From: Nanobdellota archaeon
GTDB lineage: Archaea; Nanobdellota; Nanobdellia; Parvarchaeales; Parvarchaeaceae
Assembly (NCBI GenBank): GCA_021802505.1
Contig: JAJZXE010000002.1
Coordinates: forward strand, 11,770 to 75,769
Reading direction: 5' to 3'
Length of the DNA stretch: 64,000 nucleotides
Shown here: positions 1-64,000 of the stretch, piece by piece
How positions within the stretch are numbered: the stretch's first letter is position 1
Layout: every line of letters begins with the position of its first letter
The notes under the pieces: generated by a model
Seen by the model: only the letters and a program-made list of their open reading frames with translations
Told to the model about the DNA's origin: nothing
Database searches by the model: none
Made by a program: the position numbers and the translations under genes

Positions 1-261
1 TTTTTTGGTTTCTTTTACGGCACTGGGGGAATAATCAAAGCCGTATACCTCAAAACCATCCCTTGCCAGTAAAACGGTGTGCCTTCCGACTCCGCACCCC
101 AAATCAAGCACCTTTATAACGTTGTGTTTCCTGAAAAAATCAACAGTTTTTGCGTATTTCCTGGATGGTCTGTTGAGTGTATCCGAATAATAACCTGAAA
201 TAAAATAAGCCCTGTCAAAAACTTTATTTTTTACGCCAGGTCTTTTACTCTCGTCTTTCAT
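1..261 (-). CDS. Class I SAM-dependent methyltransferase. N-terminal 87 aa only; the CDS continues past the window start.
   Basis: Reverse-strand translation from the ATG at 259-261: MKDESKRPGVKNKVF...VLDLGCGVGRHTVLLARDGFEVYGFDYSPSAVKETKK. 'VLDLGCGVGRH' is SAM-MTase motif I and the acidic residue closing strand beta2 is present. No stop codon before position 1. Confidence 0.6.
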   Translation of the reverse strand, partial: MKDESKRPGVKNKVFDRAYFISGYYSDTLNRPSRKYAKTVDFFRKHNVIKVLDLGCGVGRHTVLLARDGFEVYGFDYSPSAVKETKK

Positions 262-317
262 GATATTATTATACAAACATAATTTAAAATTTAAAAGCTA
301 CTAAATAATAATTGTTT

Positions 318-1049
318 ATGGAAGAAATAGACAGTATCATTAAGCATTATGAAGGGAATTGGTATCACCCGTCGGAACAGCAGAAGAAGACCGTGGCTAT
401 GCTGAAAAAGCACGGTAAACCATTAATTAAAGAATTGGGAAGGACCCCGCTGCCGACAGAGTACGGCGGAGTGACATATCTGGTATTCGGGGATTATACC
501 ACCGGAAAAGAGCATGATGCAGTGGTCTTCGGAGATATCCGCCGTAAGAAAAAGACAGTGCCTCTGGTAAGGATACACTCCTCATGCAGGACCAGTGAAT
601 TATTTCATGCGGTGAACTGCGAATGCCGGCAGGAACTGGAACTGGCGATGAAAACCATGGAAAAAGAGAAGGCCGGAATAATCATTTACTTGAATCAGGA
701 AGGGGCAGGGAACGGCACGGCTGCAAAAGCCGCGGCTTACAATAATGTATTTACCTGGAAAAAAGGCAGGATAGTGAGTAAAAAGGACATCTATCAGGGC
801 TACCTAAATCTGGGTTATCCCCTGGAGAACAGGAACTTTGAGGTAGCCGCAGAAATATTGAAGTATCTGGGCTTTACATCCGTAAGGCTAATGACTAACA
901 ATCCAAAGAAGATAAGCGGGTTGGAATCACAGGGTATAACCGTCATACAGAGGGAGATACATGTCAAGCCCCTCAACAGAATTATGAAGAGGCATTTGAA
1001 AGCCAAACAGAAACTTATGAAGCACACTATAACTAAAAAAGATCTATAG
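318..1049 (+). CDS. ribA: GTP cyclohydrolase II (RibA family)
   Basis: 'RIHSSCRTSELFHAVNCECRQ' matches the GCHII zinc-binding C...CxC motif. 'YLNQEGAGNG', 'RNFEVAAEILKYLGF' and 'VRLMTNNPKKISGLESQGI' match conserved RibA blocks. The track start at 312 is TTG; ATG at 318 is preferred. Confidence 0.8.
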   Translation: MEEIDSIIKHYEGNWYHPSEQQKKTVAMLKKHGKPLIKELGRTPLPTEYGGVTYLVFGDYTTGKEHDAVVFGDIRRKKKTVPLVRIHSSCRTSELFHAVNCECRQELELAMKTMEKEKAGIIIYLNQEGAGNGTAAKAAAYNNVFTWKKGRIVSKKDIYQGYLNLGYPLENRNFEVAAEILKYLGFTSVRLMTNNPKKISGLESQGITVIQREIHVKPLNRIMKRHLKAKQKLMKHTITKKDL

Positions 1050-1279
1050 TCCCTGTTAAAAAACTTTTGTCAATATACTGGAATTTATCCAAGGATCGCA
1101 TTATTTTCCAGTTTTATAAACAACAATGCATTACATGAGTACTTTTTCAATAAAATTCACGGTTTATTGCCTGCAGATTGTTTTCAATGTCTTTATATAC
1201 TTAATATGCCTATATATATTATAAGTGTATGGTTAGTTTGTGTTCTTTAACGTTCCAAAATAATTCAGGCATTTAAGTT

Positions 1280-1558
1280 TTGATTATGAAAGTTACGCAT
1301 GTTAAAGGAAAGTTTTCTGTTATAACTCCTAACGGGGAATCGGAGCTGCTTTACATAGACAAAAACAACGGCTTTATCAGGATCTACCGTACATTCACAC
1401 CTGAACGGGACAGGGAGAGTGGTGTTGCAGAACAGCTCACACTAGCTGCGTTTAGTTTCGCCAGAAAAAATAAATTAAAGATAAAGCCGGACTGTCCGTT
1501 TATAGTTACATTCCTGGAGAAGAATAAAAAGTTTGAAAAACAGGCAATAAAAAACTAG
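1280..1558 (+). CDS. Small GNAT-like (YjdJ-type) acetyltransferase domain protein
   Basis: 92 aa. Its size and 'GESELLYIDKNNGFIRIYRTFTPERDRESGVAEQLTLAAFSFARKNKLKIKPDCPF' resemble single-domain GNAT proteins of about 90 aa. Weak call made by eye. Confidence 0.35.
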   Translation: MIMKVTHVKGKFSVITPNGESELLYIDKNNGFIRIYRTFTPERDRESGVAEQLTLAAFSFARKNKLKIKPDCPFIVTFLEKNKKFEKQAIKN

Positions 1559-1603
1559 AAACCGTCAAAAGCCCGTAAAATTTATATAAAAAATTCAGAG
1601 CGC

Positions 1604-2005
1604 TTACCTTGAGTTTTTTCTGAGCTCGTTCAGCATTTCTTCGAATTCTTTCCTTGAGATTTCTCCCTTTGCGTATCTCATCCTTAAAATCTCCTCCGCC
1701 TCACTGTGACTATACAAATCCCAGTTTCCAAGGCGGAAAGTACGTATATAAACCTTAGATCTAAAGGCCCAGCTGAAGACCCATATCAAAAACAGTATTC
1801 CTATCACTATTCCAAATATGCGCCAGAATACATTGGCAAGATATGGGTATGTTCCGAAGGGTATCGTTATTATGGCCACGAGACTGGAGAAAATCGCCGC
1901 TATCATGAATACAAAAAGCAGAAAGATAAAAAATATCCGAAGAGGCGCGCCGAAAAGATCAAACTCTCCGGGATTATTGCTTTTTTGGGATCTTTGGCCT
2001 TTCAT
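1604..2005 (-). CDS. Membrane protein with C-terminal SHOCT domain
   Basis: Two hydrophobic helices, then 'SEAEEILRMRYAKGEISRKEFEEMLNELRK', which matches the SHOCT short C-terminal motif. Confidence 0.55.
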   Translation of the reverse strand: MKGQRSQKSNNPGEFDLFGAPLRIFFIFLLFVFMIAAIFSSLVAIITIPFGTYPYLANVFWRIFGIVIGILFLIWVFSWAFRSKVYIRTFRLGNWDLYSHSEAEEILRMRYAKGEISRKEFEEMLNELRKNSR

Positions 2006-2073
2006 AATAATACAGTGGTTTATGTTGCCGGTAGATATAAAGATTTAAGTAAAGTATTTGATAATACTTTATT

Positions 2074-2598
2074 ATGCCCGCAGAAATTTACAGTTACATG
2101 CAAAAATACGGTAAAGATCTGAAAGAGGTGACTCTCTGCTATCTGGTGGATAAGAATAACAAAAAAGTTCTGGTAGCCATGAAGAAGAGAGGATTTGGAG
2201 TGGGAAAGTTAAACGGAGTGGGCGGAAAGCTTAAAGAGGGGGAAACCATAGAGCAGGCCATGCTGAGAGAGACTAAGGAGGAGATAACTGTCGATTTGAA
2301 AGAATATGAAAAGGCGGCCGTAATTGAATTTTACTTTAGGAACAATCCCGCAGATAAAAACATGAATCAGCGGGCTCACGTGTTTTTAGCCTATGACTGG
2401 GAGGGGGAACCACAGGAAACAGAGGAAATGAATCCATTATGGGTGGAATCAGATAAGATTCCGCTTGATAAGATGTGGGAGGATGACAGGTACTGGTTAC
2501 CTGGTATATTAAAAGGCAGAAAGATCAAAGCCGCATTTTTGTTTGATGAAAACCAGAAAATAACCGAAAGAGTCGTAGAAGAAGTAGATTTACTTTAG
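2074..2598 (+). CDS. Nudix hydrolase (MutT/NUDT1-like)
   Basis: Nudix box 'GKLNGVGGKLKEGETIEQAMLRETKEEI' fits GX5EX7REUXEEXGU. Confidence 0.8.
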   Translation: MPAEIYSYMQKYGKDLKEVTLCYLVDKNNKKVLVAMKKRGFGVGKLNGVGGKLKEGETIEQAMLRETKEEITVDLKEYEKAAVIEFYFRNNPADKNMNQRAHVFLAYDWEGEPQETEEMNPLWVESDKIPLDKMWEDDRYWLPGILKGRKIKAAFLFDENQKITERVVEEVDLL

Positions 2599-2785
2599 TG
2601 CATAAATCGCTGCATTTTAAAAGGTTTTAATGATTAACTGCAGAATCGTTCGGCGGTTGAACGGCAAATCCCATTATTTTCGGCAAACTAGCCGGAAACA
2701 CCTTTGTCTGTGCTTTTTTCATTCTTGATTTTAATGAATTTTGACGTGGAAAAGCTTTAATACCGGTTTAAATCATAGACCTTCA

Positions 2786-3514
2786 ATGAACAGGCATACT
2801 ATCAGAAGAACACTGGAGAATGTTTTGATTGCTTTATCCGATGACAACAGAAGCCTGATAAATCAGAGGCCTTACGAAGATTTGCCACCTTTGGATATAG
2901 AGGATGTAAACAGGATATATTCCGCAGTAGCATCCGTCTTTGGGGCAGATAATGTGCTTATATTCGGCGGAGCCGCGCTGCAAAGATACTGCCAGCACAA
3001 ACCGAAGGATGTAGACCTGATAGTTAACGGCGACATAGCTGCAAACATCGAAAACTTAAGCAGCAGGGGTTTTACCGGTGTAAATGAAAAAACGCTTAAA
3101 GTATTTTTTAATTCCAAGGTATATGAATCAGGGTACCCTATAAACGGCAATAAGATTAAAGTCGAGTATTACTCTCCCGAGGGATTATTGGGCAAAAATG
3201 ACGATTTTAGAGATGTGATGAAAATATCAAAGGAAAGCGATTACCGCGGTCTAAAGATACACTATGCGGATCCTTATACGTTAAGCATGCTCAAGTACAG
3301 AGCGTGGAAAAACCGGCTTGCAAACGGCAGGGCGGATAAGGATCTGATAGACTTGGAAAAGGCGGGAATATTCTACAATAAAACCAATGATCCGCAATAT
3401 CAAAAATTATTGGGGGCTTATACCCCTGGCATGTTTTCACGGTTAAAATCCATATTCAGCGAGACGGTTCATATTCTGCATCAGAACTACCTACGGCAGA
3501 AGCAGCGGGTTTGA
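2786..3514 (+). CDS. Putative nucleotidyltransferase-fold (Pol-beta superfamily) protein
   Basis: 'IFGGAALQRYCQHKPKDVDLIV' fits the NTase signature hGG-x12-DxD. The track start at 2741 is TTG; ATG at 2786 ('MNRHTIRR') is preferred. No other homology recognised. Confidence 0.4.
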   Translation: MNRHTIRRTLENVLIALSDDNRSLINQRPYEDLPPLDIEDVNRIYSAVASVFGADNVLIFGGAALQRYCQHKPKDVDLIVNGDIAANIENLSSRGFTGVNEKTLKVFFNSKVYESGYPINGNKIKVEYYSPEGLLGKNDDFRDVMKISKESDYRGLKIHYADPYTLSMLKYRAWKNRLANGRADKDLIDLEKAGIFYNKTNDPQYQKLLGAYTPGMFSRLKSIFSETVHILHQNYLRQKQRV

Positions 3515-3553
3515 TTGCAAATCGTTTATAAATAATTATGTTCTGGTAATTAA

Positions 3554-4078
3554 ATGCCCAGCGGTAAAAACCTTGAGGATATCATAGACAGTAAGCATGT
3601 TCAAAAAAAGGAAAAAGCCGGTTATAGTCTAAAAGACAGGGTAAAGAGATACTACACGGAGAATATCGGAAAATTCAGGCAGTATATTGCGCCATTAGCA
3701 GCGATTTCCATAGGGGTTGCAAACTGGAGCAAGGATTTTGCGGCTTCAAAAACAGTCAATCTTCCTTTAATCTATGAAAACACCCGAGTAAGCGGCACGA
3801 TGTGGTACCTGGAGGCTTTCCTGCAGGAGCTTGCCACTATGAGTATATTAGTCGCAACTGCAAAGGAGAAGAAAAAGATAGGGCTTTATGCTCTGGCTTA
3901 TGAAGCGGGAAGCATCATTAATTATTGTTTTTACAGTATGGCTATGAACGGCATTTATGCGAATTATTACGGCAGGATATGGAACGACATATTTTACTTT
4001 TTCCAGATACCGGTGTTTCTGCTTTCATTAAGGCACTATTACGGTGCAAAAAAGCGGGAAAAAAGGAAGCCGGTATAA
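3554..4078 (+). CDS. Hypothetical protein
   Basis: 174-aa ORF with a basic C-terminus. It lies 39 bp downstream of, and on the same strand as, the NTase-fold gene. No motif recognised. Confidence 0.3.
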   Translation: MPSGKNLEDIIDSKHVQKKEKAGYSLKDRVKRYYTENIGKFRQYIAPLAAISIGVANWSKDFAASKTVNLPLIYENTRVSGTMWYLEAFLQELATMSILVATAKEKKKIGLYALAYEAGSIINYCFYSMAMNGIYANYYGRIWNDIFYFFQIPVFLLSLRHYYGAKKREKRKPV

Positions 4079-4097
4079 AATGATGCTCTTTTGCAGG

Positions 4098-4748
4098 TTA
4101 ATTTAGATTGACTATGAATTCTCCGAGAACACCGGAGCCTATCCCGAGTGAATGATTCGGGCATTTAAGCATGATTCTGTTACCTAGGTAGTATTCGCCG
4201 GCATCAACCGTGATTGAATGCTTCTGTCCGCATAGCCTGCACCTTTCTACTGTAACGGTTATGTTCTTAAACTGAAACAGCTGGTTCAATGCATCGGTTA
4301 CATGCTTTATAGCTTCCAGGGCATGGAAGTCTTCAACCAGAGTGTCTTCATGCGTATAATTCCGAAGTGATTTAAGATACTGGAGGATTTCCTTGTCTTT
4401 TACCGGATTTTCACTGCAGTTTATTAGATCAAAGAGCCTCGCATACTCTAATTTGACCCTTTTGTCGGTGTTCTTTCCGTCTCTGTAGCTTATCTCCCTG
4501 ATCCCTTTTTTTGACATGTACTCTTTCAATCCCCGTTCTAAGCATCTCACCGCCAATGACAGTGCGGCATCTGGGCAGCCGTAAAGAAAAGAATGTATGG
4601 CTTCGGAATACAAACTCTTGAATTCTTTTTTAATGCCTATAAAATCATACGGGTATATAACTCTTGTCTGGATGAGCATGTTTAGTCTGCTGTTGTAATT
4701 GTCTATGTTCACCAGATTCGGCACCGAAGGAAAGGATATCTCTTCCAT
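4098..4748 (-). CDS. Hypothetical protein with C-terminal Cys/His cluster
   Basis: 216 aa. C-terminal 'CRLCGQKHSITVDAGEYYLGNRIMLKCPNH' looks like a Zn-ribbon. Nothing else recognised. Confidence 0.35.
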   Translation of the reverse strand: MEEISFPSVPNLVNIDNYNSRLNMLIQTRVIYPYDFIGIKKEFKSLYSEAIHSFLYGCPDAALSLAVRCLERGLKEYMSKKGIREISYRDGKNTDKRVKLEYARLFDLINCSENPVKDKEILQYLKSLRNYTHEDTLVEDFHALEAIKHVTDALNQLFQFKNITVTVERCRLCGQKHSITVDAGEYYLGNRIMLKCPNHSLGIGSGVLGEFIVNLN

Positions 4749-4793
4749 TTATCATATTGGTCAGTCCTGTATATTAACTGTTCTCCAGCGGTT

Positions 4794-6149
4794 TCAGCCG
4801 CATTTTATAGTCCTTTGGATGTATAACGTTGAAAGGTTAAACTCATTTTCCGTTTGTGAGGGAAAATCCGCGCCGAATTCAAAACATACAGTAGAATTTT
4901 GGATGTACATGCTCATTGCAGCGGAATAAAAAGGGATGCGGGTGAGATTGAAGAGCTTTTCACTGTCATACACAACTTCTATCCCGACATGATTTGACAT
5001 ATTGATCAGTAGAAGCTGGGACGGAAGGTATCTGCCGACGGTTTTATTATAGGTTGCATTCAACAGCATATATTTAGTTATGTTAATCGGAAAACTAGAA
5101 TTTACAGTGGTTATGTTGAATTTTTTAAGGTATGTTCCCAATTGTGAAGGGGACAGATGGAATATGCTGATATTGCTGGAGGAGTTCAGATGTTCTTTTC
5201 CGGTTATTATAAAGTAGAACTGGTTCAGCTGCGGAAAGTAGCTTTCGAGGTATTTTCTTGCGTTTTCAGAGCTGTTCTGCTCCAGATATTTCGTTATGTT
5301 TATAGATTTTAAGTCGGAGGCAAATTCAGGTGAATTGCCGATTGCAGAGACTAGAAATGAGTTCGGTATCAAAAGATTCAGGCTGGTATTGTCAAGTATC
5401 TTACTTATGTTTTGTGTGCTCATGTTCGAGGAATTACTCAGAGAAAGCAATGAACTCGCGGAGGATAAGATCCCGTTCAGGTTGATATTGATAAGGTAAT
5501 TCGGATAGCTGTAGTTTAAGACTGCAGAACGGAATGTGCTGTGGCCGAAAGAACCGGTGAAAACCGAAAAGATGGACTGCGTCCCGACGCTGGAGAGAGA
5601 AACTGATTGGACGGGAAACAAAGTGTACAGGACTGCAAACAGGATAAATATAAAAAAGCCCGCGGCGAGGAAGGAGCCGACACCCGGTAAGACTTCATCC
5701 AACCCGCCGGTCATATCTTTCCAGCCGATTAAAACGGAAACTATAACGCCGATGTAAAGCAAGACAATGATATAAAAAACGTATCCTATTATCGTCAGGT
5801 TTAACGATATCAGTGCAAGGAAAAGTCCTGCAAGGGAAGAAGTGGCAAGCAGTATCGCCAGTATACCTCCTTTTTTCTCATTATGTTTAAGCCATTTGCC
5901 GCTTGTGTGGAATAATCTGCTTACAACGATCAGTGAAATCCCGGATATCATGCCAAACGCCGATAAGAAAGCTACATCCGACGGCAATAAAACGGAAGAT
6001 ACGGCTTTTGGCAGGAATGCATCGATCACATTGACCCCCAGGAAGATAAGCAGCCCTATGAAAAACAGAATCAGCCCGGCTGCAAGGGACAAAAAACCGA
6101 TTATAGATAAAATAAGACGGGCCGAACCCGCATTCGAACCTGTATCCAT
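4794..6149 (-). CDS. Polytopic membrane protein with large N-glycosylation-rich extracellular domain
   Basis: About 6 N-terminal TM helices, then a roughly 250-aa C-terminal domain dense in NxS/T sequons (NYS, NSS, NMS, NIS, NTS, NIT, NAT and others). Confidence 0.5.
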   Translation of the reverse strand: MDTGSNAGSARLILSIIGFLSLAAGLILFFIGLLIFLGVNVIDAFLPKAVSSVLLPSDVAFLSAFGMISGISLIVVSRLFHTSGKWLKHNEKKGGILAILLATSSLAGLFLALISLNLTIIGYVFYIIVLLYIGVIVSVLIGWKDMTGGLDEVLPGVGSFLAAGFFIFILFAVLYTLFPVQSVSLSSVGTQSIFSVFTGSFGHSTFRSAVLNYSYPNYLININLNGILSSASSLLSLSNSSNMSTQNISKILDNTSLNLLIPNSFLVSAIGNSPEFASDLKSINITKYLEQNSSENARKYLESYFPQLNQFYFIITGKEHLNSSSNISIFHLSPSQLGTYLKKFNITTVNSSFPINITKYMLLNATYNKTVGRYLPSQLLLINMSNHVGIEVVYDSEKLFNLTRIPFYSAAMSMYIQNSTVCFEFGADFPSQTENEFNLSTLYIQRTIKCG

Positions 6150-6172
6150 AAAATTATATGTTCTGATTAATA

Positions 6173-6682
6173 TTAATAGCCTGAGATGAGCCGTTTTATC
6201 TCTTTTTGAAGGTAATCATCGCTGTCCAATGCATCTAATCCTTTTATCAGCCTGAGAGCATTGATCTTTTGCAATGCCTCTTTCTCTAGATTTGAATGCA
6301 ATTTTTTATGTTTTCTTCTGCGGTAATCTTTGCTGCTTTCGATTAGATCTCCTCTTTCTATGTGCAGCAGTTCATGCATGATTACGCTTTTAACCAGTTC
6401 TTCTCTTAAATCGGTGTCAGTAACTCTGAGAAAAATGCTGCTTATCCGTATATAGAACTCCTTTTTTACGATTTTTCTGCTTATCTTTGTTGCTTTTCTG
6501 CGTCTGAAAAGGCCGCGGGCTCTGCTTGTTTTTGTTATTTGCAGGTCGGCGTTGACCCTTCCGAGTACGTTTCTTGGAAGATCCGAATAATTTATGCGGA
6601 TGTAGGCGCCCCTGAACGGCTTGAATACCTTCAGACAGTCCTTAAGGAACAATAGGCACTCGTCTTCTCCGCTTATTTCCAT
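6173..6682 (-). CDS. HEXXH zinc metallopeptidase-like protein (DUF45/SprT/WLM-like)
   Basis: 'VIMHELLHIERGD' is a HExxH motif, followed by a downstream His/Glu-rich segment. Basic N-terminal half. 169 aa. Confidence 0.5.
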   Translation of the reverse strand: MEISGEDECLLFLKDCLKVFKPFRGAYIRINYSDLPRNVLGRVNADLQITKTSRARGLFRRRKATKISRKIVKKEFYIRISSIFLRVTDTDLREELVKSVIMHELLHIERGDLIESSKDYRRRKHKKLHSNLEKEALQKINALRLIKGLDALDSDDYLQKEIKRLISGY

Positions 6683-6692
6683 CCAAAATCAG

Positions 6693-7067
6693 CTATGAAT
6701 ACTTACTATTTTCCGAATTTCCGGCATTTATCCTGCTCTTAAATTCTAGAAACTCGCTGCGAAACCCACTCATTTTGCAGGTAGGGTAATAAACAATAGC
6801 GGATCCCGCTATTTTTGTTTCCACATAGTCTTTGTCGATCAGGGATTTTAATCCGAAACTTATTGAATTTGGACTGATGTCACGGCCATATAAATTGCTG
6901 CATTCCTTTTTTATCCGGTACCAGTCAATGCCCTCTTTGCCTTCGGTCTTTGCCGTGTACAAAGTATACGCGATGATATAGCTGACAGCAGTCCGGCCGA
7001 GTTCTTTATTCTTAACCACAAACCCACGTATTATTGATTCCAAATCCGAATTTTTATCGAGCGCCAT
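6693..7067 (-). CDS. Putative winged-helix DNA-binding protein
   Basis: 124 aa. 'GRTAVSYIIAYTLYTAKTEGKEGIDWYRIKKECSNLYGRDISPNSISFGLKSLIDKDYVE' resembles a wHTH of PadR/MarR/TrmB type. It lies 10 bp upstream of the HEXXH gene on the same strand. Confidence 0.35.
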   Translation of the reverse strand: MALDKNSDLESIIRGFVVKNKELGRTAVSYIIAYTLYTAKTEGKEGIDWYRIKKECSNLYGRDISPNSISFGLKSLIDKDYVETKIAGSAIVYYPTCKMSGFRSEFLEFKSRINAGNSENSKYS

Positions 7068-7156
7068 ACAGTTAATGTACTCGCTGCAAACTTAAATATT
7101 AAGTGAATTAAACGATTGAAGAAAGGATATTTAAGTTATAATTATTAATATATCAA

Positions 7157-7945
7157 ATGGAAAGCGATTCGAACATATTTAAGATCTTTGATTTGAACGG
7201 GAAAACCGCGATAGTGACCGGGGCTTCCAGCGGTCTGGGAATCAGTTTTACCGAGGCCCTTGCGGAAGCGGGCGCGGATGTCGTTATCTGTGCAAGGAGA
7301 GAGGACAAACTCATAGAAAATGCCAACAGGATAAGCGGATACACTAAAAGAAAGATAATCCCGGTTAAGGCGGACCTTAGAAATGAGACTGATATTTTAA
7401 ACGTGGTAAACATAGCAGAGGAGAAATTCGGCAAAATAAATATACTGGTGAACAACGCTGGGTCAGCCATTGCCGGTTCATCCCTAGACCTTAAGAAAGA
7501 AGACTGGCAAAAGGTCCTCGATGTCGATATTTCCGCGGTTTTTCTCCTTTCAAAATACGTTATATCCAGCATGATAAAAAACAATGCAAGCGGAAGCATA
7601 ATAAATATAGCATCGATATACGGTTTGTTCGGAGATATCATACCCGCTGCGCCATATTATGCCAGCAAAGGCGCCGTGGTAAATCTGACGCGTGCGATGG
7701 CGGTTGAATTTGCAAATAAAAAAATACGCATAAATGCCATTGCTCCCGGCTTTTTTCCGAGTGAGATGACCGGAAGCCTGCTGTCAGATGAAGCGGTTCT
7801 TGAGCACATCACTCAGAGAACTCCATTCGGAAGAATAGGAAACCCGAATGAACTTAAGGGCGCCGCTGTCTTCCTGGCTTCGGACGCATCCTCCTATATC
7901 ACCGGGCACATACTCCCGGTAGACGGCGGGTGGAGCGCCGTTTGA
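7157..7945 (+). CDS. Short-chain dehydrogenase/reductase (SDR) family oxidoreductase
   Basis: 'GKTAIVTGASSGLG' Rossmann motif, 'NNAG', 'SIYG', and a 'YYASKGAV' catalytic YxxxK. Confidence 0.9.
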   Translation: MESDSNIFKIFDLNGKTAIVTGASSGLGISFTEALAEAGADVVICARREDKLIENANRISGYTKRKIIPVKADLRNETDILNVVNIAEEKFGKINILVNNAGSAIAGSSLDLKKEDWQKVLDVDISAVFLLSKYVISSMIKNNASGSIINIASIYGLFGDIIPAAPYYASKGAVVNLTRAMAVEFANKKIRINAIAPGFFPSEMTGSLLSDEAVLEHITQRTPFGRIGNPNELKGAAVFLASDASSYITGHILPVDGGWSAV

Positions 7946-8024
7946 TAATTTTTATCTGTAATAAAACAGAAAATAAAAATTCCCGGCGGTATACTCTTCC
8001 GTAAATAAGATTTTTATGGGCTGA

Positions 8025-9131
8025 TTAAGTGAAATCATTTGCCGTTAAATTATTTAAGAACTTATTCAGCGAAGCGTTAACTTCGGTTAAATAACCGGTT
8101 TTGCTCGCCAAAATCGATACCTCATAGAGGGTGCTGTTTGTTACGCCTAAAACCGTTATTACCTTCGATTGATTAACGGTATTAAGTTTAGGTGAAAATT
8201 TTATTTCAGAGCCAAAGGATGATTCGTTTGCTATGGTGTAATTTGTCTCTGCGTTTACTATTACTCCGTAGGATGTGGAATTGCATCTTTCCTCAGGAAA
8301 ACTCAGCACGAATTCACCGTTGGGTTTTACCGCATTTGAAGACGCTTTGAATATAGAACCGTTGCCGGTCATATTAACGGCGGAAGCATGTGCGGCGGTT
8401 ACATCCAGGGTTTCGTTCATCGTGTTGTTAAGTATGAGATGAAAACCTGAGCTATTGCAGTTATAACCGGAGAGATTGAACGTTCCTCTCGCCAGGGAAA
8501 ACGATGCATTTCGAGGAGGTGTAGTGTTCAGTATTGACTCTATTGCCTGCATTCCTCCAAATGAGATATTGTATATTTTGGCGGGAGAACCTGAAAATCC
8601 GTGGTAGTAGTATCCGAGCGTTTCATTGTTTTTAAGCGTCGCAAATAAGATGAGCAGCCCCGGCGTATCCGCCGGATATGTGCCGTTTTCAAACGCTTTT
8701 TCGGATTGACCCGCTCCAAAGACGGAATAATGTTCAAAATTAGCCGAATGTATATCTTTGCTGGCGGAAGCGAAAGCGGAAAAATTTATCTCGTTCAATG
8801 CTGGGAAGTATTCCGACATCAGTGAAACCAGAGCGGAGTTTGCATAACCCGCGGTGGAATTAACGGTGCTATTGCTAGTCGTTTTGACCACTGCCTTATT
8901 AAGTCCTAGGGTGTTTCTTACCAGGCCCCTCACTCCTAAAATATTGTAATGGTACAGTATGTAAGCAATTATAAGAAGCAATATTATTACTGCGGCGGCA
9001 ATCAGCAAGCGTTTATTTATTTTCAGATTCTCCGGATTATCAACGGGCTTATTCTTTAGATTATCTTCCGCGGACAGATTATTTTCTTTAGCAGCATCAG
9101 GTTTACCGCTCTTTTCGGCATCAGAATCCAT
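8025..9131 (-). CDS. Membrane-anchored N-glycosylated surface protein
   Basis: Charged N-terminus and a single TM ('LLIAAAVIILLLIIAYILY'), then a roughly 300-aa domain with more than 20 NxS/T sequons. Confidence 0.5.
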   Translation of the reverse strand: MDSDAEKSGKPDAAKENNLSAEDNLKNKPVDNPENLKINKRLLIAAAVIILLLIIAYILYHYNILGVRGLVRNTLGLNKAVVKTTSNSTVNSTAGYANSALVSLMSEYFPALNEINFSAFASASKDIHSANFEHYSVFGAGQSEKAFENGTYPADTPGLLILFATLKNNETLGYYYHGFSGSPAKIYNISFGGMQAIESILNTTPPRNASFSLARGTFNLSGYNCNSSGFHLILNNTMNETLDVTAAHASAVNMTGNGSIFKASSNAVKPNGEFVLSFPEERCNSTSYGVIVNAETNYTIANESSFGSEIKFSPKLNTVNQSKVITVLGVTNSTLYEVSILASKTGYLTEVNASLNKFLNNLTANDFT

Positions 9132-9266
9132 TTTTATATTAAATTTCGTTGATATTTAAACTTTAAAAGACTGTATAAACCGGTTTAGATGTGCACAGCA
9201 AAGTACAATAGTTTGCCGGGTTATGCATAGTATTATTAATTCTATAGCCTTAGATATAATAATGAT

Positions 9267-9767
9267 ATGATGGACGAAATAAGGAGGATCAGCGGTCTTG
9301 ATGATCAGTCAATCCTCGGCTTTTTAGACATAAAAAAGGGCTACAGCGTGATCGATATAGGCGGGGGGGACGGGTTCTTCGGTAAAAAGTTTATGCAATT
9401 TACCGACGATGTGACTGTTCTGGATTTTAATGATAGGTATTTTGAGGATCTGAAAAACAGCGGTATAAAAACAATCAAGGAGGATATCTGCCATTACAAC
9501 AAGGGAAAGTATGATCTGGTTTTCATGTCGAATGTGTACCATGATCTTGTATATGAATGCAGGGAAGATGTGCTTAAAAATATACAAAAAATAGCGAAGA
9601 GGTACATAGCCGTCCTGGATTTCAAGCCGGAGGAAACCCCTTTCGGACCGCCATTGAAAATACGGCTTGGTAAATCTCAGGTAATAGAGGACATGGGCAG
9701 TATAGGTTTTAAGCAGTCAAAAGAATTGGAATTAAAATATCATTATCTGCTGCTCTTTGAAAAATAG
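9267..9767 (+). CDS. Small class I SAM-dependent methyltransferase
   Basis: Motif I 'VIDIGGGDGFFG', an acidic 'VLDF' after beta2, and 'DLVFMSNVYHD' post-I motifs. Confidence 0.5.
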   Translation: MMDEIRRISGLDDQSILGFLDIKKGYSVIDIGGGDGFFGKKFMQFTDDVTVLDFNDRYFEDLKNSGIKTIKEDICHYNKGKYDLVFMSNVYHDLVYECREDVLKNIQKIAKRYIAVLDFKPEETPFGPPLKIRLGKSQVIEDMGSIGFKQSKELELKYHYLLLFEK

Positions 9768-9807
9768 GCTTTAAAATTATTTATATCCGTTCTAGTCATT
9801 GATTCCT

Positions 9808-10440
9808 ATGGTCTTTAGCCAGGTAAATATAAACATCCGGGACGGCAGAAAGGAGATCGTAAAAAAATATAATGGTTTTAATTCTTCCAAATGGTGGCTT
9901 TCCCGGTTACTTCATCCGTTTTATCCGTTTGCTTCCTCGTCAAAGAGCAGACTTGAAAGAGAATTAAACTTTTTAAGATCCGAAAACAAACTGAAAAAAC
10001 CGGAAGTTTATAGTTTTAATATGGATGAGAGGGAGATAAGGCGGCAGTTCATAGAGGGAAAGAATGATTACTGCAACGGCGGCGGAATAGGAAAGTTATT
10101 GTCAGAGGTGCATAAAGAAGGTTATGTTCTTGGGGATTCAAAGCTTGATAATTTCATATGCAATTCCGATTCCGTTTATATAATCGATGCGGAGCAGGCA
10201 ATCCATGCAGATAAAAACAGATACAGGTACTGGGATGTCTCACTGCTTTTGTTGTCCGCCGGTTATTACAATTATTCAAATATAGAGGGGTTTAAGTCGT
10301 TTATTGATGGTTTTTCAAGGGAGTATGCCTACTGGAAAGGATACCGGGAAAGAGTCTTAAAAGGGCCGTATTCCCTGCTTTTTTTGTTAATGCCCGTACA
10401 GCATGTTGCAGCGTTAAGGAAGGCACTGCTTGACCGCTAG
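9808..10440 (+). CDS. RIO/Bud32-like atypical protein kinase (C-lobe-like)
   Basis: 'GYVLGDSKLDNFIC' resembles a kinase catalytic loop and 'VYIIDAEQAIH' resembles the RIO 'IIDxxQ(S/A)' metal-binding loop. The track start at 9799 is TTG; ATG is at 9808. Confidence 0.4.
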   Translation: MVFSQVNINIRDGRKEIVKKYNGFNSSKWWLSRLLHPFYPFASSSKSRLERELNFLRSENKLKKPEVYSFNMDEREIRRQFIEGKNDYCNGGGIGKLLSEVHKEGYVLGDSKLDNFICNSDSVYIIDAEQAIHADKNRYRYWDVSLLLLSAGYYNYSNIEGFKSFIDGFSREYAYWKGYRERVLKGPYSLLFLLMPVQHVAALRKALLDR

Positions 10441-10455
10441 AATCTTTCTGCTGTC

Positions 10456-11136
10456 TTATTCTTTTTCGCTGTTTGTGTTATAGTTTAAGAGTTTCATCAT
10501 CTTATTCTTTATGTGCGCACCGCGCCACAGAGCGGACAATATCATCATATTGATCACAAAGAACATGTCTCCGAGTCCGACAAGAAAGGCGGCGTATTCG
10601 CGCGGCGTTATCAATCCCTCCTTTGCAAGCGGAAGTATTGCAACCGCATTCATCGCTATCCAGAAAGGGTAGATTATCTCGCTTTCCTTCTGATACAACC
10701 CGTTTTTCTTCAGGTATTTCACCTCTGTTTTGTCGAGATAATTCAGAAGGTGCATCTTCGTAAAGCTGTCCTTTGAATTAAACCAGACTGAGTTGTATAT
10801 ATTATATCCGTTTTTCAACAGATCTTTTTCAAACGTGCGGAGAGCGGAGTAGGCGGTGCCGAAATAATATGCACTTTGGTTGAAGCCCTTTACCGCATAT
10901 TTTTTCATGTAATCGGATGCTGCGGAATAATACATGCCGAAAACGTATTTAAACTGGGATGGGTTCTTTACCGATTCTTCCTCCAATCTCCTATACCTCT
11001 TTTCTCCCACCTTATCCTTGAATTCCGACAGAATTGAATGTAGATCATATCTGGATTTATCCTTTATTTTTTTATCAGGATTTATTGAAACATCCAGCAA
11101 AGAAACGAGATCGGTCCCTTCTTTCTGTTCCGCCAT
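10456..11136 (-). CDS. Hypothetical protein with hydrophobic C-terminal helices
   Basis: 226-aa ORF. No recognisable motif. Confidence 0.35.
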   Translation of the reverse strand: MAEQKEGTDLVSLLDVSINPDKKIKDKSRYDLHSILSEFKDKVGEKRYRRLEEESVKNPSQFKYVFGMYYSAASDYMKKYAVKGFNQSAYYFGTAYSALRTFEKDLLKNGYNIYNSVWFNSKDSFTKMHLLNYLDKTEVKYLKKNGLYQKESEIIYPFWIAMNAVAILPLAKEGLITPREYAAFLVGLGDMFFVINMMILSALWRGAHIKNKMMKLLNYNTNSEKE

Positions 11137-11167
11137 CTGATTTATGGTTTTTTATAGAATTTATACC

Positions 11168-11722
11168 CTATTTTCTGAGCCGTACAGCCCACGCCGCTAA
11201 TTTTTCAACCAGATCCTTTATTAAGGTCACGGTATCCTCATCGATAAACAAGCCCTTTTCCACTTTTTCGCCCGCGCCTCCGATGAAGACCTGCGGTCTC
11301 TCCAGGGGATGAGCATTCAAAAAAGAGAATATCTGCCGTAGATGATATTGTGCAACCGCCGTCCCTATTATGGCGCCGCCGCTCGCACCTATCGTTGCAA
11401 CCGGCTTATCATCAAAGGAATTGTTGCCGTATGGCCTGGAAGCCCAGTCTATCGCATTCTTTAATACTCCAGGAATCGATCTGTTGTATTCCGGTGTTGC
11501 AATCAGTATTGCGTCCGCCCCCGTTAGGGCGTTTTTAAAGTTTCTCACGCTTTCCGGCATGCTGCCCTCTTCGTCCTGGTTGTAGAGAGGTATGCCGTTT
11601 AAATCGAGTACGTTTATTTCTATGTTTTCAGGTGCGTATTTCTTTGCCGTATTTATTATTGCCTTGTTGAAGGAATCCTGTCTCAGGCTGCCGGCAAATG
11701 CAGCTATGACGATTTTTTCCAT
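11168..11722 (-). CDS. NAD(P)H-dependent FMN reductase (SsuE/ArsH-like flavodoxin fold)
   Basis: 'KIVIAAFAGSLRQDSFN...', 'ADAILIATPEYNRSIPGVLKNAIDWASRP' and 'ATIGASGG' are typical NADPH-dependent FMN reductase blocks. Confidence 0.85.
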   Translation of the reverse strand: MEKIVIAAFAGSLRQDSFNKAIINTAKKYAPENIEINVLDLNGIPLYNQDEEGSMPESVRNFKNALTGADAILIATPEYNRSIPGVLKNAIDWASRPYGNNSFDDKPVATIGASGGAIIGTAVAQYHLRQIFSFLNAHPLERPQVFIGGAGEKVEKGLFIDEDTVTLIKDLVEKLAAWAVRLRK

Positions 11723-11778
11723 TCTTTAATTATTTCATTAAGATATATAAACATTTCTATTATATCGTAGGAACGATA

Positions 11779-12831
11779 TTATCTTTTGAACGATAAAATC
11801 CTGGATTTTATGCTGTTAAGCCGGTCTATTGTGATTCCGCGTTCATCCTCAACCGTAAATCCGAAATCCGCGAAAAATCTGGTATAGGATTCAATAAGTT
11901 TTACCGAATGTCCATATGATATATAAGAGGAAGAGGGTATGTGATACTTCAGTTCCAACGGCGAGAATATCAGCTTTCCCCCGCGGTTTATCGCTGAAAG
12001 TATACTTTTAATGAAAAGCAGGTAGGATGGCTGGTATATATATGAGTTTAAGGCGATTATACCGTTGTATTTTCTGTCGGATTTGAATTTTTCGGGAATG
12101 CCGTCTATGAAGCGTATCTTATCCCCGAATTCGCCCTTTAATTTTCCCCTTATTTCAGGGGATAATTCAACCGCATCAACTGTTCCGAATTTTTTAATGA
12201 GAGCGTTCGTTATCCTGCCGTATCCGGGGTTTATCTGCAGTATAGGGGGCTTGATGTTTTCTATTATGTCATTTATCTTGCCCACAGTCTTCATATCCAG
12301 ATAATTTTTATATCTGAAAAACGGATGATTGCTTTTTGATGAGCATGAAAACTGTTCGAAAGAATAATTTGGACGGTTGTCGAATGTATTTTTTATACGT
12401 TTATATTCCCCTTTAAGAACCGGAAAATGCATGGATAGGAAACACATCGCATCTACAACCCTCCAGCTCACATTCAGCAGGTTTTTTATTTCACTTATCT
12501 TTATCCACTTTGCATCTATCGTTTCCTTGTCCACTACGTCAAGAGCATGCGGCTCGCCTGAAAACGAAGTTATCAGGAAAAAACAATCAATTCCGGTGTG
12601 CAGCCAGTGTACCGCCTCATTTTTTTGTCCCAGTGACGTTATACTTTTGGCTGTTATGTCCACCTCTTCCTTTATCTCGCGCTTTACCGCTTCTTCGGGA
12701 GTTTCTCCCTCTTCTATTCCCCCGCCGGGAACCTCCCATATCCTGCCGAGTTTTAATTTTCTCAGGTCTATAAGAATATAATTGCCCTTCTTTATGATCC
12801 CTATCGCGGCTTTATTCCCCACATTATCCAT
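11779..12831 (-). CDS. Nudix hydrolase fused to a class I methyltransferase-like C-terminal domain
   Basis: N-terminal Nudix box 'GGGIEEGETPEEAVKREIKEEV'. The C-terminal half has 'VDAVELSPEIRGKLKGEFGDKIRFIDGIPE...GIIALNSYIY', which resembles a Rossmann MTase. Confidence 0.6.
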   Translation of the reverse strand: MDNVGNKAAIGIIKKGNYILIDLRKLKLGRIWEVPGGGIEEGETPEEAVKREIKEEVDITAKSITSLGQKNEAVHWLHTGIDCFFLITSFSGEPHALDVVDKETIDAKWIKISEIKNLLNVSWRVVDAMCFLSMHFPVLKGEYKRIKNTFDNRPNYSFEQFSCSSKSNHPFFRYKNYLDMKTVGKINDIIENIKPPILQINPGYGRITNALIKKFGTVDAVELSPEIRGKLKGEFGDKIRFIDGIPEKFKSDRKYNGIIALNSYIYQPSYLLFIKSILSAINRGGKLIFSPLELKYHIPSSSYISYGHSVKLIESYTRFFADFGFTVEDERGITIDRLNSIKSRILSFKR

Positions 12832-12903
12832 ATTTTTTTAAACCATCCAAAGATTAAACCCTTTTCATGATAAGCGTATATATTATTATTTCATAATCAG
12901 TTA

Positions 12904-14106
12904 ATGAAAAATACAGACGGGGAGGAAAGGACTTTCAAGTTCTTTTTGATTTCAAGGGCTACGAGAAGCATCTCGCTTATATTTGTCACGCTGGCCCTAC
13001 CACTGTATCTTTTTGCACTGCATTACAATATAATATCCATAGGGATAATATATTTCGTTATAATGTCATTTAACGCGGTGTTATCGCTTCTCTTGGGTGC
13101 ACTGGGTGACAGGGTCGGATACAAAAAATCCCTTATAATCGGAGAATTTTTCCCGCTCACAGCGCTGATTATGCTCGCGCTTTCAACTAATTTTTTCGTG
13201 ATAGTCATCGCCGCAGTGATAGGCGGGATCGCGGGCATTGCGGGGGGGATGCGCGGTACTTTTTCACCGGGATCTACAGCGCTTATAGTAAGCAACTGGG
13301 AAGAGCAGAAAGAGAGGGTAAAAAAACTCGCGCAGACGACTTATGTAGGGTCCGGCTTCGCCATATTCGGAGGCCTGCTGCTTTATCTGCGAAGCTTTCT
13401 TATAAATTCTATCGGAGACATACTCAGTTTCAGGCTATTATTCGGGTTTTCGGCGTTTATGATACTGATATCACTCATATCTTTACTGTTTGTGACTGAG
13501 GTCAGACGACCGAAGAAAACTACAAGGGTGATGAAAAAGGAAAGCGCTAAATACTCTCTGAGGATAATAACCGCGAATCTGTTCAATGGTTTTGGTATGG
13601 GGGTCGCATTGCCCCTGCTCCCGCTGTGGTTTGAACTGAGATTTGGTGTGGATACCGGTCTGATAGGGATAATATATACCATCTCCTATGCGGCCACTGC
13701 AATTGCCGCGTATCTGGCATCCAAACGGGCATATCTCACAAAATTTTCCATAGTGTTTACGGCATCATATACCAGAACACTGCAGGGAGCAATGCTAATC
13801 ATCATTGCCTTTTCTCCTCTTTTTATACTATCCTCTGTTTTCTTCATGATACGTTCCTTCATTGCGGGCTTTGGATCGCCGTCCAGAAGCGCAGTCAACA
13901 TGAGCGGAGTTAATTCCCAGGATTACGGAACGGCGTCAAGCGTGATGGGCGTAGCAAACAGGGTATCGCAGACGAGTTCCGGTCTATCCGGATACCTTAT
14001 GGACATTTCACTTCCTTTCCCGGTTTTATTGGGAGGGCTACTGCAGACCATAGGAGGTTTTGTCTACTATAGAGTGCTCACACCTAAAAGAAAAAAGGGC
14101 TTATAA
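12904..14106 (+). CDS. MFS transporter
   Basis: 12 predicted TM helices. 'GALGDRVGYKK' matches the MFS loop 2-3 signature. Confidence 0.75.
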   Translation: MKNTDGEERTFKFFLISRATRSISLIFVTLALPLYLFALHYNIISIGIIYFVIMSFNAVLSLLLGALGDRVGYKKSLIIGEFFPLTALIMLALSTNFFVIVIAAVIGGIAGIAGGMRGTFSPGSTALIVSNWEEQKERVKKLAQTTYVGSGFAIFGGLLLYLRSFLINSIGDILSFRLLFGFSAFMILISLISLLFVTEVRRPKKTTRVMKKESAKYSLRIITANLFNGFGMGVALPLLPLWFELRFGVDTGLIGIIYTISYAATAIAAYLASKRAYLTKFSIVFTASYTRTLQGAMLIIIAFSPLFILSSVFFMIRSFIAGFGSPSRSAVNMSGVNSQDYGTASSVMGVANRVSQTSSGLSGYLMDISLPFPVLLGGLLQTIGGFVYYRVLTPKRKKGL

Positions 14107-14128
14107 ACCATCAAGTTTTGTAAATGTA

Positions 14129-14689
14129 ATGAGCCTGGACTCCCTGGTAGACGATAAAAGTGAAGCGTTACCGGGCGATAAAAATATCAGATACTATTTT
14201 AGGAAGATTTATCTGGAGATTAAAAATTTTTATAAAACGAATCTTTCGGTTAAATTTAAACTGCTCTACGAAAGCGCTGCAGTATTATCCGACAGGCTGC
14301 TTACTGTTTTCGGCATAGATTACCGGGGCGGGCAGGAGGCGAATCCCATCATGGCTAAACTGTTCAATTACATCGGGATGATACCGACTGCGATAGGCTC
14401 ATACCTGGCTGCAAACATATTTTTTTATGTATTTTCCAAAAAGCTTCACAGCAAGGTAGGGCTGCAGAACAGAGAAATGCTGGGAGGCATTTATTTGGGC
14501 CTGGCGGGAGCCGAGTCCCTTGTATCGCTGCATAATTACCTTACCATTAACAACTACAATGACATAATCGCAAATATGAGTTATACCCAGGTACTTTTAC
14601 CAGTAAGTTTGATAGTGGCTGCACCTTTTCTTTATTATTTTTCAAAAAATTATCTTAGAAATAAGCGTGAGGAAAATACAGTCAACTAA
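14129..14689 (+). CDS. Hypothetical membrane protein
   Basis: The track ORF starts at a TTG inside the MFS gene. ATG at 14129 ('MSLDSLVDD') avoids that overlap. 3-4 TM helices. Confidence 0.35.
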   Translation: MSLDSLVDDKSEALPGDKNIRYYFRKIYLEIKNFYKTNLSVKFKLLYESAAVLSDRLLTVFGIDYRGGQEANPIMAKLFNYIGMIPTAIGSYLAANIFFYVFSKKLHSKVGLQNREMLGGIYLGLAGAESLVSLHNYLTINNYNDIIANMSYTQVLLPVSLIVAAPFLYYFSKNYLRNKREENTVN

Positions 14690-15555
14690 TCTACATAAAA
14701 TTCAAGCGAGAATATCTTCATTCTCTCATTTCTTTCCACAGGTTTCAGTCTCGGCATGTATTTTCTTATTACCTTCACTTCGGGTTCCTTGAATCCGTCA
14801 ACGACTGCAATATATCCTCTGTTATTTACCGCTGAAACTGTTGAAGAATTGCCGCATGATGATAATACCTGCAGATCAAGATTGTTTATGCCGTGTTCTT
14901 TTAATATGCCTGCATCCGCACAGATTTCTACGGAGGTTTTTATCCCGTTAAAATCAATTATCGGGTCTTTCCCGTAGGATAGGGAATAATCCGGATCCTT
15001 CGATGTCTCCGAGGGATAAAGCATTAAACTGCCCTCTAAATTGAACTTGGATCCGAGGCCATCGTTAAATTTATACACTGCCTTAAGCACTTTACCATCT
15101 TTTATTACCGGCATAACATTATAAAGTATCCTGTCCTTGTCATAGAACATGGCTGTACCAGGGTAAATCAACATCCCGGAGTTTTTGCTCGCGCTGGCGA
15201 CAGCTGTTAATATCTTTTCAAATTCTTTTTTTGAGTGCGGAATATACGGATAATCGTTAAATTTATCAGATTCCATATCCGCCTTTTCAATCAGTATCTT
15301 TTTTGCATCCCTGGGTGCATATTCTATATAATCTGGCGCATTGAATAGGATATCAATCACCTTTGAGATCTTTTTGCCTTTTATCATGCCTTTCGAGAAT
15401 ACTCCGGGTGGACAGGTAAGACTCCATTCCGGGCCTATCAGTACATCTATTCCCCTTTCTTTTGCATATTTTATGTTTTCTATGACCTCATACGGACTTC
15501 CGTATTCCTGTGTTTCCAGGTTGGTCATTGCACCTAAAAGCATTTCTAATCTCAT
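14686..15555 (-). CDS. Carbon-nitrogen hydrolase (nitrilase superfamily)-like protein, paralog 1
   Basis: 'DVLIGPEW' (catalytic Glu, hhhPE), 'SVEICADAG' (candidate catalytic Cys), 'NNLDLQVLSSCG'. Clear paralog of 27982-28773. Confidence 0.5.
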   Translation of the reverse strand: MRLEMLLGAMTNLETQEYGSPYEVIENIKYAKERGIDVLIGPEWSLTCPPGVFSKGMIKGKKISKVIDILFNAPDYIEYAPRDAKKILIEKADMESDKFNDYPYIPHSKKEFEKILTAVASASKNSGMLIYPGTAMFYDKDRILYNVMPVIKDGKVLKAVYKFNDGLGSKFNLEGSLMLYPSETSKDPDYSLSYGKDPIIDFNGIKTSVEICADAGILKEHGINNLDLQVLSSCGNSSTVSAVNNRGYIAVVDGFKEPEVKVIRKYMPRLKPVERNERMKIFSLEFYVD

Positions 15556-15611
15556 TTTGTTTATTAGAAAGTAGATAATATTAATAGTTTTTCTTTAAAT
15601 CAATGACAGCT

Positions 15612-16253
15612 TTAAGGAGGAGCGGCTAAATGCGCAGGAACTGCAACTCCACCTATATAGGCCGCGAGCAGCGAACCCAGTGTTATAAAGAGAAGGAATA
15701 GGACGATAAATATTATATAATTTCTATTCAGAGGTTTATTGCTCCCATTGCTTCTATATCTGTCCATAATTAATGTAGTAGGATATGCAAATATGCCTGC
15801 TAGACCGAAAGCTGTATAAAGCCCCAACAATGCGAGCGGGGAATTCGTGTAACCTAGGTTATATCCCGACACGCCGTATTCTATCAGAACCAATCCGGCA
15901 AATAACGCCATCAAACCGACATACTGCAGCTTCTGGTTGTATTTGACAGATAAGACAAACCCTAAGGAGATTATTCCCAATAGAATGTACGGATCATAGA
16001 AAAGCAGATTATATGCACCCGGTAAACTCCAGGTAATCTCTCCATAGAAACCCATTACAAGTATGAACACGGTAATAGCGGCAACCATATATATGGAACC
16101 CTGGAGATGAGATTCTATGCTCACTTTTGAATTGGATTTATTTACGTACCTCGCTCTGTAATCCCTGTATATTGCAAGAACCACATAATCCATCAAAAAT
16201 CCTAGAAATGCTACTGTAAACAATTCCAAAGCCAACTCATCTACAAAACCCAT
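15612..16253 (-). CDS. Polytopic membrane protein (6-7 TM)
   Basis: Hydrophobic throughout. Sits immediately downstream of the cytochrome b-like gene. Confidence 0.4.
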   Translation of the reverse strand: MGFVDELALELFTVAFLGFLMDYVVLAIYRDYRARYVNKSNSKVSIESHLQGSIYMVAAITVFILVMGFYGEITWSLPGAYNLLFYDPYILLGIISLGFVLSVKYNQKLQYVGLMALFAGLVLIEYGVSGYNLGYTNSPLALLGLYTAFGLAGIFAYPTTLIMDRYRSNGSNKPLNRNYIIFIVLFLLFITLGSLLAAYIGGVAVPAHLAAPP

Positions 16254-16305
16254 AATTATTACGACTTTTATAACGTTATATAGTTATGCTATCCTTAGGG
16301 TTAGC

Positions 16306-17748
16306 CTATTTCTTTGTCCTGCGCATCTCCGGATTCGTATACCTGTTCCAGAACAATTTATATAATTTAAGTTTATCCGGTAATCTGTTCAGATATGGAA
16401 TGAACGGGAAAAGCAGAAGGACGAAAAACACCAACAAAGCTACGGAACCGTTGTAGAGATCGGTCCACCACGGTATGTTCGCCGTTTCTATTTCAAGCAG
16501 GTTATACGGGATCAGCCAGTACTGTATCGACCATGGCGGAGCCCCGACCCTGAGCATTCCAAACTGTGCGGTCCTCAAGCCATAATGTGTAGCCGCGGTC
16601 GTTAAAGCGCCTGTATCATACAGAAATCTGAGAACATAAGTTTCATCCAGTCCGCTAGCGCTTTCATTCTGTACAACAAACTGGTATTCTCCGGATTCCG
16701 CCATTTGGGTAAGTTCTGCCGTCGCAACTAACAGGGGATTATTGGAATTCATTGCGTTTGCAACGGAGCCGTTGTTTTCAAAATAGGAATACGCCTGTGC
16801 AAAATCAAGTTTCTGCTGCGAGGCGTTTTCAGCGGATAAAACCGCGAGTTCATCCGTTTTGTTTGCGGACTGGATATAAAAGGAATAAGGTACGGAAAAA
16901 TAAACGGATCTCGTGCTGAAAGTATAAGGATCTATGGTGTCCAGGTATGTTGCCGTGCCCGATGAGAAATTGTATTCCTGCAGTAATGTCGCCGCGGTAT
17001 TCGAAGGGTTTGAATCTGCGGCCTGGCTTATCGTAAGCGGCGCTATATACGGAGAGCTGAATACAAATGCGAATACCATTACTATTATAAATATATACAC
17101 CATCCTTCTGTACATTTTTTTATGGTCCGCTTTCACCATCTTATACGGAATGTCTTTTCTATAAGGTTTGCTCAGTCCGTCTTTTTTAACGAGAGAATAA
17201 TGGAGAAAGATAAGCAATAACAGCATAATGGGTATGATCGCTACATGCCATCCTAAAACTGCGCCCTGATTCAACGGATTTACCCAGAAACCCAGGCCGA
17301 ATCCGTTCCACAGGTCAGCGCCCGCCTTGTCATTCCACTGCGAAAGCAGTCCGCCCTGGACTCCCACCCCGAATGCAAATTCAAGAAGAACGAGCATCAA
17401 TAAGACACTGCCTATCATCCAAACCAGTTTTTTCTTTTTAAACGCAGACGTCGAAAAATTCACAAATAAATGTATAAACATCAGGGTCACAAACGCCTCT
17501 GCCGCCCACAGGTGGATACTCCTGAAAAGAGTACCGACAGCGGTTGTATCCCACCAGTACGGGCCAAAGATAAGCATAACCATTCCTGTAAGAGCAAGTA
17601 TCACAAACAATTCCAGAAGATATATCCCTATGGTGAAAAAGAAGCTGTTTCCGTAGGAAGGGACGTATTTTATGTACTGATCCTGCATCAGACCGATAAT
17701 CGGCTTAAAAAACGCCTTTATTCCCTTTTCATCGTCATTCATATTCAT
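16306..17748 (-). CDS. Cytochrome b-like di-heme membrane protein with an expanded glycosylated ef loop
   Basis: 'FVILALTGMVML' resembles cyt b 'QIxTG'. Helix B is 'RSIHLWAAEAFVTLMFIHLF' (H-x13-H). Helix D is 'GWHVAIIPIMLLLLIFLHYS' (H-x14-H, b6-like spacing). After helix E comes a roughly 190-aa Ser/Thr/Asn-rich segment with many NxS/T sequons, then 'IPWWTD' (a PEWY-like position), then a final TM helix. Confidence 0.55.
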   Translation of the reverse strand: MNMNDDEKGIKAFFKPIIGLMQDQYIKYVPSYGNSFFFTIGIYLLELFVILALTGMVMLIFGPYWWDTTAVGTLFRSIHLWAAEAFVTLMFIHLFVNFSTSAFKKKKLVWMIGSVLLMLVLLEFAFGVGVQGGLLSQWNDKAGADLWNGFGLGFWVNPLNQGAVLGWHVAIIPIMLLLLIFLHYSLVKKDGLSKPYRKDIPYKMVKADHKKMYRRMVYIFIIVMVFAFVFSSPYIAPLTISQAADSNPSNTAATLLQEYNFSSGTATYLDTIDPYTFSTRSVYFSVPYSFYIQSANKTDELAVLSAENASQQKLDFAQAYSYFENNGSVANAMNSNNPLLVATAELTQMAESGEYQFVVQNESASGLDETYVLRFLYDTGALTTAATHYGLRTAQFGMLRVGAPPWSIQYWLIPYNLLEIETANIPWWTDLYNGSVALLVFFVLLLFPFIPYLNRLPDKLKLYKLFWNRYTNPEMRRTKK

Positions 17749-17783
17749 ATCTCTGTTTCATTATTTTTATAAAATACTGTAAC

Positions 17784-18140
17784 TCAATGGTTATTACCAT
17801 TCGGTCCCTGTTCGCATTCCCCGCAGGGCTTGATCTCCGCTACTCTGCCTTTACAATTGGCAGTTTTGAAGGATTCAAATTCTGATAACAGCTTGATTCC
17901 GCTTTCCGTAACGTTGTATTCGCTTCTCTTTAGTTTGCCGTCATAATATATTTTTTTTGTGATAAGCTCTCTCTTTATGAGGTCATTCAGTGCTTTATTC
18001 AGCGTTTTCGGATATATATTGACGTTTAAACCCAGTAACTTATCAAAATTTATGTTCTTATTGTTGTTTATCTCTTCAAGTATGGAAGCGTCCCATTTCT
18101 TTCCGAGCACGTTTAAGAGATCTATAGTGCTGCATGTCAT
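17784..18140 (-). CDS. HxlR-family winged-helix transcriptional regulator
   Basis: 'CSTIDLLNVLGKKWDASILEEI...FDKLL...NIYPKTLNKALNDLIKRELITKK...RSEYNVTESGIKL' follows the HxlR pattern (C..L..LG.KW...IL, then L...L..L...GLI.R, then the Y.LT..G block). Confidence 0.7.
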   Translation of the reverse strand: MTCSTIDLLNVLGKKWDASILEEINNNKNINFDKLLGLNVNIYPKTLNKALNDLIKRELITKKIYYDGKLKRSEYNVTESGIKLLSEFESFKTANCKGRVAEIKPCGECEQGPNGNNH

Positions 18141-18172
18141 AACTATCCATTGTTCTTTTTATTTTAATGCCT

Positions 18173-19066
18173 TTAATCCGTCTTTTCTTCCTTGAAATTG
18201 TAATTATTTATCTTGTCCTCGCTTTTCTTGTGCTGTTTGGATATGGGCTCGGTGTAATATTTCTCCTCCAGATCAGACAGCAAGGATAGGTCTTCTCTGC
18301 TTAAATCCAAGGCCGCCGCGGCTATATCCTCTTTCATGTGCTCCATATTGCTCGCTTTTGGAATCGGGAATGTATTCTCTTTATGCAGGAGCCAGCTCAA
18401 CGAAACCTGCGCGGGAGTCGCTGAATATCTTTCCGCTACCTTTTTAAGGTCGGAAAGAAGTGCGGTATTGCTGAAAATTTTACCGTGAGACAGCGGGCTG
18501 TAGGCTATTACGGCGATGCCATTGTCTTTACAGTAGTCGAATAATCCGCTTTTTTCAATGTCCCTGGTGATTATGCTGTATTCCACCTGGTTCGAAGAGA
18601 TTTCATACTTGGACATTGCTGCCTGGGCTTCTTTTGTTTCTTCCAGTGAAAAATTACTTATCCCGATGTGCCTTATCTTTCCGTCTTCGACGAGCTTTTC
18701 CATGGCCCGCATTGTTTCTTTTATCGGAATGGACTTGCTCGGCCAATGCAGCTGATAAAGATCAAGGTAATCCGTTCCCAGGTTTTTAAGGCTGTTTTCG
18801 CACGCGTTTATAACATCGTCATATTTGAAATGTGTAGGCCAGACTTTGCTTGCTATAAAAAGTTTCTCCCTATCGTAGCCTTCTATTGATTCCTTAACAA
18901 CCGGTTCGGTACCATACATTTCCGCGGTGTCTATGAAATTAATGCCGTTGTCTACCGCATATCTTATCGCTCTTACGTTTTCTTCCCTGTTGCTGCTGAG
19001 TTCCCACGTGCCTACTCCCATTACGGACAATTGTCTTTTGGTCTTATTGAATTCCTTCATTTCCAT
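18173..19066 (-). CDS. Aldo/keto reductase
   Basis: 'INFIDTAEMYGTE', 'YLDLYQLHWP' and 'IRHIGISNF' are canonical AKR blocks. Confidence 0.9.
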   Translation of the reverse strand: MEMKEFNKTKRQLSVMGVGTWELSSNREENVRAIRYAVDNGINFIDTAEMYGTEPVVKESIEGYDREKLFIASKVWPTHFKYDDVINACENSLKNLGTDYLDLYQLHWPSKSIPIKETMRAMEKLVEDGKIRHIGISNFSLEETKEAQAAMSKYEISSNQVEYSIITRDIEKSGLFDYCKDNGIAVIAYSPLSHGKIFSNTALLSDLKKVAERYSATPAQVSLSWLLHKENTFPIPKASNMEHMKEDIAAAALDLSREDLSLLSDLEEKYYTEPISKQHKKSEDKINNYNFKEEKTD

Positions 19067-19113
19067 ATTACCGTTAAAAAGGTGATTATATTTATAAATA
19101 TCAGGCGGGTAAC

Positions 19114-19701
19114 TCAGCCCAAATCGCTTATTATCTCGTCTGTCGTTAAAACATCAAAAAGCTTTTTCATGTTCGCAGTGGATCTTTCATGCGCTTCTTT
19201 ATCGCTTGAAGAAGAGGCATCTGAGGCTACAACTGTATAAAAACCCCTGTTGGAGGAGTCTCTGGCGGTTGATTCGACGCCTACCTCGGTGGCTATTCCC
19301 GCTATGATCAGTGTTTCTATTCCGGCATTCCTTGCCATCAATTCAAAATTCGTGCCGATGAAAATACTTGCCGTATTTTTATTTATCACTATCTCGTTTT
19401 TATCCGGAGGTATTTCGAGTTCAAACATCTCCGCCGGCAGCCGGGAAAGATCGAATTTCAGTTTACCCAAAGAGTATTTTCTGGCCGGAGATTCAAATTC
19501 CTGCGGCAGGGGTGTTATCTTTGTGAAAAATACGGGTATTTTTTTACTCCTTGCGGTGTTGATGAGATTATTCATGTTTTTAAGAAATTCCTCTTTATTG
19601 TATATACTGTTAACAAGCATTTTCTGCACATCCCACACTATCAAGGCGGTGTGCTCTGCTTTCAGTATCTCATTCATTTTGGTGTAGACTTTCCTTTCCA
19701 T
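19114..19701 (-). CDS. Isochorismatase-family cysteine hydrolase
   Basis: 'TALIVWDVQ' and 'IETLIIAGIATEVGVESTARDSSNRGF' (catalytic Cys-to-Ala/Thr-type block) match the isochorismatase-like fold. Confidence 0.85.
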   Translation of the reverse strand: MERKVYTKMNEILKAEHTALIVWDVQKMLVNSIYNKEEFLKNMNNLINTARSKKIPVFFTKITPLPQEFESPARKYSLGKLKFDLSRLPAEMFELEIPPDKNEIVINKNTASIFIGTNFELMARNAGIETLIIAGIATEVGVESTARDSSNRGFYTVVASDASSSSDKEAHERSTANMKKLFDVLTTDEIISDLG

Positions 19702-19785
19702 TTATTGTATACAGAGGCTGGATTTAAAAATTTTTTGGTTAAATCTTCAAAGTTTTATAATAAAGCTTCCATATAATAATATCAG

Positions 19786-22503
19786 ATGGAACCGGATAAG
19801 AACATATTCATAAAGGCAAATCCCGGAACGGGTAAGACGACTTCTCTTGCTGACAGGGTTATAGAACTGATAAAAAGCGGCGTAAGCGAGAGGGAGATAC
19901 TCTGCCTGACGTTTACAAACAAGGCGGTGGATGAAATGTTTGATAAGATAAGCCTTAAACTGAAGGAAAACGGGATGGAGGGTTCAAGAATAAACGGACT
20001 TACAATCTCGACCTTTCACAGTTTTTGCAATCTTTATTTTTCAGAGCAGGGAAAGGAATATGATCTTGTAAGCAACAATTTCATCCGTTTTTCCATCTTC
20101 AAAAGCCTGGAAAACAACAGTGCATTCAACTATGAGAGGGATTACATCATACAGGAACTGATACCGAAAATAGAAAATTCCATAAGATACATAAAAAGTT
20201 TCGGCATAACCCCCGATTCTATAAACATAGAAAGAACAAAGGAGGATCTCATGAACAGATCATTCCTTGAGAATATGGGGGGAATATCGGTAAACGAAAT
20301 CCTCGCGTTTTTGGACTATTTTATAATTGCATTCAAGGACTATGAACGGGAAAAGGGGGAAAAAAGGATAGATTACAACGACCTTCTCAGCAGGTTTATA
20401 ATGGAATACGACCCGTTGAAGAAACATTACAGATATGTACTGGTAGATGAACTGCAGGATCTCAACGATGTGGAAGCAGAGATAGCCCGGCTAGTCGGGG
20501 ATTACCTGTTTCTCGTCGGAGACAGAAAACAGTCCATATTCGGTTTTCAGGGGGGCAGCCTTAAAAATTTCATAGAATTCCAGAAACTCCCCGATCTGGA
20601 AAGCCTGACAAAGGGATTAAACTACCGGAGTTACAGCGAGATTATTAAATATGCAAAGGAGTACTTTTTAAGAAAAACAAAGGATCCGAGTTACAAAGAG
20701 GAGCTAAACGAGTTTAAGGGAAACAAGGGAGAGGGCGGAAAAGTCACGGAGTTTGTCGGCAGCAATACCGACAACATAGCGGTCAAATTGGCCATAGATC
20801 TGACGCTGCAGGGCAGGAAAGCCGCAATAATAACAAGGACGAACGACCAGATAATAAGCATCTCCAGACTGCTTGATTCAAAAAACATAAAATATGCAAC
20901 GACTGCCAGCGCTTCCGTTTCAAAACGGGCGAAGAATGCGGTGATAGACTATCTGAAGGGCATATTTTACAGAGATGAAAAGGACGTGATAAAGGCCATC
21001 TTTACGCCGTTTTCCGGTGTACCGCTTAGAAAGGCCTTCGAAATAGAAGAAAGATACAGGAAAAAAGAGATCGGAATGGAAGAGATCAAGAGGCTTGCAA
21101 AACCTTTTTTTGACAGGATGGAATCCGCACTGGATGTCTACGGCGTTAACCGCCTTTTTAATGAAGTCATACTTCCGATCTCGGTGTCGCTTGACAACGA
21201 TTACTACATAAGCGCGGCGGCGATACTCGAAAACATCAATGATTACTTTGATAATAACGAAATCCCGAATTTCAACGATATACTTGTGTATCTTTATGCT
21301 GCGGAGGACAGTTATGAATCAAACGACCAGAAGGAAAATCTCATACTTACAACGGTGCACAAGTCAAAGGGCCTGGAATTTGACAATGTCGTATACGTAC
21401 CGAAAAAACAGAACAATAAGACGAGTTTTATAGATCTCGTAACCAACTCCATAATAAAACAGGTGAAGGATATAGACGTAAAGGAGGAGCTTCTTGAGGA
21501 GGGGATAAGGGTCGATTTCGTCGCATTTACACGCGCAAAGGAAAGCTTATTTATTGCCGTAAACCCCGCACTCTCGGAGGATTACTATATAGAAGGGCTG
21601 GCGGAAAGGGTTTTTGAAGAGATAGAAGACGAGCCCGCTCCGTACAAGAAAAGATACGAGGAGGCTTATTCCATGTTTGTCAATAAAAAATACGAGGAGG
21701 CCAAAGCATTGCTGACAGACAACGATAAATGGCTTATGGACCGGGTGCGCAGTTACTTTGACGGTAAGTTGAGAACGATATCTTTCTCGCTTCTGGATTC
21801 GCTTTCGGACCCTCTTAATTTCATAAAAAGGGATGTTCTGGGCATAAAAGAAAGAACAAAAAGCACGGAATTCGGATCAAAGGCGCACAAACTGGCAGAG
21901 GAGTACTTTAAGGGGAAGATAAAAGAGGAAGAATTAAACGAGGATGAAAAGAAGGTATTCGGAAACATAAAAAACATAATAGAAGAGATAAATGCAAAGT
22001 ACAATTCGCAGGAGATAGAGGCGGAAAAAACAATAGATATGCCGCTGAGCGCAGTTTTTCCCGAAATAAAGGCAGATTTGAGGATGACGGCAAAACTCGA
22101 CGCCGTGTTCCTTAATAAAGCCAGGAACAGACTGCTGATAATAGACTTTAAGACCGACAGATCGGAGGAACAGGGATCAAAACACAGAAGGCAGCTCGCA
22201 CTCTACAGAAGGATGCTTGCACTCGAAAACAAAACCGATGAAAAGGAAGTCGATACCGCGATAGCCTACATAAACCTGACCGGAAAGATAAACACCGGAA
22301 AATTCACGTATAAACTGGATACGCAGAAGGTAAAGGACTCGCAGATAGAGACGATTGAAAAATACATTTTACAGCTGGTTGAATACATCAATGATCCTTC
22401 CAAACTGGTTGAAAATGCGATAAAGAAGTATTACTATTCAGACAGCTTAAGCGATGAGATATTCAAAAAACTGAAGGAAGAATACGCAAACCACGGTGTA
22501 TGA
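19786..22503 (+). CDS. UvrD/PcrA-family helicase fused to a C-terminal RecB-family (PD-(D/E)xK) nuclease domain
   Basis: Walker A 'ANPGTGKTTSL', motif Ia 'ILCLTFTNKAVDEM', motif II 'VLVDELQDLN', 'RQSIFGFQG', motif V/VI 'TVHKSKGLEFDNV'. C-terminal 'LDAVFLNK...LLIIDFKTD' matches the RecB nuclease motif hh(D/E)YK(T/S). Confidence 0.8.
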   Translation: MEPDKNIFIKANPGTGKTTSLADRVIELIKSGVSEREILCLTFTNKAVDEMFDKISLKLKENGMEGSRINGLTISTFHSFCNLYFSEQGKEYDLVSNNFIRFSIFKSLENNSAFNYERDYIIQELIPKIENSIRYIKSFGITPDSINIERTKEDLMNRSFLENMGGISVNEILAFLDYFIIAFKDYEREKGEKRIDYNDLLSRFIMEYDPLKKHYRYVLVDELQDLNDVEAEIARLVGDYLFLVGDRKQSIFGFQGGSLKNFIEFQKLPDLESLTKGLNYRSYSEIIKYAKEYFLRKTKDPSYKEELNEFKGNKGEGGKVTEFVGSNTDNIAVKLAIDLTLQGRKAAIITRTNDQIISISRLLDSKNIKYATTASASVSKRAKNAVIDYLKGIFYRDEKDVIKAIFTPFSGVPLRKAFEIEERYRKKEIGMEEIKRLAKPFFDRMESALDVYGVNRLFNEVILPISVSLDNDYYISAAAILENINDYFDNNEIPNFNDILVYLYAAEDSYESNDQKENLILTTVHKSKGLEFDNVVYVPKKQNNKTSFIDLVTNSIIKQVKDIDVKEELLEEGIRVDFVAFTRAKESLFIAVNPALSEDYYIEGLAERVFEEIEDEPAPYKKRYEEAYSMFVNKKYEEAKALLTDNDKWLMDRVRSYFDGKLRTISFSLLDSLSDPLNFIKRDVLGIKERTKSTEFGSKAHKLAEEYFKGKIKEEELNEDEKKVFGNIKNIIEEINAKYNSQEIEAEKTIDMPLSAVFPEIKADLRMTAKLDAVFLNKARNRLLIIDFKTDRSEEQGSKHRRQLALYRRMLALENKTDEKEVDTAIAYINLTGKINTGKFTYKLDTQKVKDSQIETIEKYILQLVEYINDPSKLVENAIKKYYYSDSLSDEIFKKLKEEYANHGV

Positions 22504-22694
22504 TAGGAAAGGAAGACGTTTTCTACGCCTTTTTTGCCGGAATAGCGTCATTTTTAAGCGCGTTTATATTGATATTTCTTGCCGTTCCCTCGTACTTTCA
22601 GAACGACCCGTCAATTTTTTCCATAACGATTGTTATTGTTATGGAGGTTACCGTGTTCTTTTCCCTGTTTTTCATTATGAGGAAAAAGCATTAA
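22500..22694 (+). CDS. Small 2-TM membrane protein (candidate only)
   Basis: 64 aa. Its start overlaps the helicase-nuclease stop (ATGA, 'gtATGAtag'). Two hydrophobic helices. Confidence 0.25.
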   Translation: MIGKEDVFYAFFAGIASFLSAFILIFLAVPSYFQNDPSIFSITIVIVMEVTVFFSLFFIMRKKH

Positions 22695-23242
22695 TCTTCA
22701 TTTAGATAGTCTTTTATCCTGTTTATCCCGTATTTTGCGCCATTGACCGTTTTATTTTTTAAACCGCTAAAGTATGTTTTAACCCTGTTATCTCCTTCAT
22801 CATCCATGTATCTCTTGAAATCGCTGCCGGCATCGGATAAATAACCGGAGAGTTTGCCCATCCCAGAGTATGCCTTTTCACCGATGTTATAAAACAGATT
22901 TTTTAATTTGGAGGCATGTCCCGGATCTCCGGAATCAAAGAATTTCTCCATCCCGTATTTTTTAGCGAGGCTGTTCCATGCCGCTTTGTTGTATTCGCTC
23001 AGAAGCTTCTTTTCGCGCTCAGAACTTATCTCGCCAATTTTACTACCGACAAAATAGATAAGATCTGTAGGGGTGTACTGTTTTATGTTTTTTACGAAGT
23101 AATTCGCATACTTTTCAAACTGGTTTTCTTTTATACTGTCAAGGCCTTTTATCCTTTCAAACGTGTTGTACAGTCCGTAAAACCCGCTGTTCCCCACGCT
23201 TTTCGTGCGGTTTTCATTTTTCAAAAGATCATTCAATTTCAT
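22691..23242 (-). CDS. Hypothetical protein
   Basis: 183-aa soluble ORF. No motif recognised. Confidence 0.35.
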   Translation of the reverse strand: MKLNDLLKNENRTKSVGNSGFYGLYNTFERIKGLDSIKENQFEKYANYFVKNIKQYTPTDLIYFVGSKIGEISSEREKKLLSEYNKAAWNSLAKKYGMEKFFDSGDPGHASKLKNLFYNIGEKAYSGMGKLSGYLSDAGSDFKRYMDDEGDNRVKTYFSGLKNKTVNGAKYGINRIKDYLNED

Positions 23243-23308
23243 ATTTTTACCTCCTTTTGTTTATTAGACTGCAGGTAGTATTTAAACTTTTCTATCACTT
23301 AAAAGTGA

Positions 23309-24754
23309 TTACTTTTTAATATAACTTGCTGCGTTTTCATTTCCTCTAGTAAGTGACAGTAAGGCCGCAATGACAAGCATTGCGATTAAGAATATAAAAG
23401 AAAAATGCATTCCCTTGACAAAACTTGTCGTTACTCCTCCTATCAATTTGGAAGTGCCCACGAATATTTCGAACGCAAGGTAGCGCGGAATGGCCAGAGT
23501 AGCGGTCACTATTACAATAATAAAGCTTCCCATTATCCCTATGCTGCCGAACAAACGCAGTATACCCGAGGCCGTTCCAAATCTTCCGGCCTCGCTGCTT
23601 TTCATCACGGCGCTGTTATTCGCGGGCCAGAACATTGCTCCGCCGAAGCCTGTTATGGCCGAACCTATTAAAACTATATATACAGTGGAATTGGCGGTCA
23701 ATGCAAAGTATACCAGAATTCCGAGGATCATGATAAATAAACCGAGGGTGGCCAACAGTCTCGCACCGTATCTGTCCGAAAATCTGCCCATAAAAGGAGA
23801 AAGCACTCCGCTTAAAACATAACCGGGAAGGAGCAGCAAAGAAGCGGAAAACGGACTCAGCCCTCTTACTCCCTGCAGATACATTATGAGCATGAAGGCC
23901 ACACCCATGAAACCGAGGCCCTGAAACATCGAAGCCAAAACTGAATTTCTAAACACTTTGTTTTTGAACATGCCAAGTTTTATCACGGGATTCGCAAATA
24001 TTTTCTCCCTGAAATAAAACGGCAGCAACAGAAGAAAACCGACTACTAATACCAGGATATTCAGAAGATTCATCCCAACGGATGCTATTCTTACGCCGGA
24101 ATAAAGGATTGCGGACAGGGATACACCCAACAGGAGCATTCCTATTAAGTCTAATTTTTCCTTCTCCCTTGAATTGTCTTTGATGTATTTCAGCGCAAGA
24201 ACAAAAAGGACCAGACCTATCGGTACGTTTATGAAAAATATGTATCTATAGCCTATAAACGTGGTTATCACCCCTCCCAGGACTATACCGAGCATCGCTC
24301 CGACATTCCAGCCCATACCCGTGAAACCATATGCTTTTCCAAGTTTTTCCCTCCGGAAAGTGTCGGCTATTATTGCACCGCTGTTGGATGCCATCATCGC
24401 ACCGCCCAGGGCCTGGAAACCGCGGAATATGATGAGAGTTATGTCTGTAGGAGCGATCCCGCACATAAATGAAAAAACGGTGAATACTGCGATTCCTGAA
24501 TTGAATATTCTGGCTCTTCCAAACAAATCACCTATCCTTCCAAACTGGGTTGCGGCAACCGCAGTTACTAGCATATATATAAGAATCACCCAGATTATCG
24601 TGGAGAGGTTGGAGTGCAGTGCCTGGGTTATGGCCGGGAAAGCCAGAAGAACTATGGTGGAATCGATTGAAGCCATCAGGATTCCGATGACAAGCACTGT
24701 CAGTATGAGGTTTTCATTCTTAAAGCCGCTCCTAACGTAAGCATTTTTTATCAT
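23309..24754 (-). CDS. MFS transporter, DHA2-like (14 TM) drug/metabolite:H+ antiporter
   Basis: 14 predicted TM helices. 'QFGRIGDLFGRARIF' matches the MFS motif A position. Confidence 0.8.
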   Translation of the reverse strand: MIKNAYVRSGFKNENLILTVLVIGILMASIDSTIVLLAFPAITQALHSNLSTIIWVILIYMLVTAVAATQFGRIGDLFGRARIFNSGIAVFTVFSFMCGIAPTDITLIIFRGFQALGGAMMASNSGAIIADTFRREKLGKAYGFTGMGWNVGAMLGIVLGGVITTFIGYRYIFFINVPIGLVLFVLALKYIKDNSREKEKLDLIGMLLLGVSLSAILYSGVRIASVGMNLLNILVLVVGFLLLLPFYFREKIFANPVIKLGMFKNKVFRNSVLASMFQGLGFMGVAFMLIMYLQGVRGLSPFSASLLLLPGYVLSGVLSPFMGRFSDRYGARLLATLGLFIMILGILVYFALTANSTVYIVLIGSAITGFGGAMFWPANNSAVMKSSEAGRFGTASGILRLFGSIGIMGSFIIVIVTATLAIPRYLAFEIFVGTSKLIGGVTTSFVKGMHFSFIFLIAMLVIAALLSLTRGNENAASYIKK

Positions 24755-24857
24755 AAGTCTAAGTAAAGCATATCGTTTTTAGATATCTCTTAATGATATA
24801 TTTTATATATAAATATTTCCAACGGACAACCGTAAAATGCACTTTTGGAATAAAATC

Positions 24858-25322
24858 TCATTTAAGCAGGTTTTCCAGGTTATCTATCGTCTGATTGACC
24901 ACGTCATTCACGGCCTGCTGCATGACATCATTTCCGAAAAGTTTCGCCATCTTGCCCAGTTCTATATCTGCTTTCCATGTTACCGCCGTTGAATTGTCCT
25001 GCTTGTCCAGATCTATATATAGGCTTAAAGTGAATTTCAGACCGATTGTAGAGCCGGTTCCCTGTATAAGAACATGCTTGTTTTCCTGTTTTTCCTTTAA
25101 ATCGGCGGAGAATTTTATGTTCAGACTGGAAAGGTAACCTGCTCCCAGGAACTTGGCCGTATATTTCTTTGCATCCGCCTTGAACTGCAGCTGGAAACTA
25201 TCCCCGTTTACTTCCGTTGAAGTTACGTTCGGCAGACACTTTGCGAATTCGTTTGCATCGGACACTATCCCCCATACCTTTTCAACATGGGAATCTATCT
25301 TAAAATTACCGTTCAATTCCAT
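24858..25322 (-). CDS. SRPBCC / CoxG-like ligand-binding domain protein
   Basis: Using the internal start 'MELNGNFKIDSHVEKVWGIVSDANEFAKCLPNV', the size (about 155 aa) and alternating beta pattern resemble the CoxG/polyketide-cyclase fold. Weak. Confidence 0.4.
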   Translation of the reverse strand: MELNGNFKIDSHVEKVWGIVSDANEFAKCLPNVTSTEVNGDSFQLQFKADAKKYTAKFLGAGYLSSLNIKFSADLKEKQENKHVLIQGTGSTIGLKFTLSLYIDLDKQDNSTAVTWKADIELGKMAKLFGNDVMQQAVNDVVNQTIDNLENLLK

Positions 25323-25323
25323 G

Positions 25324-26631
25324 TCAGTTAAACAGCTCCCTTGAGTACAGTATATCCAGCGTATTGGAGTAGACATCCGAGTAGGTCTTGCCATTCGATT
25401 CGTTCATCAGCTCTGCAAGCAGATTTTTGTCCAGCCTGAGGGACTTCGACATCTCTTCTATGTTTTCCCTGCTGATCTCGGGCCAAAACAGCTTTATTTT
25501 ATCGGTTTTTGAATCCTGCTTTACATTCATCTTATCCGAAACAAAATCACCTATTTCTTTGGCCATTATCCTGGAGGTGCTCAGCTTGCCGCCTACGATG
25601 CTGATTAAATTATTTATGTTATCGCTATCGGAATGATCAAATATCCTGAAGTCCCTGCTTGCCTTCCTGCTATCCGTATCCTCTCCCGCAGAAATTAAAG
25701 GCCGAACACCCGCATAATACCTGTAAACAGGATAATTTGCAAGCACCGGAATCATCTCGCTGCCGGCCTTGTGCAGAAAGTTTATGTCGTCCTTGTCAAT
25801 TTCAAAGTTTTCCGGGTCATCGACTATAAACGCTGTAGTGCCTATAATAGAATCGTTAAAGAACGGTACGACTATATCTCCGTCGGAAGGGTCCCTTAAC
25901 CGGTTTATTATGTTTTTGGTGAACCGCCTGTTTATTACGGCCATGGTACCCGCTGACAGTATCATATCTATGCTGTTGATACCTAGTTTATCGCCTACAA
26001 GCCGGGATGCCCATGCCCCTCCCGCGTTAATTATCAGGTCTGCCCTGATTTCGCCGGTTTCGCCGGTGGAATTGTTTTTTAATTTAATGCCCTTTACATC
26101 TTTCCCTTCCTTTATAAAATCCGTCACTTCTGTGTTAAGATACACCTTTGCCGTTTCCCTCCTGGCGGTTAAAAGCAGGCTGGTTATAAACCTGAAGGAA
26201 TTGATGGTTTTATCAGGGACCCTGTAGGCAACTTTCACATCCTTGTTTATAAACGGCTCTTCTCTTAATACCGCAGCGGTATCAAGTTTTTCAATTGGTA
26301 TTCCCGCAGAACTGCAGCCTTTTTCGAACTTGCCCTGGAAGGATATATCTTCATCATTTAACGCTACAAACAATCCGCCTGTATTTTCAACGCAAAAAGG
26401 AGCTATCTCGGATATAACTCTGTTGTCTGTTATACTTTCCTGTGCGGCCCTAACGTCGTTCATTGCATACCGCGCGCCGCTGTGCAGCATACCGTGAAAT
26501 CTGCCGCTGGTTCCGCCGATTATGTTGCCTTTTTCAACGACCATGACGTCAAACCCCCTGCTCGCCAGGTCATGGGTTATAAAAGAACCGGTAGAGCCGG
26601 CACCGATCACGATTACCTTATTCTCAGCCAT
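25324..26631 (-). CDS. FAD-dependent glycerol-3-phosphate dehydrogenase (GlpA-like)
   Basis: 'KVIVIGAGSTGSFITHDLASRGFDVMVVEKGNIIGGTSGRFHGMLHSGARYA' closely parallels the GlpA N-terminus (GxGxxG, 'GTSGRNHGLLHSGARY'). Confidence 0.75.
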   Translation of the reverse strand: MAENKVIVIGAGSTGSFITHDLASRGFDVMVVEKGNIIGGTSGRFHGMLHSGARYAMNDVRAAQESITDNRVISEIAPFCVENTGGLFVALNDEDISFQGKFEKGCSSAGIPIEKLDTAAVLREEPFINKDVKVAYRVPDKTINSFRFITSLLLTARRETAKVYLNTEVTDFIKEGKDVKGIKLKNNSTGETGEIRADLIINAGGAWASRLVGDKLGINSIDMILSAGTMAVINRRFTKNIINRLRDPSDGDIVVPFFNDSIIGTTAFIVDDPENFEIDKDDINFLHKAGSEMIPVLANYPVYRYYAGVRPLISAGEDTDSRKASRDFRIFDHSDSDNINNLISIVGGKLSTSRIMAKEIGDFVSDKMNVKQDSKTDKIKLFWPEISRENIEEMSKSLRLDKNLLAELMNESNGKTYSDVYSNTLDILYSRELFN

Positions 26632-26707
26632 AATCTATACTAAACAAAGGAAAGTTAAATACATTGGTTATTTTGTATTTTACACGGCAAATAAAAAAAG
26701 AAACGGA

Positions 26708-27412
26708 TTACTTGTTTCCACGCTTGTCAGCGAATCTATTCTTAAGGTAGTGCATGCCAAGGTAGACTCCTGTTAATGTGGACAATACGGATGCTCCCGC
26801 ATATCCCAGAGTAGAGAGAGGTGCCCCGTACAATGTACCGTCTATCACAGACAGCAGCGACCCCAAACCGGCATAAGCCCCCGCACCCAAAAAGCCTGCA
26901 GATAAAAGAGCCATCTTGTATCTATTGCCCGCATACTCACCGCTATCATTGACTTTAAAATTCTTCAAATGAATGTAGGATCTGGCGGCGATTCCTCCGA
27001 CTACCAAAGAGCCGGCCGCTGCAAATATACCAAGAGTGTTATTTGGTCCTCCGGATATTCCTAAGCTATACAGTAGATGGGAAACAGTGTGAAAATAAGG
27101 ATTGTTAGTTACGATGTTTAAGATGGATTCATGACTTCCTGTTTTGTACGAAACGCCAGTGGGTGTGTTTACGGCTCCTATGTCATTTAGCCTGTCCAAT
27201 ACATCAGCCTCGGTCATTGCGGCACCGGCACTTAATCCAAGTATACCAAGCAGATGTTTTGTCCTGATAAAACACCCTGTCTTTCTGCAAGGAGTATGCC
27301 CGTTTCCAGAAGTTTTATCGTTCCTCGACGTGGCAGCGTAGTACTCGACGACCTTGTCTATGCTGCTCATGGCATTGTCGTTTGTGTCAACTATCTTATC
27401 GAGCTTTTTCAT
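26708..27412 (-). CDS. Glycine-rich membrane protein
   Basis: The C-terminal two-thirds is made of Gly/Ala/Leu-rich TM segments ('LLSAGFLGAGAYAGLGSLLSVIDGTLYGAPLSTLGYAGASVLSTLTGVYLG'). Confidence 0.4.
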   Translation of the reverse strand: MKKLDKIVDTNDNAMSSIDKVVEYYAATSRNDKTSGNGHTPCRKTGCFIRTKHLLGILGLSAGAAMTEADVLDRLNDIGAVNTPTGVSYKTGSHESILNIVTNNPYFHTVSHLLYSLGISGGPNNTLGIFAAAGSLVVGGIAARSYIHLKNFKVNDSGEYAGNRYKMALLSAGFLGAGAYAGLGSLLSVIDGTLYGAPLSTLGYAGASVLSTLTGVYLGMHYLKNRFADKRGNK

Positions 27413-27424
27413 ACTTAATATCTT

Positions 27425-27781
27425 TTATTTTTCCTCGTAAATGTGTTCACCCATCTCGGATGGTTTTCCAACATAAAAATGACCCTCGTTTATTTTTTCA
27501 TCGAGCGTAGTGTATTTCGCATCCGAAAATTTCTTCCTATTTGTGGAAGTGACATCCATATTTTTATGTTTATGGGCATAATGCAGTGATAGACATGCAA
27601 ATGCTGTTCCAAATCCCGAGGATACCGCGGAATAAAGCGCGTTATTCTCGAGTATACAGCCTGCTGTCAGCACGTAGTATATCGCGGACATCGAACCCCA
27701 CAGGGCTATATCCTTTAAATAATCGGTTTTTTCCCCTGCTGTAGTGTTGTTAGCAATCTCATCTAATTTTTTCCCGTTCAT
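27425..27781 (-). CDS. Small membrane protein
   Basis: 118 aa with 2 TM. Immediately upstream of the Gly-rich membrane protein on the same strand. Confidence 0.35.
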   Translation of the reverse strand: MNGKKLDEIANNTTAGEKTDYLKDIALWGSMSAIYYVLTAGCILENNALYSAVSSGFGTAFACLSLHYAHKHKNMDVTSTNRKKFSDAKYTTLDEKINEGHFYVGKPSEMGEHIYEEK

Positions 27782-27981
27782 ATTTTCACCTTTAAATTAT
27801 TGTTTTTATAATAGATTCTATCTGTTTACTTATTGTAAAGTAATGAATATACTAATATTTAAAGCTTTTACATGCCTTCTCACAGAGCTAGCATATTCTG
27901 CACTGATTGGATGACAGGGGCTTTCTACCGGCATTTCCGTAATATAAAATGTATTAATATTCTCTACATTCTTAATAAAAT

Positions 27982-28773
27982 ATGCGAAAAGTATTAAACG
28001 TGGGAGTTATAAATATAAATACTGTCCATCCGGTATATTCAAGTCTTGAAAAAACCCTGGGTATCATAGAAAAAAACAAATACTCTGGTTTAGACATTCT
28101 AATGGGTCCGGAATGGGGATTAATGAACAATAACGTAGCAAATGAAAGACCTCACTCTCCAGCGGAATTCAAAGATATCCTTGCTAAGATAAAGGATGCG
28201 AGCAGATACTCTAATACGCTTATAATCCCGGGCACGGCGGTCATACATACAAAAGAGAACAAAATGTACAATATTCTGCCGGTCTTCTACAAAGGACAGG
28301 TCATTTTCTCGACGATAAAAAAAGCGGACGGCGGCACGTCATTCTTCGATATAAACCACAACTATGAACTGATAGGAAAGGATTACCAGATAAGGAATAC
28401 ATTCTACTGGAAGGGGATGAAGATAGGGATAGAAATATGTGCGGACTCAGACACTTTGCATGAACAGGGGGAAAACAATCTAAATATCCAGATCTTAAGT
28501 TCGAGCGGAGTGCGTAATACTACTCTTGCAATAAAGGAAAACGGCTACCTTATATGCGCGGACGGAAACCGTTCTGCCGGCAGAAAAGTCTATGTAATCA
28601 GAAAAAGCACGGACCAAAGTGATGTGAATGTGTTCACGTATATGGATTTACTTAAATCAAATGACTATACTGCAATCAGCGGTGCTCCATTCGAATTTTT
28701 GCCGGTAGAGAAAAAACATCAGAATATGAATGTATATCGGATAGAGATGGAACTAAACGATGATATTCCTTAG
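27982..28773 (+). CDS. Carbon-nitrogen hydrolase-like protein, paralog 2
   Basis: 'DILMGPEWGL', 'IGIEICADSD' and 'NNLNIQILSSSG' are shared, block for block, with 14686-15555. Confidence 0.5.
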   Translation: MRKVLNVGVININTVHPVYSSLEKTLGIIEKNKYSGLDILMGPEWGLMNNNVANERPHSPAEFKDILAKIKDASRYSNTLIIPGTAVIHTKENKMYNILPVFYKGQVIFSTIKKADGGTSFFDINHNYELIGKDYQIRNTFYWKGMKIGIEICADSDTLHEQGENNLNIQILSSSGVRNTTLAIKENGYLICADGNRSAGRKVYVIRKSTDQSDVNVFTYMDLLKSNDYTAISGAPFEFLPVEKKHQNMNVYRIEMELNDDIP

Positions 28774-29496
28774 GTCCTTTACCCTGCCAAAATTTAGATT
28801 TTCTTCCTGCGATATGCAGATGGCATTCAATTGATCCACATCGCAGAAATCCCGCAGATATGGTGAAAGCAGATCCTTCTTCTCCGTCTCATTTATGTCG
28901 GTGCCGGTTGCAAAAATGCTTGCGGCGGGTAAAACCAGGAGCTTCTTCTTATTGTACATATCCCCGTACAGGAAGGCCTTCATTTTCTCCTTTGAACCAG
29001 TGTAACGATATATCACGATGCTTGGATGCTCATGTCCTATCAGATAGAAATCCGCATCCAGGACCGGCAGCTCATCGCCGTGCGCGATGTAAAATCCTTT
29101 TTCGCATATGTAATCTTTGAATATCTCCACATTGTAAGTGCTCTTAATCCTGTCCAGATAGTTGTCATGGTTTCCCTTTACAAACGAAAGCCCCAGTCCC
29201 AGCGATTCGCAGAACTTTATCAGCTCCCCTATCTCCTTCCTTTCATACTGCTTTAAATCTGAAAAATCGTTCTTTAAATCCCCGGTTATAATCAACCTAT
29301 CAGCGCCGGTGCTTATGGAAGACTTATTGATGATATTTTTGATAAATTCCAGGTTTTTACTCGGTATCAGCGTGCCTAAAGAGGACATCTGTCCCTCATA
29401 CCCTAAATGCGGGTCGGAAATCACTATGGAATTCAGCGGCCGCACATAAACGACAGGCATGCCCTCCAGAAGATCAATGTATTCATTTATTTTCAT
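28753..29496 (-). CDS. Metallophosphoesterase (calcineurin-like, Lhr-associated MPE / SbcD-related)
   Basis: 'VISDPHLG' (DxH), 'LIITGDLKND' (GD), 'GNHDNY' (GNH[D/E]) and 'IGHEHP' (GHxH) are phosphoesterase motifs I-IV. Its start overlaps the Lhr stop by 14 bp. Confidence 0.75.
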   Translation of the reverse strand: MKINEYIDLLEGMPVVYVRPLNSIVISDPHLGYEGQMSSLGTLIPSKNLEFIKNIINKSSISTGADRLIITGDLKNDFSDLKQYERKEIGELIKFCESLGLGLSFVKGNHDNYLDRIKSTYNVEIFKDYICEKGFYIAHGDELPVLDADFYLIGHEHPSIVIYRYTGSKEKMKAFLYGDMYNKKKLLVLPAASIFATGTDINETEKKDLLSPYLRDFCDVDQLNAICISQEENLNFGRVKDLRNIIV

Positions 29497-32119
29497 TCTG
29501 CCTCTTGTTTATCTTTTCCATCACTAATTTATGCAGTTTCCGCACATAATCCTTCTTGTTTTTGATTGAAACGGTATCCGTTTCTCCGATAGTTATGAGG
29601 TTGTGGGAGAACGGGGAAGGCACCTCTGTGGCTATTATCGGATATTTTATCTTTCCAGTTTTTATGCCTTTGAGGATTCCGGAGGCATGATTTATATCCA
29701 TAACATCCTCCTCTATCTCCCTGTATGCTTCCTTCAGTATCGGAAAGTTCTCGTCCATCTCGCTTATTATCCTTAAAAGAGACTGGGCATTGATCTGCTG
29801 TCTCTCCACCCTTATCCTGTGGCCCTTATAATTCCTTAAGATCATCAATCCTCTAGCAGCTGCGTGCCTGAACCTTCTCCGCAGTATCTCCGTCCGCTTA
29901 ATATTGTCGTCTATTATCTGCTTTATATCCGAGACGCATGCCTTTTTTATGGCGGCTTTTACCTCCTCCTCATCCAGTGAATTGTTTGGGATTAGTGCAA
30001 ATCCGTTGTCATTTATCACGAGCCCGACTTCTTCACCTATTTTATCGCTGATTATGAACGCGAATACCCTCGACAGTGCGTCGTTCACCCTCCTTCCAAA
30101 AAGAGAGTGAAATATTATGTAATTTCTCCGATTGTAGCTCGTTTTCTCGATAAGTATCGACTTATCAGATGGGACTAACTTGGTAAAATAAAGCTGTTCC
30201 CTGATATATTCGTAGATTGAGACCTTTGAATTAGAATCAACCGGAAAAGAGGACAGGTACCTTTTCACTCCTTCCGGCATGTCTTCAGCGGCTTTTTTGT
30301 ACACTATATTTTTATTGTCCGTATTAAAAAGCGAGGAAAATTCCCTTCGAAACCTGCCTATGTCAACGGCCAATTCGTAGCTTAGCGGCAATTGTTCTGA
30401 AAACCATGGCGGTATGTTTGGTTTTTCGCCGTTGGCCGGCAGTACAAAACAATCCGCGGCGCTCGCCCTCTGAAACCTGTACACCCTTCCTCCTAGGACA
30501 AAAACGTCCCCCCTCTTAAGCTTCTCCAAAAACTCCTCTTCTATGTTACCGATTTTTTTCTTTGTATTGAGCAAATAAACGTTTATCGCGACTTCGTCCG
30601 GTATGGTGCCGATATTTGTATAATATATAAGCCTGGTGAGCCTCCCTCTTTTTCCGAATTTCTTTGTGGAGCTATCGAACCATATCTTGCCGTATACCGA
30701 CCTTTCCTGCAGGGATACGTATTCTCCAGCGAGGTATTTCAGTAATCCCAAAAAATCCTTCATATCCAGATCTCTGAAAGGATAGGCTTTCCTAATGAGT
30801 CTGTAGGCTTCATTTACATCCCAGATTTTTTTTAAGGCCATGCCGACGATGTGCTGGGCCAAAACATCAAGGGGATTTTCCGGCATTGTGAATGAGTCAA
30901 GTTTTCTCCGCAGACCGTCATACAGCATCACAGTACACTCCACAAGATCATCGCGGTTGTTTATGATCAGCTGGCCTTTCGCGGTGTCCTTAAAACTATG
31001 CCCGCTTCTGCCGATCCTCTGCAGTGCCCTCGTTATGCTTTTTGGTGAATTTATCTGTATGACATTGTCTATGCTGCCTATGTCTATTCCGAGTTCAAGG
31101 CTCGTAGAGGAGACGACGCATTTAAGACTGCCTTTTTTAAGGTCTTCTTCCACGGAAAACCTCTCTTCCCTCGAAAGAGAACCGTGGTGTGCGGATATTT
31201 CCTCGTCTTTGTATCCAAACCGCCGCTTCAGATTAAAAACCAGTCTTTCGGTACCGCTTCGTGTATTCGTAAATATCAGCGTCGTCCGGTTCTTTTTTAT
31301 TACATCATTTATTATCCTGTACATGCTGTCTTCGATTTTGCTGTCCTTCGTGTAAATCAGGTCTTTTACCGGGGATGTGACGGTGGCGCTGATCTTTTTG
31401 CTCCATGAGGCATCCACTACCGTACAGTCTCTATCCGTACCCGCCAGGAAGCTTGCCGCTTTTTCTAGGGGATGTATAGTGGCGCTCAACCCTATCCTTA
31501 CGAAATCATGCTTTATCGATTCTGCCAGCCGTTCAAGCGACAGGGACAGATGGGAGCCCCTCTTGCTGTTTGCGAGCTCATGCAGCTCGTCTACGATGAC
31601 ATACTCCAGGCTTGTAAATTTCTCGATGAATTTCGGAGAATTCAGCATTATGGCGAGGGATTCCGGCGTGGTTACCAGTATGTTCGGAGGACGGACAAAC
31701 TGCTTTCTGCGCTCGTTCTGCGGCGTATCTCCCGTCCTTACGCCTACGCTGATGTTTTTCTTACCGGAAAGCTCTGTGATTTTGTAAAGGTCGTTCAGTG
31801 GGGATATCAGGTTTTTGTATATATCGTTGTTCAAGGCCCTTAAAGGAGAGATATACAGGCATTTTATCTCGTCCTTCAATTCGCCCTTGATTGAAAGCTC
31901 TGTCAGATTATTTATTATGGGTATAAAAGCCGATAGAGTCTTGCCGCTTCCGGTCGGGGCCGTAATGAGCAGATTTTTTTTCATACTTATCAGCTTAAAT
32001 GAAAACTTTTGGGGAGGAGTTAACTCACTGAATTTGGATACGAACCATTTTCTCACTATAGGATTCAGCGTCTCCAAATTTTTTTTATCAGAAAACTGTT
32101 CCGTTAATATTTTTATCAT
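29483..32119 (-). CDS. lhr: Lhr-core-type DEAH/DExH helicase (with DEAD/H-associated C-terminal domain)
   Basis: 'LITAPTGSGKTLSAF', 'YISPLRALNND', 'YVIVDELHE', 'LSATIHP' and 'HHGSLSREERFSVEEDLKKG' are helicase motifs I-VI. The long C-terminal region is typical of Lhr. Confidence 0.85.
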   Translation of the reverse strand: MIKILTEQFSDKKNLETLNPIVRKWFVSKFSELTPPQKFSFKLISMKKNLLITAPTGSGKTLSAFIPIINNLTELSIKGELKDEIKCLYISPLRALNNDIYKNLISPLNDLYKITELSGKKNISVGVRTGDTPQNERRKQFVRPPNILVTTPESLAIMLNSPKFIEKFTSLEYVIVDELHELANSKRGSHLSLSLERLAESIKHDFVRIGLSATIHPLEKAASFLAGTDRDCTVVDASWSKKISATVTSPVKDLIYTKDSKIEDSMYRIINDVIKKNRTTLIFTNTRSGTERLVFNLKRRFGYKDEEISAHHGSLSREERFSVEEDLKKGSLKCVVSSTSLELGIDIGSIDNVIQINSPKSITRALQRIGRSGHSFKDTAKGQLIINNRDDLVECTVMLYDGLRRKLDSFTMPENPLDVLAQHIVGMALKKIWDVNEAYRLIRKAYPFRDLDMKDFLGLLKYLAGEYVSLQERSVYGKIWFDSSTKKFGKRGRLTRLIYYTNIGTIPDEVAINVYLLNTKKKIGNIEEEFLEKLKRGDVFVLGGRVYRFQRASAADCFVLPANGEKPNIPPWFSEQLPLSYELAVDIGRFRREFSSLFNTDNKNIVYKKAAEDMPEGVKRYLSSFPVDSNSKVSIYEYIREQLYFTKLVPSDKSILIEKTSYNRRNYIIFHSLFGRRVNDALSRVFAFIISDKIGEEVGLVINDNGFALIPNNSLDEEEVKAAIKKACVSDIKQIIDDNIKRTEILRRRFRHAAARGLMILRNYKGHRIRVERQQINAQSLLRIISEMDENFPILKEAYREIEEDVMDINHASGILKGIKTGKIKYPIIATEVPSPFSHNLITIGETDTVSIKNKKDYVRKLHKLVMEKINKRQNENK

Positions 32120-32163
32120 TGGTTTAATAGATTATGCGAGTATTTAATTTTTACCTGTTAAAT

Positions 32164-32919
32164 TCAATTTCTGCATTTGAATATGATGGTAGGGCCTATC
32201 CTGTTTACCAGGGCTTTTCTATACCCGGTACCCCATACTTTATCTTTAAACCGCAGGGGCTCGACGATTCTTTCCAGCTTTAAGCCGGAAGCAAGTATCG
32301 AATTTACAACAGTACTGATCTTCCGGTCATAATATACAAAGTAATGCACGCTTTTATCCGGCCAGACTTCCTTCTTCTTTTTTACGCCCTCATTAAAATA
32401 ACTCTCTTCTATTTCCATATTATTTGGATTAATCAGCAGATAGAACGGATGTTCCATGCTGAATACGAACACCCCTTTGGGTTTTAGCAGCTTCTTAACC
32501 CGTTTAAACAGCCTGTCCAGATCAGAGCAGTACTGCAGGGCCATAACCGATATGATTATATCGAATTTCCGTTTATTCAGTTTATTGATGGAGGAGAAGG
32601 GTATCTGCATAAAATTCACAGTTACACCGTTTTTTACCGCATTTTTTACCGCCGTGTTTATCTGCTCTGCCGATATGTCTATTGCGGTGCATACTCCCCC
32701 TTTTTTTGCGAGTGCTATCGATGCCTGGCCGCCGCCGCAGCCTATTTCAAGGATGTTTTTGCCCCTTACACTTCCAATAAGCCTTAACTCTTTTTCATCC
32801 GAACCAAACGGGCCGTAATTAACATCCGTCATTCTGTCCCCGGATATCTCTTCTTGATAGTAGGATGAAGCGGAATCCCACCATTTCCTGATGTCATCTT
32901 CATAATTTTTGCCAGACAT
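32164..32919 (-). CDS. Class I SAM-dependent methyltransferase
   Basis: 'ILEIGCGGGQASIALAKKGGVCTAIDIS' (motif I and the post-I acidic residue), 'FDIIISVMALQY' and 'LKPKGVFVFS'. The internal ATG at 32919 ('MSGKNYEDD') is preferred to the track start. Confidence 0.75.
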   Translation of the reverse strand: MSGKNYEDDIRKWWDSASSYYQEEISGDRMTDVNYGPFGSDEKELRLIGSVRGKNILEIGCGGGQASIALAKKGGVCTAIDISAEQINTAVKNAVKNGVTVNFMQIPFSSINKLNKRKFDIIISVMALQYCSDLDRLFKRVKKLLKPKGVFVFSMEHPFYLLINPNNMEIEESYFNEGVKKKKEVWPDKSVHYFVYYDRKISTVVNSILASGLKLERIVEPLRFKDKVWGTGYRKALVNRIGPTIIFKCRN

Positions 32920-32960
32920 AGTGTATTTATAGCAGAAGATCAATATAAGAATGTAAATAT

Positions 32961-34265
32961 ATGTTTGATTCGATGAATATAAAAAAGGAAATACTATCTG
33001 CATTACACGAAATGGGCTTCGATGAACCTACCGAAGTACAAAAACAGGCAATTCCTTTGGGATTAGAGGGTAAAGATATAGTCGTAAAATCAAAGACCGG
33101 CAGCGGAAAAACCGCGGCTTTTCTGATTCCCATACTGAATAGCCTTGAAAATTCGGAAAGGCCGGGCGCGATGGTGATAGTACCGACAAGAGAACTGGCT
33201 CTGCAGGTCACGGACGTAGCGGAGAATATAGGGAGAAATCTCAAGATTAAAACGGTAACTGTTTACGGCGGAGCGTCGATAAATTATCAGATAAGGGAGA
33301 TAAGAAACGGCGCGAATATAATAGTAGGGACCCCTGGAAGGGTGATTGACCTAATAAAAAGAGGAGAACTGCCCACTAATTCAATAAGGTTTCTCGTACT
33401 GGATGAGGTTGATATAATGCTGGATATGGGTTTTATTGATGATATAAAGTACATATTGTCCAGATTACCGCAAAAAAGACAGACAATGTTCTTTTCCGCG
33501 ACTATTCCGGAAGAGATAAAACACATTACGCTGAAATATACGAACGATGCGGTGAATGTGAACGTAGGTTCCGGGGAAGTGACTGTTGACACTATAGAGC
33601 ATTTTTACTCCATTGCGAACGGCAGCGATAAATTTTCCGTGCTTCTCGCATATATCGATTCCAAACAGCCTGAAAAGGCGATAATATTCTGCAAAACACA
33701 GAGGAATGCGGAGAGAATTTATTCTATGGCACAAAGCATGAATCTTCCCGCGGTCTTAATGCACGGCGGACTGAGCCAGAACAGGAGGGAGCACTCCCTC
33801 AATTCATTCAGAGAGGGCGTGAAGATGCTAATAGCTACGAATGTGGCTTCGAGAGGACTGGACATAGACAACGTTTCCGATATAATAAACTTTGATGCGG
33901 AGGAAGACCCGAAAGCTTACGTTCACCGGGTGGGCAGAAGCGCGAGGATGGGAAAAAGCGGGAGAGCCTTTACCATATTCACACCCAGGGAAAAATATCT
34001 TGTTTATGAGATTGAAAGCTATGCAAAGATAAAAATGACCGCGTTGGAGTTTGATCTCGCCCAATACAGGGAGAAGGTAAAGGAATTTTACAAGGGTGAC
34101 ACTCGAAACTATGAGGATATGGCGATGAGAAGGCGCGGTTTCAGCCACGGCGGAAATTTCAGCAGAAACAGAAATACGGGAAGGAATTTCAACGGCGGCA
34201 GGAAAAACAGTTTTTCAGGGTTTAACGGCAAAAAATTCAGGCACAGCTATACAAAAGAAGACTAA
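32961..34265 (+). CDS. DEAD-box ATP-dependent RNA helicase
   Basis: Q-motif 'FDEPTEVQ', 'SKTGSGKTAAF', 'PTRELA', 'DEVD', 'SAT', 'ARGLD', 'HRVGRSAR'. Gly/Arg/Asn-rich C-terminal tail. Confidence 0.9.
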   Translation: MFDSMNIKKEILSALHEMGFDEPTEVQKQAIPLGLEGKDIVVKSKTGSGKTAAFLIPILNSLENSERPGAMVIVPTRELALQVTDVAENIGRNLKIKTVTVYGGASINYQIREIRNGANIIVGTPGRVIDLIKRGELPTNSIRFLVLDEVDIMLDMGFIDDIKYILSRLPQKRQTMFFSATIPEEIKHITLKYTNDAVNVNVGSGEVTVDTIEHFYSIANGSDKFSVLLAYIDSKQPEKAIIFCKTQRNAERIYSMAQSMNLPAVLMHGGLSQNRREHSLNSFREGVKMLIATNVASRGLDIDNVSDIINFDAEEDPKAYVHRVGRSARMGKSGRAFTIFTPREKYLVYEIESYAKIKMTALEFDLAQYREKVKEFYKGDTRNYEDMAMRRRGFSHGGNFSRNRNTGRNFNGGRKNSFSGFNGKKFRHSYTKED

Positions 34266-34648
34266 TGCTTGTTTTTCAGGAAGTTTATATAATCTATAAA
34301 TGGTTTCGGATTATCAATGCTTGTGAAAGTTATAAAGAATGCCGCGGTGCTGGCCAGCGCGATTATGCTGGTTATTTCCCAGATTATCAATGGATTCATG
34401 AAGAAAATTGAAATAAATGATACTATAAAACCGACTGAAAATGAAAATGCGGCGGTGACCAAAAAAGTAAAGGATAATGTATACCTGAAAGAATTGTTCA
34501 GCATGTAACTGCCGAAGAACTTGTTTGCATCCTGTCTTGAACCATACTTTGATGCCAGGGATAAAAAATACATAAAACTCAGCGCGGATATCAACATCAA
34601 AATCCCGGATATTATACCGGTTATACCAAAAATTTCATTGATTATCAT
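34262..34648 (-). CDS. Small polytopic membrane protein (cassette 1, partner B)
   Basis: 128 aa, 3-4 TM. ATGA overlap with the upstream gene. Confidence 0.4.
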   Translation of the reverse strand: MIINEIFGITGIISGILMLISALSFMYFLSLASKYGSRQDANKFFGSYMLNNSFRYTLSFTFLVTAAFSFSVGFIVSFISIFFMNPLIIWEITSIIALASTAAFFITFTSIDNPKPFIDYINFLKNKH

Positions 34649-35013
34649 GCAAACCTCTTAAATCTCAGATACCAGAACCTAATATCTAATATTATGAATA
34701 TGATAGTAAGAACTGCGAAGCCAAAACCCGAGAAGAAAGTGGAATACTGCAATAGTGTAGAAGGATTAAACCCGTTATCCAGATAATCGGATAAAACCAT
34801 TACACCGGCGAGAAAACCGAATATCCCTGCAAATACAAAATAAGGTATCTTAATTGTCTCGGGGTTGAGAAAATAACTGGTTAACGGGGCCTTGTCTTTT
34901 CTGTGTTTTATCAACGCCAGTAATATAATGGTAGAGTAATACATGACAAATACTCCGAGTACGCTTAAAATTCCAAACACTACCCCCTCCATGAGTTTTA
35001 GCTCTACCATCAA
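34645..35013 (-). CDS. Small membrane protein, 'KHR(K/R)DKAPL' family (cassette 1, partner A)
   Basis: 'LIKHRKDKAPLTSYFLN' and C-terminal 'RFWYLRFKRFA'. Paralogous to 46352-46768 and 47552-47917. Confidence 0.5.
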   Translation of the reverse strand: MMVELKLMEGVVFGILSVLGVFVMYYSTIILLALIKHRKDKAPLTSYFLNPETIKIPYFVFAGIFGFLAGVMVLSDYLDNGFNPSTLLQYSTFFSGFGFAVLTIIFIILDIRFWYLRFKRFA

Positions 35014-35432
35014 ACCGCCAGATAGGCAATAAACACTGCCAATAAACTCAATATTAAAGCCGATAAAAACGCATAAAGTACAAGAATATTCGCCCTTTTT
35101 AGATCTAATTCATGAAAACGTTTATTTTTCACATTTCCTTTGCCACCGCCCATGTCTGAAAGGTCGTATATTCCTGCATGGGCATTTACAACGCAGAATT
35201 TAAAAAATCCCTGATAAAACCCTATAAATCCTAGAAACAGAGGTATGATCACGGTTAAAAAGAAAGGATAAGGCTCATTGAGAATAAACAGGGCGATTAA
35301 AAGCAAGGCAGAGATTATAAATCCGACGGCACCGAACAAATATCTTTTTCTTATCTCTTTCGGACCTATATTACAACTGCCCGCAGAGTACTTTACCTTT
35401 TTATTTACCGACATATGGATTAAAAGAACCAA
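35010..35432 (-). CDS. Small membrane protein
   Basis: 140 aa, 3 TM. ATGA overlap with the downstream cassette gene. Confidence 0.4.
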   Translation of the reverse strand: MVLLIHMSVNKKVKYSAGSCNIGPKEIRKRYLFGAVGFIISALLLIALFILNEPYPFFLTVIIPLFLGFIGFYQGFFKFCVVNAHAGIYDLSDMGGGKGNVKNKRFHELDLKRANILVLYAFLSALILSLLAVFIAYLAV

Positions 35433-35499
35433 GCATTAATAAAACTAATCTTTATGTCTTTAAGATAATAGTTGAAGGGAAAAGGCGTTTAAATAACGA

Positions 35500-36258
35500 A
35501 TGTATCTACAATTTATGGATGAAAATGAAATTAAAAAAGTTATGGGTGTTGTAGACCACACTCTCCTGAAACCTTATGCGGGCGAAAAAGACATAAGAAA
35601 ATTAATAGACGAAGCCGATCAGCTTAAAACATACAGCGTATGCATTCATCCGCTGTTTGCCAAATCCGCAAGAAGATATATAACAAGAAAGGGTTATAAT
35701 TTAAAGATAGCGGTTACGATAGATTTTCCGATGGGGGTTTTTACCACAAACGCGAGGGTAAAGGTGCTTAAATCCCTGTCAAAGGACATAGACGAGGCAG
35801 ATTTTGTCATTCAAATGGGATATATAAAATCAAAAAAATTCAGCCTTGTGCAGAAGGACGTGAATAAGTTGGTGGAAACCGCGCATGAAAACGGCAAAAT
35901 TATAAAATTCATAGTAGAGGATGCTTATACCACAAAAGATGAAAAAGAAAAACTCTACGAGATAGTGTGCAGCTCGCAGGCAGACTTTATAAAAACTAGC
36001 ACCGGGTTCGCAGAGCAGGAGTACACCAACAGCATAGGAAATAAATTGACAGGTGCAAACGCTGACAATGTAAAGCTTATGGCAGAGACAATAAAGAGAC
36101 TAAATTCAAAAACAGGTATAAAAGCCTCCGGCGGGATACACTCCTACCAGCAGATTACAGAACTGTTAAAGGCATCGGAAAAAGAGCTTGACCCCAGACA
36201 GTTCAGATTGGGGATGAGCAGTACCAGAAAAATATACGAAGAAATGCAGAAACTTTGA
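35500..36258 (+). CDS. deoC: Deoxyribose-phosphate aldolase
   Basis: 'VDHTLLKP', 'KIAVTIDFPMG' and 'ADFIKTSTGF' (Schiff-base Lys block) are DeoC hallmarks. Confidence 0.85.
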   Translation: MYLQFMDENEIKKVMGVVDHTLLKPYAGEKDIRKLIDEADQLKTYSVCIHPLFAKSARRYITRKGYNLKIAVTIDFPMGVFTTNARVKVLKSLSKDIDEADFVIQMGYIKSKKFSLVQKDVNKLVETAHENGKIIKFIVEDAYTTKDEKEKLYEIVCSSQADFIKTSTGFAEQEYTNSIGNKLTGANADNVKLMAETIKRLNSKTGIKASGGIHSYQQITELLKASEKELDPRQFRLGMSSTRKIYEEMQKL

Positions 36259-36277
36259 ATAATCAATATTATAATTT

Positions 36278-37153
36278 ATGGAAATAGACGGTGCGTTGTC
36301 TGAGATATTTGCGGTTTTGGATGGCTCAGGCAACATTGACGTAGAAAGAACCGAAAAATATGTAAAATTTCTAATTAAAAACGGCATAAAGGGATTGTTT
36401 ATCGGGGGGCTTGCCGCCGAAACACTGTCTTTTGATGAAAACGAAAGAATAAACTGGCTTAAAACCGTAAAAAGGGCCTCTGGAAACACACCTATAATAT
36501 TTCAGATAATCCCTTCAAATATGAACAGCATAACAAAAGAGATAAAAAACGCGGAGGAAAACGGCGCGGACGTTATATCTGTGAGCCAACCGTATCCTAT
36601 GCCATTAAGCAATAATGAACTCATGGATTATTTTTCATTTATATGCAAGAACACCAAACTGCCGGTAATGATATACAACGAACCGACTATTGGTAAGCCG
36701 CTGGAAATCACTGTGCTCTCTGAGATAATAAAGAAAAATAACAACATAAAATTTTACAAAGATAGCACTCATAATCTTATAGATCTGCACACATTTTTAA
36801 TGCAAAATACAGGAATATCGGTTCTTGCGGGCAGTGACGGCCTGATATTCGATATAATTAATGCCGGGGGAAAAGGAGTCATTTCATTGGTGGCAAATCC
36901 GTTTCCAAAATTAATAGCAGATGAGGTGGAAGCACTCAGAAGCAATAAACTGGATAAAGCCTTAGAACTGCAGAATTTGATAATTAAGATAAGATCCATT
37001 TTAAAGATGGGCGGATTAACTGCAGGATACAGATATGCAATGAAAATTACCGGCATGGATGTCGGAGAACCAATATTTCCATACGCAAAAATAGATGAAA
37101 ATAGCAAAATTAAGATAAGAAATGGATTAACCAGCTTAAGATTAATTCAATGA
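36278..37153 (+). CDS. DapA-family (dihydrodipicolinate synthase / KDG-aldolase-like) class I aldolase
   Basis: 'GLFIGGLAAETLSFDENERI' resembles the GTTGE block, 'MIYNEPTIGKPL' resembles the YN.P pocket, and 'KFYKDSTHN' carries the candidate Schiff-base Lys. Confidence 0.7.
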   Translation: MEIDGALSEIFAVLDGSGNIDVERTEKYVKFLIKNGIKGLFIGGLAAETLSFDENERINWLKTVKRASGNTPIIFQIIPSNMNSITKEIKNAEENGADVISVSQPYPMPLSNNELMDYFSFICKNTKLPVMIYNEPTIGKPLEITVLSEIIKKNNNIKFYKDSTHNLIDLHTFLMQNTGISVLAGSDGLIFDIINAGGKGVISLVANPFPKLIADEVEALRSNKLDKALELQNLIIKIRSILKMGGLTAGYRYAMKITGMDVGEPIFPYAKIDENSKIKIRNGLTSLRLIQ

Positions 37154-37229
37154 CCCTGCAGCGGTTAGCGTCCTAGTTTATAACAACTCCAATGTAATGG
37201 TTTTTCCAGTAATATGGCTTACTAGTTTA

Positions 37230-38639
37230 TCAGCTAAGCTGTGATTCTTCCAAGCTCTTTCTCTTCAATTCCGGTCCGAGAATAATTTCGGCTACTGCAC
37301 CTATAAGGATAACTACGCCAGTTATTACAAATACAGGCAATAAACCCGCGACAGTACCGACATAAGCTGCAAGGGCGAATGGCGCTATTATACCACCAAG
37401 CCTTCCGAAACCTATGGCGGTACCCATAGCAGATCCTCTGTTTTTAGTGGGAAACATCTCTCCTATCTGTGGGTATAATACCCCTGCTGCGGCGTATATA
37501 AAAAAGTATAACAATACTAATAATGCAATGAAAACTGCAAATGGAATTTCTCTAACTATTAATCCGATTATTATGGATAGTATTCCGGCTGCTCCGTATG
37601 ACAGGGTTATAATCGGTCTTCTTCCGACAACGTCCATAAGATAAGACATAACAAATACCCCTAATACGCCTCCGGCGGTCAATAAAAGCAACACAAACGC
37701 GACTTTTGACGGCGAAAAACTAAAGACCTTGACAAATATAACCGCAAACACTGAGAAAGCGGAATAATAAGGCCAGGTCTCAGTAAAATTAAGAGTCCAT
37801 GCCAGAATAAGCCTCTTCCAGTACTTAGTGAACATTCTTTTATACCCGCCGGCCTCCGAACCCCTGAAATCCAGTGTAATAGTCTTAGTAACGGGTAATT
37901 TGCCTTTGACATGTTTTTCAATGGATTTAACAATTGAATCTGCATCTTTGACCCTGCCTTTAGATAACAGATATCTCGGTGATTCAGGCAAACCAAATCT
38001 TGCTATAAGCAGAGTTATTGCCAATGAAACCCCCAATAAGAAGCTTATACCGACTGCTGTCGTCGGCAGAATGAAGCTTAATAACACTAAAACAACCACA
38101 GAGGCTAAAACAGTACCGAAGTCATACAGAACGGCATTGCCAGTACCTGTGAAGAAACCCCTGATCCTGGAGGGTGTAAACTCCTGCAATGCTGCTATAG
38201 ATGCTCCGAACTCGCCGCCGACACCAAAGCCGGTAAGTGCTCTAAGGAACAGTAATGTAGGGTAATTTAACCCTTTAACTAAGAAAAGCACGCCGATTAG
38301 GGTATCTCCGACTATTATTATCGCCATGCTCACTAAGAAAAGCAAACGTCTTCCATGTGTATCTGCCAAGTGACCCAGCCAGGTCGCACCTACTAATTCA
38401 CCTATTAAAAATGCAGGAGTTATTGCCAAAAGTGCTAAACTGGAGAGATTTAAAAGTTTTCCGATAGTGCCAAGCTGCGCGCCGGCTACTGAAAGCGTGA
38501 AGCCTTCCAGAAGAAGACCTCCTCCAAGAATTAAAAGAATTTTAATGTGCCAGCTTGTAATCGGCATCTTGTCCAAACGAGTAGTTACATTTGTTTTAAC
38601 AGAAGAAACCTGCTTTTCAGCTTTCCTGCTCTTTTGCAT
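37230..38639 (-). CDS. MFS transporter (metabolite/sugar:H+ symporter-like)
   Basis: 12 TM. 'LADTHGRRLLF' at MFS motif A. Long N-terminal cytoplasmic tail. Confidence 0.8.
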   Translation of the reverse strand: MQKSRKAEKQVSSVKTNVTTRLDKMPITSWHIKILLILGGGLLLEGFTLSVAGAQLGTIGKLLNLSSLALLAITPAFLIGELVGATWLGHLADTHGRRLLFLVSMAIIIVGDTLIGVLFLVKGLNYPTLLFLRALTGFGVGGEFGASIAALQEFTPSRIRGFFTGTGNAVLYDFGTVLASVVVLVLLSFILPTTAVGISFLLGVSLAITLLIARFGLPESPRYLLSKGRVKDADSIVKSIEKHVKGKLPVTKTITLDFRGSEAGGYKRMFTKYWKRLILAWTLNFTETWPYYSAFSVFAVIFVKVFSFSPSKVAFVLLLLTAGGVLGVFVMSYLMDVVGRRPIITLSYGAAGILSIIIGLIVREIPFAVFIALLVLLYFFIYAAAGVLYPQIGEMFPTKNRGSAMGTAIGFGRLGGIIAPFALAAYVGTVAGLLPVFVITGVVILIGAVAEIILGPELKRKSLEESQLS

Positions 38640-38744
38640 AAAATGAAGAGGATAACATTATTTATAAACTTTTTTATTTCAGGTTTTATTTATTAACTAG
38701 TAAAAATAAAACATTAGTTAATTAACATAAAACAAGGATTATGC

Positions 38745-39593
38745 TTATATATTGTGCACCGCTTTGTACAATAACGCAATCGAATCTATTGTCACGTCCG
38801 GTTTGTATCCGCTGCCTTTTAATTCTTTCTCCGGATCTTTCAGATTATTTGTTACCCATATCGAAGAGATTTCATTCTCGTTTGCCATTTTTATATCAGT
38901 ATTCAGCCGGTCTCCGATTATGAGCATATCCTCCCTTTTAAATCCATATTTTTTAATCACATAATCTATAGTTGATACAAACGGCTTCCCGAAACGGTAA
39001 TCCGGTTCTTTTTTTACGGCAAGCGTTATAAGATTTACAATAGAGCCGGCATCGGGTATCTCCCTACCGTTCTTATAAGGACAGAGCGGATCATTGTGCG
39101 TAAGCAAGAATTTCTTGCCGTTGTTTATATGATTTATGATTCTTTTCAATTTCGCGTATGTAAGATCTACATCGAAGCCTATAAGTATTATTTCAGGGTC
39201 GCTTTTATCAAGAATAAAACCTTTTGAGCTGAGTTCTGCAGCGAAATCATCAGATATCAATCCGTCAAATCTGCTTATATGCTTCTTCAGCAGAAAGTCT
39301 TCAACAATATCGTTTGGCAGTAGCAGATTATCCTGCTGAATATCAGTCTTCAGAACCCTGCTTACAAATTTCAGTCTTTTTTCCTTGCTTTGCGAGTCGT
39401 TATTGCTTAATATGACAAAATTCTTTTTCAGTTCTATTAATTTTTTTAGAAGCAATGGCGAGGATTTAAAAGCCTTATCCCACAGGTATAGCGTCCCGTC
39501 ACCGTCAAGCAGGAATAATTTCTTATCTAAAAAAAGTTTTCTTATTCTATCCGTATCCTTTTTATTATACATTGATCTGTATGGTATACCCAT
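38745..39593 (-). CDS. HAD-superfamily subfamily IIA hydrolase (NagD/CUT-like phosphatase)
   Basis: Motif I 'FLLDGDGTLY', 'GKP' in 'RFGKPFVS', and motif IV 'IIGDRLNTDI' are the HAD-IIA signatures. Confidence 0.8.
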   Translation of the reverse strand: MGIPYRSMYNKKDTDRIRKLFLDKKLFLLDGDGTLYLWDKAFKSSPLLLKKLIELKKNFVILSNNDSQSKEKRLKFVSRVLKTDIQQDNLLLPNDIVEDFLLKKHISRFDGLISDDFAAELSSKGFILDKSDPEIILIGFDVDLTYAKLKRIINHINNGKKFLLTHNDPLCPYKNGREIPDAGSIVNLITLAVKKEPDYRFGKPFVSTIDYVIKKYGFKREDMLIIGDRLNTDIKMANENEISSIWVTNNLKDPEKELKGSGYKPDVTIDSIALLYKAVHNI

Positions 39594-39646
39594 AATTAAA
39601 GCACTTGTCCGTGGATTAAATATCTGATTCTTTTTATTGTGCTAGT

Positions 39647-40846
39647 TTAACCATTCCCTTTTTTAATCAGAAAGACCGGGACGGCTATTACCAGGGAAAC
39701 CGCACCGAATAAGAAAAGGATCAGCATTGAGGGCCAGACAGAACTGAGGGGTGCATTAAACACCACGACCTGGCGGAATGCCTGTACCCCGTAGGTTAAA
39801 GGCAGAGCCCTTGCTATGTCTGCTACCACACCCGGCAGTTCCTGTAGAGGATATATTACACCACTCAGAAAAAGCATAGGGAAAAAGACCAGATTAAGGA
39901 GCAACTGAGAAGTTTCCTGGTCTTTTGTCAAAGCCGTCACCAGTAATCCGAGACCGAGAAAACCAAAGATTCCGAGTATAAGGATAGCGGCCGTAAGCAA
40001 TATGTTCCCGTTAAAGCTCATATGGAACAGCAGTATAACCAAAATGACTACGACGGTAGACTGTATAAGGCTTCTTATAAGCTGCGAAAGCATTTTTCCC
40101 GTCAAAAACGACCCGGTTCTTATTGGCGAAAGCATTACCGCCGTTATGGTACCGTCTTCTTTTTCCCTGCTTAAAGCCGATCCCAGCGCGGTTAACCCTG
40201 CCATCATGCTCAACAGCATAATCAATCCCGGCCCGATAAAATCAAAGTAATTGCCCGAAAGTATCGGCAGGGAACTTACAACTATCGGTGCAATCACAAA
40301 CTGCGGATTTATTTTCGGCAGATTAACAAGTTCGGAATTGGCTTTCAGGATGGTTTTATTCACTAATTCGGCGGATAACACTTTGGATGCTAAAGAGACT
40401 TTTGCGTCTATATATGCCTGCAGGGTAGGAGATGTCGGATTTGTTATGAGACCCATGCTGGTTGGCTGATTTGAAATTGTATTGCTTGTGAAATTGGACG
40501 GAAAATAAAGGACGGAATCTATGGTTCCGCTCCGCAGTGCGGATTCGGCTGCTGACAAAGAAGTATAGTTGTTAAAGATTATAGTCGAATTGTAATGCAC
40601 CAGAGAGATAAATGAACTGCTTAAATAAATCGTCTGGCCGTTTAGAGTAAAACCGCTGTCGTTGTTCACTATGCCTATGTGTACGCCGTTAAAACTGGAG
40701 GAGGATGACGGAAACATGTACCCGAAAAGCATTATTATAAGAATGGGAAAGATAAACATCATTACGAGCCGGAATGGTGTACGGTATAGCTCTAATAAAT
40801 CTCTTTTCGCCACCGTAAACGCATCACTTATGGATTTGAATATCAT
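39647..40846 (-). CDS. ABC-2 type transporter permease
   Basis: N-terminal TM, a large extracytoplasmic loop, then 5 C-terminal TMs. Its start overlaps the ATPase stop. Confidence 0.7.
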   Translation of the reverse strand: MIFKSISDAFTVAKRDLLELYRTPFRLVMMFIFPILIIMLFGYMFPSSSSSFNGVHIGIVNNDSGFTLNGQTIYLSSSFISLVHYNSTIIFNNYTSLSAAESALRSGTIDSVLYFPSNFTSNTISNQPTSMGLITNPTSPTLQAYIDAKVSLASKVLSAELVNKTILKANSELVNLPKINPQFVIAPIVVSSLPILSGNYFDFIGPGLIMLLSMMAGLTALGSALSREKEDGTITAVMLSPIRTGSFLTGKMLSQLIRSLIQSTVVVILVILLFHMSFNGNILLTAAILILGIFGFLGLGLLVTALTKDQETSQLLLNLVFFPMLFLSGVIYPLQELPGVVADIARALPLTYGVQAFRQVVVFNAPLSSVWPSMLILFLFGAVSLVIAVPVFLIKKGNG

Positions 40847-41628
40847 CAGAATCCTCTCCTCGGAGCCAGGCTCATCCTGCCAGTTTCATCTCTCAGTTCT
40901 TTTCCGGCGTAGTGGATAAAGACCTCCTCCAAGGTGGCTTTTTTGCCGAGTTTTTTCTTAAGCGCGGCAGAAGTGTCGCACGCCATCAGGTTTCCGTGAT
41001 CTATCATAGCTACCCTGTCGGAGAGTTCGTCTGCATCCTGCATTATGTGCGTCGTAAGTATTATCGTACTGCCTTTTTTGTTTATATCCAGTATTTTTTT
41101 CTTTATAAACGAGACCGTTATCGGATCCAGACCAACGGTCGGTTCATCCAGAAAGAATATTTTGGGCTCGTTTAAAAGGACTCTCACCAGATCAAGCCTT
41201 CTTTTCATTCCCAGTGAAAACGTACCGACCGGCCTCTTCTTGAATTTGGAGAGCTGGAATTCCTCCAGACCGCTGTCTATCTTCTCTTTAAGCTGCTTTC
41301 TTTCTATGCCGTACAGCCTTCCGAAAAAGAGCAGGTTTTCTTCTGCGGTCAGCGGCGGATACATAGTCACCTTTTCCGTAATAACTCCTATAGATTTTCT
41401 CACCTCCAACTGCTGTTTTATTATATCTTTTCCCAGCACGGTGGCGTGCCCGCTCGTAGGTCTTATAAGGGTGGTAAGCATGCTTATAAGGGTGGTTTTT
41501 CCCGCCCCATTCGGACCGAGTATCCCGAATATCTCTCCCTCCTTGACTTTCAAAGAAATATCGTTGTCCGCAACGAAATCCCCGAATTTCTTCGTCAGCT
41601 TGTCCGTTATTATCGCGTATTTAACCAT
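40846..41628 (-). CDS. ABC transporter ATP-binding protein
   Basis: Walker A 'GPNGAGKTT', signature 'FSLGMKRRL', Walker B 'FFLDEPTVGLD', H-loop 'TTHIM'. Confidence 0.9.
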   Translation of the reverse strand: MVKYAIITDKLTKKFGDFVADNDISLKVKEGEIFGILGPNGAGKTTLISMLTTLIRPTSGHATVLGKDIIKQQLEVRKSIGVITEKVTMYPPLTAEENLLFFGRLYGIERKQLKEKIDSGLEEFQLSKFKKRPVGTFSLGMKRRLDLVRVLLNEPKIFFLDEPTVGLDPITVSFIKKKILDINKKGSTIILTTHIMQDADELSDRVAMIDHGNLMACDTSAALKKKLGKKATLEEVFIHYAGKELRDETGRMSLAPRRGF

Positions 41629-41688
41629 ACAAATAAAAACTCCTGCTTATAAAATCTACTGAACTGATAATTACTGCCAAAATTTCCA

Positions 41689-42219
41689 TTATTTAATGAT
41701 TTTATGCAGCCTGTCATCCACTTTTTTGAGTATTTTTTTGTTCTCCGGATTAAGGAGCTTTTCTTTCTCTGCTATGAATTCAGAGAGATTATCAATCGTT
41801 TCGATGCTCTCGGCTATGCTCGCATTCTCATCCTTATTCATAAATCCCGAAGCAGATCTCCAAGGGAACCAGGAACTGTCGAGATATTCCTTGCCCTTTT
41901 CTGTTATAGAATAATATTTTTTATTGTCCTTTTCATCTATTTTGACAAGCCCGTTTTCTGACAGGTATTTTAAAATAGTATATATGCTGCCGGGAGAGGG
42001 CCTCCAAAAACCGAAGCTCATCTCATATATCTTATCTATCATCTGGGCGCCGGTCATCTTCTGCTTTGAGACTAACATCAGTATCCAGTACTTTATTCCA
42101 AAGCCCCTGCTTGCACTGTGCACGGAATGCGCAAACCTGTTAAGCACGTTTGGATCAAATGAAAAGCCAAAGTTTTCCTCTTTAAAACCGTCATTCTCAG
42201 ATTTTTTCATATAATTCAT
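41689..42219 (-). CDS. PadR-family transcriptional regulator
   Basis: 'MTGAQMIDKIYEMSFGFWRPSPGSIYTILKYLSENGLVK' matches the PadR wHTH core. It heads the ABC operon. Confidence 0.6.
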   Translation of the reverse strand: MNYMKKSENDGFKEENFGFSFDPNVLNRFAHSVHSASRGFGIKYWILMLVSKQKMTGAQMIDKIYEMSFGFWRPSPGSIYTILKYLSENGLVKIDEKDNKKYYSITEKGKEYLDSSWFPWRSASGFMNKDENASIAESIETIDNLSEFIAEKEKLLNPENKKILKKVDDRLHKIIK

Positions 42220-42315
42220 ATCGTTTTACGATATCTACTTAAGATATTTATTATCATAGTATAAATACTTTTCATGGAAATAACAGATCATAAAGGATAT
42301 GACAGGCACTTACCG

Positions 42316-42360
42316 AAAGTTTAATATACAAGTGGTTACTATCATAATATATTGAGGTGA
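42316..42360 (+). promoter_or_regulatory. Putative archaeal promoter (TATA-like box) and SD-like element upstream of sod
   Basis: 'aaagtttaatatacaag' is TATA-like about 40 bp upstream of the ATG. 'gaggtga' lies 8 nt upstream of the ATG. Confidence 0.25.
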
Positions 42361-42366
42361 TATTTT

Positions 42367-42984
42367 ATGACAAACTACGATGACCAGTACGAGGTACAAA
42401 AATTAAATTATAAAGTTCTAGATGGATTTTCTGAAAAGCAGATAAGCTTCCATCATGATATACATTACGCGGGTTACGTAAAGAAAAGGAACGAAGTTAA
42501 TAGCAAGCTTAAGACAGCGGATAAAGCGACTGCCAATGCAAATTACAGCGAATTCAGGTCGCTTAAAAAAGAAGAGACGTTTAATGCGAGCGGCCAGCTT
42601 CTGCACGAATTATACTTTGAGATGTTCGGCGGTGACGGCAAGTATACAGAAGACTTGGATATTGTAAAAAAGATAAATGAGGATTTCGGAAGTTTTGACA
42701 ATTTTAAACTTGATATGATGGCTACCGCAAAGGCAGCAAGAGGATGGGCACTGCTCGCGATAGACCCTACAGACAATAAATTAAGGGTGTTTCTTGCGGA
42801 TGCGCATAATGACGGCGCGGTCTGGGGGTCCATACCACTGATAGCTTTGGATGCCTATGAACATGCTTTCTACGTTGATTACGGGCCTGACAAGGCTAAA
42901 TACCTCGAGCCTTTCTTCAAGAACCTAGATTGGAAGAAACTGAATGAAAGGTATGTAAAATTCAAGGATGTATATAAAAAGTGA
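42367..42984 (+). CDS. sod: Fe/Mn superoxide dismutase
   Basis: 'ISFHHDIHYAGYV', 'ELYFEMFGG', 'GWALL' and 'DAYEHAFYVDYG' (DxWEHAYY metal-ligand block). Confidence 0.9.
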   Translation: MTNYDDQYEVQKLNYKVLDGFSEKQISFHHDIHYAGYVKKRNEVNSKLKTADKATANANYSEFRSLKKEETFNASGQLLHELYFEMFGGDGKYTEDLDIVKKINEDFGSFDNFKLDMMATAKAARGWALLAIDPTDNKLRVFLADAHNDGAVWGSIPLIALDAYEHAFYVDYGPDKAKYLEPFFKNLDWKKLNERYVKFKDVYKK

Positions 42985-43007
42985 ATACTCCGAATTTTGC
43001 ATGAAGC

Positions 43008-43023
43008 CTGCTTTGTAAAGCAG
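43008..43023 (+). terminator. Short hairpin immediately downstream of sod
   Basis: 'ctgcttt-gt-aaagcag' forms a 6-7 bp stem 24 nt after the sod stop, followed by a moderately T-rich tract ('tctggttt'). Confidence 0.25.
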
Positions 43024-43061
43024 CAGTATATCTGGTTTACACCAAAGATACGACAATAAAA

Positions 43062-43349
43062 CTAGGAAGAATCGCTGGTTATGCTTATTCTGTAGGCAAG
43101 TCCCAGGGAATACCTTGAAGAAATCTCTTTCAATTTATTTTCTATTTGATATATATTGGATAGGGCATAAAAGTCTATTTCTGCGCTGTTTTTATACTTG
43201 CTGACAAGACTCAGATTAAAATTATTTATCTGGCCGATTTTCTTTATATCCTCCTTGATTTCATTTATCTTTTCAAAATAAAAAAGATCGGATTTTCCAA
43301 TGAAAACGGATTTGCAGTCCAAAAGACTATCCTCTAAACCCTTATACAT
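43062..43349 (-). CDS. Hypothetical protein (operon gene E)
   Basis: The track ORF starts at a TTG, and the frame is closed 7 codons upstream of it. Internal ATGs at 43391, 43364 and 43349 are possible. The start is uncertain. Confidence 0.3.
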   Translation of the reverse strand: MYKGLEDSLLDCKSVFIGKSDLFYFEKINEIKEDIKKIGQINNFNLSLVSKYKNSAEIDFYALSNIYQIENKLKEISSRYSLGLAYRISITSDSS

Positions 43350-43755
43350 CTTTTTTGCCGCCATGTCTGCCCTGTACAATCCTGTATACATATGCAATAG
43401 TATATCCGCATATCCCTATTTTAACTTCTTTATTACTCGTAAAATCGATGTCAAAATTGGAGTATTCCATTTTTCCCAGCCCTTTGTGGAATAACAGCTG
43501 CAGATATTCGCTGGTGACCCCTTTCATCTCGGCGGAATTCAACCTATAGGAATAATCAAGCACCTCCGTATAGCCATTGTCGATTATGTATGAAAGCTCT
43601 TTTATAATCCGATTATACTGTCTGCCGAACACCTTCTCTACCGGCTTTTCGTTCTTTATTTTGCAGAGCCTCTCCAATACCGATCCGTATTTTGAGTTAT
43701 ATGAATCATTTTCAACCTTTTTCTTATTTTGCATAGCAGTATTACTGAAAAACAA
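43342..43755 (-). CDS. Hypothetical protein (operon gene D)
   Basis: 137 aa. No motif recognised. Confidence 0.3.
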   Translation of the reverse strand: MFFSNTAMQNKKKVENDSYNSKYGSVLERLCKIKNEKPVEKVFGRQYNRIIKELSYIIDNGYTEVLDYSYRLNSAEMKGVTSEYLQLLFHKGLGKMEYSNFDIDFTSNKEVKIGICGYTIAYVYRIVQGRHGGKKDV

Positions 43756-43775
43756 TGTTATAAATACCTTTTTAA

Positions 43776-44504
43776 TCAGAATATAGGTCTCATGCTTTTG
43801 CCTCTGCTTCCAAAGTCTGCCTCGACAGAAGCCAGCAAGTCTGAAAACTCGGTCATTTCTATCGCTCTTCCATAAAAAGCTATGGCGGCACGGGGCGTTC
43901 CAGCCACGGAGAATAGCCCGAAATCCGCGTATATATCGGGATTGTGGCCGCTGTTTAAAGTTTTCCTGTAAAGAATGTGCCTTGCTTTTCTAGGATCCAG
44001 ATCATTGAACTTGTATCCAAATATGTATGAAAAGTTTATATTTACAGAATTGGAGTAATTCAATTCCGGCAGCCTGTCATTAAAATCCGTCTCCTCTCTT
44101 AATATCCTGTTTCTTGTATCAGCTAGCCTCTTGTAGTGTTTACCCCATACCTTACTTGCAATCTGATCTCCATCTGATAAATTAAATAAGCTGTATACCC
44201 TATCTAAATCATCGCTGCCCAGTCTTTGCAGTTCATTATATGCGTTTTCCGTTAGGTTTTTTACACCGTTATGCAGAGAACCAAAATATTTTATGTAGCT
44301 TTTAAAATACGGCCTGCTGCCATGGTTTATCAATTTTTTGTACAATTCCCTGTTATTTCTAACCGCATATACATTAAGAAGAGCCTCGCTCATGACCGGC
44401 CCGAAATCAGACAAAAGATCAGACAGAGACTTTGACCCTTCCAGATCTGTTCTTTTGCCGTATTCTCTGTGGTGATTTTGATCCAAAACAATCCGCATAA
44501 TCAC
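43776..44504 (-). CDS. Hypothetical protein (operon gene C)
   Basis: 242 aa. 4-bp ATGA overlap with the upstream gene B. Confidence 0.35.
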   Translation of the reverse strand: MIMRIVLDQNHHREYGKRTDLEGSKSLSDLLSDFGPVMSEALLNVYAVRNNRELYKKLINHGSRPYFKSYIKYFGSLHNGVKNLTENAYNELQRLGSDDLDRVYSLFNLSDGDQIASKVWGKHYKRLADTRNRILREETDFNDRLPELNYSNSVNINFSYIFGYKFNDLDPRKARHILYRKTLNSGHNPDIYADFGLFSVAGTPRAAIAFYGRAIEMTEFSDLLASVEADFGSRGKSMRPIF

Positions 44505-45433
44505 TTCGATTTAAATCCGGGGTAGACAGATCTGTATTTTTCCGTGTACTTGTTGATGAGCATACTCTGGCTGAATTCTGCGTATCTTAGATGTCTACTG
44601 ATGCTTTTAACTCTGTGTGCATCGGAAGACAGGAAAGAATGTTTTGCATCCTGCTGATTTATCGGGTGTATGATTCCTATCTTTACCTCCTTCTTGTCAT
44701 TCCGGTATATGATTATGTTGTCTAAGTTTAAATTGTTATGATAAAGATTATTTGAATTTACTTCTGAGATAACACTGATAATCTGTTTCCTTAGATCGGC
44801 AAGCTCTGCTTTCCTTTTCTCGTATACTTCCTTTCTTGAAAAATATTCCTTCAGGTGCGCTTCTTCCATTGCAAGCTTCTTTACCCCGTTTTTGGCTATA
44901 AAACTATCAAGCTCATCCTTTGGGATAAGATCCTGCAGGGAAGTTACCCTGCCCATTTTCTCCGATATCAGCCGCTCGTCCCAATCTCCGTAATGGTTAA
45001 GGTAATCCCTGAGAGTTGTCATTCTTGGAGCGTAATTCTTAAATTCCCTGCCATCAAATGAAGCTGTTACATAACCGGTTTTTCTGCCCGCATCATCTAC
45101 CAGCAGTGCGATTGGTTTTGGAAAGTTCTCGGGTTTCAAAGAGTACAGCTCGCTTATAAGTTTATACTGCCTCAAGAAATAACCGTCAAAAAATCCAGTA
45201 TTATAAAGATTGTTAAACTGGTTATACTCTGCAGCATTTACCTTCGGATATGCATCTTTAAAATGCCTCTCATTGACCGACAAACCCAAATCCTCAAAAT
45301 AACCCGCTGCTTTTACTAAATCTCTGCTCAAAGTCGGATTGCCTTCCTTGTCATGTTTGTATGGCAGGCCACTGAGCACCTTTTCGATATCAGATAATTT
45401 CTTTGCCATATCTATTGATTCGCTGTTTTTCAA
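44501..45433 (-). CDS. Hypothetical protein with degenerate kinase-like catalytic-loop motif (operon gene B)
   Basis: 310 aa. 'LYHNNLNLDNIIIY...VKIGIIHP' resembles a kinase 'HxDLxxxNIL...hhDF' layout, but with Asn and His at the two Asp positions. Confidence 0.35.
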   Translation of the reverse strand: MKNSESIDMAKKLSDIEKVLSGLPYKHDKEGNPTLSRDLVKAAGYFEDLGLSVNERHFKDAYPKVNAAEYNQFNNLYNTGFFDGYFLRQYKLISELYSLKPENFPKPIALLVDDAGRKTGYVTASFDGREFKNYAPRMTTLRDYLNHYGDWDERLISEKMGRVTSLQDLIPKDELDSFIAKNGVKKLAMEEAHLKEYFSRKEVYEKRKAELADLRKQIISVISEVNSNNLYHNNLNLDNIIIYRNDKKEVKIGIIHPINQQDAKHSFLSSDAHRVKSISRHLRYAEFSQSMLINKYTEKYRSVYPGFKSK

Positions 45434-45484
45434 TACGAGTTAAGTGTTATTCTGATATAAATAACTTACTACTTAATAATAAAT

Positions 45485-45994
45485 CTAAGCCTTATAATCA
45501 GCGAGTTTCAGGCCCGTAGCAATAACTATCTTTCTCAGAGTATTCTTATCGATATCTTTTATTTTATCATAATCCAAGTAGACTTTGTACTCATTTGAAG
45601 GAGAGTATTTAATACACGCGACGGGGGTGATTGTTATTTTGCCGTGATCCTGGTTGTCTCTCTTTTTAACCCCGAAATATTCCGCTTCGGCCGCGGACCT
45701 GCTCTTGTATACCCCCTTAAGATAGAATAGCTGGGAACTGTCCTGCATTTTATTATCCGCAGGCCTGCCCTTCCGTATTACATAATCGCTGGATTTCGGC
45801 GGAAAACGGCCCTGATCCATCTTTTTCCTCAGGGAATCGTACTTTGCCTCCTTGAAATACCCGGATAAATCACTGTAGGAAAATTCCAGCAGGTCCTGCA
45901 CACTGCTGTTTGATATGTCCAGAAGAACCGATTCCAGACCGGTTCTAACCGCAGTGACTCCATCAAGGTACTTTTTTGCATTTTTCGTGAACAT
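45485..45994 (-). CDS. Hypothetical protein (operon gene A)
   Basis: 169 aa. No motif recognised. Confidence 0.35.
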   Translation of the reverse strand: MFTKNAKKYLDGVTAVRTGLESVLLDISNSSVQDLLEFSYSDLSGYFKEAKYDSLRKKMDQGRFPPKSSDYVIRKGRPADNKMQDSSQLFYLKGVYKSRSAAEAEYFGVKKRDNQDHGKITITPVACIKYSPSNEYKVYLDYDKIKDIDKNTLRKIVIATGLKLADYKA

Positions 45995-46037
45995 GCCTTT
46001 AAAAGAAAGGTAATGATATAAAAGCTTTTTGCTAAAA

Positions 46038-46355
46038 TCACTTGAGTTTATACTTCTTTGAGATGATTCTGGTCAGAGAAGAAAAGAAAAACGCAGTCCC
46101 TATCGCATATATTAATATCGCTATTAAATCCGAGTTATTCACGATATAGACAATCTGAAATATATACCCTAATGTAAATATAAAGTTCATTGAAAGAAAC
46201 AGGATAAATACATACACTGAATTATTATTGAGCCTTATAAGCTGAACCGCACTCGTTGGATTGCGGTAAAAAGCCCGTATGAACCTCAGTACAGAGACGA
46301 TTATCACTACGCCGACAATCGCTATCACCGCCGCCTCATAAAACCCGCTGCTCAT
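46038..46355 (-). CDS. Small polytopic membrane protein (cassette 2, partner B)
   Basis: An internal ATG gives ATGA coupling with the upstream gene. 3 TM. 'NPTSA' is shared with 'NPTLF' of cassette 3 partner B. Confidence 0.4.
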   Translation of the reverse strand: MSSGFYEAAVIAIVGVVIIVSVLRFIRAFYRNPTSAVQLIRLNNNSVYVFILFLSMNFIFTLGYIFQIVYIVNNSDLIAILIYAIGTAFFFSSLTRIISKKYKLK

Positions 46356-46768
46356 ATAAACCTCATAAATACCTTGGACCATTTGAAAATAACATAACTT
46401 ACCATCAGATATGTAAAGGTCCCTATAAGATCCGCAAGCATTTTAACCGAATAATTGCTTGAAACGGAGCCGTAGGAATAAACTATAAAAACCACAACGA
46501 ACAGCACCGCAGAAAACAAAAGAATGGAAAAATTGTTTTTTGATTCCTTTGAACTTAATGCCCATTCTACCAACGGAGCCTTGTCTTTTCTGTGCTTAGA
46601 CAGTGCATAAACATCAAGTATAGCGAGCAGAGAAATAACTATACCGTTTATGACTTCAAACAGCGCCCAGTAATAGTGAAACTCATCATATAGAACCATA
46701 TAATCTTGAAATGTTCGGGATATAAAAATATTTTCTTTTGTCAGTGAATAAATGTTCATCAAATTCAT
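46352..46768 (-). CDS. Small membrane protein, 'KHR(K/R)DKAPL' family (cassette 2, partner A)
   Basis: 'LSKHRKDKAPLVEWAL' and C-terminal 'IFKWSKVFMRFI'. The real start is probably the internal Met 'MVLYDEF...'. Confidence 0.5.
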   Translation of the reverse strand: MNLMNIYSLTKENIFISRTFQDYMVLYDEFHYYWALFEVINGIVISLLAILDVYALSKHRKDKAPLVEWALSSKESKNNFSILLFSAVLFVVVFIVYSYGSVSSNYSVKMLADLIGTFTYLMVSYVIFKWSKVFMRFI

Positions 46769-46806
46769 GTAGATAATTATTTAAATAGAATTATTCAATA
46801 ATATGA

Positions 46807-47253
46807 ATGAGAAAAAACAACAAAAAAATCAGTTTATTTGAGAGCAATTTAGTGCCGGTAATAGGAAAACACGTATTCGGGAATTTATACGACGTTGACG
46901 ATTCGATATTAAAAAATCTGGACTATCTTGAAGAATCCGTAATAGAGGCCGCAAAGGCAGGGAATCTTCACATAATAGACATAATGAAAAGACAGTTTAA
47001 TACGAAGGATTCTCCGGACATCGGCGGAGTTTCAATAATAGCACTTATTGTTGAAAGCCATATTTCACTGCATACCTGGCCGGAGAGCGGATACGCGACC
47101 TTGGATATATATTCCTGCGGAAATGAAAGCAATCCTGCACTGGCATTTGATTACATAGTATCGACGCTTAAACCCAAAAGCTACAGGGTGTTCAGTGCCG
47201 ACAGAAGCAATCCATCCGAGAATAACGATTCGAAGGTTTTCAACGATTTCTAA
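46807..47253 (+). CDS. speH: S-adenosylmethionine decarboxylase proenzyme, archaeal/bacterial class 1
   Basis: 'VIGKHVFGNLYD', 'ESHISLHTWPESGYATLDIYSCG' (the self-processing Ser and downstream block). Confidence 0.85.
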   Translation: MRKNNKKISLFESNLVPVIGKHVFGNLYDVDDSILKNLDYLEESVIEAAKAGNLHIIDIMKRQFNTKDSPDIGGVSIIALIVESHISLHTWPESGYATLDIYSCGNESNPALAFDYIVSTLKPKSYRVFSADRSNPSENNDSKVFNDF

Positions 47254-47555
47254 GAAAAGCACATAAAAAGGAAAAACAGAGTAAGCGCTGTAAACATCAG
47301 CATGTTACCGTATTCCCAGAATAACGTAGAAGGATTATTCAATGATATTACAGTTGTGATCCCGTAGTTGACGGCTAGGATCAAAGTCGTTAAAAAGAAA
47401 AATATGAACGCATACTGCTTGTATTTTTTAATGTAAAAAGAAGAGAGAAAAAGCGTCGGATTTTTATGCAGTTTTTTCCTCAGTATAATCACAAAGGCAA
47501 GCATAGCCGTTCCGAGAATCAGCGAAAATAATCCGTAGAATAAGTCTATATTCAT
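47250..47555 (-). CDS. Small polytopic membrane protein (cassette 3, partner B)
   Basis: 101 aa, 3 TM. ATGA overlap with the upstream gene. Its 3' end overlaps speH convergently by 4 bp. Confidence 0.4.
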   Translation of the reverse strand: MNIDLFYGLFSLILGTAMLAFVIILRKKLHKNPTLFLSSFYIKKYKQYAFIFFFLTTLILAVNYGITTVISLNNPSTLFWEYGNMLMFTALTLFFLFMCFS

Positions 47556-47917
47556 ACAAACCTCTTAAACAGCTTAAACCAGCGGAAGGATATGTAGATG
47601 ATTACAAAAAGAGCGACTATTCCAAACAGGTAAGCGAGTAAAAAGAATATATTGTCTACTGGAGAAAGTGCAGTATTGCCGACCAATAACTTTTGCAGGA
47701 AGGTAAATAGACCCGTTAAAAAAAGCAACAGAGAGGGATAAATAAACATATTCAACTCCTTAGTTGCCGAATCTTTATTTAAAAAAAACGCGGTCAACGG
47801 CGCTTTATCCCTTCTATGTTTGAATATAGCAAAAAAAGTTATACCGGAAAAAATGGAGCTGACACCTCCTCCTATAAACAGTATGGCAAATATTACAGTA
47901 TATACCACGTTTAACAT
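47552..47917 (-). CDS. Small membrane protein, 'KHR(K/R)DKAPL' family (cassette 3, partner A)
   Basis: 'IFKHRRDKAPLTAFFLN' and C-terminal 'FRWFKLFKRFV'. Confidence 0.5.
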   Translation of the reverse strand: MLNVVYTVIFAILFIGGGVSSIFSGITFFAIFKHRRDKAPLTAFFLNKDSATKELNMFIYPSLLLFLTGLFTFLQKLLVGNTALSPVDNIFFLLAYLFGIVALFVIIYISFRWFKLFKRFV

Positions 47918-47959
47918 GTTAATAATTTGCTTTTTTGTATTTATATATTTGTGCCGGTG

Positions 47960-48406
47960 TTAAAATCCGGTCTTTACAAGATTCAGAATCTCCTCGGCGT
48001 GCCTGTCCGGCGAGACCTTGGGGTAAATCTTTATTATTTTTCCATTTTCATCGAGGATAAACGTGACCCTTGAAGCGCTTCCCGTGATGGATTTTATCCC
48101 TAATTTTGTGACAAGCTCTTTTTTCGGATCGCTTAACAGCGTAAACGGGATGGCATATTTTTCCTTGAATTTTTTATGCGAGTCTATATCATCAACGCTT
48201 ACACCAAAAACAGGTATATTCAATGACTTAAAGGAATTTATATTGTCCCGGAAACTGCACGCTTCTTTTGTGCATCCTGGAGTATCATCCTTAGGATAAA
48301 AATACAGTATGGTCTTTTTACCCTGTAAATCATACAGTGAAACTTCCTTGCCGTCATCCGATCCGAGTTTAAAATCTGGAAACTTGTCTCCTTCTTTTAC
48401 ATTCAT
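47960..48406 (-). CDS. bcp: Peroxiredoxin, Bcp-type thiol peroxidase
   Basis: 'PKDDTPGCTKEACSFRD' (peroxidatic Cys motif PxxxTxxC), 'FGVSVD' and 'TFILDENGKI'. The internal ATG ('MNVKEGDKFPDF') avoids overlap with nth. Confidence 0.85.
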   Translation of the reverse strand: MNVKEGDKFPDFKLGSDDGKEVSLYDLQGKKTILYFYPKDDTPGCTKEACSFRDNINSFKSLNIPVFGVSVDDIDSHKKFKEKYAIPFTLLSDPKKELVTKLGIKSITGSASRVTFILDENGKIIKIYPKVSPDRHAEEILNLVKTGF

Positions 48407-48445
48407 AAGATTATTATAAATGGCGTATTTTATATATGTTGTTAT

Positions 48446-49093
48446 ATGGGAACATTTGAACTGCTCCAACGTCAAAAGGCCGTAGAAGCAATAAACACAC
48501 TTGAAGAGAAGTACAGGAACGCAAAATACTATCTGAATTTCGACGGCGCTTTGCAGCTGATGGTTGCCGCGATACTATCGGCGCAGACGAAGGATACTCT
48601 TGTAAATGAAATAACCCCGGGACTGTTTCACAGATATAAAAACGTGGATGACTTTGCGAATGCGGAACCGGCTGAACTTACTGAATATATAAAAAGGGTA
48701 AGTTTCGCCGAAAACAAGGCAAAAAACATCATAAACTGCTGCAGGATCATCAATGAAAAGTATAACGGAAAAGTACCGGATAAAATGGATGATCTGCTTT
48801 CCCTGCCGGGGATAGGAAGAAAAACCGCCAATACCATACTCATAAATGCCTTTGGTATAGTGGAAGGAATACCTGTGGACACGTGGGTCATAAGGCTTTC
48901 CTACCGCATCGGATTGAGCAAAAGCGACAAACCCGATAAAATAGAGGAAGATCTTAAAGCCATTGTGGATAAAAAATACCGGAAGAACATAGCTTATGTA
49001 CTTAAGGAACACGGACACCTGATCTGCCATTCGTCCAAGCCAAAATGCGACAGCTGTCCGATAAAAGGAATTTGTCCGAAGAACGGAGTTTGA
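48446..49093 (+). CDS. nth: Endonuclease III (DNA glycosylase/AP lyase, HhH-GPD with 4Fe-4S)
   Basis: 'LMVAAILSAQTKD', 'LPGIGRKTAN' (HhH-GPD), catalytic 'VDTWV', and the C-terminal 'CHSSKPKCDSCPIKGIC' (Cx6Cx2Cx5C). Confidence 0.9.
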   Translation: MGTFELLQRQKAVEAINTLEEKYRNAKYYLNFDGALQLMVAAILSAQTKDTLVNEITPGLFHRYKNVDDFANAEPAELTEYIKRVSFAENKAKNIINCCRIINEKYNGKVPDKMDDLLSLPGIGRKTANTILINAFGIVEGIPVDTWVIRLSYRIGLSKSDKPDKIEEDLKAIVDKKYRKNIAYVLKEHGHLICHSSKPKCDSCPIKGICPKNGV

Positions 49094-49227
49094 TGCCTAA
49101 TTATTTAATTTTAACTTAAATTTACAGTGAATAAATATGAATTAATAATTTCATCATATAAAAGAGAGAAAAAAAGCAAAAGTATTTATTAGAGTTATCA
49201 TCTATAATAGATAAGGGGGATGAAAAT

Positions 49228-49323
49228 ATGTCAAGCATAGTATTGGTGGGTGCAGCGGTTTTATATTTGCTGATACTGGTAGCGATAATACTGAGAAATA
49301 ACTCCCTGGCTTCGAGAGTTTAG
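49228..49323 (+). CDS. Candidate 31-aa hydrophobic micro-protein
   Basis: MSSIVLVGAAVLYLLILVAIILRNNSLASRV. Preceded by a purine-rich 'aaggggga' 8 nt upstream. Single TM helix. Sits in a 263-bp intergenic gap and is absent from the >=60-aa ORF track. Confidence 0.25.
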   Translation: MSSIVLVGAAVLYLLILVAIILRNNSLASRV

Positions 49324-49356
49324 AGAGAATGGCTCAGTACCGCTTAGCGGAAGGTA

Positions 49357-49875
49357 TCAAGGTTTACTCTGATTTGTAAACCTGCCGGAATATTTTGCTT
49401 TTCCTTTCAGTTCTTCCAGCACTATCTGGCAGATTTTTGTTTCAGGCCTTATGGCCAGCGCTATCGGTGACAGATTTGCCATTTCTAAGACTATCTTACC
49501 GGTCGTACCGGGCTGCATAAAACCACTGCTTACATGCGTCAGTAAACCCAGTCTGGCAAATCTTGACCTGCCGTCCACTCTTGCAGAGATATTCTGCGGC
49601 AACGAGATTTTTTCTATGGTTATTGCATGAACCAGCTCCCCTGGTTGAATTAAAAAACTTCCGCCTTTTTTAATCCTGACCTCCTGTGTCAGTTTCCGGT
49701 AATCTGTGGAATCATCGACAGTTACTACTTTGTTTACCTTTTTGAATATCCTGAAAACGTATCCTAACCTAAGATCTACAGACCCCGGGCCTATCTGATT
49801 CCTGTTTAAAGGCGAGATTTTCAGATCTCCGGAATCCAGAAGTTTAATGATTTCATCGTGTGATAATACTGACAT
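49357..49875 (-). CDS. dcd: dCTP deaminase (dUTPase-fold)
   Basis: 'MSVLSHDEIIKLLDSGDLKISPL...GPGSVDLRLG' and 'HVSSGFMQPGTTGKIVLEMANLSP' match the Dcd family. Confidence 0.85.
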   Translation of the reverse strand: MSVLSHDEIIKLLDSGDLKISPLNRNQIGPGSVDLRLGYVFRIFKKVNKVVTVDDSTDYRKLTQEVRIKKGGSFLIQPGELVHAITIEKISLPQNISARVDGRSRFARLGLLTHVSSGFMQPGTTGKIVLEMANLSPIALAIRPETKICQIVLEELKGKAKYSGRFTNQSKP

Positions 49876-49939
49876 ATTCTAGTAATCATTCTTTACAGTT
49901 AAAAACTTTATATTTTAATTCAAATAAAGAAGATAAAAA

Positions 49940-52900
49940 CTAGGAAACGCTGCTGAAAGTCACGGATGGCATCACTCCTGCTGGAGGATAGGCACGGGTG
50001 CGAACCCAATAGACATTTAGGTTGTAAGAAGTAGAAAACGTTGTTTGTGCAGGGTTAAGATAATAAGACACTGTTACATAAAGAGGCGTAGCAGGAACAT
50101 CGGTTGTTGTACTCCCCCAATTTGTATATCCATATTGAACTGATGTGGAACCGTTGTCAGGATACAATACTCCAAAAATATGATAATTACTATCGCTTGT
50201 TATTTGTGAAGTATCAAAATAGTTAGCAGCTGAAGTAGTCGTAGTTTCGGCTGTTATCGTAGAGTGGGCTTGTACATTTCCCGCCCAACCTACAGCGTTT
50301 TCGTTTTCACCATTGTCAGCGTGCCAAGCAGTATTATTTAAAGCAGTTAATGCGTCGGGCACTATTCTAAAATTAGTAGTGTCGAAAGAATTAGTATTGG
50401 CATAACTTTCCAATATTTGCGCCCCGCTTACAGTATAAGAAGCAGATGAGAGATAAACATAACTTCCTGCAGCTGCATTATAAGGAACCACTTCTGTAAG
50501 TCCATTATCAATGGTCAGTGTTCCGCCGCTATTACCGCTGTTCCATTTAGTCGTGTTAAGGCTTGTCCCTGCGAAGTTGTCATAGAAATTGAATACATTA
50601 GCCCCGTCATCATACTCACCGTAATTGGGAGAAAGTGTGGGGGCTTCTCCTGTGGTCTTGTTGTTGAAAAGATTAGTAGAATTGGAGGCAAATCCTATAT
50701 ATATTGTAATCGATGAAGAAGCAGGTATACTTCCGGTTTTGATCCAATAAAGGGCATTTTTGGAATAAGAGTAGTTCTCAAGCCATGATGGTATTAAAGT
50801 TCCATTGGGATAAAAGAATTCGATATTCTGGAAATTGGGAGCTGCATAACCTTTATACACTGAAGACGTCATATTTATCATCTGCTGGAACGGCTGAGGT
50901 GTAGCTGCAGACTGAGAATTGTTTATTGCGATTTTAGCATAATTTTCTACGGATGCTGGTATAACAGCCTGCCCAAAACTTATGGAAGGCATCACTCCGC
51001 TAGGTGGATAAGCGCGGACGCGAACCCAGTTTGCATGAATTATATTATTCGGGGAGCCCGGCCCGGGATTTCCAAGCGTCAAATAAAAAACAGGATTATT
51101 GTAGTTAGTTTCGGATGCAGTCATATTGTTATCGACGGAATAGGTGGTAGTTAGTATACTGGCGGTGATTGACGAGGTATTTTTTATGATGACTTGTGCT
51201 ATATAGGTTCCATTTGTACTCACGTTCTGTGCACCATTGAGGAGTGCCACCTTTCCATTATAATACCATCCACCTCTGGAATTTGCCCAAGCATTGACAT
51301 CAAATTGGTCACTGGTTGCACTTGGTGTTATGTAATTAGAACCGCCTATCATTACCATATTCGTAGAATTGATAATATCCCCCAGACTTTCAGCAATAAA
51401 AGGCGCACTGAATGTTTGATTGCTGTAAGTTATACCATCGTACGCAAAAGACCCTGCTGTGCCACCAGGTGTAATTGTAACTCCATTATTTACAGCGACA
51501 GTTACCCCACTTGGTCCGCTATTCCATCCGGCCTTTAATGTAGTCCCGGCAAAATTGTCATAGAAATTGAATACGTTGGCACCGTCATCATACTCTGCAT
51601 ATGTTGGAGATAGCTGAGGAGCCTCACCGGTAGTTTTGTTATTGAAAAGATCTGTTGAATTGTGAACCAGGCCGATTACTATGTTTGTTATGGTGGTGTT
51701 GGCTGGTATTCCATCTGGCAATTTAATCCAGAACAAAGCATACTTTGAAGTGTAATTCTCAAGCCATGAGTTTATCTTTTTATCACTGGTTTTGTTGTAA
51801 AACACCACATTCTGGAACTGGTGTCCACTGCTTAAGTTTATGTACTGCTTGTAATTTGAATAGGATAGGTTCACCAGCTCCTGGAATGGTGCTGGAGTGG
51901 CGGTTGACTGTACATTGGTTATATTTATCGGCAGGTAATAATCCAAAAGCGTAGATAAGCTAGGATTAATTACCCTCTTTATAGTTACAGAATTTGAGGT
52001 ATAATTTGCATTTCCACTGGTATTCAGTACAATCGTGTAGTTATTTGCATACTTTCCTAAGTTTATCGTCGTTGTCGTTGTTATTGTTTTATTAAGAACT
52101 CCGTTTATGTATAACGTTGCCGTTACCTGGCTGTTAATAGTAGATATTGCTGCAGTCACAGTAAGATTTGTTCCATTGTATGTGTAGTTTACACCCGGTT
52201 TTGAGGTCAAACTGAGAGAAGGTACCGCTTTGTTTATCGTCTCATAATAAGATATGTTGTTTATACTACTTGAATTTGATCCTCCAATAACTCTAATCTT
52301 GCCGATGGATGGACTGCTGGCATAAGTCGAAATATTCCTGGAAAATGACGTTAAAGACGTAACTGAGTTATTTATTATATCCCATAGTTTTACATAATTG
52401 TTATTGGATTCAACGGTAAAATTGCTTGTTTGACCGTAAATTGCAGTCACATTATTGTTTGAAAGTCCGTTTATAAACAGATTTATCGGATTTGTAACGA
52501 GATTGTTGAATTTTACAGATGGTATTATTCCGTCCGGAGGAGCAGTTGGAGAGTAATAACTTACTGCGTTGTTTGACCACAAAGCGGTATACGCTCCGCC
52601 TCCGTCCTCGTAATAATCCATTTCTATCCTAACGGTTCCTAAACTAGATTCTACCCCGCTGTAGGCTGTAAAAGGCTCTGTATGCCACTGGCTTACAAGA
52701 TTATTCGGATTTGAGGTTCCTCCTAACCAATAAGCGCCGTTTCCCTGTCCTGCCGTTGTAGAGTAACCCAGGGCTATTCCGTCATCGGAGCCGACGTAAA
52801 AAGTAGTTGCCGAATTGACCTCCGCCCATCCTATTGCTTTTATTATCCATGAATTGCCGGTGTTTGATACGGGCGGATTCGGATATGCCGCTCCGCCGCT

Positions 52901-55900
52901 GTATCCTTCCTGATAATTAATTACTACATTTGATTTGGTTGTTCCGTCTACATCCTGAGAGCTGCCCGATAAAGCGGTATAAAATGGTATGGTAGAAGAT
53001 ACCATCGAAGCACATGAACTTATGGTGACACCGTCGTTTAATGTGGCTGAATATACGTTATTCTGATAACTTCCGCTGTCACACGCCCCACCGGAATCAT
53101 AGTAGATCTGATACTGCAATCCGCTGTTCATCACATTACCGATATCATTGTACTGTCCGTAAGTCGATGACAACTGAGGTGCTTCACCCCTTGTTTTATT
53201 GTTGAAAAGATCTGTTGAATTAGAAGCAAAACCCACGGCTATGTCAAATAAAGTCGTATTTGCCTGTATACCGTTTGGCAGCTTAATCCAATAGATAGCA
53301 TAACCTGTGCCGCTGCTGATGTGATAGCTTTCCAGCCATGAATTTATTGGCTTGCCAGTTGTAGTATTAAAGAATTCAAGATTCTGGAGGGAGTGAGCAC
53401 CGCTTTGATTTATGTACTTACTGTTTGCCGAAGTTATGGTCAAATTTATCATCTGCTGGAATGGCTGTGCCGTAGAAATCGTCTCCGGATTCGTTATATT
53501 CAGAACCTGATACTTGTAGACTGAAACAGGTGTGGCTAGGGATTTCTTAGAAAATGATATAGCCAAGGAACCGTTTGATTCCATATATCCTTTGGTAATA
53601 TTAGGAATGTATACTGCCGTAGAAGTCGTTATATTATCCGGTAAAGAAAAGCTGTAGTTGCCTAGTAAATCCGTAAAATGGATAACATTAATATCGGAAG
53701 TATGCGTTTTTCCGTTGTATATAACTTTCCATGCGGTGTTAGAAGGCAGACCGGTTTCATTGAATGACGGAGTGTAATTCCAAAGCGATATGTTTGTGGA
53801 TACTCCCGCCTTAGTCATTCCCAGAGAATAACCTTTTGAAAATCCTGCTTTATAAGAGTAGATGCCTGATCCGGAAGAGAGCGAGGTTATTGAAATGTTT
53901 TTTGGAGTTATATTGCTTCTGTTTACTCCATTATAATCTACCCACCAGGTAATGTTATTTGGCAGGTTGTTCTCAATAAATTTATTTGTACAGTTCCACC
54001 CTATAAAGAAGGATATGGATCCGGCTTGAACATATTTAGACTGTGTTGAGCAGGATGAATTAGTTGACGCGGTAGCAGTGTAATTTCCGAATGGCGTATC
54101 GGGCACTGTTATTGTTCCGTTAGGTAAAATAAATGTTACTTTTGGCATAACCCCGTTGGGATACGAAATAGGCAGTGTTGGTGCCGTTAATATAAATCCA
54201 CCGGGCCCACAGCCACCGCCTCCATTTCCTCTTGAAGTGGCGAGTTTATACTCTCCGGGCGGCAAATAAATCGAGCCGTATGAGCTCAGACAGTATGGTG
54301 TATTAAAGAAGTGATTGTAGTAACCTACTCCGTTTGAAGCACCTGTTATACTTAATCCAGAATAACCTCCGTTACCTCCCGCCATATATATGTTAACATC
54401 TCCACCTCCCCATGAACAAATCATGTTTAGATTTCCGCCATATTCCATATTAAAGAAATTACCACATGAGGTGTAATTTTCACTTAGCTCTGCCGGAAGT
54501 TGAGAGCCGGTTGAAGGTTGAGGGTAAGGACCTAGATCTATAGATGTACTGTTACTAAGCTTAGCTAACACAACCGTTGAATTGGAAGCAAATCCTATGT
54601 AGATATTGGTGGATGAATTAGCGGGTATACTGCCGGGATTAAGCCAGTACACGGAGTATTTACTATAGATATAGTTCGCGAGCCAAGAGGGTATTATAGT
54701 GCCGTTCTGGTAGAAAAACTCAACGTTTTGGAAATTTGAAGCGGCCAGACCTGCGTAGATACTGTGGCTGAGATTTACAACCTGCTGTAAAGGAGAAACT
54801 GTCGAAACACCCTGTGAATTGTGTATCTTTATAACCCTGTAATATTTTATATACGCAGGTACCGCCCCTGGTATAGCAGAACTTACAGAACTTACATTCT
54901 TTCCGTCAAATGAAACAGACCATAATGAGTTTGGCGCTAAACCATTCTGAACAAACGACGTAGTGCAGATATCGGATAGTGAAAAATGAATGTTTATGTT
55001 GGTACCAGCGTTCTCTTCCGCTTGTGTAATATTAGGAGTATAAGTTGACGTACAGTTCAATGTTGAGGATACATTTGAAAGCACAGGAACTGATAAATTA
55101 TAACGTCCTGAAACTGTGCTGAACATTATAGAATTGGATGTCGCTGATTTATTTATTCCATTGAACAATGCGTACCAGTTATATCCTTGAGGAAGACCGG
55201 TTTCATTAAGATAAGTAGTAACGAGGGTTGTATTTATATCAATTGAAGGCATCACTCCTACTGGTGGGTAAGCACGTGTACGAACCCACCTAACATAAAT
55301 TGGATTGGTATATTCATTTGTTAAGGCTAAAAATATCGTTGAACTAAAAGCTGGAATATTAGTTGTTATTGTTTGTCCTGCGTTTGGTGCAGAGGAATAA
55401 GAATTAAGATAATAAATTATTCTAGATTCAGTAGCAGATATGGAATAAATGTTATATGTGTTAGTAGGATATGAACCTATTTTGTTTTGTATGCCGGCAG
55501 AAGAATATGCGTTTGTATACCAATTTCCATCCTTATAAACTTGTATCCCGAAAGCGGGGTTACCACCAAAATATGTACCCGGTACCGTATTCGTCATGCC
55601 CCAGCGAAATGTTGTAGATGCCGATGGGCTGTCTTCGTAAACATCTAAAATTATATTAGAATTCCACTGTATATTTGTATCTGCAATCCATGTTTCATGG
55701 CTTAATCCTCCCGTTCCTCCTCCAGTTAGTGATAGACTATTATTTACTGAAATACCGCTAAGAGAACCAGAGGTTTGATCACTACCGTAGCTATTCCATT
55801 TTGTAGTGTTCAAGCTCGTCCCTGCGAAATTGTCATAGAAGTTGAATACGTTGGCACCGTCATCATACTCTGCATATGTTGCTGATAATTGAGGAGCTTC

Positions 55901-58900
55901 GCCGGTAGTTTTGTTATTGAAGTTATTTGCGTACTGTAGCAATGTCCGGTTGAATATCATGTAGATAGTTATACCGCTTTTTGATGGAATACTCTTTATC
56001 TTAAGCCAATAAACAGTATTATTTGATCTGTTTGAATTCCCGGACTCAAGCCATGAAGGTATAACGCTACCGTTCTGATAAGTGAACATTATATTGGAAA
56101 GCCGGGAATTCTCATATCCGGAATACTTTGAAGAGTTAAAGCTAAGCATCTGCTGGAAAGGCTGAGAAGTCGAAATGTTCTGCGAGTTGTAAAAGGATAC
56201 CGGAAGAACAAACGGCTTTTCATAAGCCGATGTATCATTTGAAAATGCGACCGTTAGATTGCTGCCTGCCGGCAGATATGTCCTGCTTACGTTGGAAACA
56301 AAGCCGGAATTGTATTTAACTACAGGATACACAACAAGGGTGTAATTGCTGCTGTATGAAGTGATGAACTTTAAAGTGTTGTTGACAGACAATCCGTTTT
56401 TACCGCCAAATTCCGCTTCCCATTTATAACCCTGCGGAAGACCCGCTTCCTTGAAATAGCTGTAGCATATGCTTGAAAAGGTTATGTTTACTGATGAACC
56501 GGATGTAAAATTTTCTTTTGTAATCGAGGGCGTAAAAGTGCACTGACCCTGTTTTATGGTGTTTGTGGAGAATGTAAAAGTCCCGTATGTTGTATTAAAT
56601 GACAACACTGTAGTATTTGAGCTGTTTGACTGCGAATTATATTCCGCAGACCATGTTGTTTCCGAAGGCAATCCGGTCTCCCTGAAGGTGGTGATGCAGT
56701 ATGAATGACTGAAAGATACAGAAATGATGGAATCCGCGGAGATATTTCCGCTCTGCGGAGAAGGAGTATAGACGCAACCGTTTACCGTTTGATCCGGCAC
56801 GGTGAATGAATAGGTCCCTTTCGATGAATTTATTGCAATGGTGGAAGTGGTTGATGAATTTGATACGCCTGCAAAGGTGACATTCCATTTTGTAGAAGAA
56901 GGAAGACCGCTCTCCCTGAAGGTGGTGATGCAGTATTTCTCTGTGAACTTCAACTGCGTATAATTACCGGAAACCAGATAGCCGCTGGAGCTGTTTGAGT
57001 AATAGAAACAGTTGCTGTTGTTTACTGCGGGGACTAAAAATGAGTAATTTCCTGGCGGAACATTGAATAGGATAGTAGACTGGGAAGATGAATTGTCTAT
57101 GCCGTCGTATGTAACCTTCCATGTAGTTCCAGAAGGCAGACCTGTCTCTGTAAACCCTGTAAAACAGTTACTGGCAAATGTTATACTCTTGTTGGAACCT
57201 GCCAGTATACTGCCGGATGAAGGCGTGGGATCCAGATAGCAGTTAGCCGAGACCTGTATTGAAGACACTGTAAAGGAAAAATTACTGTAGATAGAGGAGA
57301 TAAGCAGTGATGAGGTGGAGGAGAAGTTAGTTATCCCGTCGTATGTAACCTTCCATGTAGTTCCAGAAGGCAGACCTGTCTCATTGAAATAGGTGTTACA
57401 TAGCGCGGAATAGCCTATTGTAATGGAGGTTCCGGCGGACAGGTGACCAGATAATGGTGAAGGCGTGAAAAGGCAGTTGCCGCTCTTTATCGTGTACGCG
57501 GTGAAGTTAAAGGTCCCGGGAGAAGTGACAAAGGAGATCAGATTACCGGTGCTGTCATTCTCGGTCTTGTTCGCACCGTTATATGACAGGGTAAAATTGA
57601 TGTTTTTTGGCAGTCCAGACTCCTTAAAGTAAGATGTACATCTTGTCTGATTAAATACAAGATATATATTCGAGCCGGCTGCAGCCGTTGAATTCGTAGT
57701 TACCGTGTAAAAACAGTTGTCTATGGTCAGGTTGCTTATAGAATATGCAAATTTACCCGGCGGCGTGATGAAAGAAATTTCGCTGCTATTGGAAGTTTCG
57801 TTTATCCCGTCATAAACAACGTTCCACTTCGAACTTTTAGGCAGGCCATTCTCTATGAAGTTGGTAGTGCAGCCGCCAGAATAATTTATTATCTTGGAAG
57901 AGCCGGCTGCCAAACCGCCCGAAGAAGGAGAAGGCTGGTAATAACATGTGGAATTCCCGACATAGGATGCGGAGAAGACGTACGTGCCGTTTAGCGATGG
58001 AACTTTTATCGAATTTGTATTAGAAGACGTGGCAATTCCATTGTAGGTTATACTCCAGGTCGTATTCAACGGCAAACCGGTTTCATTGAATGTAGTATAA
58101 CACTTTGCGGAAAAATGGATCTTCTGCAACGACCCCGTCACTGTACTGCCACTGCTTGGGGAACTATAATACGTACAACCGCCTATTTTTACGTTTGCAA
58201 CGGACAGCTTAAATATCCCTGCCGGAGTAACCACGGAAACATTCCGTGAAGAAGTAGACAATTGTATCCCGTCATAAGTAAGATTCCATTTCGTCCCAGA
58301 AGGAAGACCGCTCTCAATAAAAGTGGTGTTGCAGGTGTTTTCTGTAAAAGTTATGGCCTCGGAAGACCCTGCTTTCAGGGTGCCGGATGGCGGCGATGGG
58401 AGATAGCTGCAGCCGGAATATATGGAGGAGTATGAAGAGAAGGAATAACTGCTGTTAGAAGTCACAAAGGTTATGTTCTGATTTGATGACTTCTTTGTAA
58501 CGCCGTTATAGGTTATATTCCACAATGCACCTGAAGGAAGAGACTGCTGCATGAATGTAGTGTTGCATTCCAAAGTGTAGGAGATGGCTACGGAACTTCC
58601 TGCAGAAAGCGAACCCTTGGTAGTATCCGGCTGGTAATAGCAGCCGCTGCCGACGCTGACTATGGAAGGATAGTAGGTATGACTGCCGGGAGAAGCCAGT
58701 ATTATTATTTTGCTGCCTGATGAACTGTTTGTGATGCCGTTGAAGTCAACGCTCCATTTTGTAGACGAAGGAAGACCTGTCTCGTTGAAATAGGTGGCGC
58801 AGAAATTATTATAGACTATATTAACCGTACTGCCTATCTTCGCCAGTCCGCTGTTGCTTGTAAGATTAATGTTACAGCCGCTTACAGAGATATTTTTTGG

Positions 58901-61900
58901 AAGGATTAAATAACTGAAGGAGGAGGGGGAAAAGGAAGTATTGAAGCTTATCGAATTTGATGTTGATTTGCTGAAACTGCCGTTGTATGTAACGTTCCAC
59001 GGATAACTCTGCGGAAGATTGTTTTCCTTGAAAGTCGTAATGCAGTAATCCGGAGCAAACTCTATCGTCAAAGACGAGCCCGATCCTACAGTACCACGTG
59101 TCATATTCGGAACATAATTACAGCCGTTGGAAAAAACATTGTAGGATGAAAAGTTATATTGTCCGTTGAGAGCAGTGAACGTAAGTATATTTGATGATGA
59201 AGTTCCGTTCAAGCCATTATATTTTACTGTCCATAATGCACCGGAGGGAAGACCGCTCTCCCTGAATGTGGTAATACAGTCATCCGAGAACGTTATCTTT
59301 AGGTTCTGCCCGGCCGCTATTCCCCCGGAAGAAGGGGCCGGTACAAAAGAACATGAAGAGGTTATAGGTATGCCGGGGACGCTGAACGACCTTGACTCGT
59401 TCTGTGAAATCCATTCGACGTGCGATGAGTTCGTAGACAAATTATTGCCCTGATACACATAATTACCATTTACCAGATAGGGTTTCAGATCGAAGTACCA
59501 TTTCGTCCCAGGAAGGCCTTTTTCAGATATATTGGAATAGCACGTAGCCGAGAAGTGCAAGCCGATGGAACTGCCGGCCTTTACAACGGATGGATAAGAA
59601 GTGGAAAATATACAATTGCTTACATTCACTGCAGGCACGGCAAGAGAAAAATTGCCGGCGTTTGTAACGAAACTGGTCTCGTTTGTACCTGAAGAATTGG
59701 TATAATTGAAAGTGGCGTTCCAATCCTGGTTTTCTGGCAGACCCCTCTCCGTAAGATATGTTGTACATGTGGTAGGTGTGAAGGAAACATTTACGGACGA
59801 GCCGGAAGTTGTGTTTCTGCTTTTAGTCAGGGGGGCGAAATTGCAGTTATGCCCGTGTTCATTGTACAGTTTAAAGGAATAATTACCGGGAATCTGAAGT
59901 ATGCTCAGCTTATTGGAATTGGAGGAAACCGTTGCCCCATTGTATGTCACCGACCATAGAGTACCGGAATAAAGACCGTTTTCCACAAAAGTCGTTGTGC
60001 ATTCCTTTATGAAATTCAGGTTCACCGTAACTCCTGCGGTGTCATTTCCTGAAAGGGGCTGCGGATAATAATGACACGTACCCCCTGCCGGAACCTCTGC
60101 AACGCTGTAGGAATAATTGCCGTAAAGAGACGTAAAAGAAATAGAATTAGAGGAGGAACTTTTATTCTGACCGGCAAAGTATGCAGTCCAATCCATTGAA
60201 GAAGGAAGACCGCTCTCTTTAAAGGCAGTAATGCAGGAGCTACTGAAATTTTCCGATACATTTGCACCCGCCTGCACCGCTCCCGAACCGTTTTCCGGGG
60301 AGAAAACACAGTTTCCGATGGAAAGTTTCGGCACTGAAAAAGAATAGCTGCCTGGGACGGAGGTGAATTGTATTTTATTTGACTGCGAGTCTGTGGTACT
60401 GCCGTTTAAGGCGGCCTGCCATGACGCCCCTGCCGGCAGATCTTTTTCCGTAAAGATTGTATCGCATGACGTCAGACTGAAGGATACGTGCACCGGATGT
60501 CCAACCAGTATAGAACCGGAAGTCACATTCGGTTCATAGAAGCAGTTCTTATAATCCGCGGTAGATATCTGATAGTAATACTTTCCAGGCTGCATCAGGA
60601 ATGAGATATTCTGCGTAACAGAGTTTTTCTTTATCCCGTTGTATGTAACAGACCAGTTGGCGCCCTGCGGCAGACCTGGATCTATAAAAGCAGTGACGCA
60701 CTCATTCACGTACAATATCGACTCGTTCCCGCCGGCCGCTGCACTGCCTGATGACGGCGAAGGGACGTAATAACAGCCGCCGCCGGATAAGACCGACGAA
60801 GCATTGAAAGAATAGGAACCGTTTACAGTGTGGAAAAACATCGTATTTGAAAGTGTTGATCTGGTTTTGCCGTCATAAGTAACGGACCAGTTGTCATTGG
60901 AAGGAAGACCGCTTTCAAAGAATTCTGTGCTGCATGCGCCAGAGAAATGGATGTTCTGCAGTGCCCCCGCAGTTATGCTGCCGTTCGCCGGATAAGGTGT
61001 GTAAGTACAGTTGCCTATTATTATCGTGGAAACGTTATAGCTAAAAACCGTATTCGGATAGTAGGGAAATTCTATCGTAGAATTATACGAACCGTCTCTC
61101 GTCTGGTTGTCATACTCCACCTCCCATGAGATACCCTGCGGCAGACCGGATGACGCAAAATCGGTGTGACAGACCTTGGAAAAGGCAATCGTAGCCGTTG
61201 CACTGGCAGACAGATTACCAGATGAAGGCGCAGGGGAATAGATACAGCCGCCGCGCGTAGAATTGAAGACATTAAAGGAGAAATTTCCCGGAGCAGTACT
61301 GAAGGTTATAGAAGAAGACGCTGAATTTAATATTATACCGTCATAAGCGACGGACCACTCAAGTCCTGCCGGTAATCCTCTCTCATGAAAAGTAGATATA
61401 CATGCAGGGGTAAACACCACTGTGATTCTGGACCCTGATGACAGCGGGGATGATGCATTTGAAGAAGGATAGTATGTACAATTGTTTACCACGACATTAT
61501 TTACGGAGAATGGAAAACTGCCTAAACCAACGAAGAAGGAAATATTGTCAGGGGACTTATTATACAAGGAAGACGAATCGTAATTTACCTGCCATGTTTC
61601 GTTTACCGGCAATCCCTCCTCGTAAAATCCAGTAAGACAAGAAGAGGAAAAATTTATCGGGATTATGCTTCCGGGAGCCGCAGAGCCTGCTGCGGGGTCG
61701 GGAGTAAAAAGACAGTTACCAAGCGATACTTTGCTCACGGTAAAATTGGAAGTGAAGTTTGCCGGAGATGGTATAAAAGAGATACTGCCGGAAGCGGACG
61801 CATTATCCATGTTATCGTATGAAACGTTCCACTCAATACCGGTCGGCAGACCATTTTCCAGGAATACCACCTTATTCGTCTTAACAGTGCAGGGAGTTAT

Positions 61901-62605
61901 GAAAAATATCGTTTTGTTTGTGCCGGCTTGCAGCGAACCGCCCGCTGGGAACGGGCTGGACTTACAAGCGTGATCGGATACATTGCTTACACGAAATGTG
62001 AAAACTCCATAACTTCCGGTAAACTTTAAACTGTTGTTTACGGAATACTTTGTAACACCGCCGTAGGTAACGCTCCAATTCTCATCCGCAGGAAGATACT
62101 GCTCGTTAAAATAAGTAGTACACTCAGACTTGAAGAAAATTTCTACGGTATTACCTGCCCGGACAATGCCGCCGAACTCGCTCGGAATAAAAACGCAACC
62201 GTTCACAGATACATTATTTATCTGGAAACTTATTGATCTGCTGTCCGAGGTGACAAAGTCGGTATTCGTATTGGAGTAAAACTTATTTGAATCGTAGGAA
62301 ACATGCCATAGAATGCCAGTCGGCAGGCCTGACTCCTTAAAAGTAGCGCTGTAAACCGCAGGCGGCGGGATAGTCACGTTTGTCTTGTTTATGGTAAGGT
62401 TTGTTGTATTTATATGCGAGATTACCGGCCGTGAAAGCAGCTTTGTGATTGAAGCGCCAAGTATATTTGTAGATACTGCGAGGTAAAAAAGGATTACTAC
62501 AAGTATGATTAAAAGAATAAAAAAGGCCGTAAGATGCGGCTTAAAGCTCCTTTTTTCTTTATTACTGTGAACTAAACGTTTAGTGTTATTATTACTGTGA
62601 GTCAT
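49940..62605 (-). CDS. Giant (4221 aa) membrane-anchored, hyper-N-glycosylated modular surface protein
   Basis: Single uninterrupted ORF. N-terminal signal-anchor 'HLTAFFILLIILVVILFYLAV'. About 29 tandem domains of 78-100 aa, each with the 'F.E.GLP.G..W.V.Y(N/D)G' motif. In the C-terminal half, about 5 modules of roughly 550 aa begin 'N.SQ..(S/A)T.QPFQQMINL(T/S)...SWLE...YWIKLP', contain 'TGEAPQLS.TYAEYDDGANVFNFYDNFAGT' and end 'WVRTRAYPP.GVMPS'. Hundreds of NxS/T sequons, very low charge, Ser/Thr/Asn/Gly-rich. Confidence 0.85.
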   Translation of the reverse strand: MTHSNNNTKRLVHSNKEKRSFKPHLTAFFILLIILVVILFYLAVSTNILGASITKLLSRPVISHINTTNLTINKTNVTIPPPAVYSATFKESGLPTGILWHVSYDSNKFYSNTNTDFVTSDSRSISFQINNVSVNGCVFIPSEFGGIVRAGNTVEIFFKSECTTYFNEQYLPADENWSVTYGGVTKYSVNNSLKFTGSYGVFTFRVSNVSDHACKSSPFPAGGSLQAGTNKTIFFITPCTVKTNKVVFLENGLPTGIEWNVSYDNMDNASASGSISFIPSPANFTSNFTVSKVSLGNCLFTPDPAAGSAAPGSIIPINFSSSCLTGFYEEGLPVNETWQVNYDSSSLYNKSPDNISFFVGLGSFPFSVNNVVVNNCTYYPSSNASSPLSSGSRITVVFTPACISTFHERGLPAGLEWSVAYDGIILNSASSSITFSTAPGNFSFNVFNSTRGGCIYSPAPSSGNLSASATATIAFSKVCHTDFASSGLPQGISWEVEYDNQTRDGSYNSTIEFPYYPNTVFSYNVSTIIIGNCTYTPYPANGSITAGALQNIHFSGACSTEFFESGLPSNDNWSVTYDGKTRSTLSNTMFFHTVNGSYSFNASSVLSGGGCYYVPSPSSGSAAAGGNESILYVNECVTAFIDPGLPQGANWSVTYNGIKKNSVTQNISFLMQPGKYYYQISTADYKNCFYEPNVTSGSILVGHPVHVSFSLTSCDTIFTEKDLPAGASWQAALNGSTTDSQSNKIQFTSVPGSYSFSVPKLSIGNCVFSPENGSGAVQAGANVSENFSSSCITAFKESGLPSSMDWTAYFAGQNKSSSSNSISFTSLYGNYSYSVAEVPAGGTCHYYPQPLSGNDTAGVTVNLNFIKECTTTFVENGLYSGTLWSVTYNGATVSSNSNKLSILQIPGNYSFKLYNEHGHNCNFAPLTKSRNTTSGSSVNVSFTPTTCTTYLTERGLPENQDWNATFNYTNSSGTNETSFVTNAGNFSLAVPAVNVSNCIFSTSYPSVVKAGSSIGLHFSATCYSNISEKGLPGTKWYFDLKPYLVNGNYVYQGNNLSTNSSHVEWISQNESRSFSVPGIPITSSCSFVPAPSSGGIAAGQNLKITFSDDCITTFRESGLPSGALWTVKYNGLNGTSSSNILTFTALNGQYNFSSYNVFSNGCNYVPNMTRGTVGSGSSLTIEFAPDYCITTFKENNLPQSYPWNVTYNGSFSKSTSNSISFNTSFSPSSFSYLILPKNISVSGCNINLTSNSGLAKIGSTVNIVYNNFCATYFNETGLPSSTKWSVDFNGITNSSSGSKIIILASPGSHTYYPSIVSVGSGCYYQPDTTKGSLSAGSSVAISYTLECNTTFMQQSLPSGALWNITYNGVTKKSSNQNITFVTSNSSYSFSSYSSIYSGCSYLPSPPSGTLKAGSSEAITFTENTCNTTFIESGLPSGTKWNLTYDGIQLSTSSRNVSVVTPAGIFKLSVANVKIGGCTYYSSPSSGSTVTGSLQKIHFSAKCYTTFNETGLPLNTTWSITYNGIATSSNTNSIKVPSLNGTYVFSASYVGNSTCYYQPSPSSGGLAAGSSKIINYSGGCTTNFIENGLPKSSKWNVVYDGINETSNSSEISFITPPGKFAYSISNLTIDNCFYTVTTNSTAAAGSNIYLVFNQTRCTSYFKESGLPKNINFTLSYNGANKTENDSTGNLISFVTSPGTFNFTAYTIKSGNCLFTPSPLSGHLSAGTSITIGYSALCNTYFNETGLPSGTTWKVTYDGITNFSSTSSLLISSIYSNFSFTVSSIQVSANCYLDPTPSSGSILAGSNKSITFASNCFTGFTETGLPSGTTWKVTYDGIDNSSSQSTILFNVPPGNYSFLVPAVNNSNCFYYSNSSSGYLVSGNYTQLKFTEKYCITTFRESGLPSSTKWNVTFAGVSNSSTTSTIAINSSKGTYSFTVPDQTVNGCVYTPSPQSGNISADSIISVSFSHSYCITTFRETGLPSETTWSAEYNSQSNSSNTTVLSFNTTYGTFTFSTNTIKQGQCTFTPSITKENFTSGSSVNITFSSICYSYFKEAGLPQGYKWEAEFGGKNGLSVNNTLKFITSYSSNYTLVVYPVVKYNSGFVSNVSRTYLPAGSNLTVAFSNDTSAYEKPFVLPVSFYNSQNISTSQPFQQMLSFNSSKYSGYENSRLSNIMFTYQNGSVIPSWLESGNSNRSNNTVYWLKIKSIPSKSGITIYMIFNRTLLQYANNFNNKTTGEAPQLSATYAEYDDGANVFNFYDNFAGTSLNTTKWNSYGSDQTSGSLSGISVNNSLSLTGGGTGGLSHETWIADTNIQWNSNIILDVYEDSPSASTTFRWGMTNTVPGTYFGGNPAFGIQVYKDGNWYTNAYSSAGIQNKIGSYPTNTYNIYSISATESRIIYYLNSYSSAPNAGQTITTNIPAFSSTIFLALTNEYTNPIYVRWVRTRAYPPVGVMPSIDINTTLVTTYLNETGLPQGYNWYALFNGINKSATSNSIMFSTVSGRYNLSVPVLSNVSSTLNCTSTYTPNITQAEENAGTNINIHFSLSDICTTSFVQNGLAPNSLWSVSFDGKNVSSVSSAIPGAVPAYIKYYRVIKIHNSQGVSTVSPLQQVVNLSHSIYAGLAASNFQNVEFFYQNGTIIPSWLANYIYSKYSVYWLNPGSIPANSSTNIYIGFASNSTVVLAKLSNSTSIDLGPYPQPSTGSQLPAELSENYTSCGNFFNMEYGGNLNMICSWGGGDVNIYMAGGNGGYSGLSITGASNGVGYYNHFFNTPYCLSSYGSIYLPPGEYKLATSRGNGGGGCGPGGFILTAPTLPISYPNGVMPKVTFILPNGTITVPDTPFGNYTATASTNSSCSTQSKYVQAGSISFFIGWNCTNKFIENNLPNNITWWVDYNGVNRSNITPKNISITSLSSGSGIYSYKAGFSKGYSLGMTKAGVSTNISLWNYTPSFNETGLPSNTAWKVIYNGKTHTSDINVIHFTDLLGNYSFSLPDNITTSTAVYIPNITKGYMESNGSLAISFSKKSLATPVSVYKYQVLNITNPETISTAQPFQQMINLTITSANSKYINQSGAHSLQNLEFFNTTTGKPINSWLESYHISSGTGYAIYWIKLPNGIQANTTLFDIAVGFASNSTDLFNNKTRGEAPQLSSTYGQYNDIGNVMNSGLQYQIYYDSGGACDSGSYQNNVYSATLNDGVTISSCASMVSSTIPFYTALSGSSQDVDGTTKSNVVINYQEGYSGGAAYPNPPVSNTGNSWIIKAIGWAEVNSATTFYVGSDDGIALGYSTTAGQGNGAYWLGGTSNPNNLVSQWHTEPFTAYSGVESSLGTVRIEMDYYEDGGGAYTALWSNNAVSYYSPTAPPDGIIPSVKFNNLVTNPINLFINGLSNNNVTAIYGQTSNFTVESNNNYVKLWDIINNSVTSLTSFSRNISTYASSPSIGKIRVIGGSNSSSINNISYYETINKAVPSLSLTSKPGVNYTYNGTNLTVTAAISTINSQVTATLYINGVLNKTITTTTTINLGKYANNYTIVLNTSGNANYTSNSVTIKRVINPSLSTLLDYYLPINITNVQSTATPAPFQELVNLSYSNYKQYINLSSGHQFQNVVFYNKTSDKKINSWLENYTSKYALFWIKLPDGIPANTTITNIVIGLVHNSTDLFNNKTTGEAPQLSPTYAEYDDGANVFNFYDNFAGTTLKAGWNSGPSGVTVAVNNGVTITPGGTAGSFAYDGITYSNQTFSAPFIAESLGDIINSTNMVMIGGSNYITPSATSDQFDVNAWANSRGGWYYNGKVALLNGAQNVSTNGTYIAQVIIKNTSSITASILTTTYSVDNNMTASETNYNNPVFYLTLGNPGPGSPNNIIHANWVRVRAYPPSGVMPSISFGQAVIPASVENYAKIAINNSQSAATPQPFQQMINMTSSVYKGYAAPNFQNIEFFYPNGTLIPSWLENYSYSKNALYWIKTGSIPASSSITIYIGFASNSTNLFNNKTTGEAPTLSPNYGEYDDGANVFNFYDNFAGTSLNTTKWNSGNSGGTLTIDNGLTEVVPYNAAAGSYVYLSSASYTVSGAQILESYANTNSFDTTNFRIVPDALTALNNTAWHADNGENENAVGWAGNVQAHSTITAETTTTSAANYFDTSQITSDSNYHIFGVLYPDNGSTSVQYGYTNWGSTTTDVPATPLYVTVSYYLNPAQTTFSTSYNLNVYWVRTRAYPPAGVMPSVTFSSVS
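50571..50690. repeat. Intragenic DNA repeat copy 1 (encodes 'TGEAPxLS..Y.EYDDGANVFNFYDNFAGT')
   Basis: Roughly 85-90% identical by eye to 51541-51660 and 55815-55925 (core 'gaa(g/a)ttgtcatagaa(a/g)ttgaatac(a/g)tt(a/g)gc(c/a)ccgtcatcatactc'). Confidence 0.7.
51541..51660. repeat. Intragenic DNA repeat copy 2
   Basis: Near-identical to 55815-55925 over about 100 bp ('ggcaaaattgtcatagaaattgaatacgttggcaccgtcatcatactctgcatatgttg...ctcaccggtagttttgttattgaa'). Confidence 0.7.
55815..55925. repeat. Intragenic DNA repeat copy 3
   Basis: See copies 1 and 2. A companion repeat set encoding 'WVRTRAYPP' lies at about 49960-50010, 50985-51030 and 55245-55290. Confidence 0.7.
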
Positions 62606-62835
62606 ATTCCGTCACACTACTTAAAAAGTAAAGAATTTGACATATATATGGTTTATATGGTGCCGGCGTATAAAAATATTTGATTTTATACAGGAATATC
62701 TGTCCATTACTTTTGAAACAATCTAAAATAACCGGGTTATCTTATTCTGCCTGAATCCATAAAAATACAAAATAATAGATTTTAGACAAAACACAAGCAG
62801 TAGTTAATATTTTATGAAGTACAATATCTAATTAT
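62606..62835. promoter_or_regulatory. AT-rich divergent promoter region between the giant surface-protein gene and xth
   Basis: 230 bp, more than 70% AT. 'ctttttaag' lies about 20 nt upstream of the giant gene ATG on the minus strand. 'ttaatatttta' lies about 30 nt upstream of the xth ATG. Both look like leaderless-style TATA placements. Confidence 0.3.
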
Positions 62836-63594
62836 ATGAGAATACTGTCGTGGAACGTGAACGGGTTACGAAGCGTTGCGAGAAAGGGAGCTATACAGAG
62901 CATTCTAGACCCTAAATTGTATGCTGCGGTTCTATTGCAGGAAATAAAGGCCGAAAAGATAGACAATGAACTGGAAAAGAAAGGATATACTGCATATTTA
63001 ATGCCCTCTAAGGATAAAAAAGGCTACAGCGGAGTGGCGACACTGTGCAGAGACAAACCCATAAAAGTAATATACGGTATAGACAATGAAAAATTTGATA
63101 AGGAAGGCAGAGTGATAACACTGGAGTTCAGGGATTATTTCCTGATAAACAGTTACTTTCCCAATTCAAGAAGGGATTTGAGCAGGTTAAGTTATAAAAT
63201 TGAATTTAACCGGCGGATTCTTGAATTTATGGAAAAACTAAGAAAAATCAAGCCAATTATAATAGGGGGAGATTTCAACGTCGCGCACACTGCCTTGGAT
63301 ATAGCAAGACCGAGGGAAAACGAGGGAAACGCCGGTTTTACCGGAGAGGAAAGAGGATTTGTAGATTTGATGATTGAAAAAGGGTATGTTGACACGTTCA
63401 GGATGTTCAATAAAGACAAAGGAAATTATACATGGTGGACTTACCTGTACAAAAGTGCGAGAGAAAACAACATCGGCTGGAGGATAGATTATTTTTTTGT
63501 ATCGAACGAACTGAAAAAAAGAGTCAGATCCGCGGGAATACTGAAAAATCAATTAGGCTCCGACCATGTGCCGGTTTATGTGGAAATCGATTAG
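62836..63594 (+). CDS. xth: Exodeoxyribonuclease III / AP endonuclease
   Basis: 'MRILSWNVNGLRS', 'LLQEIK', 'GGDFNVAHTALD', 'GFTGEERG', 'WRIDYFFVS' and 'GSDHVPV' are ExoIII/EEP motifs. Confidence 0.9.
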   Translation: MRILSWNVNGLRSVARKGAIQSILDPKLYAAVLLQEIKAEKIDNELEKKGYTAYLMPSKDKKGYSGVATLCRDKPIKVIYGIDNEKFDKEGRVITLEFRDYFLINSYFPNSRRDLSRLSYKIEFNRRILEFMEKLRKIKPIIIGGDFNVAHTALDIARPRENEGNAGFTGEERGFVDLMIEKGYVDTFRMFNKDKGNYTWWTYLYKSARENNIGWRIDYFFVSNELKKRVRSAGILKNQLGSDHVPVYVEID

Positions 63595-64000
63595 AATACC
63601 GGCTGGTCCTGGAATATGCTTATGCCACCGTTTCCTATGTCGAAAGGATGCATGCCTGTGCTGTGTGATGAAAACCGCATCTTCACTATTGCAATCGCCT
63701 TTTGATAAAAGTTCTGGTTAAAGACCATCGAAAGCAGTATGACCATGTCCGACAGATAAATCGGTATGGCTATATCTTCCGAAAGCTCCATTCTGTTTAT
63801 ATCGCCGTATCTTTCTATTGTAACTAATGCTGTACCAAATTTCCTAAGCATGTTAAACGTTTCTGTAAGTACATTTCTCTGCAGTGACGGATCCTTTATC
63901 TCCCATAACAAAGGGGTAAGCGGATCTATCACTATCCTCGCGTGTTTCTCTTTCCTTGTTTCCAGGATCTTCGGCAGTTCTATCGAAAGAAAGTTCTTGA
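63591..64000 (-). CDS. KaiC-like / RecA-superfamily ATPase, C-terminal fragment (the gene continues past the window end)
   Basis: The reading frame stays open upstream of the track's GTG start ('...KEKHARIVIDPLTPLLWE...'). 'RIVIDPLT' resembles Walker B/'VVIDSLT', and 'IVKMRFSSHSTGMHPFDIGNGGISIF' resembles the KaiC-family C-terminal block. Confidence 0.5.
   Translation of the reverse strand, partial: KNFLSIELPKILETRKEKHARIVIDPLTPLLWEIKDPSLQRNVLTETFNMLRKFGTALVTIERYGDINRMELSEDIAIPIYLSDMVILLSMVFNQNFYQKAIAIVKMRFSSHSTGMHPFDIGNGGISIFQDQPVF

Follow-up and report, generated by a model that had tools for sequence, protein, structure and literature searches.

The closest described counterparts of the protein analysed here are PetB/PetD of the b6f complex and QcrB/QcrC of Firmicutes, which share with its family a four-helix, di-haem N-terminal domain with the histidine spacings H-x13-H and H-x14-H. 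In genome papers on ARMAN/DPANN archaea the gene recurs as 'one subunit of complex III', and the missing Rieske protein has been a puzzle. A lone 'bc1/MQCRB cytochrome b subunit' has been reported, with the Rieske protein absent from most ARMAN genomes (PMC5864196, PMC10134863, PMC8975820); Chen et al. found Rieske genes in three of them, two from Micrarchaeota and one from Parvarchaeota (PMC5864196). Mia14 is reported to have no complex III at all and to be without both quinone and haem biosynthesis, and ARMAN cells depend on Thermoplasmatales hosts (PMC5498576). The closed genome of Mancarchaeum Mia14 encodes a member of the family (P0063), and without these two pathways the protein there would need cofactors supplied by the host.

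The locus that we analysed lies in a 64-kb stretch of DNA (the window) from an acid-mine nano-archaeon (Parvarchaeum/ARMAN). The two co-directional open reading frames (ORFs) that an initial annotation of this DNA had described, of 480 and 213 amino acids (aa), are both present on the minus strand. The 480-aa ORF is genuine, and its orthologues in Parvarchaeota and Micrarchaeota are full length, with 52-99% identity. Hydropathy analysis places six transmembrane (TM) segments in the protein, at residues 42-60, 78-98, 108-126, 164-182, 217-235 and 435-453, and its AlphaFold2 (AF2) model has a pLDDT of 86.5 and a pTM of 0.83. The fifth TM helix, long segment and final TM helix described initially are thus recovered by hydropathy, with 199 residues between TM5 and TM6. 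The features of the locus are as follows.

16306..17748, minus strand: whole gene, encoding a 480-aa fusion of a cytochrome b6-like domain and a C-terminal TM-ectodomain-TM module; stop codon at 16306-16308.
17134..17748, minus strand: four-helix (A-D) di-haem domain of the cytochrome b6 type, residues 1-205, assigned by PF13631, the PDB profile match and Foldseek.
17512..17514, minus strand: codon of His79 in helix B, predicted P-side (bL) haem ligand, aligned with the first helix-B ligand His of b6 (motif RSIHRW).
17470..17472, minus strand: codon of His93 in helix B, predicted N-side (bH) haem ligand, completing H-x13-H.
17245..17247, minus strand: codon of His168 in helix D, predicted P-side haem ligand.
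17200..17202, minus strand: codon of His183 in helix D, predicted N-side haem ligand, completing H-x14-H, the b6/Firmicutes spacing.
17044..17124, minus strand: fifth TM helix (residues 209-235), in the position of helix E (hydropathy 217-235; AF2 helix 209-229).
16462..17043, minus strand: residues 236-429, all-alpha ectodomain (AF2 helices), conserved and without known relatives.
16390..16461, minus strand: sixth TM helix (residues 430-453), in the position of helix F (hydropathy 435-453; AF2 helix 430-445).
16309..16389, minus strand: residues 454-480, conserved basic cytoplasmic tail (PDKLKLYKLFWNRYT...) with the invariant Trp467.
15612..16253, minus strand: 213-aa, six-TM DUF981 protein (PF06168), 52 bp downstream of the cytochrome b gene and co-directional with it.
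17784..18140, minus strand: 118-aa HxlR-type winged-helix regulator, 35 bp upstream and co-directional (PF01638, 27.7 bits), with an N-terminal Cys3.

The cytochrome b/b6 identity proposed for the N-terminal half was borne out by profile searches. The 480-aa protein scores 58.4 bits against PF13631, above the gathering threshold of 27, and 22.9 bits against PF00033, just under the threshold of 27.2; all 25 archaeal family members scanned match both models. The best PDB match of the family profile is cytochrome b6 of Chlamydomonas (1q90_B, E = 9e-14, b6 residues 13-214), and the top 50 Foldseek matches in the PDB are all cytochrome b, the best of them (E = 3.7e-6) from bcc/bc1 complexes. Helices A-D are modelled with a pLDDT of about 90. 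The pairs H79-x13-H93 and H168-x14-H183, recognised initially as b6-type spacings, align with the four haem-ligand positions of b6 and are unchanged in 80 orthologues, and the QIxTG-like turn 'LALTG' is found at residues 51-55 with an invariant G55. The domain ends in a 'KDGLSKP' motif that aligns with the C terminus of cytochrome b6, and its cd loop is strongly conserved across the family. The Cys that binds haem cn/ci covalently in b6 (Cys35) is replaced by a near-invariant Thr39, and His209, ahead of the fifth TM helix, is invariant in archaea only. By sequence, residues ~1-205 form a genuine cytochrome b domain of the b6 type in which all four His occupy ligand positions, and these conserved residues on helices A-D are the predicted ligands of one P-side and one N-side haem b.

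The remainder of the chain does not resemble the C-terminal half of a canonical cytochrome b. PF00032 finds no match in the window protein at E <= 0.1 and none in 67 family members even at E <= 10, and both hydropathy and the AF2 model place just two TM segments after helix D, leaving helices G and H absent. An hhalign comparison with verified PetD sequences set QYWL opposite PEWY at 1.9% probability; once Rhodobacter C-terminal halves were added, the register shifted (1% probability) and became incompatible with the PetD-only one. Because the registers are mutually inconsistent and the probabilities only 1-2%, no equivalent of PEWY was assigned, and the module was rejected as a homologue of the cytochrome b C-terminal domain or subunit IV. 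The sequence 'IPWWTD', which had been placed where PEWY normally sits, is indeed present at residues 425-430 (IPWW itself at 425-428), but its equivalence to PEWY could not be demonstrated, since IPWW varies to ISWW, FPNNSD and PSWTD in orthologues and to IPPWST in bacteria; no PEWY sequence occurs in the window protein.

The segment between TM5 and TM6, about 195-199 residues long, was examined as a domain in its own right. Only 6 Lys and Arg residues occur in its 199 residues, compared with 11 in the 28-residue de loop and 9 in the 29-residue C-terminal tail, so that by the positive-inside rule the segment is predicted to lie on the outer face. This topology agrees with the outward orientation first proposed, as does the placement likened to an ef loop, the segment lying between the two helices that stand in the positions of E and F. 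The description as Ser/Thr/Asn-rich was correct in composition (S/T/N = 27%) but not in implying low complexity, since the segment is conserved and AF2 models it as confidently all-helical (pLDDT mostly >90). Nor was the claim that it is full of NxS/T sequons borne out: five sequons were observed versus 2.6 ± 1.4 in composition-preserving shuffles, an enrichment not beyond chance (P = 0.09), which leaves glycosylation conjectural. Only N260 and N326 are conserved as sequon positions in archaeal orthologues, and by eye, in an alignment excerpt without counting, their conservation was not apparent in bacteria. The family-wide motifs of the ectodomain are SSxTATY and [Y/W]W-x-x-PY (410-415); Asp430, at the start of the sixth TM helix, is invariant in archaea and bacteria. 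The only residues of the module that are invariant across both groups are Pro, Gly, D430 and W467, and no His, Cys or Met of the ectodomain is conserved in the archaeal and bacterial alignment. A sequence search with the module returned only 32 representative matches among 1.84 billion proteins, no Pfam or NCBIfam model matched the ectodomain, Foldseek with the module alone found nothing in the PDB under E = 1.5, and a profile search against PDB sequences gave spurious weak matches only. As modelled, the ectodomain is a conserved, folded, all-helical and previously undescribed domain, and no low-complexity linker or glycan stalk.

The distribution of the family shows how the two halves are joined. 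The fused form is found throughout Parvarchaeota and Micrarchaeota, and in Firmicutes-type bacteria the protein was split in every locus examined (six loci). The bacterial cassette consists of a b6-like gene, a 'TM-ectodomain-TM' gene that overlaps its end, and small TM peptides; TM5 of the archaeal protein corresponds to the N-terminal TM helix of the separate second gene, and the split point is that of petB/petD. In the single bacterial split partner that was read (locus L008), the His spacing is the same as in archaea. The archaeal module is homologous to the stand-alone bacterial proteins and also to one bacterial fused form, and a conserved four-Cys cytoplasmic tail is present in 28 of 120 bacterial modules. 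The bacterial hosts include free-living, prototrophic Firmicutes as well as Peptococcaceae, Thermaerobacter and other metagenome-assembled genomes that are not obviously iron-linked, while many hosts of the family are acidophiles of iron-rich sites, several of them named ferrooxydans or ferrooxidans. Judged from these gene structures and alignments, the TM-ectodomain-TM unit is an autonomous evolutionary module that is fused in acidophilic DPANN archaea. Given the missing PF00032 signal, the missing helices G and H and the separate bacterial gene, the C-terminal segment is best regarded as a conserved module in its own right, in preference to a domain grafted into an otherwise canonical cytochrome b C-terminal half.

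The initial statement that no Rieske gene lies in the window was upheld, as a Rieske-type (CxH...CxxH) motif occurs in no real ORF of the 64 kb and a CxxCH motif in no window ORF of at least 80 aa. The search of flanking DNA gave the same result: a credible Rieske motif was found within ~10 kb in none of the 80 archaeal loci, and the ~7-9 kb examined at each of the six bacterial cassettes had no Rieske gene (by Pfam), no cytochrome c gene and no other redox-enzyme gene annotated. Cytochrome c Pfam families were likewise absent among the annotated neighbours of archaeal and bacterial loci. The six bacterial loci have no neighbour in common; two-component regulator genes lie upstream in two of them (L008 and L092). 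Since no Rieske gene lies within ~10 kb of the cytochrome b gene in any genome examined, the 480-aa protein is probably no component of an ordinary respiratory complex III.

The 213-aa neighbour had been suggested to supply the missing C-terminal helices. It belongs to DUF981, matching PF06168 with 152.7 bits (threshold 29) over profile positions 1-185 of 186, and a Pfam scan detected no similarity to the cytochrome b C-terminal domain; a homologue search returned only 22 close relatives, and DUF981 is mentioned in none of the literature consulted. DUF981 adjoins the cytochrome b gene in just 18 of 80 loci, in tandem in Parvarchaeales and divergently in the Micrarchaeum A_DKE clade, is missing within 10 kb in the other 62, and also occurs away from any cytochrome b (locus L091). 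It is therefore no supplier of the missing helices, was rejected as a universal partner, and is at most a possible, non-obligate accessory associate, the two gene arrangements leaving room for a looser functional link. In 13 Micrarchaeota loci, a different polytopic protein of ~213 aa occupies the neighbouring position; it belongs to no Pfam family and has no detectable relation to DUF981 (hhalign, 0.3% probability).

The most recurrent neighbour of the family is an HxlR-type regulator, found no more than 1.5 kb from the cytochrome b gene, in tandem or divergently, in 21 of 80 loci from both phyla. A gene for an NAD(P)H-FMN reductase (FMN_red) is directly upstream and co-directional in two loci (L066 and L067). 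In 14 others, including the window itself (11168-11722), the distance is 1.5-4.6 kb, and the total with the gene within 10 kb is 17 of 80; an aldo-keto reductase gene lies within 1.5 kb in 14 of 80. These three associations are partly inherited synteny among close Parvarchaeum genomes and are absent from most Micrarchaeota loci.

Taking these data together, we favour, as reasonably likely, the reading that the 480-aa protein is a stand-alone, Rieske-independent, two-haem b6-type cytochrome b that serves as a transmembrane electron-transfer module. It would act as an electron wire between haem bH and haem bL that links the membrane or cytoplasmic side to the outer face, with the quinone pool as its most probable exchange partner, and would stand outside any bc1/b6f-type Q-cycle enzyme. 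The ectodomain, lacking a conserved His, Cys or Met, would have no redox centre of its own; a predicted contact would let it cap the P-side face, the surface occupied in bc complexes by the Rieske head and by cytochrome c1/f. A P-side site for a substrate or partner probably owes its shape to this domain in combination with the conserved cd loop, the [Y/W]W-x-x-PY motif and Asp430. From the frequent pairing with genes for HxlR, NAD(P)H-FMN reductase and aldo-keto reductase, we suggest that the protein is expressed in a quinone or redox-stress response and not for a core respiratory complex, the HxlR neighbour being likened to regulators of the YodB-like, thiol-redox/quinone-sensing type. Far more tentatively, and with some doubt, we propose that the fused gene and the split bacterial form may constitute an unrecognised self-contained respiratory/electron-transfer module, that is, a Rieske-independent b6-type cytochrome with a novel surface domain at the subunit-IV position. 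In DPANN archaea without complexes I-IV, it might then be the sole transmembrane electron device besides cytochrome bd, exchanging electrons, for example, with soluble iron or host-derived quinones at the cell surface.

Alternatively, the protein could be the cytochrome b subunit of a divergent Rieske/bc-type complex whose Rieske protein and acceptor are encoded elsewhere, with the ectodomain as an elaborated ef loop that forms the Qo site. The Alicyclobacillus-type hosts of the split form, which we take to be aerobes likely to have a separate canonical bc complex, would fit such a role. So would the b6/QcrB-like N-terminal domain, the position of the module at subunit IV (helices E-F) with the bacterial genes parting at the petB/petD point, and the aromatic W motif and invariant acidic D430 ahead of the last helix, which are loosely PEWY-like. 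Rieske genes do exist in two Micrarchaeota genomes and one from Parvarchaeota (PMC5864196), and a Rieske or other partner may lie elsewhere in the genome, beyond the 64-kb window and the 20-kb loci. We nevertheless regard this alternative as unlikely, as none of the 86 loci has a Rieske gene beside it, the Rieske protein is missing from most ARMAN genomes and from the closed Mia14 genome (PMC5864196, PMC5498576), and the module itself speaks against it through the 0 of 67 PF00032 matches, the 1-2% hhalign probabilities and the absence of helices G and H, as does the lack of a c-type motif in the window.

Less likely again, in our judgement, is a quinone-independent, NOX/MsrQ-like exporter of reducing power, in which haem bH would receive electrons from a cytoplasmic NAD(P)H-flavin reductase or, in some bacteria, from a metal centre held by the Cys residues of the tail, and haem bL would pass them to an extracellular acceptor, for example soluble Fe(III), oxidised surface proteins or O2. 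Fre-MsrQ provides a precedent for an exporter fed by a flavin reductase. The FMN_red genes directly upstream in two loci and within 10 kb in 17 of 80, the cytoplasmic four-Cys tail of 28 of 120 bacterial modules and the many acidophilic hosts of iron-rich sites are all consistent with this scheme, and Mia14 has the protein yet no quinone biosynthesis (PMC5498576). However, FMN_red adjoins the family only sparsely and in part through inherited synteny, the family extends to the Peptococcaceae, Thermaerobacter and other hosts without an obvious link to iron, and the cytochrome b fold is otherwise known as a quinone-reactive protein only. Finally, a non-catalytic protein whose bundle and ectodomain capture or store host haem or quinone, or mediate host-membrane contact, in auxotrophic DPANN cells would suit the dependence of ARMAN on Thermoplasmatales hosts, the lack of haem and quinone synthesis in Mia14 (PMC5498576) and a predicted surface-exposed ectodomain without redox ligands, but it is very improbable, because the module also occurs in free-living, prototrophic Firmicutes and the strict invariance of the four bis-His positions and the cd loop is that expected of a working electron-transfer protein.

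The stand-alone electron-transfer reading recasts the gene as a complete conserved architecture, common to acidophilic archaea and Firmicutes, rather than a remnant of a bc complex. If the protein is a functional electron conduit, models of energy metabolism in host-dependent nano-archaea would change and cytochrome b evolution would gain a Rieske-free branch. Since bacterial homologues occur in culturable organisms, such as Alicyclobacillus, the question is open to experiment.

Several known systems share parts of this architecture. The long SoxC/QcrB cytochromes b of archaea and Actinobacteria are, like the window protein, single chains of ~480-550 aa with a cytochrome b N-terminal domain, and actinobacterial QcrB provides its top Foldseek matches; however, its scores against the SoxC/QcrB NCBIfam models are weak (31-35 bits versus cut-offs of 500-740), and these proteins keep canonical helices E-H, carry their extensions after them and have Rieske partners. 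Cytochrome b558/566 (CbsA) of Sulfolobus is presumably similar in being a b-type cytochrome of an acidophilic archaeon with a large, outward-facing S/T/N-rich domain and terminal TM anchors, and the cbsA gene adjoins that for the polytopic CbsB. In CbsA the haem is bound by the ectodomain, and the protein is not known to possess a four-helix bundle of the cytochrome b/b6 kind; the haems of the window protein are predicted in the membrane bundle and its ectodomain has no conserved ligand, the missing His and Met arguing against a CbsA-like haem site. Geobacter ExtP and the CbcB/CbcL-type proteins resemble the family as di-haem cytochromes b of the membrane that need no Rieske protein, and ExtP is the best NCBIfam match of the bacterial split partner (65 bits; window protein, 35.8 bits; cut-off, 290), but they are encoded beside multi-haem c-type cytochromes as acceptors, of which the loci examined here have none. 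The CbcBA system of Geobacter (bioRxiv 10.1101/2021.04.15.440034) was rejected as a same-fold precedent, since CbcB is HydC/PhsC-like (HydC/FdnI-like fold for CbcB/CbcL) and not b6-like, and offers a functional analogy only. Compared with PetB/PetD, the family has no Rieske partner and Thr39 in place of the haem cn/ci Cys; where PetD has an ef loop of ~45 residues, PEWY, helix G and a PF00032 signal, the family has two TM helices around a helical ectodomain of ~195 residues and none of the other three. The likeness to PetB is nonetheless the closest, as it gives the best PDB sequence match and PRK03735 is among the best NCBIfam matches of the window protein, and it extends to the overlapping bacterial genes, which are parted where petB and petD are, and to the first TM helix of the module, which runs in-to-out as helix E does.

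The cytochrome b-type gene and its two closest neighbors occupy the following positions:

16306 to 17748, minus strand: 480-aa cytochrome b-type protein
15612 to 16253, minus strand: 213-aa DUF981 protein, 52 bp downstream of the 480-aa open reading frame (ORF)
17784 to 18140, minus strand: 118-aa HxlR-type regulator, 35 bp upstream of the 480-aa ORF

The G+C content is about 40% across the window. The nearest relatives of the 480-aa protein (75 to 99% identity) come from Candidatus Parvarchaeum (ARMAN-4/5) and from Parvarchaeota and "Nanoarchaeota" MAGs, followed by Micrarchaeota (52 to 67%), including Mancarchaeum acidiphilum and Micrarchaeum A_DKE. These affinities identify the source of the window as a DPANN archaeon similar to Parvarchaeum, from acid mine drainage. 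The initial annotation had assigned the N-terminal half to cytochrome b/b6, and our searches confirmed this. Pfam model PF13631 (Cytochrom_B_N_2) matched with 58.4 bits (cut-off, 27), the score for PF00033 was slightly under its threshold, and NCBIfam returned weak sub-threshold matches to cytochrome b6, actinobacterial QcrB, ExtP and SoxC. H79, H93, H168 and H183, spaced as H-x13-H and H-x14-H, were invariant in alignments of 26 and of 80 orthologues. The best match of the 80-sequence profile among PDB sequences was cytochrome b6 (1q90_B, E = 9e-14); it spans b6 residues 13 to 214, aligns all four histidines with the b6 haem ligands and stops at the b6 C terminus, where KQGISGP is aligned with KKGLSKP. 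Whereas b6 has a Cys for covalent haem cn, the family carries a near-invariant Thr39 at this position and is therefore predicted to lack a covalent third haem. From the 80-sequence alignment we obtained a confident AF2 model (pLDDT 86.5, pTM 0.83), and all of its top 50 Foldseek matches in the PDB were cytochromes b of bcc/bc1 complexes, with TM-scores of about 0.4 because only part of the chain, presumably the N-terminal half, is superposed. Collectively, these results show that the N-terminal half is a b6-type domain, predicted to be di-haem.

Hydropathy and the AF2 model place a fifth transmembrane (TM) helix at approximately residues 209 to 235 and a sixth at approximately 430 to 453, followed by a basic tail. 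The 199 residues between them contain only 6 Lys and Arg, compared with 11 in the de loop and 9 in the tail, a distribution that places the segment outside, in agreement with the cytochrome b topology forecast for the ef position and with the original proposal. As had been described, the segment is rich in Ser, Thr and Asn (27%); it is also very poor in Lys and Arg. Its conservation is nevertheless good (mean column identity 58 to 64%), and both the full-length model and a separate model of residues 200 to 480 predict that it folds into a compact domain made up of helices, mostly at pLDDT values above 90. Rather than a decorated loop, the C-terminal half forms a conserved module. Features common to the archaeal and bacterial modules are APYxPPxT past the first helix, ATY...PY, a GP turn, QWG, PFIP and the aromatic motif [Y/W]W-x-x-PY (residues 410 to 415), as well as an Asp that opens the last helix (D430) and a Trp of the tail (W467), both invariant. 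The same comparison revealed no conserved His, Cys or Met in the ectodomain, which makes a redox cofactor there unlikely. These data show that a conserved helical module, facing outward and probably free of cofactors, lies between the two TM helices. The description of the segment as glycosylated and full of sequons found little backing, since 5 N-x-S/T sites were observed against 2.6 ± 1.4 in shuffles of the same composition (P = 0.09) and only N260 and N326 are kept among archaea, with no conservation apparent by eye in an excerpt of the bacterial alignment. Glycosylation is therefore possible, although not indicated by the sequence.

This module stands where helices E and F would be expected, and helices G and H are missing from the protein. 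PF00032 matched none of 67 family members even at E ≤ 10, no NCBIfam model covers the module, its profile found nothing credible among PDB sequences, and Foldseek of its own model returned nothing below E = 1.5. With hhalign and PetD templates only, the best local alignment matched QYWL (409 to 412) to PEWY and paired helix F with the last helix of the module, at 1.9% probability; when two Rhodobacter C-terminal halves were added (all templates being verified against the PDB), the register shifted and the probability dropped to 1%. Homology to helices E and F, or a PEWY equivalent, thus cannot be shown. The IPWWTD sequence, initially placed at the PEWY site, cannot be equated with PEWY either, as IPWW (425 to 428) is replaced by ISWW, FPNNSD or PSWTD in orthologues and by IPPWST in bacteria.

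The missing C-terminal helices had been tentatively attributed to the 213-aa protein. This protein matches DUF981 over its full length (152.7 bits) and is predicted to have six TM segments; we found no relative of it in the PDB and no mention of DUF981 in the literature searched. DUF981 adjoins the cytochrome b gene in only 18 of 80 loci: in 14 it lies in tandem downstream, in Parvarchaeales (including a copy in L028 only 28% identical to that of the window), and in 4 divergently upstream, in the Micrarchaeum A_DKE clade. The remaining 62 loci have no copy within 10 kb, and we therefore rejected DUF981 as a substitute for helices G and H; DUF981 is accessory at most. Another archaeal locus, L091, has DUF981 without cytochrome b nearby. 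In the ARMAN-5 record (L026, GG745547.1, 11401 to 12056) the DUF981 gene is in two or three pieces, while in a Logan assembly of identical context (L005) it is unbroken and encodes 213 aa, so the older record probably contains a sequencing or assembly frameshift. In 13 of 80 loci, all from Micrarchaeota, a different protein of about 213 aa with 6 to 7 TM segments adjoins the cytochrome b gene, mostly immediately downstream (L075, 11295-12020; L046, 2897-3571; L087, 11405-12052; and 10 others). It belongs to no Pfam family, and kinship to DUF981 was undetected (hhalign, 0.3%).

A phmmer scan of 1.84 billion representative proteins with residues 232 to 480 yielded only 32 matches, among them three further architectures:

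P0145: bacterial fused form, 554 aa
P0126: 982 aa; cytochrome b and module, then an additional TM helix and a beta-propeller
Stand-alone form: 310 to 380 aa; TM helix, ectodomain, TM helix and a YRLIWRDYY tail

The propeller of P0126, about 480 residues with weak PQQ_2-type matches, would position what may be a partner enzyme at the outer face. A follow-up search turned up many copies of the stand-alone form in Alicyclobacillus, Sulfoacidibacillus, Fodinisporobacter, Thermaerobacter, Peptococcaceae and a variety of MAGs; oddly, NCBI names several of them cytochrome B6. The module thus also exists as a separate bacterial gene. In all six bacterial loci examined, a b6-like gene of 201 to 214 aa (PF13631) with the same His pattern lies immediately 5′ of it, and in most the module gene overlaps its last bases.

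No Rieske or CxxCH signature occurred in any real gene among the window ORFs, as the initial annotation had stated for Rieske. In 80 archaeal loci, each scanned with at most 10 kb of flanking DNA per side, all regex matches were spurious and the CxHxGC...CxCH form was found in none; Pfam-annotated archaeal and bacterial neighborhoods held no Rieske protein, cytochrome c or recurrent redox enzyme. Rieske and cytochrome c partners are thus systematically absent from the loci examined. It appears improbable to us that the protein belongs to a true, though divergent, bc complex whose Rieske gene lies far away. Published surveys agree at the scale of whole genomes: the iron-sulphur subunit is absent from most Micrarchaeota and Parvarchaeota genomes (PMC5864196), Parvarchaeum and Acidifodinimicrobium have a lone "MQCRB" subunit (PMC10134863), and Micrarchaeum harzensis has "One subunit of the bc1 complex" (PMC8975820). 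The family member P0063 is encoded in the closed genome of Mancarchaeum, which is reported to lack complexes I to IV and quinone and haem biosynthesis and to keep cytochrome bd and ATP synthase alone (PMC5498576).

The commonest recurring neighbor is the HxlR-type winged-helix regulator, found within 1.5 kb in 21 of 80 loci, in tandem in Parvarchaeales and in tandem or divergent in eight Micrarchaeota; Cys3 of the window copy presumably corresponds to the redox-sensing Cys of YodB-type regulators. Aldo-keto reductase, isochorismatase-family and NAD(P)H-dependent FMN reductase genes also recur, partly as inherited synteny among close relatives; the FMN reductase gene lies at 11168 to 11722 (minus strand) in the window, and in L066 and L067 it immediately precedes the cytochrome b gene. 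The window has a co-directional minus-strand run (14686 to 19701) of isochorismatase-family, aldo-keto reductase, HxlR, cytochrome b, DUF981 and 289-aa weakly CN-hydrolase-like genes, with the FMN reductase and two MFS transporters nearby, which resembles a quinone/electrophile-stress gene set. Every gene of the cluster has its own TATA-like box 20 to 35 nt upstream, and co-transcription is therefore not implied. The window also contains a single 4221-aa ORF (49940 to 62605, minus strand) whose sole Pfam match is DUF2341 near the C terminus (residues ~3924 to 4023), and L027 has a similar ORF of >2250 aa near its cytochrome b gene (354 to 7130); the former probably encodes a giant protein at the surface of this nano-archaeon. 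The FMN reductase neighbors hint at a quinone-independent MsrQ/NOX-like exporter supplied by a flavin reductase, as does a conserved cytoplasmic tail with four Cys in 28 of 120 bacterial modules (C-x2-C-P-[LI]-x3-C-x2-E-F ... C-Y; P0151-P0162 and others, e.g., L008, 7001-8086), which may bind Zn or an Fe-S cluster on the N side. The tail is not present in the archaeal fused proteins. We consider such an exporter unlikely.

The first electron of quinol requires a high-potential acceptor, and a cytochrome b bundle alone therefore cannot run a Q cycle. The most economical reading, which we rank ahead of the bc complex and the exporter and regard as reasonably probable, is a stand-alone transmembrane electron wire that would connect a quinone-side or cytoplasmic-side donor or acceptor with the outer face. 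The ectodomain may replace the cover normally given by the Rieske head and cytochrome c1/f and could form the P-side site together with W411/Y415, D430 and the cd loop, itself strongly conserved. A non-catalytic scavenging or contact role ranks last and seems very unlikely. Annotation pipelines and surveys give the gene routine labels ("cytochrome b N-terminal domain-containing protein", "MQCRB"), and that it is an orphan has drawn comment before; the literature searched described neither the conserved ectodomain module, nor its split bacterial counterpart, nor the missing family model and structure. Cytochrome b joined to such a module, with its putative function, should interest bioenergeticists and DPANN biologists. 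Given the gene order in bacteria, either the archaeal gene arose by fusion or the bacterial pair by fission, and the junction is exactly the petB/petD split point. Small TM peptides flank the bacterial pair, upstream (31 to 77 aa) in 4 of 6 loci and downstream (68 to 86 aa, two TM segments) in 4 of 6:

Upstream small membrane peptides, 31 to 38 aa: L009, 6275-6370; L092, 6227-6334; L093, 6277-6393
Downstream two-TM hairpin peptides, 68 to 86 aa: L008, 8156-8362; L009, 7984-8217; L010, 10098-10331; L092, 7977-8237

These peptides bring to mind the small b6f subunits.

Follow-up and report, generated by a model that had tools for sequence, protein, structure and literature searches.

A pseudokinase family within a Parvarchaeota-restricted gene cluster

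Introduction

A pseudokinase is a kinase homologue that lacks at least one of the beta3 lysine, the HRD aspartate and the DFG aspartate (PMC12599244). Such proteins are well studied in eukaryotes, while their cataloguing in bacteria is only beginning. The JH2 domain of JAK2 keeps the kinase fold with an asparagine in place of the HRD aspartate. In the bacterial ActPs2 family the HRD aspartate has likewise become asparagine, and the DFG motif is gone too (PMC12599244). Pseudokinases with alternative catalysis are likewise on record (PMC12599244). Our literature search returned no paper connecting Parvarchaeota with pseudokinases. The nearest relatives of the protein described here, with intact catalytic motifs, are a set of minimal kinases (P0018-P0025), an uncharacterised metagenomic family of the eukaryotic-like kinase superfamily that score below or near threshold against Pfam Pkinase, RIO1 and Kdo/WaaP; one of them, MCL5009593.1, is entered as 'protein kinase' of Candidatus Parvarchaeota.

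The gene cluster and its organism

The window, a 64,000-nucleotide stretch of an archaeal contig, carries five minus-strand open reading frames that an earlier note, made from the sequence alone, had placed between sod and a set of membrane cassettes. All five were found at the positions claimed, and they are conserved elsewhere in Parvarchaeota:

45485..45994, minus strand: gene A, 169 aa; orphan found only in Parvarchaeota
44501..45409, minus strand: gene B, 302 aa from the likely start, ATG 45409; pseudokinase
43776..44498, minus strand: gene C, 240 aa from the likely start, ATG 44498; orphan found only in Parvarchaeota
43342..43734, minus strand: gene D, 130 aa from the likely start, ATG 43734; orphan
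43062..43364, minus strand: gene E, 100 aa from the likely start, ATG 43364; overlaps the 3' end of D

The starts of B, C, D and E were revised from cross-species alignment, and these ATG codons are likely the true ones. The open frame of B reaches upstream to TTG 45433 (44501-45433, 310 aa) and that of C to a GTG (43776-44504, 242 aa); the longest forms of D and E span 43342-43755 (137 aa) and 43062-43397 (111 aa), respectively. With the revised starts D and E overlap by 23 nt. This overlap recurs in other species, and E occurs without D in lineages L009 and L011 and D without E in L020, so that it is not the product of a sequencing frameshift, an eventuality the earlier note had raised.

Exact and related sequence matches all fall within Candidatus Parvarchaeota/Parvarchaeum, ARMAN-5 included; they point to a DPANN Parvarchaeum (DPANN/ARMAN) and displace the Thermoplasmatales as the taxon assumed at first. 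The reading of the five products as cytoplasmic and without an assignable family held up: no transmembrane segment is predicted and no signal peptide was found in any of them, and searches of Pfam, NCBIfam, PHROGs and PADLOC returned sub-threshold matches at best, with no nuclease, protease, NTPase or membrane-toxin domain. An Rfam scan of the intergenic regions gave no structured RNA at E <= 1.

The genes recur in at least 10 species-level lineages of Parvarchaeota with dN/dS values of 0.08-0.17 (flanking genes 0.01-0.02), which identifies them as real genes rather than chance open reading frames. Their rate of amino-acid change is 5-10 times that of the flanks. The linkage is conserved in related genomes, and in every genome the cluster occupies a constant slot, with conserved housekeeping genes on either side. 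A scan of JGI metagenomes yielded a single contig, already part of the sample.

Gene B and its kinase ancestry

The segment LYHNNLNLDNIIIY...KIGIIHP (residues 230-257 of B) had been noted for a layout like that of a kinase catalytic loop and DFG segment with both aspartates replaced. The resemblance proved to be true homology. In a direct hhalign comparison the B family aligns with its intact relatives at 99.0% (E 5.8e-18), and a profile search of the PDB with B gave nine weak matches, eight of which are kinases in register at helix alphaE and the HRD loop, with the catalytic loop of B aligned to HRDLKPDN of RAD53. An exhaustive search of 1.84 billion representatives with the B profile produced 14 matches; those outside the B clade are all kinases or kinase-like. 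The B profile retrieved the true kinases P0017 and P0023, both of them multi-domain proteins. The intact relatives match Pkinase, and P0022, whose database name is protein kinase of Candidatus Parvarchaeota, does so above the Pfam gathering score (36.5 vs 31.7 bits). Against Pfam the window B protein gave no kinase match, and 12 B-family members gave sub-threshold matches only (Kdo in seven, PK_Tyr_Ser-Thr in five, Pkinase in one). The predicted model of B, of moderate confidence (pLDDT 78), retrieves only kinases or pseudokinases among its top 50 Foldseek matches, all of them weak (E >= 0.012, TM ~0.3), with human PRPK at ranks 2 and 14. Because every sequence and fold match of B is a protein kinase, with no ATP-grasp protein among them, the ATP-grasp fold offered earlier as an alternative is rejected. 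B is, on the evidence of its sequence, a remote homologue of small protein kinases, and its family is a new pseudokinase family. The features that bear on catalysis are as follows:

44717..44740, minus strand: catalytic-loop counterpart H232-N233-N234-L-N-L-D-N239, matching H-G/R-D-x-x-x-x-N with Asn234 in place of Asp
44663..44671, minus strand: DFG-equivalent I255-H256-P257, counterpart of IDP in the intact relatives
45164..45172, minus strand: alphaC segment R88-Q89-Y90, counterpart of E-E-Y in the intact relatives (hhalign)
44816..45013, minus strand: B-family helical insert, approximately residues 141-206 (~65 residues), between the hinge and helix alphaE

Both hhalign and MAFFT align the catalytic loop to HGDLxxxN of the intact relatives. 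H232, N233, N234, L235 and N239 are invariant across 12 B sequences, and Asn234 is present in all B-family sequences and in the outgroup protein P0016, such that the catalytic aspartate of HRD/HGD is absent throughout. The metal-binding aspartate of the DFG-equivalent is missing too, replaced by His256 in the window species and by asparagine in all other B-family sequences. The proposal that Asn and His take the place of the two catalytic aspartates is therefore right in its first half for the whole family; the histidine is peculiar to the window species. In the alphaC segment, which the model places in a helix at 83-99, R88, Q89 and Y90 are invariant, and Gln89 aligns to Glu or Asp in most intact relatives, so the alphaC glutamate is lost from B as well. 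As read from the alignments, two of the three residues named in the definition of a pseudokinase are certainly gone, and three acidic residues (the alphaC Glu, the catalytic Asp and the metal-binding Asp) appear in the family as isosteric amides, the last being His256 here. These swaps resemble the 'dead' mutant that a biochemist would design.

The pocket is strongly conserved. Q89, H232, N233, N234, N239, P257, N259 and D262 are invariant or nearly so; the metal-binding Asn239 is invariant in the B family and in all relatives, and both it and the replacements are fixed throughout the clade and the outgroup. D262 and D271, shortly after the DFG-equivalent, are invariant. The N-lobe has been remodelled, and the position of the beta3 lysine is consequently not assignable: residues 1-86 hold no invariant lysine, and opposite VxVK of the relatives MAFFT places a segment of B that reads NLYN and is predicted to be helical, in a region where the alignment is unreliable. 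The insert is a gap in the intact relatives (hhalign, MAFFT) and is shared by P0016; the B model has helices at 141-162, 172-182 and 184-227 in this region.

Genes A, C, D and E

Profile searches of the PDB with A, C, D and E came back empty, no homologues were detected beyond Parvarchaeota, and their family members show no recurrent weak Pfam signals. The segments SNFDIDFTSNKEVKIGI of D and INNFNLSLVSKY of E look like the catalytic segment of B, but an all-against-all hhalign comparison of the five families stayed below 4% probability and paralogy within the cluster was rejected.

The AF2 model of A (pLDDT 90.2, pTM 0.86) predicts a helical segment at the N terminus, a beta sheet of six strands and a helix at the C terminus, and found no fold match in the PDB or BFVD; a confident model without a counterpart makes A a candidate new fold relative to the structure sets searched. 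The family comprises 15 clusters, exclusively from Parvarchaeota, with a dN/dS of 0.14. In the outgroup L021 an A-like gene adjoins a B-like gene (E 1.4e-10), which marks A and B as the older pair. B can nevertheless function without A, since L009 retains B while its A is a deletion pseudogene.

Gene C starts 2 nt past the B stop codon in the window and within ~25 nt of it in all species. Its invariant charged and polar residues include R129, N130, E136, R142, D168, R170, K171, R211 and E214. The gene is lacking in L009, L017, L019, L020 and the outgroup L021. D is lacking in L009, L011 and L021 and is inverted in L020, and E, the least conserved of the five at 29-39% identity, is present in every ingroup lineage but L020. 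B alone is constant, A, C, D and E each having been lost independently in some lineage, and the five genes are thus not an obligate set.

Promoter-like elements and transcription units

A single five-gene operon had been proposed on the grounds of orientation and spacing. Three promoter-like boxes, called as AT-rich motifs within an AT-rich genome, speak for a different arrangement:

46016..46023, minus strand: TATA-box-like TTTTATAT before A, 22-29 nt upstream of the A ATG
45455..45461, minus strand: TATA-box-like TTTATAT before B, 46-52 nt upstream of the likely B ATG
43758..43764, minus strand: TATA-box-like TTTATAA before D, 24-30 nt upstream of the likely D ATG

The A box lies at a constant distance in all eight species, a spacing that suggests a leaderless A transcript. 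For B, upstream sequence was readable in eight species, and six of them, all but L011 and L020, have the box at a similar distance. In five of these six a conserved leader, TTTACAATTAAAAAGTAATTAAA, comes after it; the window sequence diverges from this leader. TT(T/A)ATAA precedes D at a constant distance in the eight species with readable upstream sequence, L020 with its inverted D having been left out. Since these conserved, predicted boxes precede A, B and D, a single operon from A to E is unlikely; and as C and E directly adjoin the gene before them, there are probably three transcription units, namely A, B-C and D-E. A scan for sigma-70 promoters and intrinsic terminators, which is inapplicable to archaea, stayed at background level.

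Interpretation and alternative explanations

Such genomes carry only ~900 genes (PMC5864196). Purifying selection on B in so streamlined a genome implies a role other than catalysis. The reading we favour, at a rough probability of 0.55, is a real, lineage-restricted cluster of cytoplasmic proteins of Candidatus Parvarchaeum around pseudokinase B, a non-catalytic scaffold or ligand binder with dispensable partners. B derives from the small minimal kinase family, other members of which (one from Parvarchaeota) keep HGDxxxxN and IDP. Its acidic phosphotransfer residues have turned into amide look-alikes, and a long helical insert was gained. The protein would no longer transfer phosphate and may act as a scaffold or as a ligand- or nucleotide-binding switch, binding through its conserved pocket and its insert. 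Protein A, with its novel fold, would have partnered B from the start, and the accessories C, D and E would have come later, each dispensable. A bolder version, which we consider speculative and distinctly unlikely, makes the A-B pair and its add-ons a Parvarchaeum-specific signalling or host-interface module; the amide-substituted, strictly conserved nucleotide pocket of B would then be a non-hydrolysing sensor or switch coupled to A, a previously unseen fold, and the fast evolution would stem from contact with the Thermoplasmatales host on which ultra-small archaea depend.

It is unlikely that A-E are functionally unrelated orphans, neighbours only because their small genome rearranges slowly, with B a pseudokinase acting solo or with partners encoded elsewhere. 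The separate conserved promoter-like boxes of A, B and D would fit, as would the independent losses of A, C, D and E and the inversion of D in L020. Moreover, the surrounding genes (dcd, nth, ahpC, speH, sod, padR, ABC) are as syntenic as A-E, and adjacency alone therefore says little. However, the start of C lies close to the B stop everywhere and D overlaps E, which suggests co-translation; all five genes share a narrow phylogenetic range and a similarly raised dN; and A and B stay adjacent in the outgroup amid different surrounding genes. A quite improbable alternative retains B as an enzyme with non-canonical chemistry, of the SelO/SidJ type or with migrated residues, that forms a modification or small-molecule pathway with C. 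The pocket is invariant and without decay, the metal-binding Asn239 is kept, D262 and D271 could be migrated catalytic residues that confer residual or altered catalysis, and C is rich in invariant charged and polar residues. This chemistry would have to survive the joint replacement of three acidic positions in a protein with no identified beta3 lysine, while C, for which no family match supports an enzyme class, is missing at four ingroup loci through three independent losses (L009/L017, L019, L020) as well as in the outgroup, all of which retain B.

Very improbable, finally, is a conflict system (anti-virus or toxin/immunity) or a host-interaction module of an episymbiont, in which an antagonist or the Thermoplasmatales host drives the fast evolution. 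In its favour count the elevated amino-acid change, the gene content that differs between species, the weak similarity of B to the kinase-containing defence proteins PD-T4-6 and MkoA, and the surroundings of two intact relatives, P0021 being flanked by ParE-like toxin pairs and P0022 lying near a nucleotidyltransferase/HEPN pair. However, the PADLOC matches of B are sub-threshold (E 1e-3 to 2e-2) and cover a generic kinase segment only; A, C, D and E have no PADLOC match at all, and no defence system was called at the locus. The slot is fixed and vertically inherited in all lineages including the outgroup, dN/dS is well below 1, and the products carry none of the domains named above, no signal peptide and no membrane segment. 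Neither integrase nor mobile-element hallmarks occur in the window species, and a viral or mobile origin was rejected, as IMG/VR contains no relatives of either A or B, the fold of A is unmatched in BFVD and the GC content is ordinary. The earlier suggestion of a defence or toxin/immunity system finds no support on the same grounds, and the cluster is vertically inherited and chromosomal rather than a mobile defence island. Overall, it amounts to a modestly interesting lineage-specific set, not a demonstrated new system; beyond B and A it is a lineage-specific curiosity that as yet has no bearing on a long-standing open question.

Comparison with known systems

In layout only, the cluster recalls Bud32/PRPK with Cgi121 of the KEOPS complex, where an atypical kinase-fold protein of small size is likewise encoded together with small partners. 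Bud32 keeps its catalytic residues. Reading the cluster as KEOPS-like, with B in the role of Bud32, A in that of Cgi121 and E in that of Pcc1, was rejected, as the A model matches neither Cgi121 nor anything else in the PDB and profile searches there with A, C, D and E gave nothing.

The minimal kinases are closer. Their homology with B runs across alphaC, beta4-beta5, the hinge, alphaE, the catalytic loop and the DFG-equivalent strand, and both share a P-x-A-L-I/V-x-D...G-Y motif and a short C-lobe that ends soon past the metal-binding loop. B has Q for the alphaC E of the minimal kinases, HNN for their HGD and I(N/H)P for their IDP, and it differs further in its ~65-residue helical insert and its N-terminal region. 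The minimal kinases are standalone genes whose neighbourhoods are unrelated and include nothing like A, C, D or E, and their N-terminal extensions scored ~0 bits with HMMs of these four families, which discounts a Rosetta-stone link.

In the fate of its catalytic residues B parallels the JH2 domain of JAK2, which is among its top structural matches, and ActPs2, although it has no sequence relationship with either beyond the superfamily and in addition lacks the alphaC glutamate. Rather than a domain beside an active kinase or within a membrane receptor, B is a free-standing protein of ~300 aa, fixed throughout its clade in a DPANN archaeon of ~900 genes, and as such offers a clean natural case of a repurposed kinase.

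The five genes and their host

The coordinates recorded for genes A to E in the earlier note match exactly:

Gene A, 45485-45994, minus strand, ORF of 169 aa
Gene B, 44501-45433, minus strand, ORF of 310 aa
Gene C, 43776-44504, minus strand, ORF of 242 aa
Gene D, 43342-43755, minus strand, ORF of 137 aa
Gene E, 43062-43397, minus strand, ORF of 111 aa

Their neighbours are the gene for a Mn/Fe superoxide dismutase, in convergent orientation, on one side and a pair of genes for small membrane proteins on the other. None of the five matches Pfam, NCBIfam, PHROGs or PADLOC above threshold, in agreement with their initial description as lacking an assignable family, and hydrophobic segments are absent from all of them (maximum 19-residue Kyte-Doolittle score ≤1.1; 2.3-2.8 in the neighbouring membrane proteins). 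The presumed Thermoplasmatales origin has to be abandoned: the homologues of A, B and C are all Candidatus Parvarchaeota/Parvarchaeum, the original ARMAN-5 scaffold among them, and GCA_027374635.1 and several ENA assemblies have contigs that carry an identical B protein. Such DPANN archaea have genomes of 0.64-1.08 Mb with about 900 genes (PMC5864196). Wide word-indexed searches yielded 13 clusters for B, 12 for C and 15 for A, all from Parvarchaeota, and the B alignment, used as a HMMER profile for an exhaustive search of 1.84 billion representatives, returned 14 proteins at E ≤0.001.

Kinase homology of gene B and loss of its catalytic acids

B had been described as kinase-like with Asn and His replacing two catalytic Asp, and four independent lines concur that it is a kinase homologue without the catalytic acids. 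The motif LYHNNLNLDNIIIY...KIGIIHP was found at residues 230-257. A profile of 12 B sequences produced weak matches only among PDB sequences (E 0.04-1.5), yet eight of the nine are protein kinases and share one register, comprising the alphaE helix, HRD aligned with HNN, then the conserved Asn and the pre-DFG strand. The exhaustive search also retrieved multi-domain true kinases (P0017, P0023) and small proteins (P0018-P0025) that carry HGDLxxxN...K(I/L)IDP and match Pkinase, RIO1, Kdo and APH models; P0022 scores higher than the gathering cutoff of Pkinase and bears the annotation 'protein kinase [Ca. Parvarchaeota]'. Aligned by hhalign with these intact relatives (99.0% probability, E 5.8e-18, B residues 87-261), the B family places N234 at the HGD Asp and position 256 at the IDP Asp. 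The top 50 Foldseek PDB matches of an AF2 model (pLDDT 78.3, pTM 0.75) are kinases and pseudokinases only, including JAK2 JH1 and JH2, PRPK/Bud32, STK40, PEAK3 and KKT14; their weak scores (E ≥0.012, TM about 0.3) are expected, because the N-lobe is remodelled and B has a large helical insert (residues 141-206), which the intact relatives lack. The alignments equate the following B residues:

R88-Q89-Y90, counterpart of alphaC E-E-Y
H232-N233-N234, counterpart of H-G-D
N239, counterpart of the catalytic-loop Asn
I255-H256-P257, counterpart of I-D-P

The replacements are isosteric amides in each case, Gln for Glu once and Asn for Asp twice; position 256 is Asn in every other B-family sequence and in the outgroup protein P0016, and His only in the window species. 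No Lys is invariant among the N-terminal 86 residues, so the beta3 Lys cannot be placed. Pseudokinases are operationally defined by loss of the beta3-Lys, HRD-Asp or DFG-Asp (PMC12599244), and by that definition B is one. The 'dead' pocket is among the best-conserved parts of B, with H232, N233, N234, N239, P257, N259 and D262 invariant or nearly so, a pattern that would fit a pocket still in use, for binding and not catalysis.

Probable transcription units

TTTTATA(A/T) lies 22-29 nt upstream of the A ATG and TT(T/A)ATAA 23-30 nt upstream of the D ATG, each in 8/8 species, and TTTATAT ~46-54 nt upstream of the B ATG in 6/8; these conserved boxes are TATA-like and lie at canonical archaeal distances. 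No more than about 25 nt separate the B stop from the start of C (2-10 nt for the majority of species), and the start of E falls within the 3' end of D. Together with the boxes, this makes A, B-C and D-E the likely units, instead of the single five-gene operon once proposed. The D/E overlap, for which a frameshift had been named as a possible cause, is not such an artefact, since it is conserved and each gene is found without the other. Five of the six species with TTTATAT have a conserved leader, TTTACAATTAAAAAGTAATTAAA (four exact, one variant), between box and ATG; diverged in the window species, it might act in regulation or ribosome binding:

B leader, L008 about 7955-7995; equivalents in L009, L012 and L018; window counterpart 45410-45450

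Rfam detected no RNAs in the A-E region.

Gene content and divergence

Tblastn and HMM searches gave the following content for the loci compared (L021 is the outgroup, the others ingroup lineages):

Window species, L008/L013, L012, L014, L016, L018: A B C D E
L015: B C D E (contig edge, A not assessable)
L011: A B C E (D missing)
ARMAN-5, L019: B D E (C missing; upstream cut off, A not assessable)
L009/L017: pseudo-A B E (C, D missing)
L020: A B D, D inverted (C, E missing)
L021, a more distant Parvarchaeales genome: only an A-like gene (E 1.4e-10) next to a B-like gene (E 2.7e-40)

B alone is constant; C, D and E are confined to the ingroup. This distribution does not support an obligate five-gene system, and A and B are the older pair. 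Neighbour joining of B plus sod, with L021 as root and without bootstrap, puts the reduced lineages among or beside those with all five genes, so the reductions are independent losses. Gene A of L009 (7676-8000; also L017) is a deletion pseudogene with a ~320 bp internal deletion and an early stop; it keeps its TATA box and ATG, and B and its promoter are intact.

Identity to the window across species-level loci is 80-89% for sod and speH, 65-78% for padR, and 28-47% for A, 50-60% for B, 40-51% for C, 43-56% for D and 29-39% for E. Among pairs whose synonymous sites are not saturated, L008-L016 is the closest; there dN/dS is 0.14 for A, 0.08 for B, 0.16 for C and 0.17 for E, compared with values of 0.01-0.02 in speH, sod and padR. 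For D it is 0.10, from L008-L018. Low dN/dS and cross-species conservation indicate that all five are protein-coding and under purifying selection, with amino-acid change an estimated 5-10 times, roughly, that of neighbouring genes.

Genomic setting

Every genome has the order dcd, nth, ahpC, membrane pair, speH, membrane pair, A-E, sod, padR, ABC transporter, and the slot is still recognisable in the outgroup. Its fixity, ordinary GC content, a sole PADLOC signal from the generic kinase segment of B (E about 1e-3) and the lack of A or B relatives in IMG/VR led us to reject a defence or mobile island; the defence association suggested earlier finds no support. A JGI metagenome scan added nothing new for the cluster. 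The genes for the intact kinase relatives stand alone, their surroundings are unrelated, and neither adjacent genes nor fused domains resemble A, C, D or E.

The surroundings of A-E are rich in genes for oxidative stress and repair (SOD, AhpC-type peroxiredoxin, endonuclease III) and include S-adenosylmethionine decarboxylase (window 42367-42984, 46807-47253, 47960-49093); all of these also border the outgroup A-B pair, where dodecin and an FMN reductase join them. Cassettes of small multi-pass membrane proteins recur on the minus strand (46038-46768, 47250-47917, 34262-35432); they match no family, and all relatives conserve them. Of these membrane-protein genes, M2 and M4 are paralogues at 25-27% identity, and another paralogue lies about 8 kb off; the M2-M1 pair is absent upstream of A in L020 and L021, so the cassettes are not strictly linked to A-E. 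A single 4221-aa ORF (49940-62605, minus; 4221-4540 aa in related contigs) matches DUF2341 and probably encodes a giant protein of the surface or adhesion type, a class reported in DPANN archaea. In L016 a 401-aa TnpB/OrfB-like (IS200/IS605-type) gene (4074-5279, minus) sits between M1 and A, whose promoter box is intact, and an OrfB_IS605/Cas12f-like gene lies at the edge of L002, which belongs to the window species. The intact relative P0021 lies between two DUF7557/ParE-like toxin-antitoxin-like pairs (L026 3231-6234) and P0022 about 2.5 kb from a nucleotidyltransferase/HEPN pair (L024 8077-9062); such neighbours may be a clue to the ancestral setting of the minimal kinases.

Proposed role and relation to known pseudokinases

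We hold with high confidence that B is a pseudokinase from a minimal-kinase family and that A-E are vertically inherited, Parvarchaeum-restricted real genes. Our best overall estimate of the mechanism, which includes these points, has a confidence of about 0.55. Its less certain part, given moderate to low confidence, is that a non-catalytic B would act as a scaffold or nucleotide/ligand-binding switch through its conserved amide-lined pocket and helical insert, that A would be the partner it had ancestrally, and that C, D and E would be accessories it can do without.

That A-E are unrelated neighbouring orphans is unlikely, weighing the separate boxes and reduced gene sets on one side and the adjacent outgroup A-B pair on the other. 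Less probable again is that B catalyses a non-canonical reaction and C is an enzyme too, to be set beside both the invariant pocket and its missing acids. A conflict or host-interface module, for which one might cite the rapid divergence and against which one might cite the fixed slot, ranks slightly lower still.

A pseudokinase is mildly surprising in a DPANN genome, and the distribution is very narrow; A is a candidate new fold. Whereas the intact relatives (P0018-P0025) keep E-E-Y, HGD and IDP, B reads R-Q-Y, HNN and I-(N/H)-P, and it is a new, unannotated family within the well-known pseudokinase kind.

Follow-up and report, generated by a model that had tools for sequence, protein, structure and literature searches.

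A gene of 12.7 kb from an ultrasmall Parvarchaeales archaeon of acid-mine habitats most probably encodes a membrane-anchored fibrillar adhesin, which would tether the cell to its host or the host matrix by multivalent binding of glycans (we assign this reading a probability of roughly 0.6). The deduced protein combines a transmembrane anchor, a stalk of 26 domains and lectin-type heads, which is the architecture of the fibrillar adhesin class. The molecular details of DPANN host recognition have been called 'unknown' (PMC11329633). With its synteny kept across Parvarchaeales and its full adhesin anatomy, the gene provides a specific and clonable candidate for host attachment. Public MAGs contain it with no function assigned, and it is undescribed both in the literature mentioning DUF2341 and in the main genomics paper on Parvarchaeales.

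Gene integrity, source organism and genomic context

The window, i.e. the whole stretch of 64,000 nucleotides that was analysed, contains the giant gene as a single uninterrupted open reading frame (ORF) of 4221 codons plus stop on the minus strand, exactly as given in the original prediction. Read from stop to stop, the frame opens just two codons upstream of the ATG. A frameshift or stop codon splitting the ORF had been named as a possible objection. On checking, a product of 4221 or 4222 aa was found intact in seven members of the cluster, which come from separate assemblies at NCBI and ENA, with 99.81-99.98% identity and 12 variable columns among the seven near-identical copies, and the dCTP deaminase gene adjoins the giant gene in two ENA contigs also. 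Tandem Repeats Finder detected no tandem DNA repeats within the gene, and its direct DNA repeats are short (at most 132 nt) and only 60-88% identical. Assembly collapse or a frameshift is therefore unlikely, and the repetitiveness is old and apparent in the protein only. Recent repeat expansion and assembly collapse are rejected on the identity of 35% between protein repeats together with the zero tandem DNA repeats. The giant ORF is a real gene and no assembly artefact.

By sequence affinity, the source organism is a Parvarchaeales (DPANN) archaeon related to ARMAN-4 and ARMAN-5, and not the Thermoplasmatales-like archaeon that had been supposed. The Fe/Mn superoxide dismutase (SOD) of the window groups into one 90% cluster with its counterparts in Ca. 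Parvarchaeum ARMAN-4 (88% identity) and ARMAN-5 (87%), and the best homologs of the large modules are 'DUF2341 domain-containing proteins' from Parvarchaeota and Micrarchaeota. Among the GTDB species representatives scanned, the module family is nearly confined to Parvarchaeota/'Nanoarchaeota', Micrarchaeota and a few other archaeal MAGs. The order ExoIII / giant gene / dCTP deaminase / endonuclease III / Bcp is repeated in at least six Parvarchaeota MAGs, in which the neighbouring proteins share 67-86% identity with their window counterparts. On SOD clustering, the GTDB scan and this synteny, a Thermoplasmatales origin is rejected. The window also carries a lone cytochrome b gene, in agreement with reports on Parvarchaeum genomes (PMC10134863). 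Parvarchaeales are without lipid or isoprenoid synthesis and are regarded as host-dependent (PMC10134863). A tRNA scan and an Rfam scan of the window were both empty. The genomes of ARMAN-4 and ARMAN-5 comprise about 1 Mb, so that the giant gene would account for more than 1% of such a genome.

Table 1. Features of the giant gene with their positions in the window.
Feature	Position	Strand	Evidence or remark
Whole gene	49940..62605	-	4221 aa, ~454 kDa unglycosylated; same product in 7 assemblies
Basic cytoplasmic tail and single transmembrane helix (~24-46), aa 1-46	62468..62605	-	hydropathy, composition, orthologs
Membrane-proximal linker, aa 47-88	62342..62467	-	no domain match; 29-38% identity to orthologs
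Stalk, 26 contiguous ~78-aa beta-sandwich domains, aa 89-2128	56222..62341	-	consensus FxExGLPxGxxWxVxYxG...C...C
Module 1, DUF2341 and ConA-like head, aa 2129-2465	55211..56221	-	Pfam 39.3 bits; aligns with module 5 family
Module 1 head cassette, aa 2235-2454	55245..55903	-	98.2% DNA identity to ARMAN-4 BJBARM4_0839
5' handle GEAPQLS..YAEYDDGANVFNFYDNFAG, module 1	55790..55921	-	repeat family D4; mean conservation 0.80
5' handle, other D4 copies	51515-51646, 50537-50668		
3' handle WVRTRAYPPxGVMPS, module 1	55242..55306	-	repeat family D5
3' handle, other D5 copies	50982-51046, 49962-50026		
Stalk-type domains between modules 1 and 2 (one full, one partial), aa 2466-2599	54809..55210	-	HMM
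Module 2, weak DUF2341 and Gly/Cys-containing head, aa 2600-2875	53981..54808	-	Pfam 18.8 bits, sub-threshold
One partial and one full stalk-type domain, aa 2876-3025	53531..53980	-	HMM
Module 3, DUF2341-like and PA14-like head, aa 3026-3370	52496..53530	-	profile match to 6qe7; Pfam DUF2341 14.5 bits
About two further beta-rich domains, aa 3371-3574	51884..52495	-	no Pfam match; 54-65% identity in four orthologs
Module 4, DUF2341 and ConA-like head, aa 3575-3886	50948..51883	-	Pfam 24.6 bits; module alignment
Module 5, DUF2341 sandwich and ConA-like jelly roll, aa 3887-4221	49943..50947	-	Pfam 42.2 bits; C-terminus is YPPAGVMPSVTF motif

Anchor and ectodomain composition

The N-terminal signal-anchor that had been proposed is borne out by a basic tail (aa 1-24, 29% charged) followed by a hydrophobic segment, the sole one in the protein with KD>1.6 in a hydropathy scan. 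Orthologs likewise start with K-x-H-F/L-T-A/T-F and a hydrophobic stretch. The class III (type IV pilin) motif [KR][GA]Q..E is absent from the N-terminus KRSFKPHLTAFF... and from those of the orthologs, so the segment is taken as a signal-anchor with the remaining chain outside the cell. The window ORFs scanned include no pilus genes.

With 9.0% charged residues, compared with 28.8% in ten window ORFs of cytoplasmic type, the ectodomain has a composition of extracellular type. N-x-S/T sequons number 190, compared with 105.7 +/- 8.3 in shuffled sequences (z=10); the reversed motif, used as a control, stays at the expected level with 102 occurrences. The 'hundreds' of sequons announced earlier were thus too high a count, but their enrichment is real, and heavy N-glycosylation of the protein is predicted.

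Stalk domains

The HMM of the stalk-type domain gave 30 matches of 75-88 aa each, namely the 26 contiguous domains of the stalk and four interspersed or partial ones. Repeats had been predicted as about 29 tandem domains of 78-100 aa; they are real, but differ in number, arrangement and size. The domains are about 35% identical to one another, with L6, P7, W12, C49 and C74 invariant, and exactly two cysteines are present in each of R1-R25. The pair C49/C74 suggests a disulfide in place of an isopeptide bond. In topology, the domain is a seven-strand beta-sandwich of the CnaB/transthyretin-like (carboxypeptidase-regulatory-like) type.

No match to the stalk domain exists in Pfam or NCBIfam, and a comparison of the short repeat with PDB sequences yielded chance antibody matches only (E>0.2). 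An exhaustive profile (HMM) search, in contrast, returned 5684 clusters at 50% identity, 954 of them with E<=1e-30, which identifies the empty result of a word-indexed search with the short-repeat alignment as a sensitivity artefact. Members of the family include pro-kumamolisin (sedolisin) propeptide, beta-propeller and InlB-B-type repeat proteins; where members carry a name, they are 'hypothetical' proteins from Parvarchaeota and Marsarchaeota. The stalk domain represents a large unnamed family whose named carriers come from acidophile-associated archaeal lineages. Typical beta-sandwich domains measure 3.5-4 nm, from which the length of the stalk is estimated at roughly 100 nm. A stalk of 26 such domains is probably rigid.

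Tip modules and their heads

The tip comprises 2093 aa, less than the approximately 2300 aa originally given for the C-terminal part, and the Pfam scan together with an alignment of the modules recovered five units led by DUF2341 (PF10102), in line with the expected number of about five. For the whole protein, DUF2341 scores 98.7 bits in four stretches (gathering threshold 23.4 bits). Scanned alone, modules 1, 4 and 5 exceed this threshold; modules 2 and 3 remain under it, yet both align with the family (Table 1).

Modules 1 and 4 align to the architecture of module 5. The jelly roll has two sheets and is superimposable on members of the ConA-like lectin/glucanase superfamily; Pfam LamG models did not match the protein. 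The ConA/LamG-like character ascribed to the modules therefore holds as a ConA-like fold for modules 1, 4 and 5, but not for the differing heads of modules 2 and 3. The same division applies to the motifs GEAPQLS..YDDGANVFNFYDNFAG and WVRxRAYPPxGVMPS, which had been attributed to each module but occur in full in modules 1, 4 and 5 alone.

Searched as single sequences against the PDB, the heads of modules 2 and 3 gave no meaningful match. For the module 2 head, L016 and P0184 possess an orthologous head (69-70% identity) in the equivalent position. The module 3 head carries the motif ..IKAIGWA..F.V.SDDGI.L...G..RIE.DY.E.GG.A...LWS, and a profile of 20 homologs matched RsgI3 (PDB 6qe7) with E=4.8e-4 for the whole sequence and weak per-domain values (0.77, 16). 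The sensor domains of this structure, which we take to be tandem PA14 domains, are the basis for calling the head PA14-like; Pfam PA14 gave no report on module 3 even at E<=10. The homologs of this head are pilin-like proteins of about 500 aa.

A constant stalk and a variable tip

Anchor and stalk are common to the species-level orthologs compared (P0182-P0185, L067, L016 and others; 2894-4712 aa). The stalk counts exactly 26 domains in seven of seven, and each stalk domain of the window is closest to the ortholog domain of the same ordinal number (35-73%), not to its neighbours. Because the count is fixed at 26, the length of the rod is apparently under selection. A comparison of module number across orthologous loci, which had been recommended with the original prediction, revealed tips of two to seven modules on this constant stalk, with the order of heads permuted. 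L067 has a counterpart of the PA14-like head of window module 3 in its first module (78% identity), and in L016 and P0182 the module 1 head is found again in a module further along the tip (57%). No close counterpart of the module 4 and module 5 heads exists in the compared orthologs (25-39%). A frozen stalk versus a shuffled tip suggests a selected reach combined with a specificity evolving through module swaps.

Exchange of heads with pilin-like genes

The head cassette of module 1 matches the 3' portion of BJBARM4_0839, a pilin-like gene of ARMAN-4, with 98.2% DNA identity over 659 nt, a figure to be read against the SOD protein (88%), the one direct yardstick for the divergence of the ARMAN-4 lineage. 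Other DNA matches of the window among the 78 loci compared reach at most 77.6%, and syntenic housekeeping genes are 72-76% identical to those of other Parvarchaeales species. Just upstream of the cassette, the DUF2341 part shows about 60% protein identity to BJBARM4_0839 (33-57% per 30-column window) and is undetectable by blastn. The breakpoints of the ARMAN-4 tract lie within the D4 handle on the 5' side and within the D5 handle on the 3' side, and these repeats encode the conserved motifs bordering every ConA-type head. Furthermore, MAG TL2-4.bin18 encodes a second protein with a module that is 84% identical to an entire module of its giant protein. Judged from the ends of the tract and from this same-genome pair, the heads appear to behave as cassettes moving between genes and lineages, with the conserved motifs as their likely junctions.

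Single-module relatives are proteins of about 500 aa, many of which start with K[AS]QSA[LM]EY[LM]xTYGW followed by a hydrophobic stretch; ARMAN-4 BJBARM4_0839 and ARMAN-5 BJBARM5_0529 are examples bearing this motif. Of 120 homologs from the database, 47 show this archaeal type IV pilin signal pattern, as do 34 of the roughly 88 module ORFs at GTDB loci; the pattern is absent from all ORFs with at least ten stalk repeats. A Nitrososphaeria homolog of the PA14-like head (P0346) matches TIGR02537 (4.7e-10). Pfam and NCBIfam did not detect the class III signal model on the N-termini of the ARMAN pilin-like paralogs, and the neighbours of BJBARM4_0839 are LonB, RIO kinase and two AAA_14/DUF4143 ATPases, with no pilus machinery among them, so it is the motif that carries the pilin assignment in these genomes. 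Taken with the arCOG annotation and the TIGR02537 match of P0346, the motif points to the ARMAN single-module paralogs being pilin-like.

Proposed function and alternative explanations

In the favoured model, a type-II (N-in) transmembrane anchor would hold the adhesin, presumably expressed, on the host-dependent DPANN cell. Its 26 CnaB/transthyretin-like domains, predicted to contain disulfides and to be heavily N-glycosylated, would extend the tip across the envelope and far past it, where five variable heads (ConA-like jelly rolls, a PA14-like one and one other) could bind glycans. The likely target would be the mannose/galactose-rich glycocalyx or EPS of a Thermoplasmatales partner, by which the nanoarchaeon would be tethered to its host. 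Exchange of handle-bounded heads with type-IV-pilin-like paralogs, within genomes and between lineages, would re-assort the binding specificity while the stalk stays constant. Previous work described ARMAN cells joined to Thermoplasmatales by 'Velcro-like' contacts, pili-like fibres and string-like links (PMC4110969) as well as host EPS with mannose and galactose glycoconjugates and filaments at the contact sites (PMC8975820).

The original prediction left a principal glycocalyx or S-layer component and an adhesin side by side, and of these the adhesin is favoured. That the protein is a structural part of the envelope, be it the main constituent of S-layer or glycocalyx or an anchor or spacer of the S-layer, is very unlikely: S-layer models (PF05123, TIGR01564/01567) had no match in Pfam or NCBIfam at E<=1. 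In Micrarchaeum, a related acidophilic DPANN lineage, the S-layer consists of a PF05123 protein of about 101 kDa above a pseudoperiplasm measured at 20-25 nm, which a stalk of an estimated 100 nm or so would exceed several times. In addition, the lectin-type heads of the distal half vary in number and order by species and also occur on pilin-like proteins, which fits ligand recognition and not lattice building. The jelly rolls, in turn, resemble those of GH16, PL7 and GH131 and could be imagined as a tethered array of glycan-cleaving enzymes, by which a symbiont unable to make sugars of its own would harvest them from the EPS or glycocalyx of the host. This is quite unlikely, since a regular expression for the GH16 catalytic strand E-x-D-x(-x)-E found none in the 4221 aa, no GH or PL family of Pfam matches, and sequence identity to the enzymes is 8-15%. 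Across 56 family members the jelly roll has a single conserved acidic residue, without a second conserved carboxylate, and unlike an active-site scaffold it is the least conserved part of the family (mean top-residue frequency 0.34, compared with 0.59 for DUF2341 and 0.80 and 0.71 for the flanking motifs). Conserved positions of the module include E180, W135, N148, D113/D114 and R316/R318/Y320.

An adhesin of the same build might also address a ligand other than the host, as in cell-cell contact among Parvarchaeales, retention in biofilm matrix or on minerals, or as a virus decoy or receptor. The architecture suits any glycan-rich target, the predicted heavy glycosylation makes lectin-glycan self-association possible, ARMAN cells are often virus-infected and biofilm-dwelling (PMC4110969), and fast turnover of heads would also be expected from an arms race with viruses. 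However, given the host dependence of Parvarchaeales (PMC10134863) and their links to Thermoplasmatales (PMC4110969), a host ligand is more economical, and we regard a non-host ligand as unlikely.

Building on the host adhesin, one may tentatively propose that Parvarchaeales and Micrarchaeota share a combinatorial system of host recognition. In it, lectin-type cassettes bounded by GEAPQLS..YDDGANVFNFYDNFAG and RxRAYPPxGVMPS might recombine within and between species on two chassis, the pilin-like proteins and the length-locked stalk of 26 domains. If so, the repertoire of heads would set and re-set the host cells that can be attached to. Module swapping, as seen in the 98%-identical cassette shared with the pilin-like gene of another lineage, could help to explain the host range of uncultivated symbionts.

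Relation to known systems

Fibrillar adhesins, DUF2341 pilus-associated proteins and giant surface proteins of ultrasmall symbionts are already known. New are the archaeal N-anchored polarity, the unnamed family of stalk domains, the strict count of 26 versus a shuffled five-head tip, and the exchange of heads with pilin-like genes.

A close likeness is to the DUF2341 pilus-associated proteins (arCOG03508-type; Micrarchaeum harzensis), in which, as in the modules described here, DUF2341 is followed by a variable beta-sandwich head. The ARMAN single-module paralogs are exactly this family, whereas the giant protein is without class III signal peptide or pilus locus and bears five serial modules on its own membrane-anchored stalk. 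Known members of the ConA-like superfamily (the L-type lectins Emp46/47, VIP36 and ERGIC-53; GH16) and the PA14 domains of RsgI3 share only 8-15% identity with the heads, which are without the GH16 motif.

Bacterial fibrillar adhesins with CnaB-type stalks are represented by Cna, the SdrD B repeats, SasG/Aap and Gram-positive pilins. Like the giant protein, they possess a cell anchor, a rod of beta-sandwich domains of about 80 aa and distal lectin-like domains, and the Aap lectin domain and SdrD are among the structural matches. The polarity is reversed, with an N-terminal transmembrane anchor and a C-terminal tip in place of a C-terminal LPXTG anchor, and a conserved cysteine pair probably takes the place of isopeptide bonds. 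The bacterial repeats are often near-identical and vary in number, in contrast to ancient repeats (35%) fixed at 26. Moreover, the giant protein is archaeal, acid-adapted and sequon-rich and has five heads, while the bacterial adhesins have one.

The SPEARE protein of Nanohaloarchaeum antarcticus comprises about 6000 aa. FhaB/DUF2341 proteins of more than 4000 aa occur in Patescibacteria (PMC11809585). Neither head exchange with pilin-like genes nor the stalk-domain family is described for these proteins, and the giant protein is, unlike them, without FhaB, protease or nuclease domains. Common to all are very large genes in symbiont genomes of the 1-Mb class and predicted roles in adhesion or host interaction.

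The short stalk domain is used beyond the giant protein

The short stalk domain of the giant protein, a beta-sandwich unit of about 78 aa, has no entry in Pfam. A profile search with this domain matched the database proteins P0195, P0189, P0188 and P0187, among which it is placed in some cases after pro-kumamolisin (sedolisin) propeptides and co-occurs with NHL/beta-propeller and SBP_bac_5 domains. In P0195 it alternates with Flg_new_2 (InlB-B-type) repeats of Pfam, with 11 copies of each. The domain is a general spacer in archaeal surface proteins.

A second giant is encoded in Candidatus Micrarchaeum sp. A_DKE (NZ_CP060530.1, about 256.2-268 kb), where a reading frame encoding 3910 aa or more occupies positions 9269-20998 of the comparison locus L007 and extends past the locus end. 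Since this ORF contains DUF2341 modules and its portion within L007 has no short stalk repeats, it represents a giant of different build in the sister lineage. Ca. Micrarchaeum sp. A_DKE is cultivated, and transcriptome and proteome data exist.

Genomic surroundings and probable further surface proteins

Two other membrane-anchored ORFs of the window (Table) are low in charge and very rich in sequons (N-x-S/T) compared with cytoplasmic ORFs, which have about 0.6 sequons per 100 aa. No Pfam family scored above threshold for either of them; both are probably further glycosylated surface proteins besides the giant protein.

Table. Coordinates of features in the window and in comparison loci
Feature	Position	Strand	Remarks
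Membrane-anchored ORF, 368 aa	8025-9131	-	6.0 sequons per 100 aa; 14.9% charged
Membrane-anchored ORF, 451 aa	4794-6149	-	4.2 sequons per 100 aa; 10.0% charged
Cytochrome b gene (Cytochrom_B_N_2)	16306-17748	-	
Putative 31-aa ORF	about 49228-49323 (L001 10553-10648, -)	+	between dcd and endonuclease III
T-rich tract TTTTTATCTTCTTTATTT	49876-49939		directly after giant-gene stop codon, before dcd
Divergent region, giant gene/ExoIII	62606-62835		230 bp; several TATA-like A/T boxes
Paralogous AAA_14/DUF4143 ATPase genes	L013 5572-6846 and 9210-10463 (ARMAN-4 GG730073.1)		one each side of pilin-like gene

The T-rich tract is a plausible candidate for an archaeal oligo-T terminator of the giant gene. 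Further downstream, the putative 31-aa ORF is called at the equivalent position in all six related contigs. In ARMAN-4, the pilin-like gene carrying the 98%-identical head cassette is neighbored on both sides by the ATPase genes and not by pilus genes.

No other complex III subunits were found near the cytochrome b gene, and this lone gene agrees with the orphan MQCRB reported from Parvarchaeum and Acidifodinimicrobium (PMC10134863).
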